The notes under the pieces are model-generated. The model worked only from the letters and a program-made list of their open reading frames with translations. It searched no databases and had not been told where the DNA came from. The position numbers were made by a program, and so were the translations under genes. From the NCBI GenBank assembly GCA_002305355.1, contig DBQS01000036.1, forward strand, positions 15,612 through 79,611: a stretch of 64,000 nucleotides of DNA, given 5' to 3'. The number at the start of each line of letters is the position of its first letter. The stretch's first letter is position 1. Shown in pieces: positions 1-64,000 of the stretch. Source of the stretch: Patescibacteria group bacterium UBA1388 (GTDB lineage Bacteria > Patescibacteriota > Microgenomatia > UBA1400 > PJMF01).

Positions 1-107
1 TCAAGCATTTCGTGATCAGATTTGTCATTTAAATTTTGATCTTGATCCATTTTGGTTTGGGTTTTTTTCATGTGGTCTTTTTTCTGACTAGTCTGTTTTT
101 TTGACAT
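1..107 (-). CDS. 5' part of a gene immediately downstream of secE (possibly nusG with a low-complexity N-terminal extension); truncated by the window edge
   Basis: Minus-strand ATG at 107, reading MSKKQTSQKKDHMKKTQTKMDQDQNLNDKSDHEML; it starts 11 nt after the secE stop. Synteny suggests nusG but the KOW/NGN motifs are not reached. Confidence 0.25.
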   Translation of the reverse strand, partial: MSKKQTSQKKDHMKKTQTKMDQDQNLNDKSDHEML

Positions 108-118
108 AATTATTACTT

Positions 119-307
119 TTATCTTAATAACAAAGCTTGTGCAATGAGTTTTTGAAAGATGTAGTCAAGTGCTCCAATGTAAGCACCAATGATCAAACTA
201 ACGCCAACCACCAAAATGGTCATTTCAATGGTTTGATTTTTTGAAGGCCAAGTAACTTTTTTGAGCTCTCGTCCCACTTCACGAAAATAAGATCCTGGGT
301 TAAACAT
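119..307 (-). CDS. secE: Preprotein translocase subunit SecE
   Basis: 62 aa with a single C-terminal TM helix; the REVGRELKKVTWPSKNQT motif matches the conserved SecE cytoplasmic motif. Confidence 0.8.
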   Translation of the reverse strand: MFNPGSYFREVGRELKKVTWPSKNQTIEMTILVVGVSLIIGAYIGALDYIFQKLIAQALLLR

Positions 308-505
308 AGAACCGATATTCTATCAAATACCTGAAATAATTGAAAGTTCCACATAATAACCGCCGCTTATTGGTGAAGTGTTGCGTCAACACTTTTAAGA
401 TCAAACATATAAAACTTAAAATAAAACCAAGCAAGACGCCTACGATGTTAAGCAATTACATCATGATAGAACGAGTATTGTTGGCAACACTCTCATGGAG
501 GAAAA

Positions 506-2677
506 CTAACTTTTGTTGTCTGGTTTTAACTCTTCAATTTCTGAAGGGTTGTTAATACCTCCCGTCACGCCATGATCACTAACAGAAGGTTTGAGCGGGG
601 GAGTTATCCCATGGCCGTGTGTTTGAGGAGGAGTTTGAGGAGGTTGCCAAGGAATGGTTGTTGAGCCGAATCTGTCTGGGTTCTCCCCTAGATCATCTAA
701 CCGATCATCGTGTGGGGAGAAAATACTAGCCAAAAATTTAAGTACAACCACAATCAGCATGATTACACCAATACCCACAATGATAAAAGGCAAGTAAGAC
801 ATAAAATCACGTTTTGGAAATTCTGGAGCAAAGCTAGTTGACTCAGCAGCATCGAAATCGATCTCTGGAGCAGACGTTTCAGGTGTTTGATCGCTACCGG
901 GGATTGCAGATCTGATGAAATCGGCAATATCTATAAAAAACCCTTGCACCGATCCTAAAATCATATCCAGCATGCTTTCCTCAATTTCTACTTCATCGTC
1001 TATTGATGGAGGGGTAGGCGTCATAGTTGGAATGGGGGTAGGAATTGGTTTAGATGAAGCGCTGGCAGATGGCGAAGGTGAAGCTGAAGGCTGCAAACTT
1101 GAACTGACCGTTGGTGTGGCAAGTGGAGCAGTTTGACGACTATTGGTTGTCGTTGTTGATGCAGTTAATCTACCGGCGGTGGCAGCAGTACATGTTGTGC
1201 TACTGGGATTAGTTGCAAGACGGCAGGCGCCGTTGTAGCAGCGCAAGTTGTTGGCGCAATCGGCGTTGGCAGCACAGCTAACATTACACCCTTCTCTGAT
1301 TTGGGTGGTTTGATTCTCACTTAAAGTAGGACAGGAGGGGTCCTCGACATTGTAAGGATCCCGACATCGATTGTACCAACAAGTCAAGTTGCCACTACAT
1401 TCATTGGTGTCAGCACAGTATTCATTGCACGTCCTATTTAATCCTTGATCTGGAGGATTGTGGCAGACCGAGCTATTGACGTTGGTTGCCAACCGGCAGC
1501 GCTTGCCATCAACACCTGTATCGTAGCAACGCTCATTAGTGGAGCAGTCGCTATTACTGTTACAACGTTCGTTGCAAGTGTCGCTGACTTCATCATTTTC
1601 ATCATCTTCGTCGTCTTCATCTTCATCTGCAAATCTGAGGGTAAAGCTATACTGGTTATCATTTTCGTTTGATTCATCAATAGCGTTTTGATGATCAAGA
1701 CTGACGGTGAATTTATTATCGCCATCTTTAACAACAAAAACTGTTTCTAAGTCTGTTTTGGTGGCGTTTTTGTCTCTGAGCAGCGTGCTATAGCTCAAGT
1801 TTGATTTACCAAGACCACTATCAGCAGCTTGCAACACAATTTCAATCGGAGTTGGGTCGGTGCTACGTTCGTCATAGATACTATTGTTAATTTCTGCCTG
1901 ATGTTTGACAATGTAAAAATTTCCTATCTTCAGATTATCGGCACTCACCAGTTCGTTGCTATCTTGGTTATAAAAGAGAAAACGATCAGCCAACGCACTG
2001 GTGTTGGCGTATAAGTTGTCCCTCTTATCAGCAGTGGTCGCTTTTCCTACTTGAACAGTAATCGGTGCCACATGAGTGAGCTCATCTTTTATCGGTTGAG
2101 AATCGTAAATGGGAGCTATTGAGCGCTCAGTGTCAAAATTGAAAGTAATTTCACCAGTCTTGGTGGGAGTGAATGTTACAACAGCAAAAGTGGTAGCAGC
2201 ACTTGTTGAAAAAGGTTTCTCAGGATTGGATGAAATTGCTTTTATTTCCGCAGTGAAACCATGTTGAACTCGATCAACCTCTGTAGATAAAACGAGTAAA
2301 CCATCTGCTTTTGCATCAATCTGTATTTGATCAGCCACTTCAGTCACCACATCAAATACTAGCTGCACACCGTTCACTCGTACTTGATTGGTATTGACCT
2401 TTAATTCAATTGCGACTTCTTTTCCTACCACAATCTCTTGTGGATAAGTTGCGCTCACCTTCACTTTCCCTTCAACCACTGAAGCTTCTTGGCGAATATC
2501 CTGCGATTCTTGGATTGATTTTTGCGAAACGACCATTGTCAACAACAACAAACCAGTCAATACCAGCACGCCAAGCATGGTGAGCATCGATGAAGTGCGC
2601 TGCAGCCAAGGAAGCTTGTTTTTTGATGGTGAGTTCAAGTGTTGAGACATAACTGCTTTATATTGCTTTAATAACAA
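506..2677 (-). CDS. Large cell-surface protein: signal/TM (real start probably M31/M34 at 2587/2578), beta-rich cohesin-like module, poly-acidic tract, three Cys-rich modules, Pro/Thr/Ser linker, C-terminal TM anchor
   Basis: Translation shows an N-terminal hydrophobic segment MLTMLGVLVLTGLLLLTMVVS, the tract DEDEDDEDDENDE, three ~30-aa CNxxC..DC..NLxCYxxxCR modules, a PT-rich linker (PIPTPIPTMTPTPP) and a TM segment FIIVGIGVIMLIVVVLKFLASIF. Confidence 0.75.
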   Translation of the reverse strand: MLLKQYKAVMSQHLNSPSKNKLPWLQRTSSMLTMLGVLVLTGLLLLTMVVSQKSIQESQDIRQEASVVEGKVKVSATYPQEIVVGKEVAIELKVNTNQVRVNGVQLVFDVVTEVADQIQIDAKADGLLVLSTEVDRVQHGFTAEIKAISSNPEKPFSTSAATTFAVVTFTPTKTGEITFNFDTERSIAPIYDSQPIKDELTHVAPITVQVGKATTADKRDNLYANTSALADRFLFYNQDSNELVSADNLKIGNFYIVKHQAEINNSIYDERSTDPTPIEIVLQAADSGLGKSNLSYSTLLRDKNATKTDLETVFVVKDGDNKFTVSLDHQNAIDESNENDNQYSFTLRFADEDEDDEDDENDEVSDTCNERCNSNSDCSTNERCYDTGVDGKRCRLATNVNSSVCHNPPDQGLNRTCNEYCADTNECSGNLTCWYNRCRDPYNVEDPSCPTLSENQTTQIREGCNVSCAANADCANNLRCYNGACRLATNPSSTTCTAATAGRLTASTTTTNSRQTAPLATPTVSSSLQPSASPSPSASASSKPIPTPIPTMTPTPPSIDDEVEIEESMLDMILGSVQGFFIDIADFIRSAIPGSDQTPETSAPEIDFDAAESTSFAPEFPKRDFMSYLPFIIVGIGVIMLIVVVLKFLASIFSPHDDRLDDLGENPDRFGSTTIPWQPPQTPPQTHGHGITPPLKPSVSDHGVTGGINNPSEIEELKPDNKS

Positions 2678-2679
2678 AA

Positions 2680-3687
2680 TTATTTAAATGCGTTCACAAA
2701 AAGATTAAAATCCATTATATCCACTTTTTCGTCCTGATTGATATCTCCCCGCAAGCGGTAATACGACCCAGTGGCTCCATAATTGACAACTAAAATGTGA
2801 TAGTCAAACAAATCTACTAAACCGTCTTGATTGAAATCAGCGGGTGGAAGATTTGTTGGTGGGCAAGGTCTAAAGATACAATTGTTTTGGGGATCCCTGC
2901 TGACACTCGATCCATCGGGGCAAATTTTAACATCTGCTGCACAGACTATGTCTGACTCGCTTTCTGAAGTAAACGCTTCCACTTTGATATTTTTGAAAAA
3001 AATCTTGCTTCGTTCATCTGCAGATGTTAAAATCATATCTCCTTGATGGGAATATGGCTGACCAAGATTGCCTTTAAAAAAAGGAACTTCGTCAGCAGCA
3101 AAAAAAATCCATTCAGGATTAAGATTGACCGAGTCGTAGGTGCGCAATTCGTTTGTCCACCAAGTGTTGCTATCCTTATAGAAGTAGGCATAGAATCTCA
3201 TTTCTTGATCATTTTCTGTCCACGCTACTTCCAAAGTAGTGTAGTTTTGATCACCACTGGTGGGAGGGTCAGAATGGATTAAAAATTTATCAGTGTTACC
3301 CACAAATACTTCACCCTCTGACTCAATCATGAAACTATCAGCTTGAAGATAGGTATGCTCTGTTTTCCAGACGATGGGATTGTCTGTTTGGTATTGCACC
3401 GAATCAGGTGGTAATGTTTCAATCGTGGCAAAAGAATTTGATTCTGCAGCTAACTGTGAATCAGACTGAAAAGCAAGTTGTGGGGTATCATTTACAGCTT
3501 GTGAATCAATGAAAAATTGATGCAATGCTGCTGTGACCAGCATTGGTAGAAAGGCGGCGAGTAAAGCCAAGGTAATAAGTTGTTTAGGAGGTAATTGCCT
3601 AATTTTTTCGACAGCAACAAGAAATTTTGATTTAGAATGATTTAGTTTGGGTGTTGTGTCCATCGCAAAATCTTTGCTGTGCTTCAA
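2680..3687 (-). CDS. Secreted/membrane-anchored protein with a C-terminal dockerin module
   Basis: N-terminal TM LITLALLAAFLPMLVTAAL. The C-terminus DFNQDGLVDLFDYHILVVNYG...GDINQDEKVDIMDFNLFVNAFK is a duplicated DxNxDGxVDxxD calcium-binding dockerin signature. It lies 2 nt upstream of the 506..2677 gene. Confidence 0.75.
   Translation of the reverse strand: MKHSKDFAMDTTPKLNHSKSKFLVAVEKIRQLPPKQLITLALLAAFLPMLVTAALHQFFIDSQAVNDTPQLAFQSDSQLAAESNSFATIETLPPDSVQYQTDNPIVWKTEHTYLQADSFMIESEGEVFVGNTDKFLIHSDPPTSGDQNYTTLEVAWTENDQEMRFYAYFYKDSNTWWTNELRTYDSVNLNPEWIFFAADEVPFFKGNLGQPYSHQGDMILTSADERSKIFFKNIKVEAFTSESESDIVCAADVKICPDGSSVSRDPQNNCIFRPCPPTNLPPADFNQDGLVDLFDYHILVVNYGATGSYYRLRGDINQDEKVDIMDFNLFVNAFK
2683..2847 (-). 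other. Dockerin type-I-like module (two Ca-binding repeats)
   Basis: DFNQDGLVDLFD and DINQDEKVDIMD, each followed by a hydrophobic helix. Confidence 0.7.
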
Positions 3688-3810
3688 TCGGTTTAAATTT
3701 TAGCTACAATGAATCTAACATTAAAAACGCACGAGTCATAGCTACGAACCTAGCATCTAGCTTAACTCTTGAATCGAGCGGCTGTCAACATGAAATGATA
3801 AAAAATTGTT

Positions 3811-5136
3811 TTGAATAATAAAATGATCAGGGTTTATAAGTTGACACAATTAGAGAAAATCATTGTAGCTTGGTTGGTTTTAGGTTGGTCGTGGTTGGCG
3901 ACAGTAGGTTGGGTAATTGGCCTAACTGGTTTTGATTTGATTCCAGAGTTAGTGCGCGTTACATCATTTTATATTTGGAGTGAGGGGTTGATGGTGCTGA
4001 CTTTGTTGGACTGGTTGGGGCGTGTTGGGAAAACCGTCAGCTTTCCACACTTGGACAGATCAGGCAAATTATTGGGCTTGGCATTGATGATGCACCTGGG
4101 GTGGATTGCCATCACTGCGGTGTTGGGTGAAAACCCGGCCCAGAGTTTTTGGGGAAATTATTATCGACAGGACGGTTTGTTGACGCTGGCTCATCTAGCA
4201 ATGTGGGTAGTGATGATTGGCTTGTGGTGGCGAGAAATTTGGGGCCAGTGGTTATGGTTGCTGATTGCTCTAAGTGGAATAGTTTTATCACTTGGTTTGG
4301 TGTTGATGCATGTTTGGCAATGGGCAATGGTGATGGGGGGTTGGCCAGAAAGGGTAATCCAAAGTTCATTGCTGATGACTGGCGGTTTTGGTCACCCGGC
4401 TTACTTGGCGGGCTTTTTGGTGTTAACTTTGCCTTTTATTTGGTTTTTGCCTAATTTGCTTGCTAGGTCTGGTGAGTTTGAAAAGGGTTATGAGGGGCGG
4501 CGGCGGGAGTGGCTCAGGGGGGTGGGGTTGGTCAGCGCCGCCGCCGCCATCATCTTGACTCAATCAACAGGTGCTACGCTGGCCTTGGTCATTTTTTTTG
4601 GAATGACATTATTTGCATCCTTTCGTCGTCGAGCCTTGAGAATAGAGATTATTGTTTTGATCGGCGTGGCAGTCTTCGTCACCTCAACCTGGATCTATGT
4701 TTCACAACTTAATTCTTATGAAGGTAGGCCAAGAATTTTCCATAACCTGTGGTCAGCCAGTCAGCAACGACCAATTATTGGTTGGGGCTGGGCAAATATT
4801 GACTCAGCTTTTAAAAATGTAGAGTGGCCATATCCAGTGCAATTTGATGTTTATTTGGATAAAGCCCATTCTCACATGTTGGAAATATTGGTAGCAACGG
4901 GTTGGCCAGGACTAATAATCTACTTGGCTTTTATAAGTATCTTGTTGCTCATAGCTTTCAGTAAATACAAGAAAATAACACTTAAAAAAAGATCAACAAA
5001 CCAATATTATTTGGCAATACTGATGTGTTTGGTACTGTATATCTTTCACTCCCAAACAAATGTCATCTCAATTATGGAAGAAATAATCTTCTGGTTTTGT
5101 GTGGGTCTGGTGATTGACTCAACAAAAGTTATTTGA
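3811..5136 (+). CDS. O-antigen ligase (Wzy_C)-like polytopic membrane protein
   Basis: About 10 TM helices. The KAHSHMLEILVATGWPGL motif matches the Wzy_C AHNxxLxxxxExGxxG signature. Confidence 0.65.
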   Translation: MNNKMIRVYKLTQLEKIIVAWLVLGWSWLATVGWVIGLTGFDLIPELVRVTSFYIWSEGLMVLTLLDWLGRVGKTVSFPHLDRSGKLLGLALMMHLGWIAITAVLGENPAQSFWGNYYRQDGLLTLAHLAMWVVMIGLWWREIWGQWLWLLIALSGIVLSLGLVLMHVWQWAMVMGGWPERVIQSSLLMTGGFGHPAYLAGFLVLTLPFIWFLPNLLARSGEFEKGYEGRRREWLRGVGLVSAAAAIILTQSTGATLALVIFFGMTLFASFRRRALRIEIIVLIGVAVFVTSTWIYVSQLNSYEGRPRIFHNLWSASQQRPIIGWGWANIDSAFKNVEWPYPVQFDVYLDKAHSHMLEILVATGWPGLIIYLAFISILLLIAFSKYKKITLKKRSTNQYYLAILMCLVLYIFHSQTNVISIMEEIIFWFCVGLVIDSTKVI

Positions 5137-5147
5137 ACTGTTCGTCA

Positions 5148-6983
5148 CTACGAGGCATTACGAAAGATAACTACCCAAGCATTAAAATCAAGGATATCAA
5201 TCCGACCATTGTTATCCATGTCTGAAGAGGTAAATCCCGGATTACCGGTTCTACCGTACTCGCTAACAAAAACATTAAAGTCCAGAAGATTGATGATGTT
5301 GTCTTGATTGAAGTCGCCTCTCAATGTGTTGCCGGTTGAGCAAGTTGCCGTTCGAATTGAACGGGTTGGGCTTGAGCTAAAGCCATTCCATAAATTAACA
5401 TAGTATTGAGTATTTTCAGATAAATTTAGGGCAGGTTGATTGGATTGGGGTAAAAAATTGGCTGGAGCAATTATTTGAAAATATTGACTTGAGTTGTTAG
5501 CGGTGACTAGATCAACTTTCTTAATGGTGCTGCTCCAAAATTTATCGAAAGTTGGGTTTTTGCTAATATTAGCGACAGACACAGCTTGTTGGTAATTTGC
5601 TGGCCACTGAATTCTAATAATCGGCTGTCGGCCATTTTGTGTGGTGATACAGCTTGAACTAAGAGTAGGGGCTGATGGGGTCAGAGGGGTTTGTAGAAAA
5701 TTGGCAAATTCCCGATTGATCTGATTAATACTGACTCGGTTAAAAGCATTTCCTCCGGGTTCAAAATAATGTCTCATAATTGAGTTTTCAGATGAGCGGT
5801 AAAGGTTGGGGTAATAACAACCAGCTAAGCAATCCGTTCCATCAATATTTTCCCATTTTGGACAGCTGGCTACATCGCAGTTGGCTCTTGATAGGACGAA
5901 TTGTGTGTTCGAAGAAGCATGATGATCTACTAAATATTCATCTGCCAACCTACCGAATGCATGACCAAGCTCATGAACAGCTATAGATAGATAGTCCACG
6001 TCAGTCGAGACTATAGCGATTCTGTCGTAAGCAGTGCCAGCTGGTTGATTGGAATCGTAAAGTACGATGACGTTATCAACCCAAACGTATTTAAGCAACT
6101 GTACTAAAGCAGTCCGATTACACTCGATAAGAGTTTGTCCAACATATGGAATATTACAGTTAATTGATTGGGTGAATATCTTCTTGATTTTAATATCATT
6201 TCTATGCTGATTGAATGGTTTGTAGGTTAACAAATGTTGCAAGATATGATTCACATGTTGATCAAATTTTGCTCTATCTGTGTAGTTGGAGCTAACGAAA
6301 ACGAAATCAATTTGCCCGTTATAAAATGAAATATTATTTGAGTAGTTATTTTGTGTAACACCCAATACTTGTTGATCGGGATCGTCTAGGGCAAAATCTG
6401 AAGAATTCAAATCTACTGACTCAATGATTAACTCATCTTCATTGATTATGGTTGTGGGTTCGGAGGGTGACGACAAGAGTTGAGCATTAATGAGCGGAAT
6501 GATTTCTCCTGTTTCAGTTTTCCTGATCTGCAGTTGAGCTTTCGGCCACACCTTAAAAGCAATCGTCAGACTATCCTTAAGTTGACCCCCAGACCTATCA
6601 CCATCATAGTAAATTGTAAAATTAAGAGGAATGGAGTCGACAATCTCTTCTCCAACTATCTGATCTAGAATAAGTTCTGGGTTAGGTTGAGTGATAAGTG
6701 GTAAATTCATTCCTTCAAATTTTTCTACGCTTTCCAAAATAATTTTGTCATCTTGATAGGTTAAGTTGGCTAGAACAAAAATTGGCTCCTGATTTGTCGT
6801 CGCTTGACTGCGAATATCTTGAGTGCCAGGTTCCTGATCTTGAGCATTAGGTTGTTGCTCTTGGATTAAACCCAACTGCGATACCATAGGTTTAGCAGTG
6901 TAAAATAAAACACCGATTAAACTCATAAAGAGGAGAATTGTTTTAATATTAGAATAGTGATGTTGTGTTTGATGAACCAACAT
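5148..6983 (-). CDS. Secreted zinc metalloprotease (HExxH...DEY, M64-like) with a C-terminal dockerin module
   Basis: N-terminal signal/TM ILLFMSLIGVLFYTA; VHELGHAFGRLADEY at nt 5934..5975; C-terminus DFNQDNIINLLDFNVFVSEYG...DMDNNGRIDILDFNAWVVIF. Confidence 0.75.
   Translation of the reverse strand: MLVHQTQHHYSNIKTILLFMSLIGVLFYTAKPMVSQLGLIQEQQPNAQDQEPGTQDIRSQATTNQEPIFVLANLTYQDDKIILESVEKFEGMNLPLITQPNPELILDQIVGEEIVDSIPLNFTIYYDGDRSGGQLKDSLTIAFKVWPKAQLQIRKTETGEIIPLINAQLLSSPSEPTTIINEDELIIESVDLNSSDFALDDPDQQVLGVTQNNYSNNISFYNGQIDFVFVSSNYTDRAKFDQHVNHILQHLLTYKPFNQHRNDIKIKKIFTQSINCNIPYVGQTLIECNRTALVQLLKYVWVDNVIVLYDSNQPAGTAYDRIAIVSTDVDYLSIAVHELGHAFGRLADEYLVDHHASSNTQFVLSRANCDVASCPKWENIDGTDCLAGCYYPNLYRSSENSIMRHYFEPGGNAFNRVSINQINREFANFLQTPLTPSAPTLSSSCITTQNGRQPIIRIQWPANYQQAVSVANISKNPTFDKFWSSTIKKVDLVTANNSSQYFQIIAPANFLPQSNQPALNLSENTQYYVNLWNGFSSSPTRSIRTATCSTGNTLRGDFNQDNIINLLDFNVFVSEYGRTGNPGFTSSDMDNNGRIDILDFNAWVVIFRNAS
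5151..5321 (-). other. Dockerin type-I-like module (two Ca-binding repeats)
   Basis: DFNQDNIINLLD and DMDNNGRIDILD repeats. Confidence 0.7.
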
Positions 6984-7105
6984 ATAGTAATTTGATTTAC
7001 CACAGCTGAGTTAAGTCAGTATAGATCAATTTTTGAATGCGGTATACTATTTCGGTACGTAGGATATAAAACTAAATACTATTCGTAATACACGATGGGA
7101 GGCAA

Positions 7106-7996
7106 ATGACAGAGAGTATTGTTCGTAAAGCTATCATTACCGACGCTGGGTTTGCCAGTAGGTACTTACCCATTACTAAGACTATTCCCAAAGCGATGTT
7201 GCCGCTTGGCAACAAACCAGTCATGCAGTTCATGGTGGAGGAGTGTACACAGGCTGGAATCCAGGAAATTATTATTGTGGCCACCCCAGAGGGTAAACCA
7301 ATTTATGAGGATTATTTCCATAATAGTGTAATTCGGATCAAGAAGCAGCTTGAGTCGCAAGGTAAATTGGATCGTTACGAGCCTGTACAGCGAGTATTAG
7401 ACTTCCCTAAAATTACCATCATCACTCAAGACCCAAGCTTGCCATATGGTAATGGTTCACCAGTCGCATCTGCTCAAAAATTTGTCGAGGGAGAAGAAGC
7501 ATTTTTGGTAATGTACAGTGATGATGTGGTTTATGGCGAACATGGTGATGCCAAGGCATTGGTTGACTTATTTGCTGCTCGAAAAGATGCCGATGCGATT
7601 ATTATGGCTCAAGAGGTGAGCTCGGAAGTTGTTGACAAGTATGGCATTATTTCTTTTAAAGATGGCACCGATAATCAACTTGATAACATTATTGAAAAAC
7701 CAGAAGTTGGTCAAGCTCCTTCCACGCTGGCTTCTTATGGCCGTTACCTGTTGAAACCCTCAATATTTGATCATCTGGTGCCGAAGTATACGGGCAAAGA
7801 CGGTGAGTTGTGGACAGTTGATGCGATCACTAAAATTGCTGAGTCAGGAACAGTGTTGGTAGAAAAAACTAAAGGCCAATGGCTTACAACCGGCGATCCG
7901 GAAAATTATTTTAGAGCTTATTTGGAATTTGTGATCAAGTTTGAAAAATATGGTCACAAAATACCGGCGTGGTTAGAAGAAATTGGTGGAGTTTGA
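7106..7996 (+). CDS. galU: UTP-glucose-1-phosphate uridylyltransferase
   Basis: ITDAGFASRYLPITKTIPKAMLPLGNKPVMQFMVEE is the nucleotidyltransferase G-loop typical of GalU. GGGAGG RBS 4 nt upstream. Confidence 0.75.
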   Translation: MTESIVRKAIITDAGFASRYLPITKTIPKAMLPLGNKPVMQFMVEECTQAGIQEIIIVATPEGKPIYEDYFHNSVIRIKKQLESQGKLDRYEPVQRVLDFPKITIITQDPSLPYGNGSPVASAQKFVEGEEAFLVMYSDDVVYGEHGDAKALVDLFAARKDADAIIMAQEVSSEVVDKYGIISFKDGTDNQLDNIIEKPEVGQAPSTLASYGRYLLKPSIFDHLVPKYTGKDGELWTVDAITKIAESGTVLVEKTKGQWLTTGDPENYFRAYLEFVIKFEKYGHKIPAWLEEIGGV

Positions 7997-8325
7997 CACT
8001 CCAGCAAGAACATAATCGTTCGCTTCAATTCTGAATTTAGGTCTAATTAAAGACTTATCGCCAATGATATAATGAGTTCAGCAGGGATCGTTAACAATCG
8101 GGTGTGGGAGATGCAGATGTTTTCCTGAACACCTCGTATACGGGCGATAGACTGTCTGAGTGCGTCGTGGCGCACGCAGCTTCTTACCCACTTTGTATTT
8201 GCGGGGAATTGCGTCTCTCACATTCGGCGGTTAGACAATCTGAAGAGTTCTTCAGAGTGGGGTTTGGTATGTAGTTTGGCGTGATTGTTACCACGTTTGA
8301 CATTGTGATGTTAGGAACATATTAA

Positions 8326-8401
8326 GCCTTCGTAGCTCAGGTGGCAGAGCGCTTTCTTGGTAAGAAAGAGGTCTCGGGTCCGACTCCCGACGAAGGCTCC
8401 A
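8326..8401 (+). tRNA. tRNA-Thr (anticodon GGT)
   Basis: Cloverleaf: acceptor GCCTTCG/CGAAGGC, D-stem GCTC/GAGC, anticodon loop TTGGTAA, T-loop, encoded CCA. Confidence 0.85.
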
Positions 8402-8852
8402 AAGAAGATGGTGGAGTTGATTGGAGTTTAGTTGCCGGCAAAATATTTCTTCACAAACTTGGAGGGTTGTGGATTTTACTTCCGACCAAATCTTCAGCTT
8501 CCATAATTTTTGTTTTTCTAACGGACAAAACTCATTTGAAAAGTGGAACGTTTTGCACATATTATTGAAAACATATTAGTTTTTAGACAACTCAGTATTA
8601 TTTAGACAAGTCAGTTTTTGGTCGATCTAATGTAGCAGATCTCCAAAATTATTCACTGGAAACAAACTTGTCACGCATGGCAAATAAAAGTGGTTAACAA
8701 AAACAATTAACCCGCGCAGTGGCAAAACTTGGATCATTGATCAATAAATTTATACTCAGCCATTATTTTCACAGACCATCCCCCCATGCGAAGAGGATAT
8801 CTAATGTAGTACAATATGACTTCGGCTGATATTTTATTACCAGTCCAAAGGT

Positions 8853-8935
8853 GCCAGGTTACCCAAGCGGTCAACGGGGGCAGACTGTAAATCTGCTGGC
8901 TTACGCCTTCAGAGGTTCGAATCCTTTACCTGGCA
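8853..8935 (+). tRNA. tRNA-Tyr (anticodon GTA), long variable arm
   Basis: Acceptor GCCAGGT/ACCTGGC, anticodon loop CTGTAAA, long variable arm, T-loop TTCGAAT; CCA not encoded. Confidence 0.85.
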
Positions 8936-8956
8936 CTTTTTTAGTGGACAAAAAAT

Positions 8957-9331
8957 ATGCATTTGAATTTTGAAGAATCACCATATTTATTTAACAGGTA
9001 TTCTTCTCAAACTCGCCCTAATACGGAGCTGACTGGCTCGACATTTCGGGAAGATTGGGAAACTGATTATCCCATGGCGGGTTGTGTCTTAAATCACACT
9101 GATCCTCTTACAATCATTTCAGCTGCTCAAAAAAACGGGATTGCTTTTAACTTTGAACAATTTTTACACGCGATGCAATGGGACCCAATGACTCCTTTTG
9201 TCGTTGATTTTAATGGTGGAAGAGTGAAATATTCCAATTTTCTAGAGGTGGTTGGGGTACTCAATCGGTTGCATGCATTAACACATCCCTTCCCGAAATT
9301 AAATCAAAAACAAAGCAGAATTAGCCAATAA
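8957..9331 (+). CDS. Hypothetical protein (124 aa) lying between tRNA genes
   Basis: Open frame only; no recognisable motifs. Confidence 0.35.
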   Translation: MHLNFEESPYLFNRYSSQTRPNTELTGSTFREDWETDYPMAGCVLNHTDPLTIISAAQKNGIAFNFEQFLHAMQWDPMTPFVVDFNGGRVKYSNFLEVVGVLNRLHALTHPFPKLNQKQSRISQ

Positions 9332-9343
9332 CTAGCCTTTAAA

Positions 9344-9352
9344 TGATACAAT
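9344..9352 (+). promoter_or_regulatory. Extended -10 element TGaTACAAT, 12 nt upstream of the tRNA-Thr(TGT) 5' end
   Basis: TGn+TACAAT motif; the same motif recurs upstream of tRNA-Trp, rpmB, purB and cysS. Confidence 0.35.
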
Positions 9353-9363
9353 ACATGGGTAGA

Positions 9364-9437
9364 GCCACCTTAGCTCAGTTGGTCAGAGCGACGGTTTTGT
9401 AAACCGTAGGTCTAGGGTTCGAGTCCCTAAGGTGGCT
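9364..9437 (+). tRNA. tRNA-Thr (anticodon TGT)
   Basis: Acceptor GCCACCT/AGGTGGC, D-stem GCTC/GAGC, anticodon stem ACGGT/ACCGT with loop TTTGTAA, T-loop TTCGAGT. Confidence 0.85.
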
Positions 9438-9795
9438 CAGATTGGTGAAATAGCATATGTTGGAACTAAATTTATGATTGAAATGAAGTGCTATGGTTCA
9501 AGACCAGAAGTATCACTCAGCTCTGATGAAAATTTGCACACTTTTCATAATGCATAAGAAGTAGTAATTTCCTTATTGAAAGGTTAAGTTTGAGGTATGG
9601 TAATAATGAACAAGATGGAACTCATGGTGTTCATAGGAGAAAAAGAGGACGACCACGCAAAGTGAGAGCAGAAATAAGAAAAGCGGAAGCAGAATTAGAA
9701 AATTAACGTCAAGTATGCTAGCTGGCTATAATCTGAGATTTGAGTTATACTACGCCTCTTGAAATAAAATTTTTAAGTGTTTTTGAAAGAAAAAT

Positions 9796-9999
9796 ATGGC
9801 AAAAGCAAAAAAAGGACCACGCCAAATTGTAGGGTTAAAATGCAAAGCATGTGGCAATTTTGGTTACTTAACGGAGTTTAACAAAAATAACGAACAGTTG
9901 AAAAAACAAACCACTGGTGAAACAACTTTCCCCCTGAAGAAGTATTGTGCTGTTTGTCGCAAGCACACCGTGCACGTTCAGGCGAAGAAGTTAAAATAA
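9796..9999 (+). CDS. rpmG: 50S ribosomal protein L33
   Basis: 67 aa, KCKACGN...CAVCRKHTVH C4 zinc ribbon, lysine-rich, L33-like. Confidence 0.8.
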   Translation: MAKAKKGPRQIVGLKCKACGNFGYLTEFNKNNEQLKKQTTGETTFPLKKYCAVCRKHTVHVQAKKLK

Positions 10000-10101
10000 C
10001 TTCCAAATTTTCCGCCTAACCCTAAAACTGTTTACAATTACTGGCCGGTTTATCTATAGGGGGGGTTATTGCTTGTCGAAAACTTTCCCGATCAAGTTCA
10101 T

Positions 10102-11445
10102 CTATTTGGTTTTTCTATTGACGCTGAGTTTGCTGATCTGTTTGTAAGCAGCCACGATATTTTTGGCGCCATTAAGATATAACCGATCAATTCGAAGGAC
10201 ATTGTGCATTGCTTTTTCAATCCAAGATTGGGCTTTTCCTTGGGCAGATTGTAGGACAGCAAGTTGAGTCAGAATTTGCTCGACATTGGCGCGGCGGCTG
10301 ATGTCTTGCTGCTCAAATATTTCCCTAATCCGGTGCTCCCATTCACCCCACTCGCGTAAGGTGAGCACAAAGCAGCCCGCTGCCACAGCATCATAAGTCA
10401 TATCACCTGAGGGCTTGGTAATAAAACCATGCGCCCATGGAAAGGCGTATTTGATTAATAGTTCATTGGCATCCACAATCTGGGGGTGGTAGAGCAGCCG
10501 TAACTTTGCGGAACGATCATTGTCTGCTCCCACAGCTACGCGGTGTTGTTTAGCCATTTCTCTAACCATGGTAGCAATATCGTGGTGAGTGCCAGCATAG
10601 ACAATTAATTTTAAAGCAGGTTTTTGTCTCCTTAATTCTGGCAGAAACTGAAGGAGCAATTGCTCAATCTCGGTTTTATTGGTGCCGAGCCCGCCAGTAG
10701 TTAACGCAAGTTTTAATACACCAGATCGCCATGGTGTTTTTTTCTCTCTACAAGCCACAATTCGGGGATCGACTGGTGAACCAGTCACAAAAATTCGAGA
10801 TGCATCCAATTTTTTGTCTTGAAGCGCAGCCTTTTCCAAAAGTTCCAATTTTGTGTTTTCATCAAAAACGCAGTAATAAAGGTTTGGTTGATCGGCGTAT
10901 GTGACGTAATCGTATCGCACATGAGGATCGGTAATAACCTGTAACACGGTCTTACCTTGACCCACCAAAATGTTTCCGGTGGCAACGTGCAAAGATAAAA
11001 TTGGCCGATTCACACTTTCTGTTAAGTAGAGTAAGGGTTCGGTGATACTGTTTAAGATAGGTAATTTTTGTCTCCCAAATCGGTCAATAAGATCTTTGAC
11101 GTTTTTTAAAATTGGATAACGGGCGATAGTTTTTCCTACTTTGTCCGTCAACTGGACAGAAAACCAATCATCAGCGGAGACATAATTAGTCGGGTCTGCC
11201 AGCCACGCTTTTTTAGGATCTTGTTTACCTCCCCAAACCTGACATGCGACACCAACCGCCATTGAATAATGGGCCCGAGAAAAAACTATATCCTGGGTAG
11301 TGTCAATGTCTGGTAAACCATGCATTTTTTTCAGATCTTCTTGATAAGTGCCAGAAACCGTCACAATTGGTAGCTGGGTTGACTGAAGATACTTTTTGTC
11401 TTTTCTTAGGGTTTTTTCAAGGACGGGGTCAAATAATTCTGGCAT
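10102..11445 (-). CDS. Glycosyltransferase, GT28/MGDG-synthase (UgtP/MurG-like) family
   Basis: LALTTGGLGTN resembles the N-terminal G-rich loop; ITKPSGDMTYDAVAAGCFVL resembles the C-terminal xTKPGGxTxxEAxA motif of MGDG synthases. Confidence 0.45.
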   Translation of the reverse strand: MPELFDPVLEKTLRKDKKYLQSTQLPIVTVSGTYQEDLKKMHGLPDIDTTQDIVFSRAHYSMAVGVACQVWGGKQDPKKAWLADPTNYVSADDWFSVQLTDKVGKTIARYPILKNVKDLIDRFGRQKLPILNSITEPLLYLTESVNRPILSLHVATGNILVGQGKTVLQVITDPHVRYDYVTYADQPNLYYCVFDENTKLELLEKAALQDKKLDASRIFVTGSPVDPRIVACREKKTPWRSGVLKLALTTGGLGTNKTEIEQLLLQFLPELRRQKPALKLIVYAGTHHDIATMVREMAKQHRVAVGADNDRSAKLRLLYHPQIVDANELLIKYAFPWAHGFITKPSGDMTYDAVAAGCFVLTLREWGEWEHRIREIFEQQDISRRANVEQILTQLAVLQSAQGKAQSWIEKAMHNVLRIDRLYLNGAKNIVAAYKQISKLSVNRKTK

Positions 11446-11593
11446 GAAATCTAGTTTATAAGTTTTCTGTCTGGTCGTCTAGAGGAAGACTGGGCAAAAC
11501 AAAGTGCCAATAAATGGATGAAAAACTTCTCCAGATCAAAATAAATTTAAATGAGGATTGGCTAACTTAACGTGTGATCGATTGAACAGATTA

Positions 11594-12223
11594 CTAAATA
11601 CCGATTTGTTGAATCGTCACTTGTTCACTCACAAAGATGCCGTAGTTACAAGGGCATTGACCGCCGGTATTAATGTTCTCACCTGAGGATGGGGTAGGGT
11701 TGGCAAATGCCATCACCTCAATCATCTGCACTTGATTATTCATAAGCCGCAAATAACCGGCTACTGAACCAAAAGGACTTTGTATATCCTGAGTGTTGAT
11801 CCGGTAACCATTGATTTCAAGTGATTTAGAAAAGCCCTGATTGGTGAGGTATTGGTCGGCAGCGGTCATGAACTGTTCTGGTGAGAGTGCAGGTTGACTA
11901 CTGGTCGATGCATTAACATCTTGATTAAGATCAACTGTAGTTTCCGCGACCCACAACTGCCCATTTGGAAAAAAAGATCTGTGGTCATTTGTAGAAGTTG
12001 ATTCAACTGTCAATAACGGTTGGTAACTTTGAAAAAAGATCGGTCGATTATCATTCGTTGTTTTGGTAAAACTCAATTCAGGGTAGAGGTTTGATATTTG
12101 TTCGGCTGAAACTAAGGTCAAAGTAGGTGGAAACAGTTGAGTTCGAAATTTGAACATTAAAAGCCCGGTTGCCAATATTGCCGTTAATAAAATTACAAAT
12201 AAATATAGTCTCTTTTTGCTCAT
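11594..12223 (-). CDS. Hypothetical secreted protein (N-terminal signal/TM)
   Basis: N-terminus MSKKRLYLFVILLTAILATGLLMF; nothing else recognisable. Confidence 0.45.
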   Translation of the reverse strand: MSKKRLYLFVILLTAILATGLLMFKFRTQLFPPTLTLVSAEQISNLYPELSFTKTTNDNRPIFFQSYQPLLTVESTSTNDHRSFFPNGQLWVAETTVDLNQDVNASTSSQPALSPEQFMTAADQYLTNQGFSKSLEINGYRINTQDIQSPFGSVAGYLRLMNNQVQMIEVMAFANPTPSSGENINTGGQCPCNYGIFVSEQVTIQQIGI

Positions 12224-12302
12224 GGGGAGTAGCTTATCATGAAATAATGAATGGAACTATTTTGTATAAGTAGGATGAAACTAAAATATTACCTGGTCTT
12301 TA

Positions 12303-12311
12303 TGTTACAAT
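12303..12311 (+). promoter_or_regulatory. Extended -10 element TGTTACAAT upstream of tRNA-Trp
   Basis: Motif lies 36 nt upstream of the tRNA 5' end. Confidence 0.35.
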
Positions 12312-12347
12312 TCTTGGCGAAGGTGCGCGAGTTGTTGTGCCTGAGTT

Positions 12348-12418
12348 AGGGGCGTCGGTTAACGGTAAACCACAGGTCTCCAAAACCTGAACTGAAGGTT
12401 CGATTCCTTCCGCCCCTG
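12348..12418 (+). tRNA. tRNA-Trp (anticodon CCA)
   Basis: Acceptor AGGGGCG/CGCCCCT, D-stem GGTT/AACC, anticodon stem CAGGT/ACCTG with loop CTCCAAA, T-stem GAAGG/CCTTC with TTCGATT; CCA not encoded. Confidence 0.8.
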
Positions 12419-12431
12419 CTTTAATAAATTT

Positions 12432-13109
12432 CTAACTTGTTGTACATGCTGTTTTCACCGCTTTAATCACAATTTGGTGCGCGTATGCGTTTGGGAAAAG
12501 CTTTAAAATTGGAGTTAGCCATTTGGCACCACCAGCCGGGTCGTAACCTTCAGCAATGGGTTTGAGTCCCGCATTAATTAGAGCTTGGCGTAAGCTGTCT
12601 AAGGTAAAAAATTTGGTGTGAGTGCGGTCAAAAATACCATAATCCTCGTATTCCCATTCACCTTGTAACAATCTCAATCGCGAGCGCCAAAATGCAATAT
12701 TGGGTACGGCGATCACAGCGTGACCTTGCGGTTTGAGCACCGATCGAATTTTTTCAAGTACCAGCCACGGATCAAGTAAGTGTTCAATTACGTTAGATGC
12801 CAGCACGACGTCATATGGGGCATGGCGCTTAATCTTGAGCCATGTTTTTTGCTCATCTAGATTCGCAATGATCAGGTGTTGTAGATGAGATTTAGCTTTA
12901 GCCGCAACAGCTTTTTCGGCATCAACACCAATCACTCTGCAATGCTTAACTTCTTGCAAGTATTGACTATGATAACCAGTGGCGCAACCTAACTCTAAAA
13001 CTTTCGAATAGGCTGGAATCATGTTAAGAGTTAGCCGGTCAATGTGATCTTTAGCCAAGCTGTCATAGTTAAAATGATTCCAATCATACTTACCGAATTC
13101 TCGTTGCAT
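12432..13109 (-). CDS. Class I SAM-dependent methyltransferase
   Basis: VLELGCATGYHSQYL is motif I (GxGxG); acidic residue after the beta2 strand (VIGVDAE). Confidence 0.75.
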   Translation of the reverse strand: MQREFGKYDWNHFNYDSLAKDHIDRLTLNMIPAYSKVLELGCATGYHSQYLQEVKHCRVIGVDAEKAVAAKAKSHLQHLIIANLDEQKTWLKIKRHAPYDVVLASNVIEHLLDPWLVLEKIRSVLKPQGHAVIAVPNIAFWRSRLRLLQGEWEYEDYGIFDRTHTKFFTLDSLRQALINAGLKPIAEGYDPAGGAKWLTPILKLFPNAYAHQIVIKAVKTACTTS

Positions 13110-13195
13110 ACAACTATTATAAGCGATTGTTAAAAATAGAGATGTGGTTGAAAAAATGGTGCTGTATAATCTTTTTCAAAGAAAGGGGGTGGTTT

Positions 13196-13498
13196 ATGAA
13201 AGGTTTTATTGACTTTATTCGTGAGCAAGGCGTTGTCAACTTAGCGATTGCTTTTGTTTTGGGAGCTGCGGTGACCAAGGTAGTGAATTCTTTTGTGAAT
13301 GACATTATCAATCCTGTGGTTGGCATCTTATTGGGATCAACTGCTGGTTTGGCGTCTGCCAAACTCACCTTAGGACCAATTTCAATTATGTGGGGCAGTT
13401 TTGTGAGTGTGTTAATTGATTTTGTGATCATCGCTGCGGTGATCTATTACGGTTTTAAGTGGTTGGGTTTGGAAAAAATTGACAAGAAAAAGAAGTAG
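13196..13498 (+). CDS. mscL: Large-conductance mechanosensitive channel MscL (start taken at the internal ATG with an AAAGGGGGTGG RBS)
   Basis: MKGFIDFIREQGVVNLAIAFVLGAAVTKVVNSFVNDIINP matches the MscL TM1/N-terminus; second TM helix and basic C-terminus present. Confidence 0.8.
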   Translation: MKGFIDFIREQGVVNLAIAFVLGAAVTKVVNSFVNDIINPVVGILLGSTAGLASAKLTLGPISIMWGSFVSVLIDFVIIAAVIYYGFKWLGLEKIDKKKK

Positions 13499-13616
13499 AG
13501 AAAATCAATTGAGAGTCTAATTTTTTGTTAGCTAATTTAAGTTTTTTTGGTTTTTAGGTGTGTTGTTGTTGGAGTTTGTTTAAGCTAACTCATTTCGCAG
13601 ATGCTAAGATAGTGAT

Positions 13617-14345
13617 GTGCATTTTTCTAGGAAAGGGTTATTGGTTGGAAGTTTATTTGTTTTGCCATTGGTGACACTGTGGTTAATTATTGCATCAACT
13701 ACCGATCGCTTCGCATTACCTTTTTTGATTGATCATGATTTTTTTCTTGGAGATGGATTGAAAACAAGGTTTATTGATTCAGAATTGACCTCACAAAAGT
13801 TGCACCAAACTTGGCTGAGTGAATCTCAAGGTGGTGTTTCAAGAAGCAGTGACACTCAAGTTGGAGTGCAAGCTGTAGGAACAAACCGGTTGGATCGCAG
13901 CCAACCAAATTGGTTAAGAAGATATTGTTTTGACTTAATTCAAGAAGTAGCTTTCATTCCTACACCATATGAACGCAGGAGAGGACCAAACTTTAATTTG
14001 CCTCCTATTTATCAACCAGAAAGGTATGTGGGGGCATCGCAAGTTTCAACTTGTAACTTAGATTACTATATTCATCCTGTCAACAAAGCTGCCTTTGCCG
14101 ACATTGGTATCGAGTACCAATATAGCCAATTAGTGTGGCAGGAATTTCAAAAGGCGGTCGCTGCTTCCATTTCTGCCCAACTGCAAAATCAGGACTGGCG
14201 GGTGGCAATTGGTGATCAATCGGAGGAAGAGCCAGCGTTGATGCTGACCCGCATTAATAGGTTGGAAAATTTGCGTGAGTATCTTGACGTTTTCTTTACT
14301 AACGATGAGGAAATTGTATTTGAGCTATTAGTGGTTGAACCATGA
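13617..14345 (+). CDS. Hypothetical membrane-anchored protein, translationally coupled (ATGA) to the downstream L,D-transpeptidase
   Basis: N-terminal TM LLVGSLFVLPLVTLWLIIAS; no known motif. Confidence 0.45.
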   Translation: MHFSRKGLLVGSLFVLPLVTLWLIIASTTDRFALPFLIDHDFFLGDGLKTRFIDSELTSQKLHQTWLSESQGGVSRSSDTQVGVQAVGTNRLDRSQPNWLRRYCFDLIQEVAFIPTPYERRRGPNFNLPPIYQPERYVGASQVSTCNLDYYIHPVNKAAFADIGIEYQYSQLVWQEFQKAVAASISAQLQNQDWRVAIGDQSEEEPALMLTRINRLENLREYLDVFFTNDEEIVFELLVVEP

Positions 14346-15082
14346 TCAAAGACTTATTGTGTCACAAATTACTTGTTCTTGCGGCAATGGTTATTACCAG
14401 CGGGTTATTTGCTCATTATTTACTTCATCAGGTTTTGCCTTATCACTTATCTGTTCAGGATGAATTTTCTGCAAACGATTTTAATGGTGAGTATGATTAT
14501 GACCAGCAGCAAGGCGAATTTATAGGGAAACAGGTTAGTTCGGTACCGGATGAAGCGGTTGGGACCAAGCAGGTATTGGGTTTAACCGATCACGCGCTTT
14601 CTCCTGCAGAGCTGGATGATAGTGGTAGTAGTTTGAACAAATTGATTGAAGTTGATTTAACGAACCAAAAGTTGTATGCATTGGAAAATGGTGAGCGGGT
14701 GGCAGAGTATGATGTTTCTACTGGCAAATGGGGTAGAACACCAACGGGCGAATTCACAATTTGGACTAAATATCGATTTACCAAAATGTCGGGTGGCAGC
14801 AAAGCTCTCGGCACCTACTATTATTTACCTAATGTGCCTTACACGATGTATTTTTATAATGCCGAAATACCCAAAAATCGCGGTTATGGCATTCATGGCG
14901 CTTACTGGCATAGCAACTTTGGAGAAGTGATGAGTCATGGTTGTATCAACATGCGTACCAGGGATGTGGAGAAGCTTTATTATTGGGCAGGACCAGACAC
15001 TGGTGGCAAGTCGTCTATTAACGCCACAGCCGATAATCCTGGCACCAAAATTGTAATTTATGGAGAGGCACCAATAGAATAA
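14342..15082 (+). CDS. L,D-transpeptidase (YkuD domain)
   Basis: N-terminal TM; catalytic motif GIHGAYWHSNFGEVMSHGCINM (HG...SHGC). Confidence 0.75.
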   Translation: MIKDLLCHKLLVLAAMVITSGLFAHYLLHQVLPYHLSVQDEFSANDFNGEYDYDQQQGEFIGKQVSSVPDEAVGTKQVLGLTDHALSPAELDDSGSSLNKLIEVDLTNQKLYALENGERVAEYDVSTGKWGRTPTGEFTIWTKYRFTKMSGGSKALGTYYYLPNVPYTMYFYNAEIPKNRGYGIHGAYWHSNFGEVMSHGCINMRTRDVEKLYYWAGPDTGGKSSINATADNPGTKIVIYGEAPIE

Positions 15083-15150
15083 TGTGGTAGAAAATTTTGG
15101 CTGATTTTCACAATTTCTTCTTGTTGTGAATTAGATATCACTTTGATACT

Positions 15151-16521
15151 ATGACGATAATTTTGAGGTGTTGTAGGATTGTTATAAGAAATAACATCAT
15201 GAGCAGGCACAGTGTGGAGCAAAAACTTGATATTGTAAAAAGAGAGGATAGCTCCAGAAAAAGAAGCAAACCAAATTCTGCCATCCATATTCCCCCTAGT
15301 TTTTGGGATTATTATCCGCCATTAGCCCAACAATTGAACGATGCTCATCCTTCAATTCGTTTTGATCTAAAAAGGTTTGGAAATGGCATGCCATTATTGT
15401 TGAGTGGTCGGGCAAAAAGAGTTGTAATGCCAATCATCATTGCTGGAGATAACTTTGAAGAAGCAAAAAATGATATCGATGCAGCTGGTGTATTTACTCA
15501 GCACAGGGAAAGAATTGGCAAGAATGTTGATGAGTTGAGATTGTTGTTAGTTCATGGTGATCTCAGACAAGATCAAGCAGCTTTAAAACCGATTCCAGGT
15601 AAAGAAAGACATGAGGTGGCAATTGTGGAGGCTCAGGAAAGCACGACTCTTAAATTGGCTCACTTAATGGCAGATATTGCTCACGTTAGCCATCTTTTGC
15701 TAATTGATGGACATAGTCAGTTGGCAGTGAGTCATTTTGAAAATGTTGGTATCCCAGTGATTAATGTTTCTGCCGCATTCTTGATGATTGATGTGCTTAG
15801 AGAGAGGGGTTTGCTTGAGGATAACATTGAAAATGTGATATGTGGGGTTGATTTTGGCAATCTTTCTCTAGTTGAGCAGATAATTAAGAGATACAAGAAA
15901 GAAGGCCTCGATCTTGATTTAGCAGTGATTCAAAAGTGGCGGGTAGCTGACGAAAGTGGTGTTAAAAGTCACACCGAGAGGGAATTAATATATGGCAATG
16001 TAAAAGGGAAGAGGGTAATTTTGATGGATGACATGATTAGCAGCGGCGAAACATTGGTGGGAACTGTTGAGTTATTATTGCAACAGGGTGCAGAAAGAGT
16101 AATTGTGTGTGGCACTCATCCAGTTTTTGCGCCTGGTTACTACGATCATATTAAGCAATTGTTGGCTGATGATCGTGTTGAAGTGGTGATGACCACTAAC
16201 ACGCTGCCGTTAGTAAGGCCATCGCAAAGTGGTAATAGAGACTTGCCTTATATTGCGGGTGGTATGAGAGGTTTAAATAGTCCGCGAAAAGAAATGGAAA
16301 TGATTGATATTCAACCATTCGTTGGGATGCTGGCTCAAGTGATGATGTTCAGTGAAACGGCTGCAGAAATGCGAGCTAAATTGGCGAAATGGATAGTTGA
16401 TTTACAACCTCCATATGAACTGGCAGCGAAATTGACAGGTATGAAAATTGAAAAACCAAATGTAACCATGATTTATACATCTGAGGGAGAATATATTCCC
16501 TTAATAGAGCAGGATGATTAG
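15151..16521 (+). CDS. prs: Ribose-phosphate pyrophosphokinase (PRPP synthetase) family protein with an N-terminal extension; true start may be M17 at 15199
   Basis: KRFGNGMPLL matches the Prs N-terminus KLFAGN; the PRPP-binding loop VILMDDMISSGETL and GTHPVF are present; the canonical RQDRR motif reads RQDQA. Confidence 0.55.
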   Translation: MTIILRCCRIVIRNNIMSRHSVEQKLDIVKREDSSRKRSKPNSAIHIPPSFWDYYPPLAQQLNDAHPSIRFDLKRFGNGMPLLLSGRAKRVVMPIIIAGDNFEEAKNDIDAAGVFTQHRERIGKNVDELRLLLVHGDLRQDQAALKPIPGKERHEVAIVEAQESTTLKLAHLMADIAHVSHLLLIDGHSQLAVSHFENVGIPVINVSAAFLMIDVLRERGLLEDNIENVICGVDFGNLSLVEQIIKRYKKEGLDLDLAVIQKWRVADESGVKSHTERELIYGNVKGKRVILMDDMISSGETLVGTVELLLQQGAERVIVCGTHPVFAPGYYDHIKQLLADDRVEVVMTTNTLPLVRPSQSGNRDLPYIAGGMRGLNSPRKEMEMIDIQPFVGMLAQVMMFSETAAEMRAKLAKWIVDLQPPYELAAKLTGMKIEKPNVTMIYTSEGEYIPLIEQDD

Positions 16522-16665
16522 AGAGATATTTTTCTCTGGTTGCATTCAACAAAATTATCTTTAAATCTTCTCTAGATCAGATTCACAACAGAAACGATAA
16601 TTGCAGTGTTAGTTGGCTACTAAATGGATGTCACCAATTAGTGAAGCTGTCAGCAACTAACTTGA

Positions 16666-17466
16666 TTATAAACACGGATCAATTCCTGGCTGAGAATCTA
16701 AAAAGAGGATCAAACCTTGAGCCAATCCTTCCCCGGGAATTTCTGGGTGATGAATTAAAAAGTGTTGATCACCTGAGTTACTGAGGAAACCAGTTTCTAA
16801 GAGGGTAGCGGGTGTTTTAGAGTCAATGGCGTGTTGGAATCTGTCTGGAGAAAAAGAGTAATAATGAGTCATGTTTTGGGTAATGTTATGGGCATCTTCG
16901 GGCATTTTAGTGACTTGAGCATATTTTTGTCTGATTGATTCAGTGAGTTGCTTTGAGCGGCCGCTCCAATCCCTCTCTGGTCCCGCAATTTTGAAGCCGT
17001 TAGCGCTTGGGTTGGTATCGCTTCCATCAGCATGAATTGAGACAAAAGCGGCCGCTTGGTATCTGATCGGGACTACAGCTTCCAATAAATCTACTTGAAT
17101 ACCATGTTTTTCTAAGATTTGTTTGGCTGCTACAGCAATTCGGTGGTTGGATTCCCACTCCATTAGACCTCCTCCGTAAGCGCCGGTGTTACCGACCAAC
17201 CATGACAATTCTGCAGGCGGATGTTGATTGTTCCAGTGACCAACTTGCAAACCAACTTTCAGATGATGACAAGTGTAATCTGCCACGTCAGGTCCCGAAT
17301 TCCTTCTCGTGAGCTCGTTAAAAGCAAAGGCAGTTAGCTTGGGAACCGATAATGCTTGGTCGCTACCCACCCGAATAAGGACGAGCGATGACACAAATAA
17401 GCAAAAACTAAAAGTGATAATAAGCTTGTAATATCTTGACAACATAATATTCCCATAAAATGGCAC
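16666..17466 (-). CDS. N-acetylmuramoyl-L-alanine amidase (Amidase_3 family), membrane-anchored
   Basis: N-terminal TM; AAFVSIHADGS matches the Amidase_3 SIHADA motif; HHLKVGLQVGHWNN looks like a zinc-ligand region. Confidence 0.65.
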   Translation of the reverse strand: MPFYGNIMLSRYYKLIITFSFCLFVSSLVLIRVGSDQALSVPKLTAFAFNELTRRNSGPDVADYTCHHLKVGLQVGHWNNQHPPAELSWLVGNTGAYGGGLMEWESNHRIAVAAKQILEKHGIQVDLLEAVVPIRYQAAAFVSIHADGSDTNPSANGFKIAGPERDWSGRSKQLTESIRQKYAQVTKMPEDAHNITQNMTHYYSFSPDRFQHAIDSKTPATLLETGFLSNSGDQHFLIHHPEIPGEGLAQGLILFLDSQPGIDPCL

Positions 17467-18020
17467 GAAACGGCAATGTTACTGGATGAGATAGTAATCA
17501 ACAATAGAAGCAATAACGTCTTTAGACATCAATCTAGACTAATTTAAAGAAATTTGAAAAAATTTGTGTGGATTTGTACCCACCATGAACAAAAATAGCG
17601 AAGAATCAATCCTCCGCTATTTGCATAAGCCCCGTGTTTTTTTGCGAGGACACATGTGTCATTGCTTCCGTACATTCTATCCGCCACTCAGTAGAAGTTG
17701 AAGCACAGTGACGAGTGACATTATCATGATTTTTGTTGAAAAAAAGATGAGCCTTTTGTAATAGAGTTGTAAGAGTTATGATCTTTTTTTGGGTTGAATG
17801 GGAGTAAAACTACGATAAGCATTTACCAATATAAGCATTCGCCAACCACCAAACCGAGCAAGTGCTCGGTTGTAGTGATCTGTCCAGCGATGTGTCGGTT
17901 ATTCGCTAAAAGGAACTATATCTTCCGCTTGTAAGACAGTAATTCCAAGTTTGTAATAGCTAAGTAAGAGAATGCTGATATTTTCTAGATTAATGAATAT
18001 ATTTGGTATACTGTTAAGAT

Positions 18021-18356
18021 ATGAAATTACTTTTACATTTGGGATTAGACGCCCTCGTCATTTATGTAGCAGGTTATTTGTTGGAAGGGGTAAACTTCAG
18101 CTCTTATTGGGTGGCGGTTGTGACAGCAATCGTGTTAGGAGTGTTGAATTTTCTTATTAAGCCAATTCTAATCATCTTAACCCTACCTATTAATATCCTA
18201 ACATTGGGTCTATTTTCAATTGTAATTAACACTGCGATGGTGTTACTCGCGGCATGGTTGGTACCTGGATTTGAAGTGTTAGGTTTCTTGTGGGCGTTAG
18301 CTTTCAGCGTGGTGGTGAGCATCATTTCTGCTGTGCTCAATATGATGGCGAAATAA
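18021..18356 (+). CDS. Phage-holin-family (PF04020-like) small membrane protein
   Basis: 111 aa, 3-4 TM helices; the NFLIKPILIILTLPINILTLGLFSIVINTAMVLLAAWLVPGF pattern is typical of this family. Confidence 0.6.
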   Translation: MKLLLHLGLDALVIYVAGYLLEGVNFSSYWVAVVTAIVLGVLNFLIKPILIILTLPINILTLGLFSIVINTAMVLLAAWLVPGFEVLGFLWALAFSVVVSIISAVLNMMAK

Positions 18357-18460
18357 TCCATTGAAATAAATCTTCTTCAACAACATCTTCAACAACATCA
18401 ATTTCTAATTGAGCGATTGTTTGGTCGATCGAGCACATCTGACTCACCAGTTGTCTTGAT

Positions 18461-19309
18461 TCATTGAAATTGAGTAAGTAGATTGACCAAGTTTTCTCGG
18501 TGGGGTTGGTTAATCAATGGTTGATTAAGCGCGGGAATTTGCTCGTGATAACTGGGCTTATCAACTTGGTAAATAATACCGATAGGAAATTTTTCTTCTT
18601 TTGGTTTGTTAGCGACCTCCAAGGCTTGTTGGTAATCGGCGGGATCATGTGAGGAGTCTAGTTGATATTGATGTTTCAAATAGTACTGAAAAGTGTTGAT
18701 TTTGTTGAAAGTTACGCACGGTTGAAGAATATTAATCATGGAAAATCCTGTATGTTTCATACCGGCAGTGATGAGCTTACTGAGTTCAGGTAAGTTGCCC
18801 GCAAAAGCTTGAGCGACAAAAGTGGCACCTTGAGTGATTGCCAGGGGAAGGGGATAAACTGGTGTTTCGATAATGCCAGTAGGTGTTGATTTCGACTTAT
18901 GTCCTTTTTGGGCTCTGGGAGAAACTTGGCCAGTAGTCAGACCGTAAACGCTATTATCGTGAACTAAAACAGTGATGTCATGATTGCCACGACAAGCGTG
19001 CAAGAAATGATTACCGCCCTCACCATAGATGGCGCCGTCTCCCGCCACGACCAAGACCGGTAGCTGATGATTGGCCAATTTGACTCCCACGGCGTTCGCA
19101 ATTGAACGGCCATGAAGAGTGTGCATGGCGTAAGCATTGACGAAGTCATTCATGTTACCAGAGCAGCCGATATCGAATAAAACAACCAAGCTAGAGGGAT
19201 CGAGTTTTTGCTCAACCAACGAATTGATGATGGCACGACCAATACTCCAATTTCCGCAGCCAGAACACCAAGTGGGTTGGTAGCCGGTTAAGTCTTGTGC
19301 TGTGACCAT
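18461..19309 (-). CDS. korB: 2-oxoacid:ferredoxin oxidoreductase beta subunit (TPP-binding)
   Basis: TWCSGCGNWS N-terminal motif; GDG...N TPP-binding motif (VVAGDGAIYGEGGNH). Confidence 0.8.
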   Translation of the reverse strand: MVTAQDLTGYQPTWCSGCGNWSIGRAIINSLVEQKLDPSSLVVLFDIGCSGNMNDFVNAYAMHTLHGRSIANAVGVKLANHQLPVLVVAGDGAIYGEGGNHFLHACRGNHDITVLVHDNSVYGLTTGQVSPRAQKGHKSKSTPTGIIETPVYPLPLAITQGATFVAQAFAGNLPELSKLITAGMKHTGFSMINILQPCVTFNKINTFQYYLKHQYQLDSSHDPADYQQALEVANKPKEEKFPIGIIYQVDKPSYHEQIPALNQPLINQPHRENLVNLLTQFQ

Positions 19310-19374
19310 GGTTGTCCTTACTCAATTTCGTTGTTGTTCATCAATTAAATAAAATCATTGATATGTTTATTTGA

Positions 19375-21144
19375 CTACTTTAAATGTTTGGTATTTTTTA
19401 CTATTGTTGTTACCGCCGCCGCTATTTCCTCTGGATAAAATGGCCGGCCGTCATATTTCAAAATTTTCTCTTCAATCGTGACCCCAGTCTGTTGTCTTAA
19501 CAATTGGCCAAACTGACCAGTGGCGTTGTTTTCAACTAGCAAATATTGTTTGTCAGCTTTAAATAAGGGGCGAATCTTTTGCTCATCCAGCGGAAAGACA
19601 TGGGTGAAATGAAGGAAAGCAGAATTAATTTTTTTGGCAGCGAGCAGATTGCGCGCCGCTTCAATTGGTCCTTTATTTCCTCCCCAGGACACAAAAACGA
19701 TTTTGGCTTGTTCAAGATCGCCAATCACTTGAGGGAGATGAAAATCTTTTTTCAAGTAGGTGGTCTGCTTCTTGGTACGCTTATCGACTTGCACTATGCG
19801 CGCAGCAGCGTCTTCAGTAGTATGACTATCTGCGAAATGCTCGTAGGAATTAGCTTGATAAAAAATGCCGGGTTGACCAGGAATCAATCTTGGCGAAATT
19901 CCGTCACTCGTGTTAGTGTAACGCAAATAAGGTTTTTGGTTAGTAGACGTAATTGTCTTGCCGCGATCAATTTTCATTTGAGAGGCTTTTTTAATCGTAA
20001 GATAATCTACGCTTCGATGCGACTCAGATAAAAATTTATCCGACATGACGATAACTGGTGTTTGGTATTGGTCAGCCAAGTCAAAGGCTTTGAGAGTTAG
20101 ATCAAGCATTTCTTTGTGGTCTCCTGGGGCAAGGACAATCTTGGGAAACTCGCCATGACCAGCGTGACAAGCAAACAGCAGGTCGCCTTGTTCAGTCCAG
20201 GTGGGCATCCCAGTTGCTGGTCCTGGTCGTTGGCTCAGGAAAACCACGATCGGTAGTTCGGCAATACCGGCGTAGGAAATTGATTCCACCATTAAGGCAA
20301 AACCTCCACCGGAAGTGGCCACTGCTGCGCGTGCTCCAGAAAACGAGGCGCCCAATGCCTCATTAATCACGCCGATTTCATCTTCAGCGTGTCTAACTAC
20401 CATGCCAGTTTGTGATTGCCACCCGGCTAAAGACCCGAGTATAGATGAGGCAGGTGTCATCGGGTAGGCGGCAAAAAACCGACAATCTGCTGCGGCTGCG
20501 CTGAAACTGAAAACTTCGTTACCGGTCATCACTGGAGAAGATAATGTAGGTACTGGTTTTTTGCCGCGTGACAAGACAGGTTTGACCAATTCTTGATATT
20601 GTTGCCACACATAGTCAAAGCCAGCTTGCGCGCACTCAATGTTTTTATTTGCTACTGCAGCGGACTTTTTACCAAATTGGTCAGTAATCATTTGGTGTAC
20701 CAGCTTGATCTCACCGTCAAGCAGCGCCACACTCGCCCCCAAAGCGATCATGTTGAGCATGATGCGGTCGGCTTTTAAGTCTACAAGGATTTCTTGGAGG
20801 GGTAGAGCAATTTTTGTGGATTTTGTTTTTGGTTCAAACTGTTTGGGATCAAACACTACTAAAGTATCTTTGTGGAATCGATGCTGGTGGTGCAGAAAAG
20901 TTTTTTCGTCTAAACACACAAGGCAGTCTATTAATTGTTTGCTAGCAGTTGGTTGATCAAGATTTATTAATACCTCCACAGTATTATGTCCACCTTGAAT
21001 CAGCGACGGATATTCTGAATAGTCAAAAATGTCTAGTCCTGACCGGGTTGCTATTTTACTCATTGCCAAGCTTGTTACCATCACTCCTTGGCCGGCTGGT
21101 GCGCCAATTTTCCATAAAAAGGGTAATGTGGCCTGGTTAGTCAT
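19375..21144 (-). CDS. korA: 2-oxoacid:ferredoxin oxidoreductase alpha subunit with fused N-terminal gamma domain
   Basis: N-terminus IGAPAGQGVMVTS is the gamma-subunit signature; central GNEVFSFSAAAADCRFFAAYPMTPAS is the alpha-subunit pyrimidine-binding region. Confidence 0.8.
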   Translation of the reverse strand: MTNQATLPFLWKIGAPAGQGVMVTSLAMSKIATRSGLDIFDYSEYPSLIQGGHNTVEVLINLDQPTASKQLIDCLVCLDEKTFLHHQHRFHKDTLVVFDPKQFEPKTKSTKIALPLQEILVDLKADRIMLNMIALGASVALLDGEIKLVHQMITDQFGKKSAAVANKNIECAQAGFDYVWQQYQELVKPVLSRGKKPVPTLSSPVMTGNEVFSFSAAAADCRFFAAYPMTPASSILGSLAGWQSQTGMVVRHAEDEIGVINEALGASFSGARAAVATSGGGFALMVESISYAGIAELPIVVFLSQRPGPATGMPTWTEQGDLLFACHAGHGEFPKIVLAPGDHKEMLDLTLKAFDLADQYQTPVIVMSDKFLSESHRSVDYLTIKKASQMKIDRGKTITSTNQKPYLRYTNTSDGISPRLIPGQPGIFYQANSYEHFADSHTTEDAAARIVQVDKRTKKQTTYLKKDFHLPQVIGDLEQAKIVFVSWGGNKGPIEAARNLLAAKKINSAFLHFTHVFPLDEQKIRPLFKADKQYLLVENNATGQFGQLLRQQTGVTIEEKILKYDGRPFYPEEIAAAVTTIVKNTKHLK

Positions 21145-21204
21145 AATACTAATCTTAATTTTCAGTCAATTTTATTTGACACGAGCGCACTGTAATTACT
21201 GTAA

Positions 21205-21648
21205 TTATAGCGTCTTTCCCCATCTTAGAATTTCTTCATTTGCTGTTTGTTCGTTCATAAAATATTGGTCAATTTTTAGCGGTTGACCAACTAATTTTCC
21301 ACCAATTTTTTCAATCCATTGAGTTAAATAATCAACTGCACCACAAAATTTATTGTAGTTGGAATCACCTAAACCAAGGATGGCGAAAGCCTGGTCATTA
21401 AACTTGGCCTCGCCAAATTTATCAATCATCATCATAAAATCATCATGTGGCATGCCTTCTTGGCCGCCATAATCCCAAGATGGACTTGCTAAAATGACCA
21501 ATTCAAATGATTCAAAATCGCTCGGTTGGGTTTCAAGAGCCATTTTAAGCTTTACTTCATGACCTGCTTGCTGTAATACTTGCTCCAAAGCTTGAGCAGC
21601 CATCATCGTGCTACCTGAATAAGTGGCGTATATGATCAATGTTTTCAT
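21205..21648 (-). CDS. Flavodoxin (long ORF trimmed to the internal ATG at 21648 to avoid overlap with the upstream gene)
   Basis: MKTLIIYATYSGSTMMAAQALE FMN-phosphate-binding loop (T/SxTGxT-like); ILGLGDSNY motif. Confidence 0.7.
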   Translation of the reverse strand: MKTLIIYATYSGSTMMAAQALEQVLQQAGHEVKLKMALETQPSDFESFELVILASPSWDYGGQEGMPHDDFMMMIDKFGEAKFNDQAFAILGLGDSNYNKFCGAVDYLTQWIEKIGGKLVGQPLKIDQYFMNEQTANEEILRWGKTL

Positions 21649-21712
21649 AGAGGTATGATACTTCGTCTTCTTACACAATGCTACTTGGATTGAGATTATC
21701 GGGCTAAGTATC

Positions 21713-22384
21713 CTATAAGTAAAATGGCTCACCATGGCCGGGATAAGTAAGAGCATTGGGAGCCAATTGACGTATTCGGTCAATTGATTTAAACAACTGA
21801 CCACGACGGCTGTATTGGAAATCTGTTCTACCAAATCCATCTTTAAAAATAACGTCACCAGCAAATAAAATTTGATTATTAGTGGTCAAATTAGCCTCAT
21901 TATGGTTTGGGTTAAAATCGGGCGAAAAAAGCAGAGTGCAACTGCCCGGCGTATGACCGGGTGAATGGATGACTTGAAACGAAATTTGTCCGAAACTAAT
22001 GATCTGACCGTCCACTAGCTGGCGATCAGCGGGCGGCACGGGATCGGCAGAGAGTTTAGTCCAATGCTCAGCCGAAGCTTGAGCTTTTTTGATTAAGAAA
22101 TTATCAGATGGGTGTAAATAAATTGGGATATCAAAGGCAAGTTTGACAGATAAACAACCAAGCACATGATCAAAATGTCCGTGAGTCAAGATAATTGCCA
22201 AAGGATGAAGCTGTCGAGTAAGCACTTCTTCTACAATTGTTTCTCCATCATCAGCGGGATCAATAATAATCGCATCGAGTGTTTTTACACAATTCACTAG
22301 ATAGCAGTTAGTTTGTAGCGCTCCCAGAGTAAGAGTGTTGATTTGCACTTTGTCAGTCAATTTGTCAGTCATTGCAATTGGCAA
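21713..22384 (-). CDS. MBL-fold metallo-hydrolase (glyoxalase II-like)
   Basis: ILTHGHFDHVLG is the HxHxDH motif; downstream His residues (HSPGHTPG). Confidence 0.75.
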   Translation of the reverse strand: MPIAMTDKLTDKVQINTLTLGALQTNCYLVNCVKTLDAIIIDPADDGETIVEEVLTRQLHPLAIILTHGHFDHVLGCLSVKLAFDIPIYLHPSDNFLIKKAQASAEHWTKLSADPVPPADRQLVDGQIISFGQISFQVIHSPGHTPGSCTLLFSPDFNPNHNEANLTTNNQILFAGDVIFKDGFGRTDFQYSRRGQLFKSIDRIRQLAPNALTYPGHGEPFYL

Positions 22385-22422
22385 AATGGGCGTGTCGATT
22401 TTCCCTATCTATCGATTAGTGT

Positions 22423-23151
22423 TTAAATTAGGCCAATCACAAACGTGGCCAACTGTAAGTACCAACTAGAAATGAAAGTAATAACTGGCGAGATAAGTGT
22501 AGAGACCGCACTAGTGCCGTTGACTAAGGGTAGAATGAGTGCAATTAAAACAAATGTGCCATAACGCCTCATAAAGTCGTCATATTCCAATGCTAATTCC
22601 GCTGGCAATAAGGCGACGGCAATTTTTCCACCGTCAAGAGGATGGATGGGAACTAGATTAAAAACCGCCAACATAATATTGTAGAAAATCGAGTAAAGCA
22701 GGATTGTACTTAGTACTGGCTCAGAAATTCCAAATCCAATACCCAGTGGTAGCATCACCGATAATACTAATGCCAACAATAAATTAGCAGCAGGCCCGGC
22801 GAAAGCAATCAACGCTGCCTCTTTAGTAGGATTTTTGAGATTGAAAGGATCAAACATAACTGGTTTTCCCCAACCGAAACCGATCATGAATATCATCAAA
22901 GTGCCAATAGGGTCAAGATGTGCTTTGGGATTGAGAGTGACTCTGCCCTGAGAGCGGGGAGTTGGGTCACCCAAATGATCAGCCATCCAGGCATGAGCAA
23001 ACTCATGGACAGTAATTGCGGCAATTAGGATCACCGCAATCAGGGCGAAAAGAAGTGGACTTGTGCTGAGGAGTGATATTAAACCCATAACGTTCCCCAT
23101 TATATCAGCCTTGAATTTTGTGCAAACTAGCAAGCACTTCCTTGAGGGCAA
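22423..23151 (-). CDS. Site-2 protease family (M50) membrane zinc metalloprotease; real start probably an internal Met near 23100
   Basis: HEFAHAWMA HExxH in a TM helix; conserved PLDGG motif (PIHPLDGGKIAV). Confidence 0.7.
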   Translation of the reverse strand: MPSRKCLLVCTKFKADIMGNVMGLISLLSTSPLLFALIAVILIAAITVHEFAHAWMADHLGDPTPRSQGRVTLNPKAHLDPIGTLMIFMIGFGWGKPVMFDPFNLKNPTKEAALIAFAGPAANLLLALVLSVMLPLGIGFGISEPVLSTILLYSIFYNIMLAVFNLVPIHPLDGGKIAVALLPAELALEYDDFMRRYGTFVLIALILPLVNGTSAVSTLISPVITFISSWYLQLATFVIGLI

Positions 23152-23181
23152 GACCTGAGTTTTGCGTTTCTTGAGGCAAAA

Positions 23182-23190
23182 TGTTACAAT
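23182..23190 (+). promoter_or_regulatory. Extended -10 element TGTTACAAT upstream of rpmB
   Basis: 32 nt upstream of the ATG; GAGGA RBS at 23213..23217. Confidence 0.4.
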
Positions 23191-23221
23191 TACGCTTCTT
23201 CTAAAAATTTATTGAGGACAT

Positions 23222-23440
23222 ATGGCATCATTTAGTTTTAAATTTCCGCGTACCGCCCACATTGGTCACAATGTGTCTCATGCTAAGAACAGAACCAAGC
23301 GCGCATTCAAGTATAATTTGCATACCGTGACAGTGATGATTGATGGTCAAAAGCAACGGATGAAAGTGCCAACTAAGATTTTGCGAATGTTAAAAAAATC
23401 TGGCAAAACTACTCATTTCACATCTGCTCAAGCCGAGTAG
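23222..23440 (+). CDS. rpmB: 50S ribosomal protein L28
   Basis: 72 aa, GHNVSHAKNRTKRAFKYNLH matches the L28 consensus (GNNxSHAxNxTKRxFxPNL). Confidence 0.8.
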   Translation: MASFSFKFPRTAHIGHNVSHAKNRTKRAFKYNLHTVTVMIDGQKQRMKVPTKILRMLKKSGKTTHFTSAQAE

Positions 23441-23605
23441 CTTCTCCAATTGGTTTTCAATTGAAAAACAATCTTCCGATAATTTTCCAGCTACTTTATG
23501 GGGATTGAACTTTAGGTCAAAGTTTAAAAATTAAGGTTGAGATCAATAATAATGAAATTAAAATTGAGATTAAAACCCTGAAAATTTTTAAGCGATTGTT
23601 GGCAG

Positions 23606-24619
23606 CTACTTTTGTACCACAATATTTTTACATTCAGCCCATCGAGCGGGATTTTTACCTTCAATTTGGACATCATCAAGTACCAGCTGTAAGGGAACAT
23701 CTTGATCAAGATGGCAACTTAAAATTTTCATTCTTAACTCCGCATGTGGAGTAGGTATTTTCGTCCACAAACCTGGCCATGGATAAAGGGCACGACAAGC
23801 ATGTTCAAGCATGGCGGCGCAACTACTGTGAGCGGCACGCGCCGTAACTAGTAACGAAGACATTTGCTCTGGTCCTAATTCCGCACATTTTACCCGCTGG
23901 CCATTAATGATTTGAGAAAGAACTTGCCAATTTACAAAACCGTCTGCACGATTTAATTGGCGGGCAGTCATGGTGGGTGATTGATCAGGTTGGGGAATTG
24001 GTGAGAGCTGACCTTGAGCAAGTAGGTCTAGAAGATCTGGCAATTTATTTTGGATCAGAGCAAAAGCAAAATCATAATAATCTCCCTGGTTCCAGGTTGG
24101 CAGTACTTCAAATGGTAACTTGGTGATCAAATCACCCTGATCTAATTTTTCATTCGGTACCATTAAGCTGATGGCAGAATTTTTTTCTCCATAAAGAATA
24201 GCAAACTGGGCTGGAGAACTTCCACGCCAACGAGGTAAATCTGAGGGATGAATATTTAACGGGTAGATACGGGTGTATTTTAATAACCACTTTGGAACAA
24301 GATATCCAAAGTCAACGATCAATAAAAAATCTGGCTTTGGTTGAGCAGTAATTTGGTTTTTAATGGAGTCATCGATTTTATTATTTACGAGTATTGAAGT
24401 AAGTTGTTGTTTTTCTGCAAACTGATGTAGGGGAGTGGGGGTCGGCACTTTTTGTTTGCCTCTGATTTTTGGTTGAGAAGTCATCAGCCATCCCAATTCA
24501 AAACGCTTGTCTTGAAGCAAGCTTTGAGCACACAACACAGTGCGACTAGTAGATCCAGCTACCGCTACCAGGTACGGCTGGTCCATTTGTTGACCATCTT
24601 TTTTCCGTTGATTAACCAT
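23606..24619 (-). CDS. fmt: Methionyl-tRNA formyltransferase (start possibly the internal M12 at 24586)
   Basis: NIHPSDLPRWRGSSPAQFAILYGEKNSAIS matches the Fmt catalytic region (HPSLLPxxRGxAPIQ); immediately downstream of def. Confidence 0.8.
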   Translation of the reverse strand: MVNQRKKDGQQMDQPYLVAVAGSTSRTVLCAQSLLQDKRFELGWLMTSQPKIRGKQKVPTPTPLHQFAEKQQLTSILVNNKIDDSIKNQITAQPKPDFLLIVDFGYLVPKWLLKYTRIYPLNIHPSDLPRWRGSSPAQFAILYGEKNSAISLMVPNEKLDQGDLITKLPFEVLPTWNQGDYYDFAFALIQNKLPDLLDLLAQGQLSPIPQPDQSPTMTARQLNRADGFVNWQVLSQIINGQRVKCAELGPEQMSSLLVTARAAHSSCAAMLEHACRALYPWPGLWTKIPTPHAELRMKILSCHLDQDVPLQLVLDDVQIEGKNPARWAECKNIVVQK

Positions 24620-24688
24620 TTATTTCTCTATCAATACTGCATGCTAGTTATTAATGAATGAGGCAAATGTTTGTCTGATAAATGTCAT

Positions 24689-25240
24689 TTATAAAATATC
24701 TACAATGCTTGGTTCAAGCTGATTTAACTTTTTGGTATTTTTATCTTCCTGATAGAGGGGGAGATCTAAGCGCTTGGTGTAATCAATGAATAAAACACCG
24801 TTCAGATGATCAAACTCGTGTTGTACCACCCTGGCAGCAAAGTCATCAAAGATTTCTATCTGTGAGACTAGATCGTTGCCAGAGATAGTTTGAAACTGAA
24901 GTTTGATTGTGCCATAGCGCGGTACCGGACCGTAAATTCCAGGAATAGATAAACAACCCTCTAGATAAGGATCGTCTTTTTTTGGTCCTAAAGTTGTTTT
25001 GTTGTCATGGTCAATAATCTCTGGGTTGATAAATGCTCGAAGTTGGTGGTCAAGAAGTGTGGCAAAAATTCGCCTTTTGGCGTTGACTTGAGTGGCAGCT
25101 AATCCCACTCCTTGAGGATTGGAGGCTTGCTGCAAGGTATTTTTTAAGTCTTGAATGAATTTACGAAGTTGTTTATCTACTGTGACAACTGGTTGGGCAA
25201 TAGTGCGGAGAGAAGGGTGGGGATGAGTAATAATTTTCAT
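24689..25240 (-). CDS. def: Peptide deformylase
   Basis: GxGxAAxQ (GVGLAATQ), EGCLSIPG and QHEFDHLNG motifs. Confidence 0.85.
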   Translation of the reverse strand: MKIITHPHPSLRTIAQPVVTVDKQLRKFIQDLKNTLQQASNPQGVGLAATQVNAKRRIFATLLDHQLRAFINPEIIDHDNKTTLGPKKDDPYLEGCLSIPGIYGPVPRYGTIKLQFQTISGNDLVSQIEIFDDFAARVVQHEFDHLNGVLFIDYTKRLDLPLYQEDKNTKKLNQLEPSIVDIL

Positions 25241-25261
25241 GATGTTGAGTAAATTTTCACG

Positions 25262-27493
25262 TTATGATGATAGTTGAAGTTGAGCAGAAATGGAGGCCAA
25301 AAGATCTAAAGCGAGCTGATTATCTGGAGAAATGTTTGCTAAGATGTATTTCAATTGCTCAGCAGCTTCTTCAAGTTGATTGTTTTCGTAGTATGCGACC
25401 GCTAATTGATAATGTGCTACTTCATAGTCTGGTTTAAGGTTTACAGCTTGTTGTAAATGATCCAGTCCCTGGTCTATTTGCTGCAAACTAATTTCGATTA
25501 GTCCCAAATTATACAATATTTTTGGATCAGTGGAGGATAACTTTTGAGCAATTTCCATTGCTTCAGCGGCTTTAACCAAATATTTGGGGTCTAGTTGGGA
25601 AAGGGTAATAAATGTTCTGGCGCGAGTTTTATAAAAATTAAGTTGATGGGGGTTGAGTTTCATAACTGCCTCACTGCTTTGTTCAGCAGCAGTTGCAAAT
25701 TGTTGCGCCTCTTCCGGTTTTTCACTCTGGGCGAGGTTAATCGCGGCCGTCGCGAAAACGGTGGCCAACTGATCATAGTAGGTTGCTTCATATTTATTAA
25801 GCTCAATAGCACGGTAGAGACTAGTGATGGCGGCTTCGGGCTGGCCGGCAGCGGCAGCAGATTTTCCTTGAGAGTAAGCCAGATCAGCCTGCCAGTAGCG
25901 TAGGGTGGCGCTGAGACTCAGTAAGCCGGCCAGCCCTGCCGCGCTCATTAATAATATTTGTGTCAGATTAAGTCCTCGGTGTGATGTTTTATCTTCAGGC
26001 CATTCATAAATAGGTTGGTTGATTAAAACCATCACTGCCATGAAAAGGTACATTAAAATGGTGACCATTACCGTAGAAAATCCAAAAAAATTTGAGAGAC
26101 TGAGGGCTGCCACGCCAGCGAGCACTCCCGCTGACAATAGCTGCATATGCTGATCGGAGGTTGGCACATGAGGTTGAAAAATTTTAATCAGACTAAAAAT
26201 CCCGAACCAACCGAGTAATAACAAGTAGCTCGCTAACCCAACTGCGCCACTAGTTGCTAAATAATTTAGAAATTCATTGTGCGCTTTATTGTATAAAAAA
26301 TCCCATTCTGAGACAAAATTGTGATCAACTGGTCGGTCGAGATAATAACTATAAGCGAAAGTTTCCAGACCCGAACCGAAAATTGGATAACGCTGCCAGA
26401 TTTTTATCGCTCCGCTCCACACAATTTTTCTAATCTCGCCGGAATCTGTCCCTCCGGTTTCCAACCGGTTGACAACCGGCATAGACTCGGTATCCGTCGC
26501 GACCTGATTAGTCTGACTGGTATTCCACTTGAGGGTTGGGGTATAAGGAGCATCAATCAGTACCGTCATCAATAAGCAAATACTGATTACCACTGAAAGG
26601 AGCTGCCACCGCTGTTTTATCAGAGAAATAAGCATCTTTTGGCGTTTTAAAATCCATAGCAATAACACAAAGAGAATGGTTAATCCCAACCCTAACCCTA
26701 AAATACCAGACCTAGATTTAGTAAATAATAGGGTGGCAAACATCAAAATAAGTGATCCAGCATAGAGCCATCGCAACCGTTGTTTTCGATTGATTAACGT
26801 GAACACCGCTCCAACCGGAATCAGCGTGATGAGATAAGCCGCGAGCCAATTTGGTTGACCGAAGCTGGCAAAAACGCGGTTTTGCACATCCTGAACCCAG
26901 CAATTGACTCCAAAAGAAGTGCCTTTAGTGGCGAGCCAGCAGCTAATGGAATGACCAAAGTGTTCAAGACTAGCATAAACAGAAGTCAAAACTGCAGCGA
27001 GAAAGGTGGTTAAAAACAAACTTGGAAGATGTTTTTTTTGAATATTGGTTACAAAAGCATAATAAAGTGCCACATAAGTGATAATAGATAGTAATCCACC
27101 GTGAAAACGCGAGTAGTACCCAAATAGAGAAGTATAAGGATGGAGTGAAAAAATAGTAGCCAGCAATTGAGACAGCAAAAAAACCACGATGGGAATATCC
27201 AGTGGCGTACGACGAAAGACAAACTGTTTAGCGGCAATCATTTTTACCACCCAGGCTAATATGATGATAATTGCTAAGGCATAAGTGAGCACCATCTTGT
27301 TAAACTCAAAGAGCTCACTGGTGTTAAACCAGAAAAATAAAGGTACCATCAAAAGAAGCGCATGAAAGCTTGTTACCAAAGTAGCTTGGGACCACTGCAA
27401 CAAACCGGACTCTTGATGATTGTGAAGAGCAGCGGCAGATTTAGTTTGAGTTGGTTGTTGACGCGCTAGTTTGCGGCGATGTTTTTTTGACAC
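25262..27493 (-). CDS. O-antigen ligase (Wzy_C) family polytopic membrane protein with C-terminal TPR repeats
   Basis: Multiple TM helices; NKAHNEFLNYLATSGAVGL Wzy_C motif; C-terminal 200 aa with TPR-like repeats (AYSQGKS..., YNLGLIEISLQQIDQGLDHLQQAVNLKPDYEVAHYQLAVAYY). Confidence 0.7.
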   Translation of the reverse strand: MSKKHRRKLARQQPTQTKSAAALHNHQESGLLQWSQATLVTSFHALLLMVPLFFWFNTSELFEFNKMVLTYALAIIIILAWVVKMIAAKQFVFRRTPLDIPIVVFLLSQLLATIFSLHPYTSLFGYYSRFHGGLLSIITYVALYYAFVTNIQKKHLPSLFLTTFLAAVLTSVYASLEHFGHSISCWLATKGTSFGVNCWVQDVQNRVFASFGQPNWLAAYLITLIPVGAVFTLINRKQRLRWLYAGSLILMFATLLFTKSRSGILGLGLGLTILFVLLLWILKRQKMLISLIKQRWQLLSVVISICLLMTVLIDAPYTPTLKWNTSQTNQVATDTESMPVVNRLETGGTDSGEIRKIVWSGAIKIWQRYPIFGSGLETFAYSYYLDRPVDHNFVSEWDFLYNKAHNEFLNYLATSGAVGLASYLLLLGWFGIFSLIKIFQPHVPTSDQHMQLLSAGVLAGVAALSLSNFFGFSTVMVTILMYLFMAVMVLINQPIYEWPEDKTSHRGLNLTQILLMSAAGLAGLLSLSATLRYWQADLAYSQGKSAAAAGQPEAAITSLYRAIELNKYEATYYDQLATVFATAAINLAQSEKPEEAQQFATAAEQSSEAVMKLNPHQLNFYKTRARTFITLSQLDPKYLVKAAEAMEIAQKLSSTDPKILYNLGLIEISLQQIDQGLDHLQQAVNLKPDYEVAHYQLAVAYYENNQLEEAAEQLKYILANISPDNQLALDLLASISAQLQLSS

Positions 27494-27741
27494 AATATCA
27501 TACTAACATTACTCGATACTTGATAAATTTTGCTTAAAAATTATCAGGCTTGGTTAAAAAACAAGCCAGATTTTGATAGCAGATTTGATAACAGCAGTAT
27601 AACATCTCACTAACGTATCCTACTTAATTTGCTAACCAAAAAGATACTCATTTTCTTACAATTGATGAATTCTCGAGTAGAAGCGAGTCTTGAGGTCTAA
27701 CCATCTTTTAGTGTACACTTAATTTGTAACCAACCTTAGTT

Positions 27742-28836
27742 ATGTTAGGTATTGTTATGAATGATGACTCCTCACTCAACCAAAAGTCACACTATGTGGA
27801 TGCATATCAGCCTCCAAACCAACCGTCTGGCTCACCCGTTAATAAAGCTGCAGGACAAACCTCAAGTCAGTCCACTGATCAGTTTTCAGGGCAGCACTCT
27901 ACTGGTCAGTCAACAACTGGTCGAGTAACTGATCAACCGGTGGTTTCGCCGTCTGCGCAACCTCTTGATGAGCCCTCTGATCAGTTCACTACCCAATCGT
28001 CTGATCAACCTGTTGACGAACTTACTGATCAATTGACAAGCCAACCATTTGATCAATCTCCTGACAAATTTAATGATCAGTCAGCTCAATCACCAATTCA
28101 AAAAACAAATCAATCAGAGGACCAATTACCTAATCAAACATCAGACCAACTTAGTAGAGAAGAGTTGTTGGATCAATTTTCCACGCAACCCGCTGATCAA
28201 TCTCCAACCCAGCAAGACAACGAGTTTTCTACTCAATCTCCCAATCAGGTATCGGAGAGTAAACCACTTCATCAATCTGTCGATCGATCTCCAGAAGACC
28301 AACCTTCTCTTCAATCAGCAGCAGATGACATAGTTTCAGATCCAAAATTGCCCTCCCTTGATGATGGAAAAGTGTCTTCTGCCACCGCAACATCCAATTC
28401 AGAAGCTCTTGAAGACCAAAATATTTTCTTTTTATTAGGGGTAAGTGATGGTTCAAACGAGCAGAAAGAATCTTTTTTAGACGAACTGCAGGAAGTGATT
28501 TGGGAGGATTTTTTGGAGTATGATGTCAAATTGTTAATCACCAACGATGAACAACAGCAATTACAGCAATTGTTGAGCTCAAATCAAGGTTCTGAAGAGC
28601 AACGTCAAGAAGCAGTTGTGCAATTTCTGGAGAAGTTGATTCCTGATCTTGAAGAGATCATGCTTGAAAAAGCGATGGAGTTAAAGGCAGAAATGGTGCG
28701 AGAACGGGCTTCCGGTTTGCGCACTTATTATGCAGACAACGCCCAAAAATTAAATCGCGTTGGAGATGCTGAAAAATTAATGGATGAAAATAAATGGTAT
28801 TCGGCAGCTCACTTAATGAATAGTTTGGCCGCTTAG
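27742..28836 (+). CDS. Asp/Gln/Ser-rich intrinsically disordered protein with a structured C-terminal domain
   Basis: About 230 aa of degenerate repeats (SDQ, TDQ, DQS) with no TM; C-terminal about 130 aa is not low-complexity. Confidence 0.55.
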   Translation: MLGIVMNDDSSLNQKSHYVDAYQPPNQPSGSPVNKAAGQTSSQSTDQFSGQHSTGQSTTGRVTDQPVVSPSAQPLDEPSDQFTTQSSDQPVDELTDQLTSQPFDQSPDKFNDQSAQSPIQKTNQSEDQLPNQTSDQLSREELLDQFSTQPADQSPTQQDNEFSTQSPNQVSESKPLHQSVDRSPEDQPSLQSAADDIVSDPKLPSLDDGKVSSATATSNSEALEDQNIFFLLGVSDGSNEQKESFLDELQEVIWEDFLEYDVKLLITNDEQQQLQQLLSSNQGSEEQRQEAVVQFLEKLIPDLEEIMLEKAMELKAEMVRERASGLRTYYADNAQKLNRVGDAEKLMDENKWYSAAHLMNSLAA

Positions 28837-28970
28837 GAATTTTTTGTTTGAAAAATCTTGAATGAGATACATTGTCGGTGTTTGTTTGTGTTGCCTAGAC
28901 AAATTGAGCAGGACGTTGATATGCAGGCTTCAATTTTTTATCGGCAGGCATTCTTGTGTTGGTCTGGTAG

Positions 28971-30038
28971 GTGTGTTATACATTAGCTGCGATGAAGCAA
29001 CGTCCCAAAATACTTCGCTCTATTCATCTTCAGTCATCAAACAAGGTGATATATTTGGAAATTGGCTCTTCACAAGTCAAGGTGATGGTCAATAGCAAAC
29101 TTGTTTTCAATCAACCAAGCTGTATTGCCATTAACCCCGCTCAGCAGAGCATACTTGCCTTTGGTGACAAAGCCTATCAGTTATTAGGTAAAAGAAGACA
29201 TGATTTGCAGGTGGTCTTTCCGATCAAGAATGGAGCAGTTGCAAACCGAGAGCATTTTCAACTCCTGACGGAAGCTATAAGTAATCACCTGCACCTCGAA
29301 GCCGATTGGTGGAAAATATTGTCTCCCCAACGTTGCATTATCGCGATGTCTGATGCATTGACTCCCGCCGAAAAAGAACAAACCATCCGCCAATTTTCAC
29401 ATTTGAAATTAGGCAAGCAAAGTTTTTTTTCCTCAGAGCTGGCTGTAGCCATGCAAGCTGACCGCTGTCACTTGGAATCATCTACCAATTATTGTTTGAT
29501 CAATATGGGAGGGATGATTACGACTGTTGCCATTGTCCAAAGAGGGGAACTTACTCACGCTGAAAGAATTTTTGTGGGTGGAGTGCATTTTACTGCTGCC
29601 GTACAACATCTTGTGCGATCTATTGAAAACTGCGCTATTAGCTGGCATGAGGCAGAAAGGGTTAAAAAGAATATTGGCTTTATTGAACATGCCAACACAC
29701 ATCTTACGGTAATCAATAAAAAATTATCAGTTACAGGAAAGGACATTGCTTCACAGTTAGGTAAAACAGTCATCATTTCAGCAAAACAGGCGAGTAGGGG
29801 ATTTGGAAGTCTAGTCGATGATTTGGTAGTGGGTTTGCAACATTTTTTTAATAAAGTACCACCAGAACAGGTGACGGATTGTTTGCAAAATGGTGTTTTT
29901 TTAACCGGAGGAGCAATGCAGCTGACTGGGATGAGGGAAATTTTCCAACACCATCTAAAAGCAGAAACGGTCATGTCTGACCAACCAGAGCTTGATGTAG
30001 TTATGGGTTTAGAAAAATTGGCTACCCGTGATCAGTGA
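28971..30038 (+). CDS. mreB: Rod-shape-determining protein MreB-like actin homolog (GTG start; divergent nucleotide-binding motifs)
   Basis: IYLEIGSSQVKVMV (phosphate-1), INMGGMITTVAIV (phosphate-2) and FLTGGAMQLTGM (adenosine motif); followed by mreC/mreD/PBP2. Confidence 0.65.
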   Translation: MCYTLAAMKQRPKILRSIHLQSSNKVIYLEIGSSQVKVMVNSKLVFNQPSCIAINPAQQSILAFGDKAYQLLGKRRHDLQVVFPIKNGAVANREHFQLLTEAISNHLHLEADWWKILSPQRCIIAMSDALTPAEKEQTIRQFSHLKLGKQSFFSSELAVAMQADRCHLESSTNYCLINMGGMITTVAIVQRGELTHAERIFVGGVHFTAAVQHLVRSIENCAISWHEAERVKKNIGFIEHANTHLTVINKKLSVTGKDIASQLGKTVIISAKQASRGFGSLVDDLVVGLQHFFNKVPPEQVTDCLQNGVFLTGGAMQLTGMREIFQHHLKAETVMSDQPELDVVMGLEKLATRDQ

Positions 30039-30838
30039 GGACAGTGATGATTAGACTTAATTCTTGGAGCAATTCTATCAACAGTTTTTCTTTTTATTAT
30101 GGAGTATTGATAATTTGTGGAATCGCTATCTTTTTGATTGAACAAGTGAGGTGGGATTTATTTTTAAGGACAAGACTGCAATGGATGACTGTGCCAGTGA
30201 GTCAAATGATCGCTCGGGGCGTGGAGTTGACAACCCATCCCGCTTATTCTTTGAGTGTTTATTTTTCGGATGCTACAGAACTTGATCGCTTGCGAACACA
30301 ACACGCTCAAGACTTAGTTACTATTGCAGAGCTTGAATATTTAAAAGAGGAAAATGAAATCCTCAAAAGGATGCTTCAAGGAGAAAGTAATACGCACCAG
30401 TCTAAGATGATTGCTGCTCCAATCACTTCCTATGCATACCCAGCAATTGGCATAGGATCGTCGGCAGGAGTAAGGGAAGGACAGGTTGTTGTTGCTCATC
30501 AGACTCTGCTTGGAAAAATCACTGAAGTTGAGTCTGATCAATCGAGAGTACAACTCTTGTTTAATCTTGATTCACAACCAATTTTGGCAGAAACCACCTC
30601 TGGTGTGCAAGGACTAATCAAAGGTACAGGAAAAAAAGTGATGTTGACAGAGGTATTACCAGATAGTCAACTGACGATTGGTGATAAAGTAATAACCTCA
30701 GGACAACCCGGCATTAAGCAGGGGTTACTTGTGGGGGTGATTGTCGCTGTTACTCCTCCATCATCAACCCCTACTCAAACGGCAGAGATTGATCAATTAG
30801 TCTCTTTTTATACCACGCCCTTAGTAGAAGTTAGGTGA
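30035..30838 (+). CDS. mreC: Rod-shape-determining protein MreC (GTGA overlap with mreB)
   Basis: N-terminal TM, coiled-coil segment (ELEYLKEENEILKRML), beta-rich C-terminal domain; position between mreB and mreD. Confidence 0.6.
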   Translation: MRTVMIRLNSWSNSINSFSFYYGVLIICGIAIFLIEQVRWDLFLRTRLQWMTVPVSQMIARGVELTTHPAYSLSVYFSDATELDRLRTQHAQDLVTIAELEYLKEENEILKRMLQGESNTHQSKMIAAPITSYAYPAIGIGSSAGVREGQVVVAHQTLLGKITEVESDQSRVQLLFNLDSQPILAETTSGVQGLIKGTGKKVMLTEVLPDSQLTIGDKVITSGQPGIKQGLLVGVIVAVTPPSSTPTQTAEIDQLVSFYTTPLVEVR

Positions 30839-30844
30839 CCTAAT

Positions 30845-31291
30845 ATGCTTTGGGAAATAATAAAATATGTAATTCAGTTTTTGGTTATTAGTCTGGTGCT
30901 GTTGATTGAACAGGTGCTATCTTTGCCCTTCATTTTTTTTACGCTCTTGATTTTATGGACTAATTTCCAGACTAAACCAATGCTGATTTTGACAACTGTA
31001 CTCATGTCTTTGTTTTGTGCAGTTGTTTTTAGTGAAAGTTGGCTACTGATGTTTGGTTTTATTATTGTGACAGTGAATGTTATGAAATTATGGCAGACTA
31101 AGTATGGGAAAACATGGTGGCTTAGCAATTTACACATATTGTTCACAGTCGCTTTTTTTTCAATGTTTGTGCCACCACAGCCAACCGCTCAGTTTTTAGT
31201 TTTTTCTGGTCTAAGTTATGTAATTAGCTTGATAATATTATGGAGCAATTATCGTTGGGTGAACAAAAACAAATTTTATCGCTCATTTTAG
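30845..31291 (+). CDS. mreD: Rod-shape-determining protein MreD (polytopic membrane)
   Basis: 148 aa with 4-5 TM helices; assigned by operon position only. Confidence 0.45.
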   Translation: MLWEIIKYVIQFLVISLVLLIEQVLSLPFIFFTLLILWTNFQTKPMLILTTVLMSLFCAVVFSESWLLMFGFIIVTVNVMKLWQTKYGKTWWLSNLHILFTVAFFSMFVPPQPTAQFLVFSGLSYVISLIILWSNYRWVNKNKFYRSF

Positions 31292-31322
31292 TACGGAGTT
31301 TGGATTAAACAATAAAAAAATT

Positions 31323-33311
31323 GTGACAAAAACAGACCACCAAATTCGTCATTTTTGGCTTGTAATGATTTTAATCTTATTAAGTGGGACGCTAACTTTT
31401 GTGAGATTAATTGATGTGCAAGTGATTAGGGGAGAGCATTTTCTGGAATTAGCAGAAGCGAATCGGTTATTTAAAATTACTTTACCCAGAATGAGAGGCT
31501 TAATTGTGGATCGTTATGGCAAGCCATTGGTTAAGAATTATCCCATTTACTATCAAATATCTGATCCCCATCAAGTGTATGCAGCTAAACAAATTATTGC
31601 CGCAGATTTAGCTTTGTCACTAATGGCTACCCAAAGCGGTAGTGTGGAAACAACCGTAAGAAGAGTTTACCCACTAGGTGAAGTATTGGCGCCGGTAATT
31701 GGTTACACGGGTGTGGTTTCTGCAGAAGACTTACAAAAGGATAAAAATTTGCAACCAACCGACCTAGTTGGTAAGCAAGGACTAGAACGTAGTTTTGATT
31801 TAAATTTGCGCGGTGAACTGGGAGAGGAATTATATGAAATTGATGCCATGGGACGAAAAAATAAATTAATTACTTCAAAATTAGGTGAGCCGGGACAAAA
31901 TGTAAAGACTTCAATTGACCCCTATTTGAGTCTAATTGCCTATGAAGCCATGGGAGATCACACCGGGGTAGTACTGATCACAGACGGCTCAACAGGTGAT
32001 GTTTTAAGTTTAGTGAGTGTACCGAGTTATGATGCCAACCTCATTACCGCTCGTTATGCAGATGAAAAATTAGAAAGATTTCGGCAGCAGACCGTGGCGG
32101 AGATGTTTACTGATGAAAGGCAGTTGTTTTTTAATCGGGCAGTAAGTGGTGTTTATCCACCCGGATCGGTGTTTAAATTGGTTACAGCAGCAGCAGGTTT
32201 GAGTACTGCCGCCATTGATGCACAAACGAGTGTCTTAGATGAGGGGGTATTGAAAGTAGGAGATTATTCTTATGCCAACTGGTATTACTCGCAGTATGGA
32301 GGTACGGAGGGAGAAATATCTTTGAGACGGGCCATTGCGAGAAGTAATGATATTTATTTTTACAAAGCGGCTGAATGGATCGGTCCCAATCGGCTTGCAG
32401 AAGCGGCCCGAGAATTTGGATATGGTCAACCAACTGGTATTGAACTAGCTGGTGAACAATCTGGACTTGTGCCGGACGTTGATTGGAAAGAGCAAGTGCT
32501 GGGAGAACGGTGGTTTTTGGGAAACACTTATCATTTTGGGATTGGTCAAGGCAACTTATTGGTTACTCCGCTTCAAGTGAATCAAATGACGCAAGTGTTG
32601 ATCAATCATGGATCAAGGTGCAGTCCGCGCCTGCTTCCATCATTGGAAACAGACTGTCATGGTGTGGCGCTGGCAGACGAACATCTGGATTTAATTTTGG
32701 CTGGTATGTTGGATGCTTGTAGTAGTGGGGGTACTGCCTATCCTTTTTTTTCATGGAACGAACGCCATCGTGAACAAGAGCTATCTGCATACGAGCAGAT
32801 AAAAAGAGGAGCAGTGGCGTGCAAAACAGGTACGGCAGAATTCGGAGGAAGCGACGAAAGAGGCTTCAAAAAAACTCACGGTTTGTTTGTAATGGCACTA
32901 GGTGTAGATGAATTATTAAAGCCCTTCTTGGAAGAGGTGACAACTGATGATTCTGCTCTAGCAAGTTCATCGGTAGTAAATATGAACGATCAAAACCTCG
33001 ATCAACAACCCAATGTTCAAAATATGACTCAGACAGAAGAAACTGAAGTTTCGCAGACAGCTGATAGAGTGCAGTTAAATTTGGAGAAATATCGTGATTA
33101 TCAGGCTTGGTTGGCAGAAATTAGGCAACATGATTTCCCGGAAAAAGTAGTCATCACAGTTTTGGTGGAAAGCGATGAGAAACAACCTTTTATGGAGGGC
33201 AGTCGTGATGCTGCGCCGGTGGCATTAGAGATTTTAGAATGGATGGTTCAAGGTTCGCCAGTGGAAGCTGCCCCATCTGTGGAAGCGCCGGCAGGAGTGG
33301 TAGGTGAGTAA
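31323..33311 (+). CDS. mrdA: Penicillin-binding protein 2 (transpeptidase) with an acidic C-terminal extension
   Basis: N-terminal TM; SxxK (GSVFK), SxN (RSND) and KTG (CKTGTA) motifs. Confidence 0.8.
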   Translation: MTKTDHQIRHFWLVMILILLSGTLTFVRLIDVQVIRGEHFLELAEANRLFKITLPRMRGLIVDRYGKPLVKNYPIYYQISDPHQVYAAKQIIAADLALSLMATQSGSVETTVRRVYPLGEVLAPVIGYTGVVSAEDLQKDKNLQPTDLVGKQGLERSFDLNLRGELGEELYEIDAMGRKNKLITSKLGEPGQNVKTSIDPYLSLIAYEAMGDHTGVVLITDGSTGDVLSLVSVPSYDANLITARYADEKLERFRQQTVAEMFTDERQLFFNRAVSGVYPPGSVFKLVTAAAGLSTAAIDAQTSVLDEGVLKVGDYSYANWYYSQYGGTEGEISLRRAIARSNDIYFYKAAEWIGPNRLAEAAREFGYGQPTGIELAGEQSGLVPDVDWKEQVLGERWFLGNTYHFGIGQGNLLVTPLQVNQMTQVLINHGSRCSPRLLPSLETDCHGVALADEHLDLILAGMLDACSSGGTAYPFFSWNERHREQELSAYEQIKRGAVACKTGTAEFGGSDERGFKKTHGLFVMALGVDELLKPFLEEVTTDDSALASSSVVNMNDQNLDQQPNVQNMTQTEETEVSQTADRVQLNLEKYRDYQAWLAEIRQHDFPEKVVITVLVESDEKQPFMEGSRDAAPVALEILEWMVQGSPVEAAPSVEAPAGVVGE

Positions 33312-33675
33312 ATATCAGGATTTATTTTTTCAAATATTTGAAAGATATCACGATATTGAAGATAAGCATTTTAAAGGTATTTAGTATACTGATTAAATGA
33401 ACTGACTCTCCGCCATCTGTGCCGAATTTCTTGTTAAAGTTTGGTGCAGATCCACAAACTTTAAACTATTCCAACTTTTTTGCGTCTGGTTTATCAAATT
33501 TAAATCTAGACGTGACAAATCCGGCTGTTAGAGAAGCTCTGAAAAATGGTTTTTGGTTTTTTGAGTTTGATGCTTTTTATTACCCACTGGGTTTATTTTT
33601 TAAATTAACTGTGAGACGTTAGTCAGATTTGGGGATTGTTATCCAGCAAATTAAAAATTATTACACTTCAGTTAT

Positions 33676-35013
33676 TTAAATCAGCATCCGGCGCTGTTTG
33701 TCCCAATATGGACCTCGTCGACAGAGTAGTTGTTCAGCTTGCTCAGGATGAGCCATCAATTGCTGAACAGCAATTTCTAGAAGAAGAGTGTTTTGTGATC
33801 CTTTGATAAGCAAAACATCATTGGGCAGGAGTTGGTCTTTGAGTACATCTGCTGCTTGTCGGGCAGAATCATGGCAAGTGACTTTGATTTTGGCTTTTTG
33901 AAGGATTGGCAAAGCGTGTTCTGCCATGAGCGGTCCTACTAAATGCACTTGATCACAAACTTGCGCTGCTTTTTTTGCAACTCGAACATGAGCCGACATT
34001 GCAGAATCTCCGAGCTCACGCATATCTCCTAATAAAGCGAGCTTTCGCTTACCCTGAATTTTTGACAGTAATTCCAACATATCAATCATTGTTTGTGGGG
34101 AGGCGTTATAACTACTGTCAATCATTTGTGAATGATTGACGCCTTCAATAATACTCGAGCGGCCGGGTTCGAGTGAAAAATCTTGTTCAATGTGGCGAAT
34201 TGCTTGATTAATCGAAATACCCTGAGTAAAACCACAGCAAATTGCGGCGGCAAACGAGTGTCCAAAATGAACAGGCAAAATCATATTTTTTAGGTTTAGT
34301 TGATAGGTTTTTGCTTGATACTTAATTAAAAATCTGGTTTTATCTCTGCCATACTCAACGCCGGTAACTTTAACAATGGGGTGACCCATGGAGCCAAACG
34401 TCAATATCGTGGCTTGACTTTTTTGAATGATCTCTGCGCTTTGTTCATCATCGGTGTTGATAATACCTGTGGCTGATTTAGGAAGAGTAGTGATGATTTT
34501 GCCTTTTTCAAGAGCAATCAGTTTTGTGAGGTGTTTTTCCCGTTCACTAGCAGAAAGATTCTTGTTTTTGACAAGTGAGTCAAAGTTTTGGGTGTGTGAA
34601 AGGGCAGCATTCAAGAAAATGCCGACGTCAGGCGGAATAATCGAGAGTAAATAAGTCATGTTTTTAGGTGGCAATGGGCTATCAATACCCATTTCTACAA
34701 GATAAATTTCTGGTTGATCTTGATTAGTGATCAATTTTATTGGAGCAAGTAATGCGAGTCGCAGCCAATCAATGATCGAATAATTTGTTGGATGTAGGCC
34801 TAAGATATCCAAAGGAATTCCAGATTCAGAGTTGGCTTTATATGAAATTTTAACTTTGTATTTGGGTTTAAGTACAACTGCACAAGCTGCCATGGCACTA
34901 GTTTTGCCAGCACTGCCAGTAATTCCGATAATTATTGGGCGATGTTTTTTGAGCTGCAGACGAGCGATTGTACGCAAGTAGTTTAAAAACAAGGGGGTAA
35001 GGAAAACTTTCAT
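33676..35013 (-). CDS. murF: UDP-N-acetylmuramoyl-tripeptide--D-alanyl-D-alanine ligase (Mur ligase family)
   Basis: IIIGITGSAGKTS P-loop; IDSSYNASPQTM matches the MurF DDSYNANP motif. Confidence 0.7.
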   Translation of the reverse strand: MKVFLTPLFLNYLRTIARLQLKKHRPIIIGITGSAGKTSAMAACAVVLKPKYKVKISYKANSESGIPLDILGLHPTNYSIIDWLRLALLAPIKLITNQDQPEIYLVEMGIDSPLPPKNMTYLLSIIPPDVGIFLNAALSHTQNFDSLVKNKNLSASEREKHLTKLIALEKGKIITTLPKSATGIINTDDEQSAEIIQKSQATILTFGSMGHPIVKVTGVEYGRDKTRFLIKYQAKTYQLNLKNMILPVHFGHSFAAAICCGFTQGISINQAIRHIEQDFSLEPGRSSIIEGVNHSQMIDSSYNASPQTMIDMLELLSKIQGKRKLALLGDMRELGDSAMSAHVRVAKKAAQVCDQVHLVGPLMAEHALPILQKAKIKVTCHDSARQAADVLKDQLLPNDVLLIKGSQNTLLLEIAVQQLMAHPEQAEQLLCRRGPYWDKQRRMLI

Positions 35014-35340
35014 CTTATTAATTGTACATCATGTTTAATTATCATTTCCGCTCGAGTGAAAAGATATTTTCAAAGTGTGGCAGATTTGTGTTTTATCAGT
35101 TTTTATTAGAGATATGCCACCCAAAGCTCACTAATTTTCAAAGGCTCATTAACTTTCAGACTTGATTCATTATTGTGAGGATGAAAGCAGAGCAAGGCTA
35201 CAGATTGTGCAAGCTTAATTCATATACTAAGGGTAATTAACTCGCCTGCGGCGATTTAAAAAAAGAGATCACGATTAAGTATTTAATAAGTCACTTCTTT
35301 TATTTAAAACTATTAAAACTAATGTAACCAAGTAGCACCG

Positions 35341-36744
35341 ATGAATCAATTGATATCTCAAACATCCTCAACTCTGCGATTGAAAAAAGACTCAAAAAAC
35401 CTATTGGATTCTGAATTAAAGAACGAAGACGGGAAACACGAGTTACAGCTAAGTTTGGCGGCTCTAAGTACGATGAAGGGCATCGGGCCGGTGACCCAAA
35501 AAATGATTATTGCAGGACTGAATAAATACCGAATCAGCTGGCAGGAGTTTTGGGAAGGAAATGAGCTGCTATTTAAAAAAATTAAACTTAATGAAAAACA
35601 GATCAATAGCATTAAAAAGTTTATAAAAGAACAAACAATATACGCATATAAAGAAAAACTGGCGATTCGGGAGATCAGGATTATTACTTATATGGATGAA
35701 GAGTACCCACCACTGCTTACAGAATTGGAGCGGGCGCCTTTGGTTTTATTTGGGATGGGAAAAGTGATTAAGAATCCCGACCGACTATCTTTGGCGGTGG
35801 TGGGCGCCCGCGGGATGACTGCCTACGGAGCAAGTGTGACCGAGCAGTTGGTGATGGAACTTGTTGAGCAGGGTATTGCGATCAATTCCGGATTTATGTA
35901 CGGTGTTGATACAGCTGCTCATCAAGCAGCACTGCGCTATGGTGGCCATACGATAGGCATACTAGGATTTGGGTTTGGTCAGATGTATCCAGATAGCCAG
36001 CAACCGATATTTGAGCAGTGCTTGGCGGATGGAATGACTTTCTATTCTCCATTTGCACCTGATTTTCCGGCTAAAAAAGGTAATTTTCCTGCTCGTAATC
36101 AAATTGTGGCGGGTATGAGCCAAGGCGTTTTAGTAACTGAGGCTGCCGCGCACAGCGGCAGCCTCATCACCGCTGGGGCGGCGGCAGATTTGGGCAGAGA
36201 AGTCTTTGCCGTGCCTGGTCCAATTGATAGCCCATACAGTGAGGGCACGATGCACTTAGTTAACCAAGGAGCGACATTAATTAATTCTGGCTACGAAGTT
36301 GGGGAATACTTGCGCTGGCCCACTGGCAATCTGCCTTCATTAAGGTCGAAGATGCGACTAGTTGATGAAACATATCAATCATTTTCTTCAGCAATGTCTA
36401 AAGATCAACCGTCTTCAGACGTTTTATCATTCAACTCTCAATTTATACAGGATTGTCATCAACTAAAACAGCCCGATAATAAATTCTGTTTTACGCCCAC
36501 AACATCGATGAATTTATCTGGCAGGTTATTTCAGCTGAGTCAGCCATCTCCCCAATCCTTACTTGGATTTCTCAACAGTTTTGATTTTCAATTGCTATCT
36601 AAACTCGCTTCACGAGGACATTCTTTTGATCAGCTCTGCGAATTGCTAGTTTGTCCTGCACCTCAGCTCAGTCAAGCGCTTGGGAAGTTGGAAGTTGCAG
36701 GTCTGGTGATGAATTTGGGAGATAATTGGCAGATTGTGAAATGA
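35341..36744 (+). CDS. dprA: DNA processing protein DprA (Smf) with a C-terminal extension
   Basis: Rossmann-like core LAVVGARGMTAYG...GVDTAAHQAALRYGGHTIGILGFG...LVTEAAAHSGSLITAGAAADLGREVFAVPG. Confidence 0.8.
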   Translation: MNQLISQTSSTLRLKKDSKNLLDSELKNEDGKHELQLSLAALSTMKGIGPVTQKMIIAGLNKYRISWQEFWEGNELLFKKIKLNEKQINSIKKFIKEQTIYAYKEKLAIREIRIITYMDEEYPPLLTELERAPLVLFGMGKVIKNPDRLSLAVVGARGMTAYGASVTEQLVMELVEQGIAINSGFMYGVDTAAHQAALRYGGHTIGILGFGFGQMYPDSQQPIFEQCLADGMTFYSPFAPDFPAKKGNFPARNQIVAGMSQGVLVTEAAAHSGSLITAGAAADLGREVFAVPGPIDSPYSEGTMHLVNQGATLINSGYEVGEYLRWPTGNLPSLRSKMRLVDETYQSFSSAMSKDQPSSDVLSFNSQFIQDCHQLKQPDNKFCFTPTTSMNLSGRLFQLSQPSPQSLLGFLNSFDFQLLSKLASRGHSFDQLCELLVCPAPQLSQALGKLEVAGLVMNLGDNWQIVK

Positions 36745-36887
36745 TGTCAACTTGATTGGTCAAATCTCGCGAAACGCTGTGTAACTTGCAAGCTGCGTTA
36801 AAATACAATCCGATTGACAGCACCTTGAATTCAGTTCGAAATCAAAATTGGTAACATTGCCAAACAAGCAGCTGTCAGTTATAGTTT

Positions 36888-39023
36888 GTGCTTATGAATC
36901 TTGTCATTGTGGAATCACCAACGAAAGCGAGAAAACTGAGATCATACTTGGGAAATGATTTTCAAGTTGAAGCATCAGTAGGTCACATTCGTGATTTGCC
37001 AAAGAAAAAAATGGGAGTTGATATTGATCATAATTTCCAACCCACCTATGAAGTTAATCCAGATAAAAAAGACGTAATTAGCACGCTTAGAAAAGAAGCT
37101 AAATCAGCCAAAATTATTTATTTGGCAACTGATCCTGATCGGGAAGGAGAAGCTATTGCATGGCATATTACTCATGTGTTGAATGGTAATAAGCCAAACT
37201 TTAAACGAGCCACATTTCATGAAATTACCAAATCAGCGGTGCAAGCAGCCATTGAAAATCCGGGCGAACTAAATATGGATTTAGTCAACGCGCAGCAAGC
37301 ACGCCGAATTGTTGATCGGTTGGTAGGGTATGAAGTCTCACCGGTGTTGTGGAAAAAGGTGAGGCGGGGTTTGTCTGCTGGTCGCGTGCAGTCAGTAGCA
37401 CTCCGACTAATTGTGGAACGTGAGCGGGAAATTGAAGCTTTTGTCCCAGATGAATATTGGGAAGTTGATGTTGCTTTATCAGTAGAAAGCAATCCACCTT
37501 CACAAATTTTTGAAAAAGGCAAAGCATCTGAGTCATTACCAGCTGGTAGTTTGATTGCACGATTGATTAAAATAAATAATCACAAGTTTGAACCCAAGAA
37601 AAAACAAGATTTAGGTGATCTTGATCAAATCTTACCGCAGGCAAAATATGTTGTATCGCAAGTTGACCGTAAAGAAAGACGCCGCAAAAGTTTACCACCT
37701 TTTACTACTTCCACGTTACAACAAGCGGCTGCTAATAAACTTGGAATGAGCAGTAAACAGAGTATGAAGCTTGCTCAGGATTTGTATGAAGAGGGTTTAA
37801 TTACTTATCATCGTACAGATTCAGTTAATCTTTCAGCCGGAGCGATTCAAGATGCGCGTAAATTTATTGGTGATCAGTTTGGAGATAAGTATCTACCTGT
37901 TCAAACTAGGATTTTTAGCAATAAGAGCAAGAATGCACAAGAAGCTCACGAAGCGATTCGAGTGACTGATCTACACATTTCTGATGAGAGAGTGATTGAT
38001 CAGGCAAAAAGACTAACTCATCGCCATGCGCAACTTTATGACTTGATTTGGCGCAGGTTTTTAGCAAGCCAAATGAATGAGGCGATTTATGATCAGACAA
38101 ATTTATTGATTGATGCGGAAGTGATGTCATCGCAAGCTGGATTTAAGTCTGCCCAATTCAAGTCAACGGGATCAGTTCTCAAGTTTGATGGCTGGATGAA
38201 GTTATTCCCCAATAATGGTGATTCTATTTTGCCAGATGTTAAAACGAATCACATCCTCAACTATGTAGACCACTTGCTGGCTCAGAAATTTACTCAGCCA
38301 CCAGCCCGCTACAACGACGCCTCACTTGTGAAGGAACTGGAAAAACGTGGTATTGGTCGACCGAGTACTTATGCCAGCATCATCTCTGTGATTGAAGAAC
38401 GTGGCTATGTGATGAGAGATGATCGGAAATTTAAAGCTACGCCAGTGGGGATGACGGTTAGTAATTTTCTGCTCAAACACTTTCCTGTGTTTATGGAATA
38501 TGAGTTTACTGCTGAAATGGAAGAAGACTTGGATAGGATTTCGAGAGGGGAAAAAGCATGGGCAAAAGTGGTAAAGGCTTTTTACACTCCCTTTCACCAA
38601 AAGGTAGTAGATGCAGAGGCTGCCGAGCGGACTCAAGTGCCAGTTGAAAAAACTGGTGAGCCTTGTCCGTTATGTGGAAAGACTGAAAAAGGAGAGATTG
38701 TAATTCGCAGCGGAAGATTCGGTAAATTCAAGAGTTGCAGCCGATTTCCTGAGTGTGAGTTTACTGAAAATATTGTAGACACAATTCCTGGAGTAAAATG
38801 CCCGCTGTGTGGTAAGGGTGAAGTAATTTCAAGAAATACGAGATGGGGAAAGAAGTTTTTTGGTTGTTCAACTTATCCGGAGTGTGATTGGGCAAGTTGG
38901 AAGCAACCACAGCCGGGAGATAAGATTTCCAAAACTGAGTGGAGAAAGCAGCAAAAAGCTCGCGCCGAACGCAAAAAAAAGCGAGAAAAAAGTCGGAAAA
39001 AGAAAACAAAAGTCAAATCTTAA
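36888..39023 (+). CDS. topA: DNA topoisomerase I
   Basis: N-terminal Toprim (VIVESPTKARKL..GHIRDLP); two C-terminal CPLCGK zinc ribbons; lysine-rich tail. Confidence 0.9.
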   Translation: MLMNLVIVESPTKARKLRSYLGNDFQVEASVGHIRDLPKKKMGVDIDHNFQPTYEVNPDKKDVISTLRKEAKSAKIIYLATDPDREGEAIAWHITHVLNGNKPNFKRATFHEITKSAVQAAIENPGELNMDLVNAQQARRIVDRLVGYEVSPVLWKKVRRGLSAGRVQSVALRLIVEREREIEAFVPDEYWEVDVALSVESNPPSQIFEKGKASESLPAGSLIARLIKINNHKFEPKKKQDLGDLDQILPQAKYVVSQVDRKERRRKSLPPFTTSTLQQAAANKLGMSSKQSMKLAQDLYEEGLITYHRTDSVNLSAGAIQDARKFIGDQFGDKYLPVQTRIFSNKSKNAQEAHEAIRVTDLHISDERVIDQAKRLTHRHAQLYDLIWRRFLASQMNEAIYDQTNLLIDAEVMSSQAGFKSAQFKSTGSVLKFDGWMKLFPNNGDSILPDVKTNHILNYVDHLLAQKFTQPPARYNDASLVKELEKRGIGRPSTYASIISVIEERGYVMRDDRKFKATPVGMTVSNFLLKHFPVFMEYEFTAEMEEDLDRISRGEKAWAKVVKAFYTPFHQKVVDAEAAERTQVPVEKTGEPCPLCGKTEKGEIVIRSGRFGKFKSCSRFPECEFTENIVDTIPGVKCPLCGKGEVISRNTRWGKKFFGCSTYPECDWASWKQPQPGDKISKTEWRKQQKARAERKKKREKSRKKKTKVKS

Positions 39024-39039
39024 TCATCTAAGTCTTAAT

Positions 39040-40644
39040 TTATCCTCTGTCCAGAAATTGGGTGCGCGAAGTAGGATCAACATGGGGGATATTCGCATTC
39101 ATCCCACCCCAAAAATGGTTGAGAGTGATCAGTTTTTTGAGCCACGCGTGAGTTAATGAACGATAAGCAATGTGACCACCCGGCCTTGTGCGCAAATGAA
39201 TGAGATATTGTAGATCATCGATGGAACCATAAAAACGGTAAGTAGTAGCATGGGCATGAGGAAGTAAATACTTGGTATATTCGTCAACGAGAGGCTGATC
39301 ATCGAATTCGTGAGAAGCTTGGTACCGCCACTTTTTGAGAAGTTGATAGGTGTTTGTTAATCGTTGCTGATATGCTCGTTTAAGTGGTTTAAGTTCAGGA
39401 ATTGCCAGATAATCACATAAGAAGTAACAAGCTTGATCATCTCGATTCAACTCGGCTTCCAAATTAATTTCGTCTTGCCAAACAGGCACAAATCTCTCCA
39501 AACTTCGATGTCGATTTAAATCTTTTAAAATTCCAAAATCTGCCATCCCCTCAATCGTAATTGCTCCACTTTGAGCAGCTGGACCGATTTGGAAATGATG
39601 GTTGTGTTGGCTGAAAACTAATGCGCCGATTTTTTGCAATTGATTTCTACTGAGGATAAATTTATTTTCTCTACTTAATGGAAATTCAAGTAACTGTAGA
39701 TGACGAAGATAAGCCTGGAAAGCATTAGTGTTGTAAGCAACTCTGAGGGTTGTGTTTGGCGATCGACCGATTGTTCTGTTGGCAGATGATTTCTTGAACA
39801 AACTCCGTAATTGTTTAATGAGTGCACGATTGGTATTGATTTGTCTGGTGTTGGCCGTTGTGTGCCTGATTAAACCATCTGCTTCGGGGATGTATCCGGT
39901 TTTAGAATGTTGTTTGCCTCCCACTAGTAAGTCAAAAAGCAAATTTCCCAAGTGCTGGTCGATACCCATCGCGCTTCCTTTCAAGAGCGCAATTAATTCT
40001 GCCCAGTTACGGGCAGACATAATCATTCCGAGGCTGGTTTGTAAGCCCATGGGTAATAAATAACGAGCCGTGTCAAAAGTCCTAGCTTGCAGAGCGGCAG
40101 CTTGCCGTTTGTCGTTAGTGTCAATTTTAAAATAATCTGCGAGGGCGGTTTGGGTGAGTGGCAATAGTTCCCGATAATCTGCCATTTGTTTGAGTATTAT
40201 TTTTTCATAATTTGTTTTGGCAGCAGAATTTTTAGTTATTGGTAGCTTCACAAATTTTGGATCGGCAAAGTTTTGAAATCTGGTTGATCTTTCTTGACCA
40301 GCCACTACTGGATTGCGGTAAAACAACCTCATCGCAGTGATCATGGGAACATTTTCAATGCATACAAATACATCTGCCATATCTCCCACTGATTTGTGGC
40401 CATAATTTTGAAATATTGCTTCCAGACGACTGGCTGCGTCAGTGTCTTTCGCAAGCACTTCTTTGGCAATCTCAACCACTGAATCTGCCGATCGGCTGTA
40501 ACGCGCTCCCAAATAAGCGTTAATTGAAGGTTGTTTACGTAGGGGATCTTGGAGTAAGGTATGAACCGCTAAGTGATGCCAGCTAGTTTGACTGGATAAA
40601 CTGGCGATATGAAGTTGGGGGTAGAATTTAAATTTTTGAGACAT
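39040..40644 (-). CDS. thyX: Tandem-duplicated ThyX-like (flavin-dependent thymidylate synthase family) protein
   Basis: N-half RLFYRNPVVAGQERSTRF aligns with the ThyX RQWFRHRIASYNELSGRY region; C-half contains RHR (NRHRSLERF) and the ThyX C-terminal LPxxxxTxxxxxxxxRxLxxxxxLRT motif (TTYRFYGSIDDLQYLIHLRTRP). Confidence 0.5.
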   Translation of the reverse strand: MSQKFKFYPQLHIASLSSQTSWHHLAVHTLLQDPLRKQPSINAYLGARYSRSADSVVEIAKEVLAKDTDAASRLEAIFQNYGHKSVGDMADVFVCIENVPMITAMRLFYRNPVVAGQERSTRFQNFADPKFVKLPITKNSAAKTNYEKIILKQMADYRELLPLTQTALADYFKIDTNDKRQAAALQARTFDTARYLLPMGLQTSLGMIMSARNWAELIALLKGSAMGIDQHLGNLLFDLLVGGKQHSKTGYIPEADGLIRHTTANTRQINTNRALIKQLRSLFKKSSANRTIGRSPNTTLRVAYNTNAFQAYLRHLQLLEFPLSRENKFILSRNQLQKIGALVFSQHNHHFQIGPAAQSGAITIEGMADFGILKDLNRHRSLERFVPVWQDEINLEAELNRDDQACYFLCDYLAIPELKPLKRAYQQRLTNTYQLLKKWRYQASHEFDDQPLVDEYTKYLLPHAHATTYRFYGSIDDLQYLIHLRTRPGGHIAYRSLTHAWLKKLITLNHFWGGMNANIPHVDPTSRTQFLDRG

Positions 40645-40738
40645 ATGTTGATGTGATGATATTACACAAAATGGGTTTGTTAAGTTTTTTCATAATTGAA
40701 ATTGGCAAAACCACTCAAATTGAAGTGCCGGCTAGGTG

Positions 40739-41557
40739 TCATCGTTTTAGTTGACCTGATTTTGCCAAATACTTATTAAATATCTTACTGAGTTTTGGCA
40801 GGCCTTTATCATCGGTGTAATCGATTTTGCAGGCAGAAATTGAAATAAAACCCTCATTTAAAGCAACTGTGTCGGTGTTTGGCGGCAAGCCGTCGTACTT
40901 TGAATCGATATAAGAAAAATCATCATCAGTCATCACGATGTCATTTTTCCAGTAAGCTTGCTGGGCGGTTTTTACTACCCGCACTTGATTGGTTGCTTCT
41001 TCAGGAAAGTTAATGTTCCAAAAAGTGTATGGTTCAAATTGAGTACTTAACGCTTTTTTAATGATTATTTCCAGCATTTGACCAGGGTAGGCGAGGTATT
41101 TTTCATTAAAACTACCGTCATGCTCATGGAACCACCTGCCATCAGTGACGATAGAAGTAGCCAGCGCCGGGACTAAAAAACTTTGGACAGCGGTAATCAC
41201 TGCTGCCACGGTGCCTGACCGATGAATATTGGCGGTGGTGTTGCGCCCAATATTCACTCCGGAAATAACTAAATCTGGTTTTTTATTAAGTTTATTGAAC
41301 CCAAAATAAACTGCGTCTGAAGGTGTGCCATCAACCCAGTAAGCAGTAGTGCCATCCACTATCTCCGTACCCCAAACAATAGGTAGGCCAAAGGTGATTT
41401 TGCCTCCCACTGCTGATTGCTGTGACTTTGTGGCTACAACAGCATAATCCGCAAATTTTTCTACAATGCGTTTTACCAAAATCAAGCCTTCAGCGCGCAC
41501 CGAATCATCGCCAGTGAGCATAATGAATGGTTTTGATTTTTTTGTGCGACGCGCCAC
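40739..41557 (-). CDS. surE: 5'/3'-nucleotidase SurE
   Basis: IMLTGDDSVRAEGL (N-terminal DDG-like metal site), VISGVNIGRNTTANIHRSGTVAA. Confidence 0.7.
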   Translation of the reverse strand: MARRTKKSKPFIMLTGDDSVRAEGLILVKRIVEKFADYAVVATKSQQSAVGGKITFGLPIVWGTEIVDGTTAYWVDGTPSDAVYFGFNKLNKKPDLVISGVNIGRNTTANIHRSGTVAAVITAVQSFLVPALATSIVTDGRWFHEHDGSFNEKYLAYPGQMLEIIIKKALSTQFEPYTFWNINFPEEATNQVRVVKTAQQAYWKNDIVMTDDDFSYIDSKYDGLPPNTDTVALNEGFISISACKIDYTDDKGLPKLSKIFNKYLAKSGQLKR

Positions 41558-41578
41558 AGTTTGCCTTTTTTGGTTTTT

Positions 41579-42154
41579 TTAGGATTTCTCAATAAAATTT
41601 CGCGACATTTTGCTGGCTTCCACAGTGGTATTTTTGTAGTACTTACTATTTAAATCGGCATGACCATAAGGTTTTTGAGCGGGTGTCTTGAGGCTGCAAA
41701 ATGCAATTTGTGCGATTTTCATTTTAGGATAAAGCTTAATCGGCATGCTGTTGGTATTATAAAGTTCAAGTGTGGCGTTGAGCTCGTTGCCGGGATCAAC
41801 AAAACCAGCCGTAGTATGAATGATCAATCCCAATCTTGCCAGGCTACTTTTGCCCATAATATTGCAGCAATAACTAGGGCCAACTCCGAAGTAGTCATCA
41901 GTGACTGCTAGTGCAAATTCATTGGGATGGAGAATAAAAAAATCCTTTTCAGATTTGAGATGAATTTTTGCCATATAGTCTCCGGCGGGATGCTTGGGGT
42001 CAATCACCGACATTTCATGTCTTTTAAAAACCATGAAGTCAAAACCTAGCAAGATGTCATAACTAGCAGGTTGCAACCGCCTTTCATCAAAATCCTTGAT
42101 AATGATTTCTCCCGCTTGTAAGGCTTGTTTGATATCAATGTCTGAAAGATACAT
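41579..42154 (-). CDS. dcd: dCTP deaminase
   Basis: MYLSDIDIKQAL...LQPASYDILLG N-terminus; dUTPase-fold motifs. Confidence 0.8.
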   Translation of the reverse strand: MYLSDIDIKQALQAGEIIIKDFDERRLQPASYDILLGFDFMVFKRHEMSVIDPKHPAGDYMAKIHLKSEKDFFILHPNEFALAVTDDYFGVGPSYCCNIMGKSSLARLGLIIHTTAGFVDPGNELNATLELYNTNSMPIKLYPKMKIAQIAFCSLKTPAQKPYGHADLNSKYYKNTTVEASKMSRNFIEKS

Positions 42155-42380
42155 ACTAAATCTGGTGGATGACCAATGAATTAACTACTAAATATATCCT
42201 CGGGCAGGAGAATCAATTCAGTTTAACGGATTTTAAAAAGTTTGCAATGGATGAATGTTGAAGCACACAAAACCTCAGAATGTGGGGGACCTATACAAAA
42301 GGATTCAGACACCTGAATAATATGGTAGACTGAAAGAAGAATGAATTAGAGCTGGGACGTTATTCGCAAGGAATTAGTTT

Positions 42381-42758
42381 ATGACTGCAGAACTTAGGTC
42401 AGATCAATTGACTGCCAGCACGATAGTAGTCAAAGGTACTAATCAGACATCGAATAAGCAAAAAGACACTTCAGCAGTCACCACGAAAAGAGTAGATTTT
42501 AGTGATCCAGACATTGTTGACCGGAAAACGGGTAAAACTCTTTATGAAGTAGGAGTTTGGGAAATTGTGTGGCGAAATTTTTTGGCGGGCATGAGCAGAG
42601 GGTTGGGTAACTTAATTTTGTTGATCATTTTTTCACTTGTGATTGGAAATTTATTTATGACTTATATCTGGCCGCACTTGTCTCCATTGGTCGATAATTT
42701 TTATTCGTCAAGCCAGTTATTTAATTTTGTTGAACAAAATTTTCCAACCGGTAGATAA
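42381..42758 (+). CDS. Hypothetical small membrane protein (one C-terminal TM)
   Basis: Open frame only; TM LGNLILLIIFSLVIGNLFMTYIW. Confidence 0.35.
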   Translation: MTAELRSDQLTASTIVVKGTNQTSNKQKDTSAVTTKRVDFSDPDIVDRKTGKTLYEVGVWEIVWRNFLAGMSRGLGNLILLIIFSLVIGNLFMTYIWPHLSPLVDNFYSSSQLFNFVEQNFPTGR

Positions 42759-42963
42759 ATTTAATTTTCCAACTTGAACGTTTAAATAGTCTTGATCGAT
42801 TGATTTAGACGTTAATATGACAGGTGATCATTATGCACAATCATAATCGGTAAGAAATGATACGGAATAATTATGTTTTAAGTTGTGATAGATTGTTGTT
42901 TGGATGATGACTAACTTTTTCAAGTAGTTTTTTGTAACTTGTTTGTAAGTAGAAAGGAAAGTA

Positions 42964-43395
42964 ATGAAGGTTCTCATTAAACGTTTTGATAAAACATTAC
43001 CGATACCGGAATATAAAACACCTGGGGCAGCTGCATTTGATTTGGCTGCGCGTCAAGATACGCAGATACCCCCAGGGGGTATAGGATACGTGCCGTTGAA
43101 CATTGCCCTGCAGCTGCCCAAAGACCACTGGGCATTGCTCGCCGCTCGGAGCAGCTTACACAAGCTAGGGTTGATGCTTGCCAACGGAATTGGGGTCGGG
43201 GATTATGACTATCGTGGAGACGGTGATGAATATTTGGCGGCGGTGTACAACTTCACTCAGCAGCCCGTTTTAGTGGAGAGGGGCGAGCGGATTGTGCAGA
43301 TGATCATTATGTCGCGCGAGGCAGTAGAGTTGATCGAAAAAGATCATTTCAATACTAAGGATCGCGGGGGTTACGGCAGCACTGGGCGGAAGTAG
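42964..43395 (+). CDS. dut: dUTP diphosphatase (trimeric dUTPase)
   Basis: GAAAFDL, RSSL, GVGDYDYRGD and GGYGSTG motifs (dUTPase motifs I-V). Confidence 0.8.
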   Translation: MKVLIKRFDKTLPIPEYKTPGAAAFDLAARQDTQIPPGGIGYVPLNIALQLPKDHWALLAARSSLHKLGLMLANGIGVGDYDYRGDGDEYLAAVYNFTQQPVLVERGERIVQMIIMSREAVELIEKDHFNTKDRGGYGSTGRK

Positions 43396-43562
43396 AGTTT
43401 CCAACAATTGAGGAAGCAGCAAATATCTTAAGCCAATTGTTTAAAGAAGTATGAGTGCCAATCTAATAGAGTCGACAAAAGTGACTGCGAAAATAAAGAC
43501 TCATCATTGAAAAAATAAGCATTTTTGCTTGATTTATTGGGCTGGAACAAACTAGATTTAGT

Positions 43563-44294
43563 TTGTCAAGTCTTGCATTAATACCAAATATTGTGGTTGA
43601 GTGTGTAGCTGTGCCACATTTATTAGAACAAGCCAATCAGAGTGTCGTTAAGTTGAGAAAAAGTCATCGCTTATTTGAGGAAAAAGATCGGTTGTCACCA
43701 TCATTGTTGTTACCGTTGGCGGTAGAAGAATTAGATGAATTGGCTGAGGCTTACGATCAAGATGATGCTCAGGCGGCTTTAGGTGAATTGATGGATGTAA
43801 TCAATTATTGTTTATCCAATTTACAAGTTACGAATCGGCAACCAGCGTCTTTTTCTGACTTGATGCAGGGGGTTAATGGTTACGGTAAAAATTCGTGGGC
43901 AATTGAGCGCACCTGTGAAGTGATTCTTGATTCAGAAGATGATTACCGCGCGATTGCTGAGTATTTAAGACGCTTGTTTTCTATTGGTCAGTATTTGCCG
44001 ATTCCATTTGTGAGTATTAATCAATTTAATGAGATGATATTGAAAGTGGCGGCCAACAGACCGGTTCATTTTTATAGCGGACTTGATCCTTTAACTGGTC
44101 GAGCACTGTCTGGGGAAGACGCAGTCTTAGCTTTTCATCACTTTGAAAAGTGTTTCAGAGCAATTCGCGATCAGGTGCAAAGGACGCTCCAGCCGCAAGA
44201 CTGGCAACCGCACCAAAACGAGATAGCAGATTGGCGCCACTCGACAGAAAATTTGGCCAAGCTGCGACAACGGCTAAAAGTAGAGCCAGCTTGA
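43563..44294 (+). CDS. Protein with an N-terminal MazG-like all-alpha NTP-pyrophosphohydrolase motif; C-terminal part unknown
   Basis: VEELDELAEAYDQDDAQAALGELMDVINYCL resembles the MazG/HisE EExxE...ExxD metal-binding helices. Confidence 0.35.
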   Translation: MSSLALIPNIVVECVAVPHLLEQANQSVVKLRKSHRLFEEKDRLSPSLLLPLAVEELDELAEAYDQDDAQAALGELMDVINYCLSNLQVTNRQPASFSDLMQGVNGYGKNSWAIERTCEVILDSEDDYRAIAEYLRRLFSIGQYLPIPFVSINQFNEMILKVAANRPVHFYSGLDPLTGRALSGEDAVLAFHHFEKCFRAIRDQVQRTLQPQDWQPHQNEIADWRHSTENLAKLRQRLKVEPA

Positions 44295-44689
44295 TGATCA
44301 ATCAATAATTGGTGAGCGATAGCTTATCACACCTTAGCCAAATAACGCCGTTCGTGGGATCGGGGATATAAGCCAAGAAAAGCCACTACGGGATTCTACC
44401 AAAAAAAGCCAAAACCCTGATCATAAGGTTGCGGGGAAGGCTTCGTATTTGAAGCGAAAATTGACCAAGCAATTATCAGTGTTAATCAAAGTTAATGAGG
44501 CAACGTGTTATTTTTTTGCAAGAAACGACCGCTCACTCAGTTGTTTGGTTGTTCATCTATCCTGCGATCTTAATTCAGTAATGAACTACTAGCGAAAATG
44601 GTACTCCCCAGCCAAGCTGAAATGTTTTATAAAGTATTTGAAGAGGATAAAATGTTTACGATTAGTTAGTATTTAATTGGAAAGATGCT

Positions 44690-45319
44690 ATGGCTGACAA
44701 AGGATTATTGATTACATTTGAAGGCGGCGAGGGCGGTGGTAAAACCACTCAAATTGTGAGGTTGCGTGACAAACTCACCAAGGCAGGTCATGATGTAGTA
44801 GTTCTGCGTGAGCCCGGCGGAACTGTCATCAGCGAGCAAATTAGAGAAGTGGTGCTGTCTGCCAAAAATGCTGGCATCGCCTACACGACGGAAGTCTTGT
44901 TGTTTCAGGCCGCTCGCGCGCAAATTTACCGAGAAATTGTATTACCTAGTTTGAAGGCTGGCAAGATAGTCTTGATTGATCGATCACGGGATAGCTCGGT
45001 GGTGTATCAGGGTATGGTAAGAGGTTTCGGGAAAGATTTGATTGAGCAACTCAATGAAATTTCTACAAAAAATACTTACCCAGATTTAACAATACTACTT
45101 GATATATCAGTAGAAGAAGGATTACAAAGAAGGGCAGATTCCGGCACTTCAAACCGCTTGGATATGGAAGATACTGATTTTCACCAAAAAGTTCGTGATG
45201 CATACTTGCAGCTAGCCAAAGAAGATTCTGCTCATCGATGGGTAGTAATTGATGCCAACAAATCTATTGATGAAGTTGATGAAGAAATTTGGACAAAAGT
45301 TTCCGTAAAATTAAACTGA
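44690..45319 (+). CDS. tmk: Thymidylate kinase
   Basis: ITFEGGEGGGKTTQ P-loop; DRSRDSSVVYQG (DRx motif); LID region. Confidence 0.85.
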   Translation: MADKGLLITFEGGEGGGKTTQIVRLRDKLTKAGHDVVVLREPGGTVISEQIREVVLSAKNAGIAYTTEVLLFQAARAQIYREIVLPSLKAGKIVLIDRSRDSSVVYQGMVRGFGKDLIEQLNEISTKNTYPDLTILLDISVEEGLQRRADSGTSNRLDMEDTDFHQKVRDAYLQLAKEDSAHRWVVIDANKSIDEVDEEIWTKVSVKLN

Positions 45320-45353
45320 TGGAATATCTCCCAGCAGAGAAAGGAAGACACAA

Positions 45354-45659
45354 TTGCAACAAAAGGAAATACAAGTTCCCATATTAAATGGGTTTCAATC
45401 TGGCGAAGAGATAAGTAGCGAGGGTAATCGTCAACCAAAAATATCGGTGTTAGATGATAAAAACTCTCTTGTTAGTGATGAGGAAATCGAAAAAAAACTT
45501 TTTGAGATTCGGGAAAAATATGTGGGTTTTATGGATTCTGCCGCCCAATACCGAAAGTGGGCCCAAAATCACGGTAATAGCTCTAGATATGGTCGCTTTT
45601 ATCTCAATTGTGCTCGCAAACTAGAACGTGAGGCAGCAGAACTACTTTCGAAAATATGA
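45354..45659 (+). CDS. Hypothetical protein (101 aa)
   Basis: Open frame only. Confidence 0.3.
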   Translation: MQQKEIQVPILNGFQSGEEISSEGNRQPKISVLDDKNSLVSDEEIEKKLFEIREKYVGFMDSAAQYRKWAQNHGNSSRYGRFYLNCARKLEREAAELLSKI

Positions 45660-45683
45660 AAATAATGAGTTTTAATTGATAGT

Positions 45684-45911
45684 TTACTCTCTATATCCAC
45701 CAAATGAATGAGAACAGCCAGGTTGGTTAATACATCCTGGTGGGATGTTTTTTATAAGAGTATGAATCTCTATTAGCGTCATCAATCGTTCAAGAGGACA
45801 TTGTTCACCCACATTTGCGGCTTGATCGCCATCAAACGCAGGTGCTGTTTGAGATTCATCTTGGTAATGATGACCAGTTGGCGGGATATCACTCGACTCG
45901 ATATGATTCAT
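45684..45911 (-). CDS. Hypothetical protein (75 aa)
   Basis: Open frame only; convergent with the preceding ORF. Confidence 0.25.
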   Translation of the reverse strand: MNHIESSDIPPTGHHYQDESQTAPAFDGDQAANVGEQCPLERLMTLIEIHTLIKNIPPGCINQPGCSHSFGGYRE

Positions 45912-46025
45912 AGTCTGTCCTTGCTTATTACTAAAAACTCATCAAATTATATCACCGCTCCAGAGTTTGCATCTACATAGAAGTTGCCCCTTGTGCATCG
46001 AAATTTGAAACTTTATACTGTGCTT

Positions 46026-46052
46026 CCTAGTGCTAGTACTAGGTTTTTTTTT
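46026..46052 (+). terminator. Rho-independent terminator-like hairpin plus T-tract
   Basis: CCTAGTgctagtACTAGG (6-bp perfect stem) followed by TTTTTTTTT. Confidence 0.5.
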
Positions 46053-46257
46053 GGCAATTTTCTGTTATTTAAAGGTTCGTCAAGAATTGACAAACCAACA
46101 GGTGTTATTCCCTTCAAAGAACAAGGAAATTTTTTTCAAAAACTTTGGGTGCAAATCCTGTCAAAATTCAAGCGGTTAGTTGCATGAGATTAGTTAAATT
46201 TTAAATATCAATTTTATAAGGAAGTATTTAGCAGTAAACACAAAAGAAAGGAACATT

Positions 46258-47880
46258 ATGTCTAGTTATCAAAAAGTTTCAAGTTATGAGGGTAGGCAAG
46301 GTGAGGTGAAGAGAGTAGTGCTCTTATACTCTGGTGGGTTGGATACTTCGGTGATGTTGAAGTGGATCCAAGACAAATATGAGGCAGAAGTTGTTGCGCT
46401 CACGATTGATATTGGTCAGCAAGCTGACGATCTAGAAAAAATCCGCAAGAAAGCGCTTAAACTAGGAGCGATTAAAGCCATAATTGTTGACGCCAAGAAT
46501 GAGTTTGCTTATCACTACATTGCCAAAGGTATTAAGGCAAATGCGCATTATCAAGGTCGATATTACTTGAGTACGCCACTGGGTCGACCATTGCTAGCAA
46601 AATTGGCGGTTGATGCTGCTCGCGAACACGGTGCTGATACGATTGCGCACGGTTCAACTGGAAAAGGCAATGACCAAGTACGGTTGGAAGGGGCGGTTTT
46701 AACCCTCGCGCCAGAGATGAAGATCATTGCACCGGTGCGAGAGTGGAGTATGGGCAGAGACGAAGAATTGGCCTATGCTAAGAAACATAAAATTCCGGTT
46801 AAGCAAACTGTTAGCAGCCCGTATTCATACGACGATAATATGTGGGGTGTAACTGGCGAAAGTGGCGAGATTGAGAATCCAAGCATAATTCCGCCACTTG
46901 AGAAAATCTTACAGGTTTCCACTTTACCAGAAAAAGCCCCCAACAAACCACAATATGTTGAGCTCCAGTTTGTCAAAGGTTTGCCGGTGGCACTCGACGG
47001 TAAACAACTGGGGTTAGTAGACTTAATTGGTCAGCTAAATAAAATTGGAGCCAAGCATGGGGTGGGGATTGCTCATCATATCGAAGACAGGTTGGTCGGT
47101 CTTAAAGTACGGGGTTTATATGAAGCTCCCGCTGCAGAAATCATCATTAATGCCCACTTCAATTTGGAGAAGTATGTCTGCACCAGGATGGAAAATGAAT
47201 TTAAATCACTAGTAGATTCCAAGTGGGCATATCTTTGTTATGGGGCAATGTGGCATGAACCATTAATGAATGATCTAAACGCTTACATTAACAAAGTTAA
47301 CGAAAAAGTGACAGGTTCAGCAACGGTGAAGCTCTTTAAAGGTATGGCGGAAGTGGTGGCAGTAGACACCCATAACACCATTTATGATGAGAAGCTGGCG
47401 ACTTTCATGAAAGATGCGAGTTTTAATCAAAATGCTTCGCCTGGGTTTATTGAAATCTATACACTCCAGATGAGATTAGCTCAAGAAACCGATAAATTTG
47501 CATTGTTGACGATTGGGGAAGAGCACAATAAACGCAAGTTTTTACCACTCGTTGAAAGACTGAAAAAATTGGGCTTTTTCTTCTATGCCACTGAAAACAC
47601 CCATCAGTTTCTCAAGAAAAAAAAGATAGAGTCGATATTACTTCATAAAATGTATAGCGGAAAAAACCCAAATTTGGAAGATATTCTCAAGCAAAATTTG
47701 TTTGACTTAATTATTGATATTCCGTACAGCAAACAAACGGCGGGCAGTGAGAAAGATGAAGAAGTGATTCGAGAGTGGGCTATCAAAAATGATATTCCGT
47801 TGTATACCGATTTTAGGACAACTGAAAATTTAATCAAGAAATTGGAAAAAAGAATGGTCGTGCAGAAGAAAGGACGATGA
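46258..47880 (+). CDS. argG: Argininosuccinate synthase fused to a C-terminal MGS-like (CarB/PurH-type) domain
   Basis: LLYSGGLDTS PP-loop, HGSTGKGNDQVR and full ArgG core to about aa 412; C-terminal about 125 aa (FLPLVERLKKLGFFFYATENTHQFLKK...LFDLIIDIPYS...VIREWAIKNDIPLYTDF) matches the MGS-like fold pattern. AAAGGA RBS. Confidence 0.8.
   Translation: MSSYQKVSSYEGRQGEVKRVVLLYSGGLDTSVMLKWIQDKYEAEVVALTIDIGQQADDLEKIRKKALKLGAIKAIIVDAKNEFAYHYIAKGIKANAHYQGRYYLSTPLGRPLLAKLAVDAAREHGADTIAHGSTGKGNDQVRLEGAVLTLAPEMKIIAPVREWSMGRDEELAYAKKHKIPVKQTVSSPYSYDDNMWGVTGESGEIENPSIIPPLEKILQVSTLPEKAPNKPQYVELQFVKGLPVALDGKQLGLVDLIGQLNKIGAKHGVGIAHHIEDRLVGLKVRGLYEAPAAEIIINAHFNLEKYVCTRMENEFKSLVDSKWAYLCYGAMWHEPLMNDLNAYINKVNEKVTGSATVKLFKGMAEVVAVDTHNTIYDEKLATFMKDASFNQNASPGFIEIYTLQMRLAQETDKFALLTIGEEHNKRKFLPLVERLKKLGFFFYATENTHQFLKKKKIESILLHKMYSGKNPNLEDILKQNLFDLIIDIPYSKQTAGSEKDEEVIREWAIKNDIPLYTDFRTTENLIKKLEKRMVVQKKGR
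47503..47877 (+). other. MGS-like domain appended to ArgG
   Basis: Pattern GFxxxATxxTxxxLxxxxI...VxxxxxGxxPxxxDxIKxxxxxLIIxxP..S resembles the CarB C-terminal allosteric domain. Confidence 0.5.
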
Positions 47881-48857
47881 TGACCAAATATTGGGATTTG
47901 AAAGCAACGTTGCTTGAAAAAATTAAGGCGCGTGGCGGTTGGACCAACTGCCACGCGCACCTTGATCGCGCATATACCATCACCAAAAAAAACTTTGCGC
48001 TCAGCAACAAATTGAGAGGTGAAAAATGGCAACTCAATCGTGAGTTGAGACAGCGCTCAACAGTGAATCAAATTTATGACCGGATGGCAATGGCGATAGA
48101 GGTGCTGCTTGCTCAGGGCGTGACTGCTATCGGTTCTTTTATTGATGTTGATGATGACGTCAAAGACAAGGCTATTCAGGCCGCTATCAAAATTCGAGAC
48201 AAATATCAGGCTGATGTGACTATCAAGTACCTCAACCAATCTAGCTATGGTTTGTTTAATCAGGATAAAAAGGCCAGGGAGTGGTTTGATGTTGGCGCCG
48301 AATTTGTGGATATCATTGGTGGTTTGCTCAAAGCCGATGCGGGTAGAGAAGAGGAACATTTGGACATTTTATTGGCAACCGCCAAACGGATGGGTAAAAT
48401 GGTGCACGTCCATGTAGATGAAATTAATTTGCCCGAAGAACATGAGACTGAAATGCTGGCGAAGAAAACAATTGAACATGGCATGGAGGGAAGAGTGGCG
48501 GGGATTCATGGCATTTCGATTAACGCTCGGCCGCAGGCCGAGCGGGAGAAGATCTACAAACTGATCAACAAGGCGCAAATAATGTTTATTTCTTGTCCCG
48601 TTTCTTGGTTAAATTCCAGTCGCAGTGAAAAACTGTCACCCATCCACAACCCACTCACGCCAGTTGACGAAATGTTGGCGCACGATATTACGGTTGGGAT
48701 CGGGGTAGATAACATTGCCGATATTTTTATGCCTTTCAATAATGCCGATTTATGGCTTGATTTACGGGTTTTATTGGAGGCTGCACGTCTTCACGATCTT
48801 GATGTGCTCGCAAAAATTGCTTCTACCAACGGTAGGAAAATTTTAGGGATTAAATAA
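47877..48857 (+). CDS. Cytosine-deaminase-like amidohydrolase (CodA family), ATGA-coupled to argG
   Basis: TNCHAHLDRA (HxH metal site), IGSFIDVDDD, VHVHVDEINLPEEHE, GIGVDNIADIFMPF align with the CodA metal-binding and catalytic segments. Confidence 0.65.
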   Translation: MMTKYWDLKATLLEKIKARGGWTNCHAHLDRAYTITKKNFALSNKLRGEKWQLNRELRQRSTVNQIYDRMAMAIEVLLAQGVTAIGSFIDVDDDVKDKAIQAAIKIRDKYQADVTIKYLNQSSYGLFNQDKKAREWFDVGAEFVDIIGGLLKADAGREEEHLDILLATAKRMGKMVHVHVDEINLPEEHETEMLAKKTIEHGMEGRVAGIHGISINARPQAEREKIYKLINKAQIMFISCPVSWLNSSRSEKLSPIHNPLTPVDEMLAHDITVGIGVDNIADIFMPFNNADLWLDLRVLLEAARLHDLDVLAKIASTNGRKILGIK

Positions 48858-48961
48858 TTTTAGGGACAAAATAATGGATTGTTTAACATTGGCCGCACTG
48901 GATGATTGATAGAGAATTTGCTGATTAGATTTGACTTGCTGCTGACATCTACGACAAATAC

Positions 48962-49588
48962 TTGTACCATAAGCGCATGCTAAAATTGCCGAGAGCCGTT
49001 CGTGAACTCACAGAATCATTTGAAAAATTACCGGGCATCGGGCCAAAATCAGCCCAGCGCTTGTCTTTTTATCTGCTTCATTATCCTGAGCACCGGCTAG
49101 AGGAATTTGCGGCTCGATTGGTGGCCCTCAAAAAGAAAACTGTACTGTGTCAGCAGTGTCACAATGTGAGTGAGCACGACCCCTGCAGCATTTGCAGTGA
49201 TCAGACACGAGATAAAACTAAACTTTGTGTGGTTGAGCAGCCATTGGATGTGATTGCGCTTGAAAATTCAAACTCTTATGACGGCTTGTATCACGTTTTG
49301 CACGGTTCTATCGCGCCTTTAAATAACATTGGCCCCGAACAATTATTTTTGCATGATATTTCTCAACGGCTAGAGGGCGTGGAGGAACTCATTTTGGCTA
49401 CCAACCCGACGATGGAAGGTGAAGCTACTTCACTTTACATTGTTGAGTATCTGAAGGATGCCGGGATAGATTTGGAAAAACTTGCCATTACCCGCATTGG
49501 TCATGGTTTACCGATCGGGGCGGACATCGAGTACGCCGATGGAGTAACTTTACGCCGGGCTCTTGAGGGTCGCAAGCAAGTTACTTAA
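48962..49588 (+). CDS. recR: Recombination protein RecR
   Basis: LPGIGPKSAQRLSF HhH, C4 zinc finger (CQQC...CSIC), Toprim domain. Confidence 0.85.
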   Translation: MYHKRMLKLPRAVRELTESFEKLPGIGPKSAQRLSFYLLHYPEHRLEEFAARLVALKKKTVLCQQCHNVSEHDPCSICSDQTRDKTKLCVVEQPLDVIALENSNSYDGLYHVLHGSIAPLNNIGPEQLFLHDISQRLEGVEELILATNPTMEGEATSLYIVEYLKDAGIDLEKLAITRIGHGLPIGADIEYADGVTLRRALEGRKQVT

Positions 49589-49726
49589 GAATAAGTCTCA
49601 AATCTAGACAAACTTATCTTCAAGTGTAGACTAATGAGTAACAACTATTCTGTTGTACTAATTAATAAGTTGATTATCTATCTCAAGCGATAGTTAGACT
49701 ATTTAGAAGCTTTAAACCCCTGAATT

Positions 49727-50389
49727 ATGTCAATATATGGTAATACTTTCAAAAGACTCACTCCTTTATTAGTTTTCTTGATTGTGGTTATCAGTATAGT
49801 TGTTAGTTACAGATATACTTCACCAGGTTTGTTGGAATTTTCTCCTAAACAAAAAAGCAGCAACACTAGTCGTTTGATTGAAGGGAACTATGAGGACATC
49901 ATTTTTTCAGATTATGCCGATGCTGAGTTTGGCATTTCATTTGAATACCCATCTTCCTGGTCAATTCGCAAAAATATCTATCATGAAGAGAGTCTACGTG
50001 AGCTTGAGATAGCGTCTAAACAAGGCTATATAACAATTGAAAAGTTAACCCAAACGGAGGAGTTAACTCCAAGCCAGTGGTTTGAAAATAATCGTGAAAA
50101 CTACTCTGACTTGATGGCTGAAGTTGGAGAAGTAAAGATTGGAGGAAAGCCAACATTGCTGATTGCGCAAGCTGGAACATGTCGAACAGCTCCGCTGCTG
50201 GCAGCAATTATTAGCTTTGATAATCGGATCCTACTCATCTCTCACTACGAGCTAGCCTCAAGACCCTCCGCACCTGAGTTTGGTCATCTGTTGGAAACCC
50301 TTTCATTTAGAGCACCTCCCGGCAACACATCACTTCCAACTGTTTATTTTGAGTTTCCTCAACCACCCTCTGACTTAGTTTGCCCATAG
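49727..50389 (+). CDS. Hypothetical membrane-anchored/secreted protein
   Basis: N-terminal TM LTPLLVFLIVVISIVVSY; no known motif. Confidence 0.45.
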   Translation: MSIYGNTFKRLTPLLVFLIVVISIVVSYRYTSPGLLEFSPKQKSSNTSRLIEGNYEDIIFSDYADAEFGISFEYPSSWSIRKNIYHEESLRELEIASKQGYITIEKLTQTEELTPSQWFENNRENYSDLMAEVGEVKIGGKPTLLIAQAGTCRTAPLLAAIISFDNRILLISHYELASRPSAPEFGHLLETLSFRAPPGNTSLPTVYFEFPQPPSDLVCP

Positions 50390-50672
50390 ATTCTTATAGA
50401 ATTAGTAACCACGATTATCGAAGAAGCTAATATACATTTATATCCGTAAAGCACCATTTTTTATCGCTAGTCAATCCACAGCTTGTTTGTTAGGATGCTT
50501 CAAAATGAAGGTTGTGATAAATAAACAACAATTTTGACCACCAAGGGTAGGGTGGTTTTTTTGTATTGGAGCTGAAGCGGTAAAAATAGAAACAAATTAT
50601 TTGATGAAAGGAGGGGATTTTTAATAAATCTTCATTCAAACGATAGTATTATCTCGTGAGAGAGGAGCCATT

Positions 50673-51014
50673 GTGACAGTTTTAGTTGAAGCAAAAAATA
50701 TTGAAGTAACCAGTGCCTTGAGAATGCATGTGGAAAGACAAGCTGAAAAATTGAAAAAAATTGGCAACAGGATTACAGATATCAGAGTGTTTTTAGAAAC
50801 AGTCCCCAAAAAAAATAATGATCCTCATTCAAATAAAGTCACTTTTAAAGTGAGTGTTCCAGGTAGAGACGTGGTCGTAATCAAGCAAGGCGTGGATATG
50901 TATGAAGCAATTGTGGAGGCAGCACGGGGCGCTTTCCGCAAAGTGCGTAAAACCACAGAAAAAAGAACTACTAAGGCCCGGAAAGTAGATCGGGATGAGG
51001 TGATGATGGTATAG
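50673..51014 (+). CDS. hpf: Ribosome hibernation promoting factor (HPF/RaiA family), GTG start with AGAGGAG RBS
   Basis: VEAKNIEVTSALRMHVERQAEKLKKIGNRI matches the HPF N-terminus (NIxITxALRxYVExKLxKLxR); 113 aa. Confidence 0.75.
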   Translation: MTVLVEAKNIEVTSALRMHVERQAEKLKKIGNRITDIRVFLETVPKKNNDPHSNKVTFKVSVPGRDVVVIKQGVDMYEAIVEAARGAFRKVRKTTEKRTTKARKVDRDEVMMV

Positions 51015-51088
51015 CCTTTAACCAGAAAGTAATTGGATTTTAGTTTGCAAGCTTGAGATTTTTGTGGTGAGTCCCGAGTAAGAAATAG

Positions 51089-51541
51089 CTATCCTTGAGT
51101 CAAGCGAAGAGCGGGAACCCAATCCCAAGATGAGCCTTCTGGAAGCTGAGGATAGTGGATGAGACCGGTTGGGCTGACTTGAGTGAGACTAGCCGCATGG
51201 AGCAGAAAATCCGGGTGTTCACGATATGTCGACAAATAGAGGCCAAGTAGACGGAGCTCAGTTTCACGGTCGGTGGTTTTCTTGTGCTGGATGATGGCAA
51301 GAGTCCCACAAATCTCTCGGGCTACTCGAATAAGCAGTTCTGCATAAACGTTCGGCGGCATGTTCCTCACATCAACAGTGGGGGGAGAAGACCAGCGATG
51401 ATAGCTTTTACCATCTTCGCCCAACATCCAAACGGATCCATCAAACTGGACGTACTGCAGCGCCTCATGAAGAAGGTCAATCGCCGCGCCGCTTTCTGGC
51501 GAATTTTCTTTGGGATACTGAGATTGTTCGGGGTTGGACAT
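51089..51541 (-). CDS. Hypothetical protein (150 aa)
   Basis: Open frame only. Confidence 0.35.
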   Translation of the reverse strand: MSNPEQSQYPKENSPESGAAIDLLHEALQYVQFDGSVWMLGEDGKSYHRWSSPPTVDVRNMPPNVYAELLIRVAREICGTLAIIQHKKTTDRETELRLLGLYLSTYREHPDFLLHAASLTQVSPTGLIHYPQLPEGSSWDWVPALRLTQG

Positions 51542-51685
51542 CGCTGACTCCTTTTTGGACTTGTCCTGATCATACCAGGTCGATCAACTAAAGGGAAAGT
51601 GAGTTTTTGTGAAAAAGATAGGAAGTGTGGAGAAAAAATGTGTAAGCATTGATTTTAAGAGTTATTCCAAGTAGGCTTAGGGGAT

Positions 51686-52447
51686 ATGACAGATCAACCT
51701 CGAAATGTTCAAACTGCTTCCATAGATCCTAATGCGGACACCCCAGCACCAGCAGGCAGCGTAGATCAGGTGATGAATCAGCCATTAACTCAGGTGAGTG
51801 ATGATGCTACTGATCAATCAGCTGATCCTTCACTAAGTCAGGCAAATGATATTGTGCTTGGGCAAACAATGACAAATGCGCAAGACGAAAATCCTCAATT
51901 GGCAGAAAACCCTGCCGAAGGACAAACTGGGGAAAGTAGTCTGGTAAAAGATCAATCTGTGGAAAATCGACCGAGTAATGACCAATTGGGTGATAACCAA
52001 CCGAGTGATGACCAACGGGCAGACGCTCAACCGGCAAATTCTCAACCAGCAGACGATCAACCAGATGACGATCCGCTTGCTAGGCTGGATGAGTTATTAG
52101 CGAAGGCAAAAGCCAAAAGAAGCAGCGCTCCAAGTGGCAATCGTCAAATTAACGCAGTTGAGGATGACAAACAATCTTCTACAGAAGAGGCTGCACATGA
52201 ATTGGCACAAAAAGCCTTGAAGGAAGAAGAGGCGAAGCAGGCGGAAATCATGGCGCAACAAGCTGAACAACAAAGACAAGCTCAACTTGCAGCTCAACAA
52301 GCAAAAATGGCCGAGTTGGAGGAAACTGATCAATTTAAAGCGAGAGTGCAGCAGGGAGAGGGTAAGAAAGCGGCAGAAACGCAATTGGCTCAAGAACACG
52401 CTGGTCACGATATTTTGCAGGTGACGGAAATGAAAGTGACTAAGTAA
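51686..52447 (+). CDS. Asp/Gln-rich disordered protein with a C-terminal coiled-coil (EAKQAEIMAQQAEQQRQAQLAAQQAKMAELEE)
   Basis: Compositionally similar to the 27742..28836 protein (SDQ/NDQ/DDQ repeats). Confidence 0.5.
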   Translation: MTDQPRNVQTASIDPNADTPAPAGSVDQVMNQPLTQVSDDATDQSADPSLSQANDIVLGQTMTNAQDENPQLAENPAEGQTGESSLVKDQSVENRPSNDQLGDNQPSDDQRADAQPANSQPADDQPDDDPLARLDELLAKAKAKRSSAPSGNRQINAVEDDKQSSTEEAAHELAQKALKEEEAKQAEIMAQQAEQQRQAQLAAQQAKMAELEETDQFKARVQQGEGKKAAETQLAQEHAGHDILQVTEMKVTK

Positions 52448-52602
52448 GTTAGCGAATATGTAATGCTTGAGAATTGGGGGGATAGAGATCAAATGTTGGC
52501 GTATTTGGTGGTCGTGTGTTGATCATGACGAGAAAAAGCGCAACGAGCTAAAAAAAGTTGCAAGAATGTCAATTTATTTGATAATCAAAGAGGGGGAAAG
52601 CG

Positions 52603-53250
52603 ATGATGGGAGGTAAATCGGGTTCTAGCGTCAGGACACGACCAAGTGGTGGTATGAATCAAGGTATGGGTCAGTTTGGAGAGCATCTGGACGAAGCGGC
52701 AATGGAGCAAGCAATTGCTCAAAAAGCAGCTGGGCAGGCAGGCGCCAGCGCGAAACCTGGTTCAGCTGCTAATTCTAAGTTGCCGCCGAGTAGTGTCTCT
52801 CACCAACAACAATCACCATTAGATGCGCTGGCGCCCTCAGAGCTTAAAAAATCCTTTGTAAAATCCGCCGAAGAATTATCCAAAGGTTTTATCGATCAAT
52901 TCTTGCTCGCATCTGGCTTAGATTTTCTAGGAATCGATTCTGGCAGCGAGATTGATCAGGAAGAAGCACAGCGTCTACAAATCATTGCTCGTAATTACCA
53001 GCAGCTCAATGAGGAGCAGCAGGCAGTAGTGCGGGCAAATTTTGAAAAAGAATTAGCACGTAAGCAAGCTGCTGAAGAAGAAGCTGAACGGCAGAAACAG
53101 AAAAAAATAGAAGCTCAAGCTGCCGAAGTGGCTATTCCTACATCTCCCAACAAAGGGCCAATCGGTCCGGCAGGCAATCGCAAACAGCAAGCTGCGGCGA
53201 AACTACAGTTAGGTCGCCAAACCCTAGGCTCGCCCCAAAGCGCCAACTAA
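52603..53250 (+). CDS. Low-complexity Gly/Ala/Gln-rich protein with a coiled-coil segment
   Basis: Open frame; ARKQAAEEEAERQKQKKIEAQAAE coiled-coil; no TM. Confidence 0.45.
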   Translation: MMGGKSGSSVRTRPSGGMNQGMGQFGEHLDEAAMEQAIAQKAAGQAGASAKPGSAANSKLPPSSVSHQQQSPLDALAPSELKKSFVKSAEELSKGFIDQFLLASGLDFLGIDSGSEIDQEEAQRLQIIARNYQQLNEEQQAVVRANFEKELARKQAAEEEAERQKQKKIEAQAAEVAIPTSPNKGPIGPAGNRKQQAAAKLQLGRQTLGSPQSAN

Positions 53251-53342
53251 TTATATTCGATGGTTAAAAATGCTTGGTCAACCAGGGCATACTAGCGTTG
53301 ATATTGGTAATGTTGTACAGATTTTGAGTTTAGTTCACAAGA

Positions 53343-53543
53343 TCATGAATTTTCGTCAACACTTGAGTCAACGCTTTTTGGTTTGAAAAAAACAGCCATA
53401 TTGCTTAGTCTTGCTGCCAAATCCTGTGCTGTTTTTGGTAAATTTGGATTCCAACCAGCAATTGGAGTATTTTGTTGATGTTCTTCAACTGTTTTTAAGA
53501 AATCATTCATGGTAATGAACAGCTCGTTTGCCTTTTGTATCAT
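53343..53543 (-). CDS. Hypothetical small protein (66 aa from the internal ATG), downstream member of the coupled pair
   Basis: MIQKANELFITMNDFLKTVEEHQQ...; start overlaps the stop of the upstream ORF. Confidence 0.3.
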   Translation of the reverse strand: MIQKANELFITMNDFLKTVEEHQQNTPIAGWNPNLPKTAQDLAARLSNMAVFFKPKSVDSSVDENS

Positions 53544-53842
53544 CGATCGGTTTGGCCAAAGCACTTCCAGGTTTTGGTTTTGACGCGGTAGCTGCTCGTT
53601 GTCTTTATTGGCGGTATGAGTGAAATCTTGAGGTGAAGTTGTGGCGATGAAAGGGGTGGTTTTTCAACCATGAGGAGCGATAAAGCAACACTAATTGAAC
53701 CATCAACAAATTCTAATTCAAATAACGCTTCTTTACTAAGTTTTTCTTGTGATTCCTGTGGCTCACGCTTCAATTCTGAAATAAGCAAACTACGATTGTC
53801 AGCTTGCTCACTGTTTAATGACATAGACTCAAATTGTATCAA
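53540..53842 (-). CDS. Hypothetical small protein (100 aa), upstream member of an ATGA-coupled pair
   Basis: Its stop TGA (53542..53540) overlaps the ATG (53543..53541) of the next ORF. Confidence 0.3.
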   Translation of the reverse strand: MIQFESMSLNSEQADNRSLLISELKREPQESQEKLSKEALFELEFVDGSISVALSLLMVEKPPLSSPQLHLKISLIPPIKTTSSYRVKTKTWKCFGQTDR

Positions 53843-53925
53843 AAAGATTTAATTTACAATACTAGCGGTCGGATGTATGGTAGGAGGCAATTATTTATGA
53901 ATGAGTTTCAAGAAAGAAGAACACC

Positions 53926-54648
53926 ATGAGAACTAGCACATTTTGGATAGGTAGCCTAATCTTGGTTGCTATTATTTCTTTAGCCTCCAACCTGGTGCGT
54001 TGGGGAACTTTAACTATTCAGCCAAACGCCACAATCAGCGTCACCGGCAGCGCAGAAAAACAAGAATCAAATCAGGTCGCCCAATTTTATGCTGGTATGA
54101 GTGCAGTCAATGATGACAAGCAAACCGCAATTGATGAAGTCAACCAACAAATGGAAGTCGCTATTGAGCGAGTCAAGGAATTTGGAATTCCTGCAGAGGA
54201 TATTAAAACCCAAAACTTGAGTGTTTATCAGGATCAGGAATCGGTAACGATTGATGGCAGGCAACGCACTCAACCCGGTCAATGGCGGGCCAATAACTCG
54301 ATCCAGATTAAACTTCGCAATGTTGATCAGACTTCTGATTTGATGGCGGTGCTCACCGAAAGTGGATTGACCGATATTTCTGGTCCTAATTTTACTCTGG
54401 ATGACAGCAAGGAGTCTGAAGCAGAACTCATTAATTTAGCAGTTGATAATGCTCAAGATAAGGCGGCACAAGTGGCTGCAGCGCAAGGAAAAACACTTGG
54501 TGAGGTGTTAAGTATTTCAGAGGGTGGAGTGGCTAGCTCTCCGATGTATGCCTCAAGAATGTTTGAAGGTTATGGTGGTGGTGCTCCAGTTGAACCTGGC
54601 ACCAGTACTGTGCGCGCATCAGTCAATGTTATTTTTGAATTGAAATAA
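53926..54648 (+). CDS. SIMPL-domain (DUF541) periplasmic/secreted protein
   Basis: N-terminal TM, then ISVTGSAEK...FYAGMSAVNDDKQTAIDEVNQQMEVAIERVKEFGIPAEDIKTQNLSVYQ, typical of SIMPL proteins. Confidence 0.7.
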   Translation: MRTSTFWIGSLILVAIISLASNLVRWGTLTIQPNATISVTGSAEKQESNQVAQFYAGMSAVNDDKQTAIDEVNQQMEVAIERVKEFGIPAEDIKTQNLSVYQDQESVTIDGRQRTQPGQWRANNSIQIKLRNVDQTSDLMAVLTESGLTDISGPNFTLDDSKESEAELINLAVDNAQDKAAQVAAAQGKTLGEVLSISEGGVASSPMYASRMFEGYGGGAPVEPGTSTVRASVNVIFELK

Positions 54649-54740
54649 GGAATGGTCGGCATATTCATCGACTATTTGTTGACAAGATATCGACCGATTA
54701 TTGACTAATTTTCGATGGAAAGATTCCCAGATTATTGGAG

Positions 54741-55085
54741 TTAAGAACTACTATGATCCTGCCCAAAAACTAAGACCAATTCTTCAATCGTATCAGCTGC
54801 TGAAAAGGGATTATGGCGAATGTCCCACTCAATTTCAGACCCTGATAAGAGAGTTGAGAATAATGATGATTCAGGCGGCAGTTTAAGGTAGGACAGCTCA
54901 CAAAGAGCAGACAGATCATCTACCGATACTCTTCCTTCAATATAGTCTGAAATGATGAGATGAAAAAGTTGATGAGTCTCTGTATTTGACCAAGTTTTTT
55001 GATCAGGATTAATGCCAACCTCGTCACAATACTTGGTCAGCAATTTCTTCAATCTGGCAATTTCTGGGTTAATCTCGTTGGTCAT
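54741..55085 (-). CDS. Hypothetical protein (114 aa)
   Basis: Open frame only. Confidence 0.35.
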   Translation of the reverse strand: MTNEINPEIARLKKLLTKYCDEVGINPDQKTWSNTETHQLFHLIISDYIEGRVSVDDLSALCELSYLKLPPESSLFSTLLSGSEIEWDIRHNPFSAADTIEELVLVFGQDHSSS

Positions 55086-55195
55086 GTAAAAATGAATTTA
55101 GCTAGAATTATTAATGTTACGCAGTATGAAGCTGCTGATCTGATTATTCAAGAATGTGGACGTGAACAAAGTCGGCTGATTTCAAGTGTCTGATG

Positions 55196-55201
55196 TACAA
55201 T
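55196..55201 (+). promoter_or_regulatory. -10 element TACAAT 10 nt upstream of the cysS ATG (near-leaderless transcript predicted)
   Basis: GATGTACAAT; no Shine-Dalgarno between it and the ATG at 55212. Confidence 0.3.
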
Positions 55202-55211
55202 AAGTGATAAG

Positions 55212-56681
55212 ATGCGTTTATACAATACACTTTCCAGGCAAATTGAAGAATTTCAACCGCTCAGTCAAAATGAAGTCGGATTATATGCGTGTGGTTTTAC
55301 TGTTTATGACTACACTCACTTAGGCCATTTGCGCCGATACACAATGGATGATGTCTTGATTAAAACACTACGTCATGCCGGTTACAAAGTGAAATTTGTG
55401 CAAAATGTGACTGATGTGGGACATCTTTCATCAGACGCCGATACTGGAGAAGACAAGCTTGAAAAGGGTGCTAAAAAGTACCATCAATCGGTTTGGGAAA
55501 TAGCAAAAAAATTTGAAGACTATTATTGGCGAAGCATGGACTTGATGGGTAATTTTAAGCCAGACATCAGTTGCAAAGCTACTGAGCACATTGAAGCTCA
55601 AATCGATTTGGTAAGTGAGCTAGAAAAAAATGGCATGACATATGTGATTGAGGGAGATGGAGTTTATTTTGATACCAGCAAAATTGATGATTACGGTAAG
55701 TTAGCACAGTTGCAACTTGCTGGCCAACAAGTTGGTGCGCGATTAGAAGTAGTGCCTGGTAAAAAGAACCCGAGCGATTTTGCACTTTGGAAGTTTGAAA
55801 GACCAGGAGAAAATCGGCAAATGGTGTGGTCGAGTCCCTGGGCAGAGCGAGGATTTCCAGGTTGGCATGTAGAATGTAGTGCTATGGCAAGACAATACTT
55901 AGGAGACCAATTTGATATTCATACCGGTGGTATTGATCATATTCCGGTACATCACACCAATGAAATAGCGCAGTCTGAAGCGGTGACTGGTAAAAAACCA
56001 GTTGTGAAATATTGGGTACATCACAATTTCGTGCTCGTGAATGGTCAGAAGATGAGTAAATCTTTAGGAAATTTTTTTACGATTGATGATGTAATTAAAA
56101 AAGGATTCCATCCTCGCGCCTTGCGCTTGTTATTTTTAACCGCACATTACCGTTCGGAAATGAATTTTACTTGGCAGAATTTGGCTGGTGCGCAAAAAAC
56201 TTTTCACAAGCTGCTTGGATTAACAGTGCTGTATCGTAAGGAACAAGACAGATTGGCTTTGAGCGAAGAAAAAATGCAAAAAGTGGATAATTACCGAGCG
56301 CGCTTTTTTGCCGCGCTGGAGAATGATTTATCTACTCCTGAGGCAATGTCGGTCATGTGGGAAATGTTAAAGTCAAATATTCCCAGCAGCGACAAGTATG
56401 ATTTATTGATAGATTTTGATGAAGTTTTGGGCTTGGGTTTAAGACAAGCAGAACAGTTTTTAAGTGAAATTGCAGCGGCGGGTGAGGGGGGCGCTGTCAG
56501 TGGCTCAGATCGTGATTTATCACCAACAGTCAACAAATTACTTGAGGTACGGAAAGCTGCACGGGCAAGTCAGAATTGGCAGCTGGCCGATCAATTGAGA
56601 GGAGAACTTTCAGACCTAGGATTTGAGGTAGAAGATCAACCAGACGGATCACAGTTCTTGCGTCGAAAAAGTAGAACTTAA
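55212..56681 (+). CDS. cysS: Cysteinyl-tRNA synthetase
   Basis: HIGH motif (HLGHLRRY), zinc-binding Cys, KMSKS (KMSKSLGN). Confidence 0.9.
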   Translation: MRLYNTLSRQIEEFQPLSQNEVGLYACGFTVYDYTHLGHLRRYTMDDVLIKTLRHAGYKVKFVQNVTDVGHLSSDADTGEDKLEKGAKKYHQSVWEIAKKFEDYYWRSMDLMGNFKPDISCKATEHIEAQIDLVSELEKNGMTYVIEGDGVYFDTSKIDDYGKLAQLQLAGQQVGARLEVVPGKKNPSDFALWKFERPGENRQMVWSSPWAERGFPGWHVECSAMARQYLGDQFDIHTGGIDHIPVHHTNEIAQSEAVTGKKPVVKYWVHHNFVLVNGQKMSKSLGNFFTIDDVIKKGFHPRALRLLFLTAHYRSEMNFTWQNLAGAQKTFHKLLGLTVLYRKEQDRLALSEEKMQKVDNYRARFFAALENDLSTPEAMSVMWEMLKSNIPSSDKYDLLIDFDEVLGLGLRQAEQFLSEIAAAGEGGAVSGSDRDLSPTVNKLLEVRKAARASQNWQLADQLRGELSDLGFEVEDQPDGSQFLRRKSRT

Positions 56682-56782
56682 AAGTTGACGAAAAATTAAT
56701 TAATCGAATATTTTGACCTAAATTTTAGTAGCATCTCGTTTTGGGTTATGTATAATAGGTGACGTATAAATTTCTAATTTTT

Positions 56783-56986
56783 ATGTCTAAAGATACTCCC
56801 AAACGAAAATTAATTATTCCTAAAGAAGGAAAAAAAATTGGTGGAGTAGCGATTGCTTTTGCCAATTACTTCAACATTGATGTGACCATTGTCCGCATCA
56901 TTTGGGTACTATTACTAATTCCTGGAGGATTGCCTGGTATTATTCCTTATTTGATTTGTTGGTTGATTATTCCTGAAGAAGAATAA
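56783..56986 (+). CDS. PspC-domain small membrane protein (alternative GTG start at 56759)
   Basis: KIGGVAIAFANYFNIDVTIVRIIWVLLLIPGGLPGIIPYLICWLIIP matches the PspC domain consensus. Confidence 0.6.
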   Translation: MSKDTPKRKLIIPKEGKKIGGVAIAFANYFNIDVTIVRIIWVLLLIPGGLPGIIPYLICWLIIPEEE

Positions 56987-57120
56987 GATTATTCAGGACA
57001 TGTTCAAACACTGTATCACAGTATAAGCTTCATGTTGGTGATTGGTGAGAAGAATTTTTTCAAGTTAATTATTTGTAACTTTTTGGATTTTTTCACCATT
57101 GACCATTGATTATTTAGCGA

Positions 57121-57147
57121 TTGTAAACGCGAAAATTCTGTTACAAT
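57121..57147 (+). promoter_or_regulatory. Candidate purB promoter: -35 TTGTAA, 15-nt spacer, extended -10 TGTTACAAT
   Basis: Motifs seen directly; ATG at 57179, no RBS. Confidence 0.4.
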
Positions 57148-57178
57148 GTAACCGTTTTTGGCTCTAAAAAAGACAATT

Positions 57179-58567
57179 ATGAGCCCTAGTCATGGGTTAA
57201 ATTCAATCTCTCCTTTAGATGGCAGGTACGCCCCACGTGTCAAAAATTTGGCTATCATTTTTTCTGAATCAGGTTTGATAAAGTTTCGGGTGAAAGCTGA
57301 AGTGGAATATCTGCTGGCTTTTTTGTCCGAGACAAAGTTAGTGAGCGTGACAACAAAAAAAACTGCCGCAATCCGTCAGATTGTTGAGCGATTTGATGAA
57401 AAGCAAGCCCGTCAAGTTAAACAATATGAAGCTACATGTAGACATGATGTGAAAGCGGTGGAGTATTTTTTGCGAGCGGAGTTGAAACGCTTGGGGATGG
57501 ATGAACTTATTCCGTATATTCATTTTGGACTAACTAGCGAAGATACAAACTCCGTTGCCTATGGATTAATGCTACAAACTTCGTTGCATCAGGAAATATT
57601 GCCCCAAATTAAAAAAGTGATTGTGGGCTTGGTTCAGCTAGCTGAACCAAATATATCGGCTGTGATGATGGGTAGAACTCATGGTCAACCGGCGGTGCCG
57701 ACCACAATGGGTAAAGAACTACTGGTTTTTGTGAAGCGGTTAGTTGCTGAATACCAATCTTTAGCTGTTTTATCCATAGAGGCCAAGTGCAATGGTGCAG
57801 TGGGTAACTGGCACGTTCATGACTTATTTTTTCCAAACAATAATTGGCCAAAATTTAGTGAGCGGTTGATTAAAAATTTAGGTTTGCAACCGAACGATGT
57901 TACTACTCAAATTGTGCCCGCTGAATCGATGGTGAAGTATTTTCAATCTTTAATCAGAGTTAATCAAATTATAATTGATTGTGCCAGAGATTGTTGGCAG
58001 TACATCAGTGCTGATTATTTGCATCAAATACCACGGGAGAAAGAAGTGGGTTCTTCAACGATGCCCCAAAAAGTGAACCCGATTGATTTTGAAAATGCAG
58101 AGGGCAATGCGGGTTTGGCAACGGCGTTATTAGCTCATTTCACAGAAAAGTTACCAATTTCTAGGTTACAGCGAGATTTATCTGATAGCACGGTCAAGAG
58201 GTCGATTGGGGTAGCGCTTGGTCACTCCTTACTCGCGATGCAATCTTTAGTAAAGGGGTTGAGTCGAGTTGAGGCGAATCGGCAGTTAATGTTGACAGAA
58301 GTCCGCCATCATCCAGAGATGATGGCGGAGGCAATTCAATCGGCTTTACGGTTGGATGGTAGAGCTAATGCTTATGAGTTAGTCAAAAGGCAGAGTAGAG
58401 GAAAGGAGTTTTCAGAACAAACCATCCATATGATATCCCAACAAATTAAAGATCCAGTTTATCGGCAAATACTTATTAATCTCAAGATAGAAGATTACAC
58501 CGGCCTCGCTGTAAAGCTCACCAAATCTGAAATTAAAAAAATAAAAAAATATTTAGCAAAAAACTAA
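57179..58567 (+). CDS. purB: Adenylosuccinate lyase
   Basis: MSPSHGLNSISPLDGRY N-terminus; fumarase/lyase signature GSSTMPQKVNP. Confidence 0.85.
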   Translation: MSPSHGLNSISPLDGRYAPRVKNLAIIFSESGLIKFRVKAEVEYLLAFLSETKLVSVTTKKTAAIRQIVERFDEKQARQVKQYEATCRHDVKAVEYFLRAELKRLGMDELIPYIHFGLTSEDTNSVAYGLMLQTSLHQEILPQIKKVIVGLVQLAEPNISAVMMGRTHGQPAVPTTMGKELLVFVKRLVAEYQSLAVLSIEAKCNGAVGNWHVHDLFFPNNNWPKFSERLIKNLGLQPNDVTTQIVPAESMVKYFQSLIRVNQIIIDCARDCWQYISADYLHQIPREKEVGSSTMPQKVNPIDFENAEGNAGLATALLAHFTEKLPISRLQRDLSDSTVKRSIGVALGHSLLAMQSLVKGLSRVEANRQLMLTEVRHHPEMMAEAIQSALRLDGRANAYELVKRQSRGKEFSEQTIHMISQQIKDPVYRQILINLKIEDYTGLAVKLTKSEIKKIKKYLAKN

Positions 58568-58627
58568 ATTTATGCAGATTCTACTATTTTACTTATTATT
58601 AATAGAATTATTAGGAGAAAGGCAACG

Positions 58628-59971
58628 ATGAGAAAGAACACGGCGGCATTTTGCGGCGGAGCATATGGCGATGAAGGAAAGGGTAGAATTGTGGATTGGT
58701 ACGTCAACAAGTTTGCTCGCAAAGGTCCGGTGGTGGTTTTTCGTGACAATGGTGGCGCCAATGCCGGACACACCGTGGAAGTAGGGGATACAAGGATTGC
58801 GTTACATCAACTGCCAAGTGGAGTGATGATTGAAGGCGTGAAGTTGCTTTTGGGCAAGGGCATGGTTATTCATCCGGGCGATTTAATTCAAGAAATTGAG
58901 TCAGTGGAAAAAGCGACCGGAAAATCTTTAAGCAAGCGCATCAAAATAGACGAACTGGCGGTGTTAACACTTGATACTCACCGGGCTTTTGAGACCGTTC
59001 TAAAAAATTGGCAAAAAGGTGGATCAGGTTCAACGGGACGAGGAATTTCTCCGGCCTATGCAGATGTGCTGCTTCGCCATCCCGTCAGAGTGCGAGATAT
59101 TGTGCCGTTTCATACCAATTCAATTGCGGCGCATTACCAACTTTATCAGTCATTAATTTCAGGTCTTGGTCAAGATTTATCTTCAACACGCGTTGTAACA
59201 GCTGCTGGGGAAATGATGCCAGTTGGTTCTGAAAAGGAGTTTATTCAAAGATTACGAACACAAGCTAAGAAATTGAATATATTCGTGACTAATTTAGTTC
59301 CACTACTGATTAAATATTGGCAAGATGAACAATTAGGCATTGTTTGTGAAAAAGCTCAAGCCATTGGGTTGGATGCAAGGTGGGGAGTATATCCGGATGT
59401 AACAGCGTCAGATACCACTTTCGCGGGTATTCAAGCTGCTACGGAAGGTGCTTTTAACATTGATGAGATTACCCTGCGAGCCGCAGTCATTAAGGCGACA
59501 TACATGTCAAGCGTCGGGGCCAGGCAATTACCAACACATATGACAGGAGCCTTAGCCAATCAAATCAGGCGGGATGCTGATGAGTATGGTGCAACTACCA
59601 AAAGACCACGCGACATTGCCTATCTTGATTTGCCAGCAATTCGGTTTTTTATTAAGGTGGGTGGAGTGAAACAGTTGATTTTAACGCATATGGACATCAT
59701 TTATGATCAGCCGCTCAAAATTTGTGTTGATTACAAGCTAAACGGCAAGTCAGTCTCTTATCGTCCTGATCAGGTATATTTGAATAAAGTCACACCAGTC
59801 TTTCAGAACTTAAAACCCTGGAAGCGGGCAGAAATTCAGGCAGCTCAATCTAAAAAGGACTTACCTTTCGCTGCCAAGCACTACGTAGAATTTTTGGAAA
59901 AAGAACTCCACATCAAGATTCCGATGATTACGACAGGACCGAAAAGAGAGCAAACGATATTGCTTTCATAA
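58628..59971 (+). CDS. purA: Adenylosuccinate synthetase
   Basis: GDEGKGRIVDW P-loop, FRDNGGANAGHTV, GTTKRPRD-like (TTKRPRDIAYLD) motifs. Confidence 0.85.
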   Translation: MRKNTAAFCGGAYGDEGKGRIVDWYVNKFARKGPVVVFRDNGGANAGHTVEVGDTRIALHQLPSGVMIEGVKLLLGKGMVIHPGDLIQEIESVEKATGKSLSKRIKIDELAVLTLDTHRAFETVLKNWQKGGSGSTGRGISPAYADVLLRHPVRVRDIVPFHTNSIAAHYQLYQSLISGLGQDLSSTRVVTAAGEMMPVGSEKEFIQRLRTQAKKLNIFVTNLVPLLIKYWQDEQLGIVCEKAQAIGLDARWGVYPDVTASDTTFAGIQAATEGAFNIDEITLRAAVIKATYMSSVGARQLPTHMTGALANQIRRDADEYGATTKRPRDIAYLDLPAIRFFIKVGGVKQLILTHMDIIYDQPLKICVDYKLNGKSVSYRPDQVYLNKVTPVFQNLKPWKRAEIQAAQSKKDLPFAAKHYVEFLEKELHIKIPMITTGPKREQTILLS

Positions 59972-60203
59972 ACCAGGGTGGGAGTACTAAAAAAATTATG
60001 TAGTGATCATAGTAATTGCTTGTTTCAACATTGAAGGCCATGTACAGAGGTGATGAAACAAATTACCAGCGAGTGCTTAACTGCGTTAATTAAGAAATTA
60101 GTTGGAAAAGAGTGCTAAAAAATTTTTTGGTAGAAGACGATGTAGTGAAAATTATTGAAGCTAGAGTTAATGGTAAAGAAACTGGTATAAAGGATAATTT
60201 CAG

Positions 60204-61268
60204 ATGAATAATTTTGAAGCTGATTTACACGAGGCTCACCGACAAATTAGTCCAGTCGTGATGCAATGTTTGGAGGAATATTTTGCAGCTAACCACAACT
60301 TTAATCTAAATAAAGAATTTATTGCTTATGCCAGCAAACTTGCATGTAGCGGCAAAATGATGAGGGCGGCGCTCTTATTGGCAGTGACTAACTTTTCTGG
60401 AAATAAGCAATATCGCTCGCAAGCGAGGCTGACTGCTGCTGCAATTGAAATGTTTGGTACAGGTATTTTAATTCATGACGATATTATTGATCAATCATCT
60501 ACCAGGAGAAGTTTGCCCAGTGCTCATTATTATTTTGCATCGTTAGCTAAAAAACGTGGTTATCAAGATCCTGACCAGTTTGGGATAAGTGCGGCAATTT
60601 GTCTAGCAGACTTATTATTTTTCATTGCCGAGAAAATTTTAGCCAAATTAAAATTGCCATCAAATATTGGTCGCACTTTAATACTGGATAGCAATCGGGA
60701 GCTCTCTCAACTGGTATTAGCAGAGATGGAAGATGTGAGGTTGGCCGCGCACCAAAAACCTGTTTCAATGTTTGAAATTATTGAAATGTATCTTGGTAAA
60801 ACTGGGCGATACACTGGGCGTTGGCCATTGACGATGGGCGGTGTGTTGGCAGGATTAAAAGAACAGCAACTTAACGAACTGGCTGATATTGGTGACCAGT
60901 TAGGATTGGTTTACCAATTAAGTGATGACAAGCTTGGGATTTATGGTGAAGAAGCAGCAACTGGAAAATCGAGTTCGAGTGATGTTTTAAGTGGTAAAAA
61001 GACGCTTTATTATTTCTATTTAACAAAATTTGAAGGAAAACAAAAATTGCAATTGTTGCAGATTTATGGCAATCCTCGGGCTAGCGCAAAACAGATACGT
61101 TGGTTTAAGCATCAACTGCTTGAATTGGGGATTAGTGACCGCGTGAATCAACAAATTAATTCAGAAGCTGACAAATTGGTGCAGTTAATAAAGCAAGCGA
61201 GTATTGCATCTGAACTGAAAAACTGGCTGATAAACGCGACTGCCTTCATTATCAAGCGCCAGCGCTGA
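60204..61268 (+). CDS. Polyprenyl (isoprenyl) diphosphate synthase family
   Basis: First Asp-rich motif LIHDDIIDQSSTRR; second motif QLSDDKLGIYG. Confidence 0.7.
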   Translation: MNNFEADLHEAHRQISPVVMQCLEEYFAANHNFNLNKEFIAYASKLACSGKMMRAALLLAVTNFSGNKQYRSQARLTAAAIEMFGTGILIHDDIIDQSSTRRSLPSAHYYFASLAKKRGYQDPDQFGISAAICLADLLFFIAEKILAKLKLPSNIGRTLILDSNRELSQLVLAEMEDVRLAAHQKPVSMFEIIEMYLGKTGRYTGRWPLTMGGVLAGLKEQQLNELADIGDQLGLVYQLSDDKLGIYGEEAATGKSSSSDVLSGKKTLYYFYLTKFEGKQKLQLLQIYGNPRASAKQIRWFKHQLLELGISDRVNQQINSEADKLVQLIKQASIASELKNWLINATAFIIKRQR

Positions 61269-61314
61269 GCGCACCAGCCGGCAAGGTTTTTTTATCTTTT
61301 TATTGATTGCCTGC

Positions 61315-61401
61315 TTATTGGAGGCCGCTCATGACAAACAAGCCAACCGCCGCTGCCAGAGCGAACAACATTTCCAGACCGGTGATAGTACTTGCTTTCA
61401 T
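61315..61401 (-). CDS. Candidate 28-aa hydrophobic micro-protein MKASTITGLEMLFALAAAVGLFVMSGLQ
   Basis: Not in the ORF track (<60 aa); single TM; locally GC-rich codons in an AT-rich spacer; weak RBS. Confidence 0.2.
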   Translation of the reverse strand: MKASTITGLEMLFALAAAVGLFVMSGLQ

Positions 61402-61655
61402 GAACCCAATACTAAGGGTGGAATGTAAGGATTACATAATAAATTTGGGGTGAGTGCGTAAGAGTAAATAAATTATTCAAATATGATATTGAGAGGATCG
61501 ACACATCTAATGAATACCCAAATTTTTTTAACAGTTGAGTAAATTTCCATATTTTTCTTGACTTGATAATTGTGCTGTGATTGATTATATTGCAAGTATT
61601 CTCACTGGTGTGGTTGGTAATATTGATAAGTTTTTTACGGACATGACTCCGGATT

Positions 61656-62282
61656 TTGATGTATAGAAAAACGTTATTTATTGTTGGAGGAGGGGTTTTT
61701 TTAGGGTTTATTTTTTTATTGATCGTTGTGAGTAAGAATCGAGCAGAATTAAGTAATGCCACCATAATTGAGGAAAATAATCACTTCTTAGCTTATGACC
61801 ATCCCGCTCAAAATCAGGCCAAACTCACTTCCACCAATATTGATGCCCTGAACACAACTTATATTATTCATGGCGATACTGTTCATTTTGTGGCAGGAGA
61901 TTCAGCCCAATTTAATGATCGTAAGCAATTGGAGATGGGAAAATTTACCATTATCAGCGCCCCTGTTTCAGGAGATGTGGATGGTGATCATGATAGTGAT
62001 GCGGTTGTAATTTTGGCAGAAGAAACGAGCGGAGAAGAAGTAATTTATTACGTTGGGGCGGCGATTAAAAATGAAATAGAGTTTAAAGGTACCAATCTAG
62101 TCAGCCTAGATCAAGATCTTGTTCCTCAAAATATTCATATTGAGTCAAATGGTTTGATTGTCGTCAAATATATACGAGGAATTAGTGCTGGCAAGAGGGC
62201 AGTGAATCCAGAAAAATATTTAAGCCAATATTACCAAGTTAAGGATGGCGTATTGGAAAAGCTAAAGATGCCTAATTTATAA
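61656..62282 (+). CDS. Hypothetical secreted protein (N-terminal TM/signal)
   Basis: N-terminus LFIVGGGVFLGFIFLLIVVS; no known motif. Confidence 0.45.
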   Translation: MMYRKTLFIVGGGVFLGFIFLLIVVSKNRAELSNATIIEENNHFLAYDHPAQNQAKLTSTNIDALNTTYIIHGDTVHFVAGDSAQFNDRKQLEMGKFTIISAPVSGDVDGDHDSDAVVILAEETSGEEVIYYVGAAIKNEIEFKGTNLVSLDQDLVPQNIHIESNGLIVVKYIRGISAGKRAVNPEKYLSQYYQVKDGVLEKLKMPNL

Positions 62283-62326
62283 TCCAATTAGTAAAAATTT
62301 TATTATTAAGGATTTGATTAAGTTAT

Positions 62327-62824
62327 ATGAAAGCTGATTATCATCCGGTGGTTTATCAAATTCTTGAGTTAATAAAATCCAAAGGCTGTTGGTTTGAGTC
62401 TTTTGAACATCAATCAGTTCGAACGAGTGAGGAGGCGGCTCGGGTACGCACTGGCTACACCCTAAACCAAGGAGCAAAAGCGTTGATTATCCGTGTTAAA
62501 CGCAATCAAGAAAAGCAGTTTGTGATGTTGGTAGTACCGGGTGATCAAAAATTTGATAAGTTTAAGGTGAGAGAGATTTTAGAAAGTAGTGATCTACGCT
62601 TTGCAACAGAGAAAGAAGTTTCCGCAATTACTCAGGGAGTGCAGTTGGGAGGCATACCACCATTTGGCAATTTGTTTGGTTTAAAAGTTATTGCTGACCA
62701 AGCACTTTTCAATCAAAAAGTGATTATCTTCAATGCCGGAGACAAAAGATTTTCAGTGGCAATCAAGTCAGAAGACTTTAAAAAGTTGGTGCAACCGGTT
62801 GTGCAAGATATTTGTGTGCGTTGA
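62327..62824 (+). CDS. ybaK: YbaK/ProX-type aminoacyl-tRNA deacylase
   Basis: 165 aa; GAKALIIRVKR and GGIPPFGN motifs match the YbaK/ProRS-associated editing domain. Confidence 0.7.
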   Translation: MKADYHPVVYQILELIKSKGCWFESFEHQSVRTSEEAARVRTGYTLNQGAKALIIRVKRNQEKQFVMLVVPGDQKFDKFKVREILESSDLRFATEKEVSAITQGVQLGGIPPFGNLFGLKVIADQALFNQKVIIFNAGDKRFSVAIKSEDFKKLVQPVVQDICVR

Positions 62825-62892
62825 TCACTTAATTCTGATTAGTGATATTCGTCAGATTAGATTCGATTTGATTTTAATTAAAACTCAGCAAG

Positions 62893-63315
62893 ATGGTGAT
62901 AATATTTTGGAATGGGATATTATGGAAAATTGAGATCATAAGATACAATTACCCTCATATGAAATATTTAATTTGGTTTGTCAAAATCAGTTCGTTACTG
63001 GTTATTCTGTTGGGATTACCTTTCTATTTTGGTTATGGTAATCCATTGCCATTCATTAATCCAAATTATTCGTTTCTAGATAATTTGTGGTTAGCGATTT
63101 TTCCACTCATGTTTTTTGGATTAGCTCTTGGGTGGAAGATGCCTCAGGTGGCAGGATACTGGTTGGTCGTTCTATTAGGATTGGGGTTGATTGCATCATT
63201 TGTGGTGGAAGGAAATTGGGACGGTTTTCCGGTCATCATGTTATTGCCTTTTGTATTAGGTGTGTTGTATCTAGTGGTGGGATACAAGTCAAAAAAATCT
63301 TTGAAAGCTAAATGA
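62893..63315 (+). CDS. Hypothetical polytopic membrane protein
   Basis: Four hydrophobic helices; ATGA overlap with ychF. Confidence 0.4.
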   Translation: MVIIFWNGILWKIEIIRYNYPHMKYLIWFVKISSLLVILLGLPFYFGYGNPLPFINPNYSFLDNLWLAIFPLMFFGLALGWKMPQVAGYWLVVLLGLGLIASFVVEGNWDGFPVIMLLPFVLGVLYLVVGYKSKKSLKAK

Positions 63316-64000
63316 TGAGTCTATCAATTGGGATTGTTGGTCTACCCAACGTTGGAAAATCAACTCTTTTCAATGCGCTGTTAAAAGAGCAACAGGCTTT
63401 GGCGGCTAATTATCCTTTTGCGACGATTGAACCCAATGTGGGGGTTGTGCCGGTGCCGGATGAGCGACTGGAAGTGTTGGCAAAAATTGTCGGCACAAAC
63501 ACGATTAAACCAGCGATGGTGGAGTTCGTAGATATTGCCGGCTTGGTGGCAGGTGCTCATAAAGGGGAGGGGTTAGGTAACAAATTTTTAGCACACATCA
63601 GGGAAACAGCGGCGATTTGCCACGTTTTGCGCCGGTTTGAAGATGAAAATGTGGTGAGGGAAGGTGCAATTGATCCCCGGACTGATCTTGATGTAGTCAG
63701 GTTGGAACTGCAGTTTGCCGACCTTGCAACTTTAGAAAAACAGCCCGAGCCAAAAGGATCGGTAGAACGCGGTGACAAAGAACGATGGGCGATTATCAAG
63801 CACTTTTTGGGAGAAATTCAAGCTGGTCACACCGTGAGGCAAGCCATTGAGAATCAGAAGTTAGGTGTTGATAGCGCGACTTGTGAAGAAGTTGCCAAGG
63901 AATTGTCGCTTTTGAGCGCCAAGCAAGAGTTGTTTGTGATCAATGTGAGTGAACAGCAATTGACGGAATCTGAAGTGGAACGGATGACGGATAAATATGC
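63312..64000 (+). CDS. ychF: Ribosome-binding ATPase YchF (Obg family), 3' end truncated by the window
   Basis: GIVGLPNVGKSTLFNAL P-loop, DIAGLVAGA switch II, TGS-preceding helical domain begins. Confidence 0.85.
   Translation, partial: MMSLSIGIVGLPNVGKSTLFNALLKEQQALAANYPFATIEPNVGVVPVPDERLEVLAKIVGTNTIKPAMVEFVDIAGLVAGAHKGEGLGNKFLAHIRETAAICHVLRRFEDENVVREGAIDPRTDLDVVRLELQFADLATLEKQPEPKGSVERGDKERWAIIKHFLGEIQAGHTVRQAIENQKLGVDSATCEEVAKELSLLSAKQELFVINVSEQQLTESEVERMTDKY

Follow-up and report, generated by a model that had tools for sequence, protein, structure and literature searches.

The product of the gene at nt 5148..6983 on the minus strand of the window, by which we mean the whole 64,000-nucleotide stretch of DNA from Patescibacteria group bacterium UBA1388 that was analyzed, is an M64 (igalysin)-family protein of the metzincin clan that carries a dockerin at its C terminus. 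In our preferred reading, to which we give a probability of roughly 0.7 as a whole, this protein is an exported zinc endopeptidase that is docked via its dockerin onto a receptor encoded in the same gene cassette. Taken alone, the annotation of the protease as a dockerin-bearing M64 metallopeptidase of divergent sequence is right but fairly ordinary. It is the gene context that is new: a conserved cassette that looks like a small, so far undescribed system by which exchangeable enzymes are attached to the surface of the cell. Candidate-phyla bacteria rely on other cells or external nutrients, and their surface equipment is little understood. The source is probably a Pacebacteria-like member of this group, uncultured and with a small genome, as suggested by gene content and by the 67-aa protein L33, whose 90%-identity cluster includes a Candidatus Pacebacteria MAG.

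According to the proposed mechanism, a hydrophobic N-terminal helix would carry the protease across the membrane. The protein would be built from a β-sandwich and a catalytic domain in the same arrangement as in BF3526 of Bacteroides fragilis, after which come an FN3-like domain and a type-I-like dockerin. The most likely ligand of this dockerin, in a calcium-dependent interaction, is the membrane-anchored cassette receptor encoded at 506..2677, and the docked protease would be displayed on the cell surface beside other exchangeable dockerin-tagged proteins. Its likely role is to serve an auxotrophic organism by degrading, outside the cell, proteins or peptides that come from the environment or from a host.

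The open reading frame starts with ATG and encodes 611 amino acids (aa), and the same gene is called on a 140-kb contig of a public assembly. No clear Shine-Dalgarno sequence was found 5' of the ATG, and a scan for sigma-70 promoters and terminators across 400..8200 gave no excess over shuffled controls. A hydrophobic helix near the N terminus (aa 12–30, NIKTILLFMSLIGVLFYTA; nt 6894..6950), either a signal peptide or a signal anchor, is evident from the sequence, from a hydropathy scan, and as a helix in the structural model, in agreement with the N-terminal signal or transmembrane (TM) segment noted in the initial annotation. It is followed by a QDIRSQAT motif (aa 55–62; nt 6798..6821), found by regular expression and common to the cassette proteins, which is a possible sorting or processing signal. 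Next come a β-sandwich N-terminal domain (aa 66–190; nt 6414..6788; modeled strands with pLDDT mostly 60–89), the M64 catalytic domain (aa 222–432; nt 5688..6320), an FN3/Ig-like β domain (aa 438–546; nt 5346..5672) with C445 and C548 at its borders, and the dockerin module (aa 553–610; nt 5154..5327), all on the minus strand.

The dockerin and its gene cassette

A dockerin segment is defined here as a helix preceded by a 12-residue EF-hand-like calcium loop (D/N at positions 1, 3, 5, and 9; D at 12). Two such loop-helix segments stand in tandem, 31 residues apart, at the extreme C terminus of the protease, as in a type I dockerin: DFNQDNIINLLD-FNVFVSEYG, with its loop at aa 557–568 (nt 5280-5315), and DMDNNGRIDILD-FNAWVVIF, with its loop at aa 588–599 (nt 5187-5222), both read from the translated minus strand. 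The helices appear in the model at residues 566–576 and 597–609, at a low pLDDT of 55–76. The protease matches the Pfam profile Dockerin_1 (PF00404) at 19.6 bits (E = 0.001), below the cut-off of 22.9, and it matches the PDB dockerin 2y3n_B at E = 0.0017 and a local dockerin HMM at 63.5 bits; among 31 cassette proteins with a homologous module at the C terminus, 21 match Dockerin_1, with a best E of 3.1e-11. With two canonical calcium loops, a dockerin match in the PDB, and homologous modules recognized by Dockerin_1, the C-terminal dockerin of the initial annotation stands. Its remark that a protease delivered in this way is not a standard arrangement was overstated, given the dockerin peptidases of Ruminococcus flavefaciens FD-1 (PMC2930009) and a C-terminal dockerin pair in at least 12 of the 268 M64 relatives fetched.

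In the window, two genes separate the protease gene from that of the candidate docking partner (506..2677, minus strand), a 723-aa membrane-anchored protein singled out by its homologs and by gene linkage. It contains an N-terminal TM segment (aa 28–50), a conserved N-domain (aa 56–214; nt 2036-2512), a CARDB-like region, three 6-Cys repeats (aa 368–500), a Pro/Thr linker, a second TM segment (aa 623–650), and a Pro-rich tail. Directly upstream lies the gene for a second dockerin protein (2680..3687, minus strand; 335 aa; Dockerin_1 20.8 bits, local HMM 71.5 bits), whose cargo domain is without assigned function and has homologs in loci L085, L098, and L100. A Wzy_C (O-antigen-ligase-like) membrane protein (3811..5136, plus strand; Pfam Wzy_C, 2.4e-16) is encoded convergently with the protease and is a recurrent cassette member, since L085 and L105 have homologs at the corresponding position. 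On the other side, the gene of a GalU-like UTP-glucose-1-phosphate uridylyltransferase (7106..7996, plus strand; TIGR01099, 1.8e-58) is divergent from the protease gene and forms a conserved cassette boundary, and galU-like homologs of 72–80% identity flank the cassette in many loci.

A word-index search found no homologs of the N-domain of the 723-aa protein, nor did a metagenome scan for which this protein alone was the query; an alignment-based metagenome scan identified 35 related loci. In locus L082, a gene of the 723-aa family (34% identical) lies directly downstream of an orthologous M64-dockerin gene. Across 458 kb of loci plus the window, comprising 990 ORFs, the dockerin HMM gave 39 matches, all inside the cassette. 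Dockerin genes are directly upstream of the N-domain gene, or fused to it, in 23 of 24 sources; the gaps are mostly <70 nt (171 nt in L093), and in L087 the product of the dockerin gene itself carries the N-domain. Four proteins contain an N-domain plus a dockerin, like adaptor scaffoldins. The TM anchor is always at the end of the N-domain proteins, and the N-domain together with this C-terminal TM segment is the invariant core of the family. The dockerin-bearing cargo is varied and includes M64 enzymes, a papain-like cysteine protease, beta-helix enzymes, and tiny proteins of 72–85 aa. Because of this tight and repeated linkage of dockerin genes to its gene family, the N-domain of the 723-aa protein is likely to be the dockerin receptor, and a single membrane-anchored family thus offers a concrete candidate partner. 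The surface delivery through a dockerin that had been proposed initially is supported by the gene context to this extent, as a candidate partnership, while the targeting of host or partner-cell surface proteins that was suggested along with it is a hypothesis.

The cassette linkage suggests that a cellulosome-like logic of display has been reused for proteases. We put forward, tentatively and at somewhat less than even odds, that the protease is one cargo of a minimal system for surface display in candidate-phyla bacteria that has yet to be described, consisting of a galU-adjacent cassette with one to four dockerin-cargo genes, a downstream receptor gene, adaptors, and a shared QDIRxQAS signal. 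If this is true, dockerins here pair either with a novel type of receptor or with a cohesin that has diverged too far to be recognized, and these organisms with reduced genomes would have a modular way of arming their surface in order to feed on other cells or to attach to them.

Homology of the N-domain to cohesins (PF00963) is rejected at the sequence level. No cohesin match was found in Pfam or NCBIfam among 23 N-domain members at E <= 10, a profile of these 23 sequences had no match in the PDB, and hhalign gave a probability of 0.24% against CipA cohesin 2 and of 0.32% against six PDB-verified type-I cohesins. The one weak lead, NCBIfam choice-of-anchor V, is matched by 5 of the 23 members at a best E of 0.0016, far below the cut-off, and a match to the S-layer proteins 8bt9/7qfl, seen at E 0.07 with a two-sequence N-domain profile, vanished with the 23-sequence profile. 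Nor was any cohesin signature present in the 33 window proteins scanned with Pfam. One may therefore argue that the dockerin-like module is a calcium-binding adhesion module for glycans or host surfaces, or that it binds a cohesin encoded elsewhere, the adjacency to the N-domain gene reflecting co-regulation only. Such an argument can also draw on a statement in PMC9012536, citing Peer et al. 2009, that non-cellulosomal dockerins without known partners are widespread, on the essential dockerin protein of the Saccharibacterium Southlakia, for which host-glycan targeting was proposed (PMC10633639), and on the eight N-domain loci without an adjacent dockerin gene. However, it would leave the linkage in 23 of 24 sources at such short distances, with no other dockerin in ~0.5 Mb, to co-regulation, and it fits poorly with the adaptor-like proteins that unite both modules and with the invariant membrane-anchored core of the partner family. 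We therefore regard this alternative as unlikely, while giving it some weight, and favor docking onto the cassette receptor.

A further alternative concerns the role of the enzyme, which might be dedicated to the maturation of the other cassette proteins, cutting them for instance at QDIRxQAS, rather than serving nutrition or acting on a host. A QD[IL]RxQA[ST]-type motif occurs in 29 of the 990 ORFs, all of which encode cassette proteins, the protease included, and each time it lies just after the N-terminal TM helix; moreover, BF3526 acts near free N termini (PMC12402451). Nevertheless, M64 cargo is found in only 2 of 31 dockerin proteins, the motif is present in many loci without an M64 gene, and the orthologs P0008 and P0009 do not have a clean motif, which makes this role improbable. 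The breakdown of external protein by the docked protease remains the reading we prefer.

The M64 domain and its catalytic motif

The assignment to M64 follows from family profiles, from sequence matches to solved structures, and from the fold of a good model. The M64 profile PF09471 matches the protease at 32.3 bits (Pfam cut-off 26; E = 7.4e-8), in a match that spans profile positions 111–163 only, and it matches 40 of the 41 closest relatives. With a profile built from the closest relatives, canonical PF09471+PF16217 proteins are in turn recovered, with E values from 1e-39 to 1e-30, and the protease sequence itself matches 3p1v and 4df9 in the PDB. Unlike these canonical M64 proteins, the protease has no match to PF16217, the Pfam model of the M64 N-terminal domain, in a Pfam scan. 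An AlphaFold model from an 81-sequence alignment reached a pLDDT of 77.6 and a pTM of 0.73, with 86–97 in the catalytic domain; an earlier model from a 7-sequence alignment was discarded (pLDDT 44). According to Foldseek, the fold of the catalytic domain is nearest to the solved M64 enzymes, with BF3526 at E = 3e-17 and the Thomasclavelia ramosa IgAse at 5e-11 to 7e-10. The alignment with BF3526 extends over ~435 columns, i.e. both domains, and the β-sandwich domain of the protease (aa 66–190) is positioned like the N-terminal domain of BF3526.

While a word-index search yielded only 7 relatives, the exhaustive HMMER search that was required, over 1.84 billion proteins, returned 1043 cluster representatives at E <= 1e-3, of which 275 remain when the limit is set to E <= 1e-10. 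Together with the PF09471 score, this shows that the observation is not due to chance. A scan of a genome collection that does not include the window's own species recovered mostly canonical Bacteroidales M64, with a dockerin in 1 of 80 loci. The protease is part of a variant M64 subfamily that is large and mostly metagenomic. The text of a 2025 similarity-network survey describes 15 clusters and assigns none of them to a candidate-phyla taxon (PMC12402451).

The M64-type zinc metalloprotease with an HExxH...DEY motif that the initial annotation had recognized is borne out by the profiles, by the solved-structure matches, and by the model, in which the HExxH segment belongs to a protease fold of the metzincin/M64 type and not to a non-protease one. 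The zinc-binding motif HELGHAFGRLADEY (aa 337–350) falls on translation exactly where it had been placed, at nt 5934..5975 of the minus strand, preceded by a Val at nt 5976-5978. Its pattern is that of M64, but the spacing had been written one residue too short, as HExxHxxGxxDEY: the order is H337-E-L-G-H341-A-F-G-R-L-A-D348-E349-Y350, or HExxHxxGxxxDEY, with the Asp at +11 from the first His. This third-ligand spacing is one residue longer than that of the metzincin HExxHxxGxxH/D and is specific to M64, as exemplified by H311/H315/D322 of BF3526 (PMC12402451). In addition, the alignment with 3p1v and 4df9 pairs each residue of HELGHAFGRLADEY with one of VHEFGHSFGGLADEY.

Based on alignment to H311/E312/H315/D322/E323 of BF3526 (PMC12402451; also PMC12237041), zinc would be coordinated by H337, H341, and D348, the last of which aligns with the third ligand expected within DEY, while E338 would act as the general base and E349 would be the family-specific Glu. 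Among 81 sequences, H337, E338, H341, D348, E349, Y350, and M403 are each conserved in at least 90%, and M403, within the Met-turn SIMR (aa 401–404; nt 5772..5783, minus strand), occupies the same column as in the canonical C-x-M Met-turn. Thus, the protease is presumably catalytically competent. The opposite view, that it is a catalytically dead adhesin with a protease-like fold, has nothing specific in its favor beyond the loss of the structural zinc site described below, and it is rejected as very improbable because every catalytic residue and the Met of the Met-turn are preserved, in the protease as throughout its subfamily. Hardly credible at all is a true IgA protease directed against animal mucosal antibodies, a literal reading that draws on the Pfam family name and on fold similarity to the T. 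ramosa IgAse only and that is rejected here, since BF3526, the structurally closest enzyme, leaves intact IgA uncut (PMC12402451) and the “IgA” label is therefore not transferable.

Cysteines and the lost structural zinc site

In all solved M64 enzymes, a structural zinc is bound by the Glu after the Asp ligand, by the Met-turn Cys, and by a CxxC in the C-terminal helix; the Met-turn of the canonical IgAse reads CIMR (PMC12237041). The protease is without this Cys3+Glu site: E349 is retained, S401 stands in place of the Met-turn Cys, and no Cys occurs within the 30 residues after M403. Neither Pfam nor MEROPS includes the structural zinc site in its definition of M64, and a state without it is common to 43 relatives. 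Among 79 relatives, C369, C374, C385, and C389 are all present in 35, exactly C374 and C385 are lost together in 8, the canonical Met-turn Cys plus CxxC are found in 25, and both patterns coexist in 2. These conserved, co-varying cysteines probably replace the structural zinc in stabilizing the protein, as disulfides, and the most likely pairs, proposed from co-variation only, are C369-C389, C374-C385, C276-C288, and C445-C548. Such an exchange of the zinc site for disulfide-like cysteines bears on how the recently characterized M64 family is to be defined.

Comparison with known systems

BF3526 of B. fragilis and BACOVA_00663 of B. ovatus (PDB 4DF9/9QDI/3P1V) are 13–16% identical to the protease in structural alignments. 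BF3526 binds its structural zinc through E323, C398, C409, and C412 (PMC12402451), and those cysteines are absent from the protease; BF3526 is furthermore a lipoprotein without an FN3-like domain or a dockerin, whereas the protease has both. The founding member of M64/igalysin, the T. ramosa IgAse or ThomasA (PDB 9QA6/9QDH/9I4Z), is a Fab-recognizing enzyme of 1234 aa and seven domains, whose Met-turn reads CIMR and which has a Cys3+Glu zinc site. In contrast, the protease has SIMR, no CxxC, and no Fab-binding apparatus, and it carries a dockerin.

The 222 dockerin proteins of R. flavefaciens FD-1 include 16 peptidase modules, and one of these is a metalloprotease (PMC2930009). Like these dockerin peptidases, the protease is a hydrolase with a putative signal peptide and, at the C terminus, a dockerin with duplicated calcium loops, and its dockerin aligns to the type-I dockerin 2Y3N chain B. 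Unlike in cellulosome producers, however, there is no recognizable cohesin or scaffoldin here and no cellulolytic enzyme, the genome is tiny, and the candidate receptor is TM-anchored, with a domain of unassigned family.

Further parallels are provided by the non-cellulosomal cohesin-dockerin systems of Archaeoglobus and ANME archaea and by SEML1_0315 of Southlakia, in which dockerins, as here, stand outside plant-cell-wall degradation and probably serve surface attachment (PMC9012536, PMC10633639). In Southlakia, the one genetically tractable candidate-phyla member, the dockerin protein is essential (PMC10633639) and is without a proposed partner, and the cohesins of ANME are recognizable with Pfam, whereas in the cassette described here a conserved adjacent gene provides the candidate partner.

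Family assignment and architecture

The ATG-initiated ORF at 5148..6983 (minus strand) encodes a 611-aa protein, and an identical product is among the gene calls of a 140-kb public contig (Logan SRR5321221). The initial annotation had read it as an M64 metalloprotease with a dockerin, which is correct overall. Pfam assigns Peptidase_M64 at 32.3 bits (cut-off 26, E 7.4e-8), with Matrixin and Reprolysin scoring lower and below threshold, and phmmer against PDB sequences retrieves the Bacteroides M64 structures 3p1v and 4df9/9qdi in an alignment that runs through VHEFGHSFGGLADEY, as well as the cellulosomal dockerin 2y3n_B. A word-indexed search found only seven relatives, and an exhaustive HMMER search of 1.84 billion representatives raised this to 1043 at E ≤ 1e-3, of which 275 reach E ≤ 1e-10. 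Full-length orthologues number just two among them, P0008 (38% identity) and P0009 (36%), whose alignments cover aa ~55-604, dockerin included. PF09471 is matched by 40 of the 41 closest sequences, and a profile of these 41 retrieves canonical PF09471+PF16217 proteins at 1e-39 to 1e-30, including an Anaeromyxobacter "IgA peptidase M64". The protein is M64 by every defining test, yet it belongs to a variant subfamily in which the structural zinc is replaced.

Structure prediction agrees with this assignment. A 7-sequence alignment gave a model too poor to use (pLDDT 44), and an 81-sequence alignment gave pLDDT 77.6 and pTM 0.73, with 86-97 in the catalytic domain. The best Foldseek match in the PDB is the Bacteroides fragilis M64 peptidase BF3526 (9qdi, 4df9; E about 3e-17 over about 435 aligned columns), followed by 3p1v and the Thomasclavelia ramosa IgA protease (IgAse; 5e-11 to 7e-10); archaemetzincin and ADAM-8 rank below the M64 enzymes at 1e-4. 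The model and the Foldseek ranking give the order N-terminal helix, low-confidence linker, beta-sandwich (aa ~66-190), catalytic domain (aa ~222-432), FN3-like domain and dockerin. Translation places the expected N-terminal signal or transmembrane segment in a hydrophobic stretch at aa 12-30. It also locates the expected dockerin at the extreme C-terminus, as two perfect EF-hand-like loops, DFNQDNIINLLD (aa 557-568, nt 5280-5315) and DMDNNGRIDILD (aa 588-599, nt 5187-5222), each followed by a helix, although Dockerin_1 reaches only 19.6 bits against a Pfam cut-off of 22.9.

Other members of the subfamily appear in other display formats (L002 4939-6675 and L003 124-6624). P0003, from a MAG labelled Gammaproteobacteria, joins the M64 domain to a prepilin-type N-terminal methylation/cleavage segment. 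An Aenigmatarchaeota MAG encodes a 2166-aa protein with the M64 domain at its C-terminus, and a Nanoarchaeota MAG (L005) has such a domain as well.

Active site and cysteines

According to the two 2025 papers that define the family, the catalytic zinc of M64 enzymes is bound by two His and one Asp (H311, H315 and D322 in BF3526; H539, H543 and D550 in IgAse), the Glu next to the first His is the base, and the Tyr of the DEY triad is a possible tyrosine switch (PMC12402451, PMC12237041). The zinc motif here, HELGHAFGRLADEY, lies at aa 337-350 (nt 5934-5975), and the protein has H337, E338, H341, D348, E349, Y350 and M403, each of them at least 90% conserved among 81 sequences. The position and the HExxH...DEY arrangement first proposed stand, but the formula HExxHxxGxxDEY does not, since the Asp follows the first His by 11 residues and not 10, which is precisely the M64 peculiarity.

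The Met-turn is SIMR, and translation and alignment show no Cys in the 30 residues after M403. The catalytic domain instead contains C276, C288, C369, C374, C385 and C389. The last four are all kept in 35 of 79 aligned relatives, and in eight C374 and C385 are jointly lost while C369 and C389 are retained; 25 carry the canonical Met-turn Cys and CxxC and none of these four, two have both patterns and nine neither. The loss of C374 and C385 as a pair points to two disulfides, C374-C385 nested within C369-C389, which would be favoured over a four-Cys metal site. The FN3-like domain is flanked by C445 and C548, both retained in the orthologues.

Linkage of dockerin and N-domain genes

The gene context is the most interesting result of this analysis. 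Taking the strand of the gene for a 723-aa protein as forward, the window cassette reads galU (7106..7996, reverse), the M64-dockerin gene (6983..5148, forward), Wzy_C (3811..5136, reverse), a 335-aa dockerin protein (3687..2680, forward) and the 723-aa protein (2677..506, forward). This last protein (506..2677, minus strand) consists of an N-terminal helix, a conserved N-terminal domain (N-domain), a CARDB-like region, three 6-Cys repeats, a Pro/Thr linker, a C-terminal transmembrane helix and a Pro-rich tail. In locus L082, the P0008 gene lies between a divergent galU and the gene of a 771-aa protein that is 34% identical to the 723-aa protein. Here galU is 80% identical to its window counterpart, and the M64-dockerin protein 38% (HMMER) or 34% (BLASTP); the protease and the 723-aa candidate receptor have diverged faster than galU, as would be expected if they are fast-evolving surface proteins.

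When the aligned 771-aa and 723-aa proteins were used to scan metagenomes, 35 loci were recovered, and the family is found in the window, L082 and L084-L118. Two HMMs, for the dockerin modules and for the N-domain (23-sequence alignment A6), were run on 990 ORFs, taking those of ≥70 aa from the loci (458 kb) and those of ≥80 aa from the window. All 39 dockerin matches are C-termini of cassette proteins, and none falls in the flanks. Dockerin genes occur in 24 distinct sources, and in 23 of these the dockerin gene directly adjoins an N-domain gene on the same strand, mostly with gaps below 70 nt (L093: 171 nt); L087 has both modules on one protein. Eight N-domain loci have no nearby dockerin gene. 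All 41 N-domain proteins have an N-terminal helix, the N-domain and, optionally, 6-Cys repeats and a Pro/Thr linker, and full-length ones close with a C-terminal transmembrane helix, absent in a few that lie at contig ends or are of adaptor type. Pfam recognises Dockerin_1 in 21 of the 31 dockerin proteins (best E 3e-11); their cargo includes M64 protease (two), papain-family protease (one, 1e-43) and beta-helix (three), and most of it falls into no known family.

Is the N-domain a cohesin? The 723-aa protein has no match in Pfam, NCBIfam or PDB sequences, and Pfam cohesin is absent from 33 scanned window proteins. Scanned against Pfam and NCBIfam at E ≤ 10, 23 members gave no cohesin, the sole recurrent weak match being NCBIfam "choice-of-anchor V" (5 of 23, best E 0.0016, far under cut-off). 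The 23-sequence profile retrieved nothing from PDB sequences, and hhalign gave 0.3% probability against a cohesin profile built from two sequences matching PDB entries 1ANU and 1G1K at 100% and four from printed alignments. Because cohesin similarity was not found, the idea that this family is a candidate docking partner draws only on gene linkage and architecture.

The 335-aa protein gene (2680..3687, minus strand) ends 2 nt from the candidate receptor gene; its cargo domain is weakly similar only to the T2SS substrate NttE/Lpg0189 and has homologues in L085, L098 and L100. Wzy_C genes occupy the equivalent cassette position in L085 and L105. The window encodes two such O-antigen-ligase-like membrane proteins, at 3811..5136 (plus) and 25262..27493 (minus), the second fused with TPR repeats. 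With Wzy_C and galU as neighbours, it is conceivable that the Pro/Thr-rich surface proteins are glycosylated.

Some cassette proteins end in half (single-segment) dockerins (L093 3686-3916 and 9488-9745; L095 3910-4164 and 9294-9542; L096 3272-3490 and 8674-8928; upstream ORFs of L110, L112-L114, L117 and L118), and some of these are only 72-85 aa, with a transmembrane helix, often a QDIR motif, and a single Ca loop and helix. The motif QD[IL]RxQA[ST] occurs in 29 of 990 ORFs (window 6798..6821 and 2480..2503, both minus strand, plus 27 ORFs in L082-L111), 8-30 residues past the N-terminal transmembrane helix and restricted to N-domain proteins and dockerin cargo. It matches no known family and looks like a signal, particular to this lineage, for sorting or cleavage. 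Together with the QDIRxQAS motif, the conserved dockerin-cargo/receptor cassette is worth pursuing.

Elsewhere, the window (GC about 41%) carries housekeeping genes for GalU, L33, four tRNAs, MreB, MreC, PBP2, a Mur ligase, DprA, ThyX, SurE, Fmt, an L,D-transpeptidase and an amidase. At 90% identity, L33 clusters with a Candidatus Pacebacteria MAG protein (NCBI: Minisyncoccota, candidate phyla radiation), and an origin in this group is probable; the GTDB representatives scanned do not include the window's species. The tRNA cluster at 8326..12419 (tRNA-Thr(GGT), tRNA-Tyr, tRNA-Thr(TGT), tRNA-Trp) is interspersed with the L33 gene and small ORFs without family matches. In a 534-aa ORF (39040..40644, minus strand) only aa 46-220 match ThyX (Thy1); the ORF far exceeds typical ThyX in length and so may be a fusion or duplication.

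Probable substrate and known systems

In the assays described in PMC12402451, BF3526 left intact IgA, IgG and albumin uncut; its activity is on peptides, which it trims close to free N-termini, frequently beside proline, and its N-terminal domain limits active-site access. Since the window protein shares the BF3526-type N-terminal domain and catalytic core, the most economical guess is a peptidase with restricted active-site access, whose substrates would be peptides or flexible chain ends, and IgA specificity should not be transferred to it. It may, as the initial annotation suggested, target host or partner-cell surface proteins.

Four proteins with an N-domain and a C-terminal dockerin (L087 4336-6180, L093 6382-7671, L095 6510-7700, L096 5851-7083) resemble adaptor scaffoldins. 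A C-terminal dockerin-loop pair is present in at least 12 of 268 fetched M64 relatives, and, among 80 reference-genome loci that are mostly Bacteroidales, in a single M64 from a Planctomycetota MAG. Dockerins outside cellulosomes are widespread (PMC9012536), and the initial view that a dockerin-borne protease is "not a standard arrangement" was overstated: R. flavefaciens FD-1 has 222 dockerin proteins including 16 peptidase modules, one a metalloprotease (PMC2930009). The gene is thus a new variant inside a known family, and the module attached to it is already known.

Follow-up and report, generated by a model that had tools for sequence, protein, structure and literature searches.

A conserved acidic protein family encoded ahead of mreBCD-pbp2 in Patescibacteria, with a short N-terminal motif, a predicted disordered linker and a six-helix domain

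Introduction

A 64,000-nucleotide stretch of DNA from the Patescibacteria group bacterium UBA1388, referred to here as the window, carries directly ahead of its cell-shape operon a gene whose homologues identify it as a real, strongly conserved member of an undescribed Patescibacterial family. This open reading frame (ORF), designated gene A, occupies positions 27742..28836 on the plus strand. Its product, defined by the ORF call and by homologues, is a modular protein of 364 amino acids, soluble, cytoplasmic and, at a net charge of −41, strongly acidic. The family is new: it is covered by no Pfam model, its fold has no counterpart in the PDB, and no literature on it was found; the kind of protein is familiar, namely a modular accessory protein of a cytoskeletal gene cluster with a predicted disordered spacer.

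Patescibacteria are ultrasmall and mostly uncultured bacteria, and their cell biology is almost unknown. Restriction of the family to this clade, together with a degree of conservation that exceeds that of MreB, MreC and PBP2, points to an important function. The first-pass annotation of the window had been drawn to gene A by its Asp-Gln (DQ) repeats and its dense GATC sites, and had grouped it with two further ORFs, B (51686..52447) and C (52603..53250); all three were recovered at these coordinates. The main interest of the locus resides in the conserved C-terminal domain of A and in its modular relation to the Rod genes, and not in the DQ repeats and GATC sites, which are by-products.

Results

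A search with the last 157 residues of A returned 376 proteins at E<=1e-3, which share 55–74% identity in the C-terminal domain and are all unnamed or labelled 'hypothetical'. An exhaustive profile search of 1.84 billion representatives recovered 295 clusters formed at the 50% identity level, of which 190 reach E <= 1e-30, and the profile matched the C-terminal end of every protein among the matches listed. Those members that bear informative labels belong to the Patescibacteria only (Pacebacteria, Woesebacteria, Microgenomates). The earlier annotation had proposed that a lack of conservation in related genomes would mark these ORFs as low-complexity non-coding DNA; homologues were found in abundance and, as A is conserved as a protein, that reading fails. 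A start methionine is aligned to residue 6 of A in at least 90% of 91 homologues, and the true start of the gene is likely to be Met6, at position 27757.

The family lacks evident relatives. Nothing above threshold was retrieved for the domain from Pfam, NCBIfam or PHROGs, a PDB sequence profile search gave no match, and Foldseek detected no relative of the predicted fold in the PDB or in BFVD. A literature search on the A family, on DUF5663 and on Patescibacterial partners of MreB was equally empty.

Members of the family share a layout of three parts: a short motif, a low-complexity linker and a domain of ~145 amino acids that begins LEDQNIFFLLGV. In the window protein the N-terminal short linear motif is YVDAYQPP (27793..27816, plus strand; residues 18–25), an instance of the family consensus Y-[VA]-D-x-Y-x-P-P. 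Of 91 homologues in the alignment, at least 90% keep its tyrosines Y18 and Y22, and under a strict regular expression 146 of 221 family members carry the motif. There follows an acidic linker, predicted to be disordered, that spans residues 26–219 (27817..28398, plus strand) and contains ~31 aspartates and glutamates against 9 lysines and arginines. The remainder of the protein, residues 220–364 (28399..28836 including the stop codon, plus strand), is the conserved C-terminal domain, whose net charge is about −17 in the window and −19 ± 4 across the family.

Thirty-two columns of the domain are invariant in an alignment of 80 sequences, and AlphaFold2 supplied with the family alignment models it confidently as a six-helix fold (pLDDT 90.2, pTM 0.78). 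The annotation had anticipated either a coiled coil or a small structured domain at the C-terminus; for A the prediction favours the latter and speaks against a coiled coil. An internal duplication of three plus three helices was considered and rejected (hhalign 0.2%). In the full-length AlphaFold2 model, residues 1 to ~218 have zero secondary structure and a pLDDT of 39–61, and it is from this low confidence, together with the composition, that the linker is predicted to be disordered. Docking of the motif on the protein's own C-terminal domain, which would amount to autoinhibition, is unsupported by AlphaFold2 (pLDDT 54–61).

The linker is the variable part of the family. In the window it measures ~195 amino acids, with a net charge per residue (NCPR) of −0.11 and 9.6% proline. 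Across the family its length ranges from 18 to 325 amino acids (median 61, 79 ± 57), it is rich in Pro, Ser, Ala, Thr and Gln, with 16.5% proline overall, and it is net negative in 139 of 146 cases. The closest orthologue (L007, 315 amino acids, from the same metagenome-assembled genome as locus L005) illustrates this pattern well: the reading frame is kept despite a length difference of 50 residues, and identity to the window protein is 88% at the N-terminus and 87% in the domain, against 35% in the linker. The orthologous linker, in which the 50 residues are missing, is DQ-rich too and is built from other repeat units (DQPxDQP, GQSxGQ). Such a pattern is expected if a spacer changes by slippage and only its composition is under constraint. 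Among the family members examined, DQ dipeptides are most numerous in the window protein, and the comparison of homologues indicates that the DQ composition of its linker is lineage-specific.

Within this linker, a core of degenerate xxDQ tetra- and octapeptide repeats covers residues 73–168 (27958..28245, plus strand), and Tandem Repeats Finder (TRF) delimits a 48-bp unit at 27977..28081. Glutamine is periodic at lags of 4, 8, 12 and 16 residues (p < 2e-4, autocorrelation against 5000 shuffles), and 12 DQ dipeptides are observed where 3.5 are expected, the highest value in 5000 shuffles being 10. The 57 putative genes of the window have a background of 0.49 DQ per 100 amino acids, and A and B, with 13 and 8 DQ dipeptides, are the only outliers. 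A weak resemblance to the Pfam PT disordered repeat (PF04886; 25.9 bits on residues 58–91, below the gathering threshold of 26.2) falls inside the linker and is compositional. Alternative-frame ORFs overlap the repeat region.

The same repeat core is the source of the run of GATC and TGATCA sites in gene A. The density of GATC reaches 12.8/kb in A and 11.8/kb in B, compared with 3.1/kb in C and 4.6/kb in the whole window, so that the dense sites attributed by the annotation to all three genes hold for the first two and not for C. Twelve of the 14 GATC sites of A lie in frame as GAT-Cxx, nine encode Asp-Gln, and all eight TGATCA sites encode xDQ. The density is a coding by-product because the sites are in-frame GAT-CAA codon pairs, and a role of the run as a methylation or regulatory feature is rejected on the same ground.

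None of the three proteins contains a hydrophobic segment: the peak 19-residue Kyte–Doolittle mean is 0.66 in A, −0.08 in B and 0.93 in C. These low maxima are consistent with the lack of a signal peptide, as the annotation had claimed, and with the lack of a transmembrane helix.

Downstream of A, on the same strand, lie the genes of the cell-shape operon, in agreement with the annotation. A divergent MreB comes next (28971..30038; Pfam MreB_Mbl, 3e-45); it is 21% identical to Escherichia coli MreB. It is followed by MreC (30035..30838; Pfam MreC, 1.3e-21), by a small hydrophobic ORF of 148 amino acids in the MreD position (30845..31291) and by a PBP2-type transpeptidase (31323..33311; Pfam Transpeptidase 7e-46, PBP_dimer 1.5e-23). 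The small ORF, identified by its position and hydrophobicity, has zero matches in Pfam or NCBIfam, and ORFs of 136–154 amino acids occupy the same MreD position in loci L001–L004. A terminator-like site was not detected in the A–mreB interval of the window. Upstream, on the minus strand, is a Wzy_C (O-antigen-ligase-like) membrane protein of 743 amino acids with C-terminal TPRs (25262..27493; Pfam Wzy_C 2.7e-19 plus TPR). The backbone of the region can be written as Wzy_C / A-mreBCD-pbp2 / mur ligase (minus strand) / dprA-topA.

This organization is widely conserved. Four annotated relatives, with 54–61% identity, display the order fmt-def-Wzy_C (minus strand) / A-MreB-MreC-small transmembrane ORF-PBP2, and the A–mreB gap is 22–77 bp in all four. 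A broader synteny survey encompassed 80 species-representative loci, 78 of which have room downstream of A. The order Wzy_C/TPR (minus strand) / A-mreB-mreC-mreD-pbp2 is found in ~72 of these 78 species, at identities down to 43%. By tblastn, 55 of these 78 loci have MreB immediately after A; at most of the others an ORF of ~290–337 amino acids lies between A and MreC. Seven out of ten such intervening ORFs that were scanned match MreB_Mbl at 17–69 bits, three of them above the Pfam cut-off, and on these weak matches they look like divergent MreB. The most invariant neighbour of A is the divergently oriented upstream Wzy_C gene, which occurs at 65 of the 67 loci. In 49 of 52 loci no product of the cluster is better conserved than the A domain, whose median identity across loci is 56%, compared with 48% for PBP2, 44.5% for Wzy_C, 36% for MreC and 28.5% for MreB.

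The Wzy_C protein has 13 hydrophobic segments with K/R-rich odd loops, a topology that places its TPR tail outside the cytoplasm. A direct contact between the TPRs and a peptide of A is therefore unlikely, as the tail is probably extracytoplasmic and A has no export signal, and binding of the A motif to the TPR domain is disfavoured.

A small number of loci deviate from the canonical arrangement. In L074, L083, L084 and L086 the A homologue is directly followed by dprA, topA comes after dprA in the two loci checked for it (L083 and L086), and Wzy_C is still found upstream in L074, L083 and L086. The comparison of gene order suggests that the Rod module was lost cleanly from the backbone described above. 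In these four loci A is reduced to 158–188 amino acids and consists of the bare conserved C-terminal domain, with neither motif nor linker. Two further loci retain A where MreB is degraded or missing: L027, in which MreB is a remnant of 121 amino acids, and L048, in which MreC directly follows A and MreB is absent there. Conserved co-location and co-orientation with mreBCD-pbp2, a property expected of a Rod accessory factor, is thus seen for A at most loci surveyed; co-loss with the Rod genes, another such property, was not seen at the loci examined, as the domain is kept in all six. Its retention where MreB or the whole Rod module is missing from the locus indicates that the core function does not depend on Rod.

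The motif behaves differently from the domain. Of the 73 loci where an MreB-like ORF is present, ~49 have a strict match, as against none of the six that lack an intact MreB at the locus. Some genomes are motif-less and bear MreB nonetheless: one example is P0103, whose A homologue has 155 amino acids, and the strict pattern is not matched at 24 of the 59 loci positive by tblastn. Loss of motif and linker along with loss of Rod at the locus is suggestive; since the four Rod-less loci form one clade, the number of independent events behind it is only about three.

Discussion

The reading preferred here, tentatively and with a likelihood somewhat short of even, is that A is a soluble adaptor whose helical domain carries the core function and whose motif, borne on the acidic linker, provides the link with the Rod system. 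The C-terminal domain would exert its Rod-independent function through binding some conserved partner, and the N-terminal motif, on a flexible and self-repelling acidic tether, would serve as an accessory arm that couples the protein to MreB, MreCD or PBP2. The sequence of the linker would matter little, its length would drift by repeat slippage, and the DQ repeats and the GATC density would have no function of their own. The connection with Rod is drawn from gene order: a position before mreBCD-pbp2 that is kept in most species makes a link with morphogenesis reasonable, by guilt-by-association. The first-pass suggestion of a scaffold with a role in morphogenesis accordingly survives in part, given the kept position and a layout resembling that of PopZ, and is weakened by the Rod-independence of the core function. 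Should the motif-on-tether model be true, a bacterial actin that is itself very divergent would gain a new partner, and the family would offer a natural disordered spacer of free length in a minimal cell; should it fail, structural and interaction studies would still have a clearly delimited family to work on.

The spacer finds a parallel in the C-terminal linker of FtsZ, a hypervariable low-complexity segment between the folded domain and a short conserved terminal peptide. In A, too, spacer length varies between species and the ends are conserved; the polarity is reversed, the peptide of A being N-terminal, and the two proteins are not homologous.

A serious competitor, if still on the doubtful side, is that A is not specific to Rod and serves another conserved process, for example that of the Wzy_C/TPR envelope glycan enzyme or of a housekeeping partner, its position reflecting inherited gene order. 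The persistence of A where MreB is a remnant or absent, or where the module is gone from the locus, speaks for this proposal, as do a pairing with the divergent Wzy_C gene that is tighter than that with the Rod genes, a domain twice as conserved as MreB, and the stability of a backbone (fmt-def-Wzy_C / A ... dprA-topA) in which many genes are functionally unrelated. Against it stand the placement of A before mreB on the same strand, with a short gap, over so wide a range of species and identities, and the disappearance of motif and linker from loci without the Rod module, although some MreB-bearing genomes lack the motif as well. The probable extracytoplasmic location of the Wzy_C TPR tail, and the absence of an export signal in A, make a direct contact between the TPRs and the peptide of A unlikely. 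At the other extreme, and unlikely, the family might be a lineage-specific Patescibacterial elongation component, a soluble substitute for RodZ: YVDAYxPP would bind MreB or the cytoplasmic face of MreCD/PBP2, the domain would bind a second essential partner, and the acidic linker would act as an entropic spacer of free length that tethers envelope synthesis to another core process. RodZ is described as an elongasome component with a disordered linker that links MreB to RodA-PBP2 (PMC13584716, PMC9804626). A would fill the same logical niche, that of a Rod accessory factor with a disordered linker. However, RodZ crosses the membrane once and has a helix-turn-helix domain at its N-terminus, whereas A has no hydrophobic segment, no helix-turn-helix family was found in it with Pfam or NCBIfam, and its first 218 residues are without predicted secondary structure; moreover, A persists at loci devoid of Rod genes.

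Two further proposals concern the nature of the protein itself. By analogy with PopZ, A could be a self-assembling hub or condensate scaffold in which the domain oligomerises, the linker tunes material properties and the motif recruits clients such as MreB, a proposal that seems very unlikely. In PopZ, a short region at the N-terminus binds clients, the disordered linker that follows is acidic and contains proline, and the C-terminal domain is helical (PMC9512792); A reproduces this layout in three parts with a linker that is acidic, proline-containing and poorly conserved, a cytoplasmic location and no membrane anchor. The linkers, however, differ: that of PopZ is tightly constrained, at 93 ± 1 amino acids in Caulobacterales (PMC9512792), whereas that of A is hypervariable, differs by 50 residues between two close relatives and is nearly missing in some family members. 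The A domain is a bundle of six helices and ~145 amino acids that models as a compact monomer, in contrast with the three-helix oligomerisation module of PopZ, and A is polyanionic throughout, a property that works against homotypic condensation unless a cationic partner is available. PopZ belongs to the alpha-proteobacteria, and A is found in another phylum and another gene context. The PopZ family was absent from the Pfam matches of A, whether the full protein (E<=0.01), the domain (E<=10) or 80 family members (E<=1) were searched, and A shows no sequence relation to any other Pfam family.

The domain might alternatively be a very distant, extended member of DUF5663 (PF18908), a family of small helical proteins of no known function found mostly in bacteria of the candidate phyla radiation, a range that overlaps with that of A; this is improbable, though less so than the PopZ-like scaffold. 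A weak, near-full-length profile alignment (positions 12–83 of 84, E=0.13, 13.3 bits) covers helices one to four of the A domain, and of 80 family members three have a match at E<=1, the best at E 0.005. Yet all these scores lie below the gathering threshold of 23.7 bits, 77 of the 80 members have no match, and DUF4942 matches more members (14/80) at similarly non-significant levels, as would be expected of noise among helical acidic sequences. The A domain is also ~60 residues longer and fused to a motif and a linker, and a search of the window and 86 loci, 3172 ORFs in all, detected no paralogue that bridges it to DUF5663. Membership would in any case assign no function.

There remains the notion that the three ORFs of the window are low-complexity non-coding DNA, or that A, B and C are true paralogues, either of which is hardly credible. 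The overlapping ORFs in alternative frames and the compositional likeness of A and B are the points in its favour; the conservation at the protein level, strong for A and visible for B and C in the homologues described below, argues against it. BLASTP gave no real homology between A and B, A and C, or B and C, the A–B matches being confined to low-complexity sequence, and a comparison of the A and C family profiles returned an hhalign probability of 0.4%. The three were therefore rejected as paralogues; the term used in the annotation applies in a compositional sense to A and B and to C not at all.

Protein B (253 amino acids, plus strand) is composed of a DQ-rich acidic N-terminal half, residues 1–128, and a C-terminal half rich in Ala, Glu, Gln and Lys. 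It has two homologues only, with 97% and 70% identity, and differs from the latter by a repeat indel of 25 residues. Residues 129–253 match an ORF of 143 amino acids located upstream of the C homologue in L006 (E=0.008), and that ORF has no DQ region. These comparisons indicate that in B, as in A, an older core was extended by a DQ-rich acidic segment specific to the lineage.

Protein C (215 amino acids, plus strand) represents a separate small family with invariant terminal motifs. Its ten homologues share 34–98% identity and measure 207–221 amino acids, and the motifs RPRPGGGFNxGMGQFGEHLDE and KGPIGPAG..RQxL..SAN are invariant in the 11 aligned sequences. The annotation had assigned DQ repeats or degenerate tracts to all three proteins; an excess of DQ is confirmed for A and B, whereas C has two DQ dipeptides and is neither DQ- nor GATC-rich, and its Gly/Gln-rich N-terminus is a strictly conserved motif and not a degenerate tract. 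The B–C pair is syntenic in L005, and L006 harbours the C homologue together with the B-like ORF upstream of it.

Divergent MreB and apparent loss of the Rod module

MreB is unusually divergent, and apparently decaying, in the clade to which the window belongs. The window protein (28971..30038) shares 21% identity with Escherichia coli MreB, and its phosphate-2 motif reads NMGGMI in place of DIGGGT. Among the related loci L007–L086 the median identity of MreB is 28.5%, the lowest of any protein in the cluster of genes around A, the gene that encodes an acidic protein directly before mreB (27742..28836, forward strand). Several lineages possess MreB versions of 290–300 aa that score below the Pfam threshold. 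In L027 the protein is reduced to a 121-aa remnant and in L048 it is absent; both loci retain MreC and PBP2.

Four related genomes (L074, L083, L084 and L086) lack mreBCD-pbp2 and the Mur ligase gene at the A locus, and dprA immediately follows the A-homologue. The gene next after dprA is topA in both of the loci checked (L083 and L086). As judged by comparison with window positions 33676..39023, the Rod module has apparently been cleanly deleted from a conserved backbone at this locus in all four.

Neighbours and relatives of gene A

In 65 of 67 loci, A-family genes lie beside a divergently oriented Wzy_C gene, which def and fmt adjoin. In the window this Wzy_C gene (25262..27493, reverse strand) encodes an O-antigen-ligase-like protein of 743 aa with 13 predicted hydrophobic segments and a C-terminal TPR tail of 214 aa, which is probably extracytoplasmic. 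In a single relative, L039, a 630-aa open reading frame without a match in Pfam (6525..8417 of that locus) sits between the A-homologue and mreB.

Among loci L007–L086, many of the metagenome-assembled genomes that carry A-family genes are titled 'uncultured Pseudomonadales bacterium' in their records and are otherwise Patescibacteria-like; one each is titled Limisphaerales, Methylococcaceae, Vitreimonas and Gillisia. These titles are probably taxonomy label errors in public records.

Low-complexity tracts and GATC sites

Inserts rich in D, Q, N and E occur as shorter tracts in PBP2 (31323..33311; residues ∼555–595, for example NDQNLDQQPNVQNMTQTEETEVSQ) and in other window proteins, such as those encoded at 506..2677 and 5148..6983 (both reverse strand), which suggests that the genome tends throughout to gain acidic or polar low-complexity tracts. 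GATC is over-represented across the whole window, with 293 sites observed against 210 expected under a first-order Markov model.

The hpf–cysS interval and RNA genes

The gene for the DQ-rich protein B (51686..52447, forward strand) is paired with that for protein C (52603..53250, forward strand) between hpf and cysS. Protein C matched no known family and represents a small family of its own, of ∼210 aa with 10 homologues, whose two ends carry motifs invariant in 11 of 11 aligned sequences: RPRPGGGFNxGMGQFGEHLDE... and ...KGPIGPAG..RQxL..SAN. Between hpf and B lies a 150-aa open reading frame (51089..51541, reverse strand) with no match in Pfam or NCBIfam; an open reading frame equal in size and position is present in L005, the closest relative. 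Apart from four tRNA genes within 8326..12419, namely Thr-GGT, Tyr-GTA, Thr-TGT and Trp-CCA, nothing in the window matched Rfam.

Follow-up and report, generated by a model that had tools for sequence, protein, structure and literature searches.

Catalytic Residues Divided Between the Two ThyX Folds of a Double-Length ThyX-like Protein

Introduction

How does a ThyX-like protein of double length put together its active site, and is it likely to make thymidylate? ThyX, the flavin-dependent thymidylate synthase, is an antibiotic target. Reviews describe it as a homotetramer whose four active sites are identical and each involve three subunits (PMC5954106, PMC6514825), and the residues of a canonical site come from all three (PMC6514825, PMC3498832; the "interface of three subunits" in PMC5954106). 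Subunit A supplies the RHR motif and R174, an arginine that activates dUMP (PMC8316439, PMC3498832), subunit B supplies the FAD-phosphate ligands T55/S71 and R165/R190 (PMC6514825), and subunit C supplies the dUMP ligands S88, R90, and Y91 (PMC6514825, PMC8316439). The gene considered here lies in a 64-kb stretch of DNA from Patescibacteria group bacterium UBA1388, the whole of which we refer to as the window, where it occupies positions 39040..40644 of the minus strand as an ATG-to-stop reading frame (stop codon 39040–39042) encoding 534 amino acids. A first-pass annotation, made from the sequence alone, had read the product as a tandem-duplicated ThyX with a degenerate first repeat, and we revisit that reading here at the level of the family.

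Results and Discussion

The N-terminus of the 534-aa protein aligns with that of 21 homologs, and the AlphaFold model of the full chain has a pLDDT of 85.9 and a pTM of 0.88. The protein is composed of two ThyX folds, as the annotation had claimed and as is borne out by Pfam, by profile–profile alignment of the halves, and by structural comparison of the second half. Pfam PF02511 (Thy1) matches the whole protein in two stretches with 69.3 bits, against a cut-off of 24.8 bits. When each half is compared with this model alone, the N-half (aa 1–285; 39790..40644, minus strand) scores 56.3 bits and passes, whereas the C-half (aa 286–534; 39043..39789, minus strand) scores 16.4 bits and does not. 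In hhalign comparisons with profiles of 141 diverse double-length relatives, each half matches the ThyX of T. maritima (Tm) from one end to the other, the N-half through aa 16–271 on Tm 3–218 (E 3e-5) and the C-half over 202 columns with RHR placed on RHR. The same profiles align the N-half with the C-half over 199 columns (probability 91%, E 1.1e-6) at ~13% identity to each other; a shallow 22-sequence alignment gives a probability of 3.5%, and the clear signal comes from the diverse profiles only. The AlphaFold model of the C-half alone has a pLDDT of 80.9, and its top 50 Foldseek matches are all ThyX or PolB chains (probability 1.0, TM ≤0.67, 225–250 columns). Neither half, then, is an unrelated domain.

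The relationship to characterized enzymes is nevertheless a distant one. A phmmer search of the protein against PDB sequences gave no match at E ≤ 10, and the 22-sequence profile retrieved only weak matches to PBCV-1 ThyX, at aa 445–490. TIGR02170, the thyX equivalog model, scores the whole protein at 35.2 bits, under its cut-off of 87.9, with the aligned part confined to aa 39–220 of the N-half. PolB (4p5a/4p5b) is among the best structural matches for both AlphaFold models, full chain and C-half. No solved structure covers the double-length architecture, and the residue equivalences to canonical ThyX given below come from alignments at ~10–20% identity.

Conservation was tabulated over 212 double-length sequences from several phyla. 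The motif alignment on which the degeneracy of the first repeat had been based, RLFYRNPVVAGQERSTRF on RQWFRHRIASYNELSGRY, is reproduced by hhalign, and it places R110-N111-P112 (40309..40317, minus strand) on Tm R78-H79-R80. These three positions vary among the 212 sequences (D57/L35/E22..., E60/S25..., and P60/Q41/S36..., respectively), and RHR occurs anywhere within the N-half in only three of them. The dUMP-binding and catalytic segment E118-R-S120-T-R122-F123 (40276..40293, minus strand), equivalent to Tm E86-L-S88-G-R90-Y91 (PMC6514825, PMC8316439), is kept: S120 is present in 212/212, R122 in 211/212, and Tyr or Phe at 123 in 210/212, such that the pattern S.R[YF] is found in 210/212 N-halves. 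E118 is replaced by Ala in 61 sequences. The loss of RHR and the retention of the Ser and Arg were thus described correctly in the annotation; the Tyr was not, being Phe123 in this protein and Tyr in 184/212 relatives.

The ligands of the FAD phosphate are likewise found in the N-half. H83-K84-S85 (40390..40398, minus strand) corresponds to Tm H53-E54-T55 and to M. tuberculosis (Mtb) H69/S71, in the FAD-phosphate and folate-side loop (PMC6514825); H83 is conserved in 211/212 and S85 in 210/212 sequences, and both lie inside aa 77–89, a low-confidence loop of the full-chain model. R212 (40009..40011, minus strand), the counterpart of R165 in Tm and R190 in Mtb and also an FAD-phosphate ligand (PMC6514825), is Arg in 198/212, with a variable C-half counterpart, D476 (A63/K53/D34). 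Conservation in the N-half only is seen as well for D191-T-A-R194 (40063..40074, minus strand; Tm E144...R147), where D191 is retained in 211/212 and R194 in 208/212, and the C-half counterparts, E455 and K458, are variable. No conserved residue of the N-half corresponds to the dUMP-phosphate arginine Mtb R87/Hp R66.

The C-half carries the sole intact RHR, the ThyX motif, of the protein within K374-D375-L-N-R378-H379-R380 (39505..39525, minus strand), aligned to Tm R78-H79-R80 and conserved at R378 in 211, H379 in 196, R380 in 204, and D375 in 210 of the 212 sequences. The C-terminal ThyX motif is found in L484-R485-T-R-P-G-G-H491-I-A-Y494-R495 (39160..39195, minus strand), in which alignment equates L484-R485 with Tm L173-R174, and conservation together with the PBCV-1 alignment identifies R485 with Tm R174, Mtb R199, and PBCV R182. 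R485 is present in 211/212 sequences; its N-half counterpart, L221, is never Arg and is Leu in 164. Both C-half motifs had been predicted by the annotation and are confirmed. The S-x-R-Y/F segment is missing from the C-half, where 75/212 sequences have a gap, and among the 195 sequences in which an RH[RK] pattern was found, S.R[YF] follows it in only four C-halves.

These observations show that the catalytic residues are split reciprocally between the halves across the 212 double-length homologs. The C-half lacks equivalents of S88/R90/Y91, H53/T55, and R165, the N-half lacks RHR and R174, and at each conserved catalytic position the opposite half is variable. The full ligand and catalytic set (R78, H79, R80, R174, S88, R90, Y91, H53, T55, R165) occurs once per chain, divided between the halves and about 93–100% conserved (n = 212), and neither half holds the contiguous motif RHRxxxxxxxSxR(Y) within one domain. 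Degeneracy is therefore not confined to the first repeat, since the losses in the C-half are reciprocal; nor are key FAD and dUMP residues missing from both halves, as they are present and spread over the two.

We considered what this split would mean for the assembled enzyme. The C-half retains residues of the A type only and the N-half those of the B and C types only, which suggests two ThyX folds fused into a pseudo-heterodimer, an arrangement that would have arisen by an ancient tandem duplication. Two such chains about one true two-fold axis would give a pseudo-D2 "tetramer" of four domains, each complete site being made of one C-half and both N-halves. If C-halves take the places of A and D, and N-halves those of B and C, all the required residues come together in the sites (A;B;C) and (D;C;B), and none of the A, B, or C type is present at (B;A;D) and (C;D;A). 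Combined with the published three-subunit site composition, the residue split thus predicts that a pair of fused chains has two complete sites and two dead ones. The D2-symmetry site count is the same whichever interface is intrachain. Each 534-aa chain would then be expected to account for a single FAD and a single dUMP site, and the enzyme probably has half as many active sites as ordinary ThyX. The annotation's proposal of a pseudo-dimer that builds its sites from non-identical halves gains support from this mapping of reciprocal conservation onto known site composition. How many chains associate, how many sites they form, and whether the protein is catalytically active are all inferred here, and four fused chains, not two, could make up the assembly. 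On balance, a working ThyX thymidylate synthase in the form of a fused pseudo-heterodimer, with two of the four sites in each dimer complete and two dead, is the reading that we consider likely; it would convert dUMP, CH2-THF, and NADPH to dTMP.

A different outcome would follow if the lost residues had been replaced and all four pseudo-equivalent sites were active, with none lost; the fusion would then simply be half of a tetramer joined covalently. Position 222 of the N-half, which adjoins the R174 equivalent, is Lys or Arg in 98/141 sequences and could be a partial stand-in for R174, and position 384 of the C-half is Arg or Lys in 129/141 sequences of the closer set. In the ~500-aa branch, however, position 384 is Gln in 51/71 and position 222 is variable; the N-half has no substitute for RHR in binding FAD, as positions 110–112 are D/L/E, E/S/N, and P/Q/S, and the C-half has no counterpart of the gapped S-x-R-Y/F segment. 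Four working sites are on these grounds very unlikely.

The two predicted dead sites might alternatively have been put to another use in an otherwise functional thymidylate synthase, such as docking of NADPH or a reductant, folate binding, or allosteric nucleotide binding, leaving two catalytic and two accessory pockets. The family has invariant residues of its own without a canonical counterpart (S50-R51, R188, Y480, H491, Y494, R495, and the C-terminal R533) and a conserved linker motif, GYIPEADGLIRHT, which would fit such a role, as would the finding of NADP+ in the FAD site of Mtb ThyX, for which the route of flavin re-reduction is unresolved (PMC6514825). The positions that would line the dead sites, however, are the variable ones in the ~210-sequence tables, and R533 is missing in the ~500-aa branch, so that repurposing of the sites is an unlikely, though not negligible, reading. 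We give the same low weight to its stronger form, an obligately asymmetric enzyme in which duplication and fusion led to full domain specialization around two catalytic sites and freed the former sites, the linker, and the C-terminal tail for NADPH/reductant docking or allosteric nucleotide sensing.

The pattern is not a peculiarity of this locus. More than 400 full-length homologs of ~531 aa were found, together with full-length matches to 239 cluster representatives (E ≤ 1e-30), and members of the clade number in the thousands. They are common in Patescibacteria and extend to Tectomicrobia, Methylomirabilales, Acidobacteria, and DPANN archaea. The 534-aa protein has the features by which we delimit the clade (~450–640 aa, two ThyX domains, and the reciprocal residue pattern), and the pattern itself is common to all 212 examined sequences, with single residues at about 93–100%, including a branch at 20–25% identity from other phyla and archaea. 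The architecture is not special to the source genome, the gene here is an ordinary member of the clade, and the value of the result lies in the family-level pattern. In the closest relative, L065, the gene appeared to be split into ORFs of 334 and 221 aa; the split was rejected, as the break is a scaffold gap of 100 N flanked by duplicated sequence. Databases already name the double-length family FAD-dependent thymidylate synthase/ThyX, and a limited literature search for tandem, duplicated, or pseudo-dimeric ThyX, or for the residue split, returned nothing relevant. The family is widespread and bears the ThyX label; no description of the residue split between its halves came from this limited search.

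The breadth of the clade bears on whether the gene is a decaying duplicate encoding a non-functional pseudoenzyme. Either half taken alone lacks essential ThyX residues, and the low TIGR02170 score could be read in the same way. The reading frame is intact, however, and the 22-sequence family alignment has a mean column identity of 63% with ~100 invariant columns; the complementary pattern is kept across phyla at 20–25% identity in a family of thousands, and linkage to dcd is conserved. We reject decay because of this strong cross-phylum conservation and assign it next to no probability.

The genomic setting is that of dTMP synthesis. Directly upstream of the thyX-like gene is surE (5'/3'-nucleotidase; 40739..41557, minus strand; PF01975 122 bits, TIGR00087 132 bits), and the first gene of the putative dcd-surE-thyX operon is dcd (dCTP deaminase; 41579..42154, minus strand; TIGR02274 168.5 bits, cut-off 92.8). 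The divergent genes on the plus strand include dut (dUTPase; 42964..43395; PF00692 75.7 bits, TIGR00576 96.6 bits) and tmk (thymidylate kinase, which acts on the dTMP product; 44690..45319; PF02223 153 bits). The cluster that the annotation had named from the letters alone is thereby recovered in full by Pfam and TIGR matches. Together these genes would form a dCTP → dUTP → dUMP → dTMP → dTDP module, and the thyX-like gene probably shares a transcript with dcd and surE. Of 80 related loci, 57 have dcd next to the double-length gene and in the same direction, and a relative of 25% identity adjoins genes for a class II RNR, NrdR, and UDG. Folate-dependent Fmt and a flavodoxin are also encoded in the window. 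A promoter and terminator scan of 38900–43000 gave counts not above those of shuffled sequence, and a TTAACA-16-TATCAT site just upstream of the thyX-like ATG is a lead only. Queries with validated E. coli ThyA and T. maritima ThyX sequences, along with HMMs of both halves, found no second ThyX or ThyA in the 64-kb window, and the statement that this is the only thymidylate synthase candidate holds at the scale of the window rather than the genome.

The gene context supports dTMP synthesis by the double-length ThyX, and it also weighs on the possibility that this is a ThyX-fold enzyme of other substrate or chemistry (a PolB-like UMP/dUMP methylase, a dCMP or hydroxymethyl-forming enzyme, or one of nucleotide modification) and not the thymidylate synthase of the cell. 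Such a reading is suggested by the prominence of PolB among the structural matches, by the score under the TIGR02170 equivalog cut-off, by D375 in place of Gln75, which lines the uracil pocket in PBCV-1 ThyX, and by C. glutamicum, whose atypical ThyX, to judge from the titles of PDB entries 3ge9/3fnn, is dispensable for thymidylate synthesis. Set against this, the residues of dUMP activation and methylene transfer (the R174, S88, R90, Y91, and R78 equivalents) are nearly invariant, the conserved neighbor dcd, with dut and tmk in the window, points to a dTMP pathway and not to a secondary-metabolite cluster, and the window has no other thymidylate synthase. We regard a different chemistry as improbable. 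The genes of this clade fall short of the TIGR02170 equivalog model, yet in many reduced genomes they very likely encode the only thymidylate synthase.

Comparison with known systems places the protein close to canonical ThyX/FDTS, as represented by T. maritima TM0449 (1O26), M. tuberculosis Rv2754c (2AF6/3GWC), H. pylori ThyX (3N3Y/3AH5), and PBCV-1 A674R (2CFA/4FZB). Both halves share the fold, the fused protein as a whole shares the residue set and the pathway context, and the cofactors and reaction are predicted to be shared. The canonical chain, however, has one domain and a contiguous RHRxxxxxxxSxR, and forms a homotetramer with four sites; the fused protein has two diverged ThyX domains in 534 aa, its C-half contributing RHR and its N-half SxR(Y/F), and is predicted to form a homodimer with two complete sites. 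Leduc et al. (2004, PNAS; cited in PMC5954106 and PMC3498832) reportedly engineered ThyX heterotetramers in which the active site was assembled from several subunits, and differently defective subunits are said to have complemented each other within one tetramer. Those were artificial mixes of point mutants of otherwise identical subunits, whereas in the fused protein complementation would be hard-wired by gene fusion and long divergence; by analogy, it looks like a natural, fixed version of complementing ThyX subunits.

A double-length enzyme may also have been met before in Chlamydia trachomatis, whose ThyX (CT632) is said, from work attributed to Griffin et al. (2005, J Biol Chem 280:5456), to be of ~529 aa and ~60 kDa and to be an active FAD-dependent thymidylate synthase. 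Chlamydial sequences shared too little sequence identity to be included when the ThyX phylogeny was first drawn up (PMC6171736), an omission that would fit a divergent long form. No Chlamydia protein is among the named database matches to double-length ThyX, and a limited literature search found no description of the size or domains of CT632. The polyoxin-biosynthesis enzyme PolB (4P5A/4P5B), a flavoenzyme with UMP/dUMP C5-methylase activity, shares the ThyX fold and is a top structural neighbor, but it is a single-domain homotetramer from a secondary-metabolite cluster, unlike this tandem protein from a dTTP-synthesis cluster. Finally, long-form RNase Z (e.g., yeast Trz1) exemplifies the passage from a homodimeric enzyme to a tandem-duplicated single chain with the catalytic motif in one half and complementary functions in the other (PMC5449637); the evolutionary route would be the same as for the fused ThyX, but fold and chemistry are unrelated and the parallel is an analogy only.

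Conclusions

The picture of ThyX as a homotetramer with four identical sites probably fails in this very large and structurally unsolved clade. If the two-site dimer model is true, the family would represent natural subfunctionalization after tandem duplication in an oligomeric enzyme, an independent evolutionary check on which ThyX subunit supplies which residue, and a convenient asymmetric scaffold for mechanistic work. If the enzyme is asymmetric with repurposed sites, it would be a natural "half-site" ThyX and a simple system in which to study flavin re-reduction and three-substrate coordination in FDTS, and the four-site homotetramer view of FDTS would be wrong for a large share of the ThyX genes of uncultured bacteria and archaea.

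Both Halves Are ThyX Domains

The ThyX-like ORF runs from ATG to stop over 39040..40644 on the minus strand, and the N-terminus of its 534 aa product agrees with 21 homologs (alignment A1). Its match to Pfam Thy1 (PF02511) is 69.3 bits in two stretches for the whole protein and 56.3 bits for the N-half (aa 1–285) scanned alone. The C-half (aa 286–534) alone scores 16.4 bits, under the 24.8-bit cut-off, the NCBIfam thyX equivalog TIGR02170 gives 35.2 bits for the protein against a cut-off of 87.9, and phmmer finds no match among all PDB sequences, all of which indicate a distant ThyX relative.

The full chain gave a confident AlphaFold model (pLDDT 85.9, pTM 0.88), which was compared with the PDB using Foldseek. 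The best 50 matches are all ThyX or PolB, a ThyX-fold methylase, and each spans at most one half (TMq <= 0.24). With the isolated C-half (pLDDT 80.9), the best 50 matches are likewise all ThyX/PolB at probability 1.0, with a lowest E of 9e-6, a best TM of 0.67, and alignments of 225–250 columns that cover the entire domain. Profiles built from 141 diverse double-length relatives align the N-half with the C-half in hhalign at 91% probability (E 1.1e-6, 199 columns). They also place N-half aa 16–271 on residues 3–218 of Thermotoga maritima (Tm) ThyX, the query being 100% identical to the 1KQ4/1O26 chain, and the C-half on Tm 2–217 over 202 columns, with RHR matched to RHR and L484-R485 to L173-R174. 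The N-half motif alignment proposed in the first-pass annotation, RLFYRNPVVAGQERSTRF with RQWFRHRIASYNELSGRY, is recovered as well. The C-half fold and these alignments bear out its description of two ThyX-like halves: the tandem duplication is real, and neither half is an unrelated domain, as both match ThyX by hhalign and Foldseek.

Active-Site Residues Are Divided between the Halves

Each active site of the canonical ThyX homotetramer is drawn from three subunits. In the Mycobacterium tuberculosis and Helicobacter pylori enzymes, subunit A supplies the RHR motif, which contacts the FAD phosphates, ribityl, flavin, and dUMP, together with Arg199 (Tm R174); the FAD phosphates are also bound by two residues of subunit B, Ser71 (Tm T55) and Arg190 (Tm R165); and subunit C contributes Arg87, Ser105 (Tm S88), Arg107 (Tm R90), and Tyr108 (Tm Y91) for dUMP binding (PMC6514825). 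Independently, Arg182 (Tm R174) and Gln75 have been assigned to one monomer and Ser88/Gln89 to a different one (PMC3498832), and R174 is described as activating dUMP, with S88, R90, and Y91 helping methylene transfer (PMC8316439).

Conservation was first measured across the double-length clade (141 representatives), and 71 members of a shorter (~450–525 aa) branch from other phyla were then added, giving 212 sequences. The N-half keeps H83 (211/212), S85 (210/212), and R212 (198/212), equivalent to Tm H53, T55, and R165; S120 (212/212), R122 (211/212), and Y/F123 (210/212), equivalent to Tm S88, R90, and Y91; and D191 (211/212) and R194 (208/212), equivalent to Tm E144 and R147. Its RHR positions are unconstrained (D/L/E..., E/S/N..., P/Q/S...), and the Tm R174 position is Leu in 164/212 and Arg in none of the 212. 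The C-half, in turn, keeps D375 (210/212), R378 (211/212), H379 (196/212), R380 (204/212), and R485 (211/212), and its equivalents of Tm H53, T55, S88, R90, Y91, R165, and R147 are variable or gapped. All A-type residues are conserved in the C-half only, and all B-type and C-type residues in the N-half only. At the level of patterns, S.R[YF] is found in 210/212 N-halves and RHR in 3/212, and RH[RK] is found in 195/212 C-halves with S.R[YF] after it in only 4.

These counts show that the residue loss is reciprocal and ancient, going beyond a degenerate first repeat. The RHR motif is indeed gone from the N-half, as the first-pass annotation had it, but the loss is not confined to that repeat, as the C-half loses the complementary residues. 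Nor are the key FAD/dUMP residues missing from both halves.

The most conserved stretch of the protein is an invariant loop, F-x-x-Y-G-H-K-S-V-G-D-M-A, at aa 77–89 (about 40378–40416), which is the sole part of the AlphaFold model with pLDDT below 50. A low-confidence yet invariant segment fits a mobile active-site loop, as the H53 loop is in canonical ThyX. A conserved motif, GYIPEADGLIRHT, occupies aa 250–262 in the inter-domain linker, and the C-terminal tail F-L-D-R-G (39043–39060) ends in an Arg (R533) that is present in 139/141 of the Patescibacteria-type branch and absent from the ~500-aa branch. Canonical ThyX has no counterpart of either the linker motif or the R533 tail.

A Predicted Homodimer with Two Sites

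The reciprocal conservation in 212 sequences supports, and sharpens, the earlier suggestion that a fused pseudo-dimer builds its sites from non-identical halves. In a D2 arrangement, the C-halves would be subunits A and D and the N-halves B and C. This would give two complete sites, (A;B;C) and (D;C;B), and two with none of the three residue sets, (B;A;D) and (C;D;A). Every N-half would take the "B" role in one live site and the "C" role in the second, and its retention of both the B- and C-type sets would thereby be explained. The argument holds independently of which N–C interface lies within one chain. We infer from the residue pattern a homodimer with one true two-fold axis and two FAD and two dUMP sites; a full reciprocal split over two fused domains implies two sites, not four.

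Genomic Neighborhood and Function

The minus-strand order is dcd (41579–42154; TIGR02274, 168.5 bits), surE (40739–41557), and the ThyX-like gene, with gaps of 21 and 94 nt. The divergent plus-strand set comprises a small membrane-protein ORF, dut (42964–43395), a MazG-like ORF, and tmk (44690–45319), so the four neighbors named in the first-pass annotation are all present, two on the same strand and two divergent. Of 80 related loci taken from species-representative genomes, 57 have dcd as an immediate neighbor in the same orientation; Dojkabacteria/WS6 and other Patescibacteria account for most of them. Searches of the 64-kb window, with a validated ThyA query, found neither ThyA nor a second ThyX, leaving this gene the sole thymidylate synthase candidate there, as had been stated. 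A folate-dependent formyltransferase and a flavodoxin are also encoded in the window. On the basis of the neighborhood and the intact catalytic residue set, flavin-dependent thymidylate synthesis is the best-supported function, with activity inferred.

The membrane-protein ORF (125 aa, 42381–42758, plus strand) contains a hydrophobic segment at its C-terminal end and matches DUF5665 weakly (20.7 bits, below cut-off), and its position between divergent dcd and dut is conserved in three related loci (L001, L002, and L065). The 243-aa ORF between dut and tmk (43563–44294, plus strand) gives weak MazG and PRA-PH matches (E 0.004–0.006, below cut-offs) and was recovered by tblastn in L002 only; one candidate identity is a divergent all-alpha NTP pyrophosphohydrolase of the dTTP module, of the "house-cleaning" or dimeric-dUTPase-like kind. 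Upstream of the ATG at 40644, and ending 12 nt from it, lies a promoter-like TTAACA-16-TATCAT (40656–40683, minus strand, 10/12 matches); no obvious Shine–Dalgarno sequence is seen. Were this a promoter, the leader would be very short, or the promoter would be internal to the dcd-surE-thyX set; the count of such sites in the region is not above that of shuffled sequence.

The closest syntenic relative, L065 (contig CAZKSJ010000006.1; about 80% protein identity), shares the order DprA-TopA-ThyX-SurE-Dcd. This MAG contig is labeled "uncultured Pseudomonadales" and is probably a mis-binned or mislabeled Patescibacteria contig. Its apparently split ThyX gene (334-aa and 221-aa ORFs) was rejected as such, as a 100-N scaffold gap with duplicated flanks lies at L065:5814–5914, and fragments like the 221-aa representative P0145 may derive from such gaps. 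A 1.14-Mb metagenome contig (L081) carries a 556-aa double-length ThyX, roughly 25% identical to the window protein, near a class II ribonucleotide reductase, NrdR, and uracil-DNA glycosylase (1–2494 and 8822–9484), a neighborhood that differs from the window's yet is nucleotide-centered.

Elsewhere in the window, the two domains of argininosuccinate synthase (46258–47880, plus strand; E about 1e-65) are followed at the C-terminal end by an MGS-like domain (PF02142, 52 bits), an unusual fusion, and an amidohydrolase ORF (47877–48857) overlaps the stop codon of this gene. At 18461–21864 on the minus strand, the flavodoxin ORF comes after the genes of a two-subunit 2-oxoacid:ferredoxin oxidoreductase (POR/TPP domains), and this flavodoxin ORF overlaps the next ORF (21713–22384) by about 150 nt. 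Such a low-potential reductant system could bear on flavin reduction in the source genome, without a link to ThyX here.

A Common Architecture

The close family (~531 aa, 48–97% identity) comprises >400 clusters, which NCBI and JGI call "FAD-dependent thymidylate synthase" or "ThyX". In an exhaustive profile search, 1,988 cluster representatives reach E <= 1e-3, of which 239 reach E <= 1e-30, and the best 150 are nearly all full length (450–640 aa). Further named members come from Ktedonobacteraceae, Bryobacteraceae, and Chitinispirillales. The ~500-aa branch, for which 7,488/8,000 scored candidates fall at E <= 1e-10, extends to Entotheonella/Tectomicrobia, Methylomirabilales, and Aenigmarchaeota; one 859-aa protein of this branch (P0403) has additional sequence beyond the double ThyX, perhaps through another fusion or through a gene-calling artefact. 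These counts and names show that the architecture is common and already labeled ThyX, and the window gene is typical of this large, annotated family. No solved PDB structure spans the double-length architecture (phmmer on sequences, Foldseek on models), and the literature that could be searched gave no description of a tandem organization or split site of ThyX.

The Chlamydia trachomatis ThyX (CT632), of about 529 aa, was reportedly shown to be active by Griffin et al. in 2005. If CT632 belongs to the double-length clade, the clade already has a characterized member; the original ThyX phylogeny left out the chlamydial sequences as too divergent (PMC6171736). At the level of the family, the residue split makes for a variant, of modest interest, of an enzyme already known.
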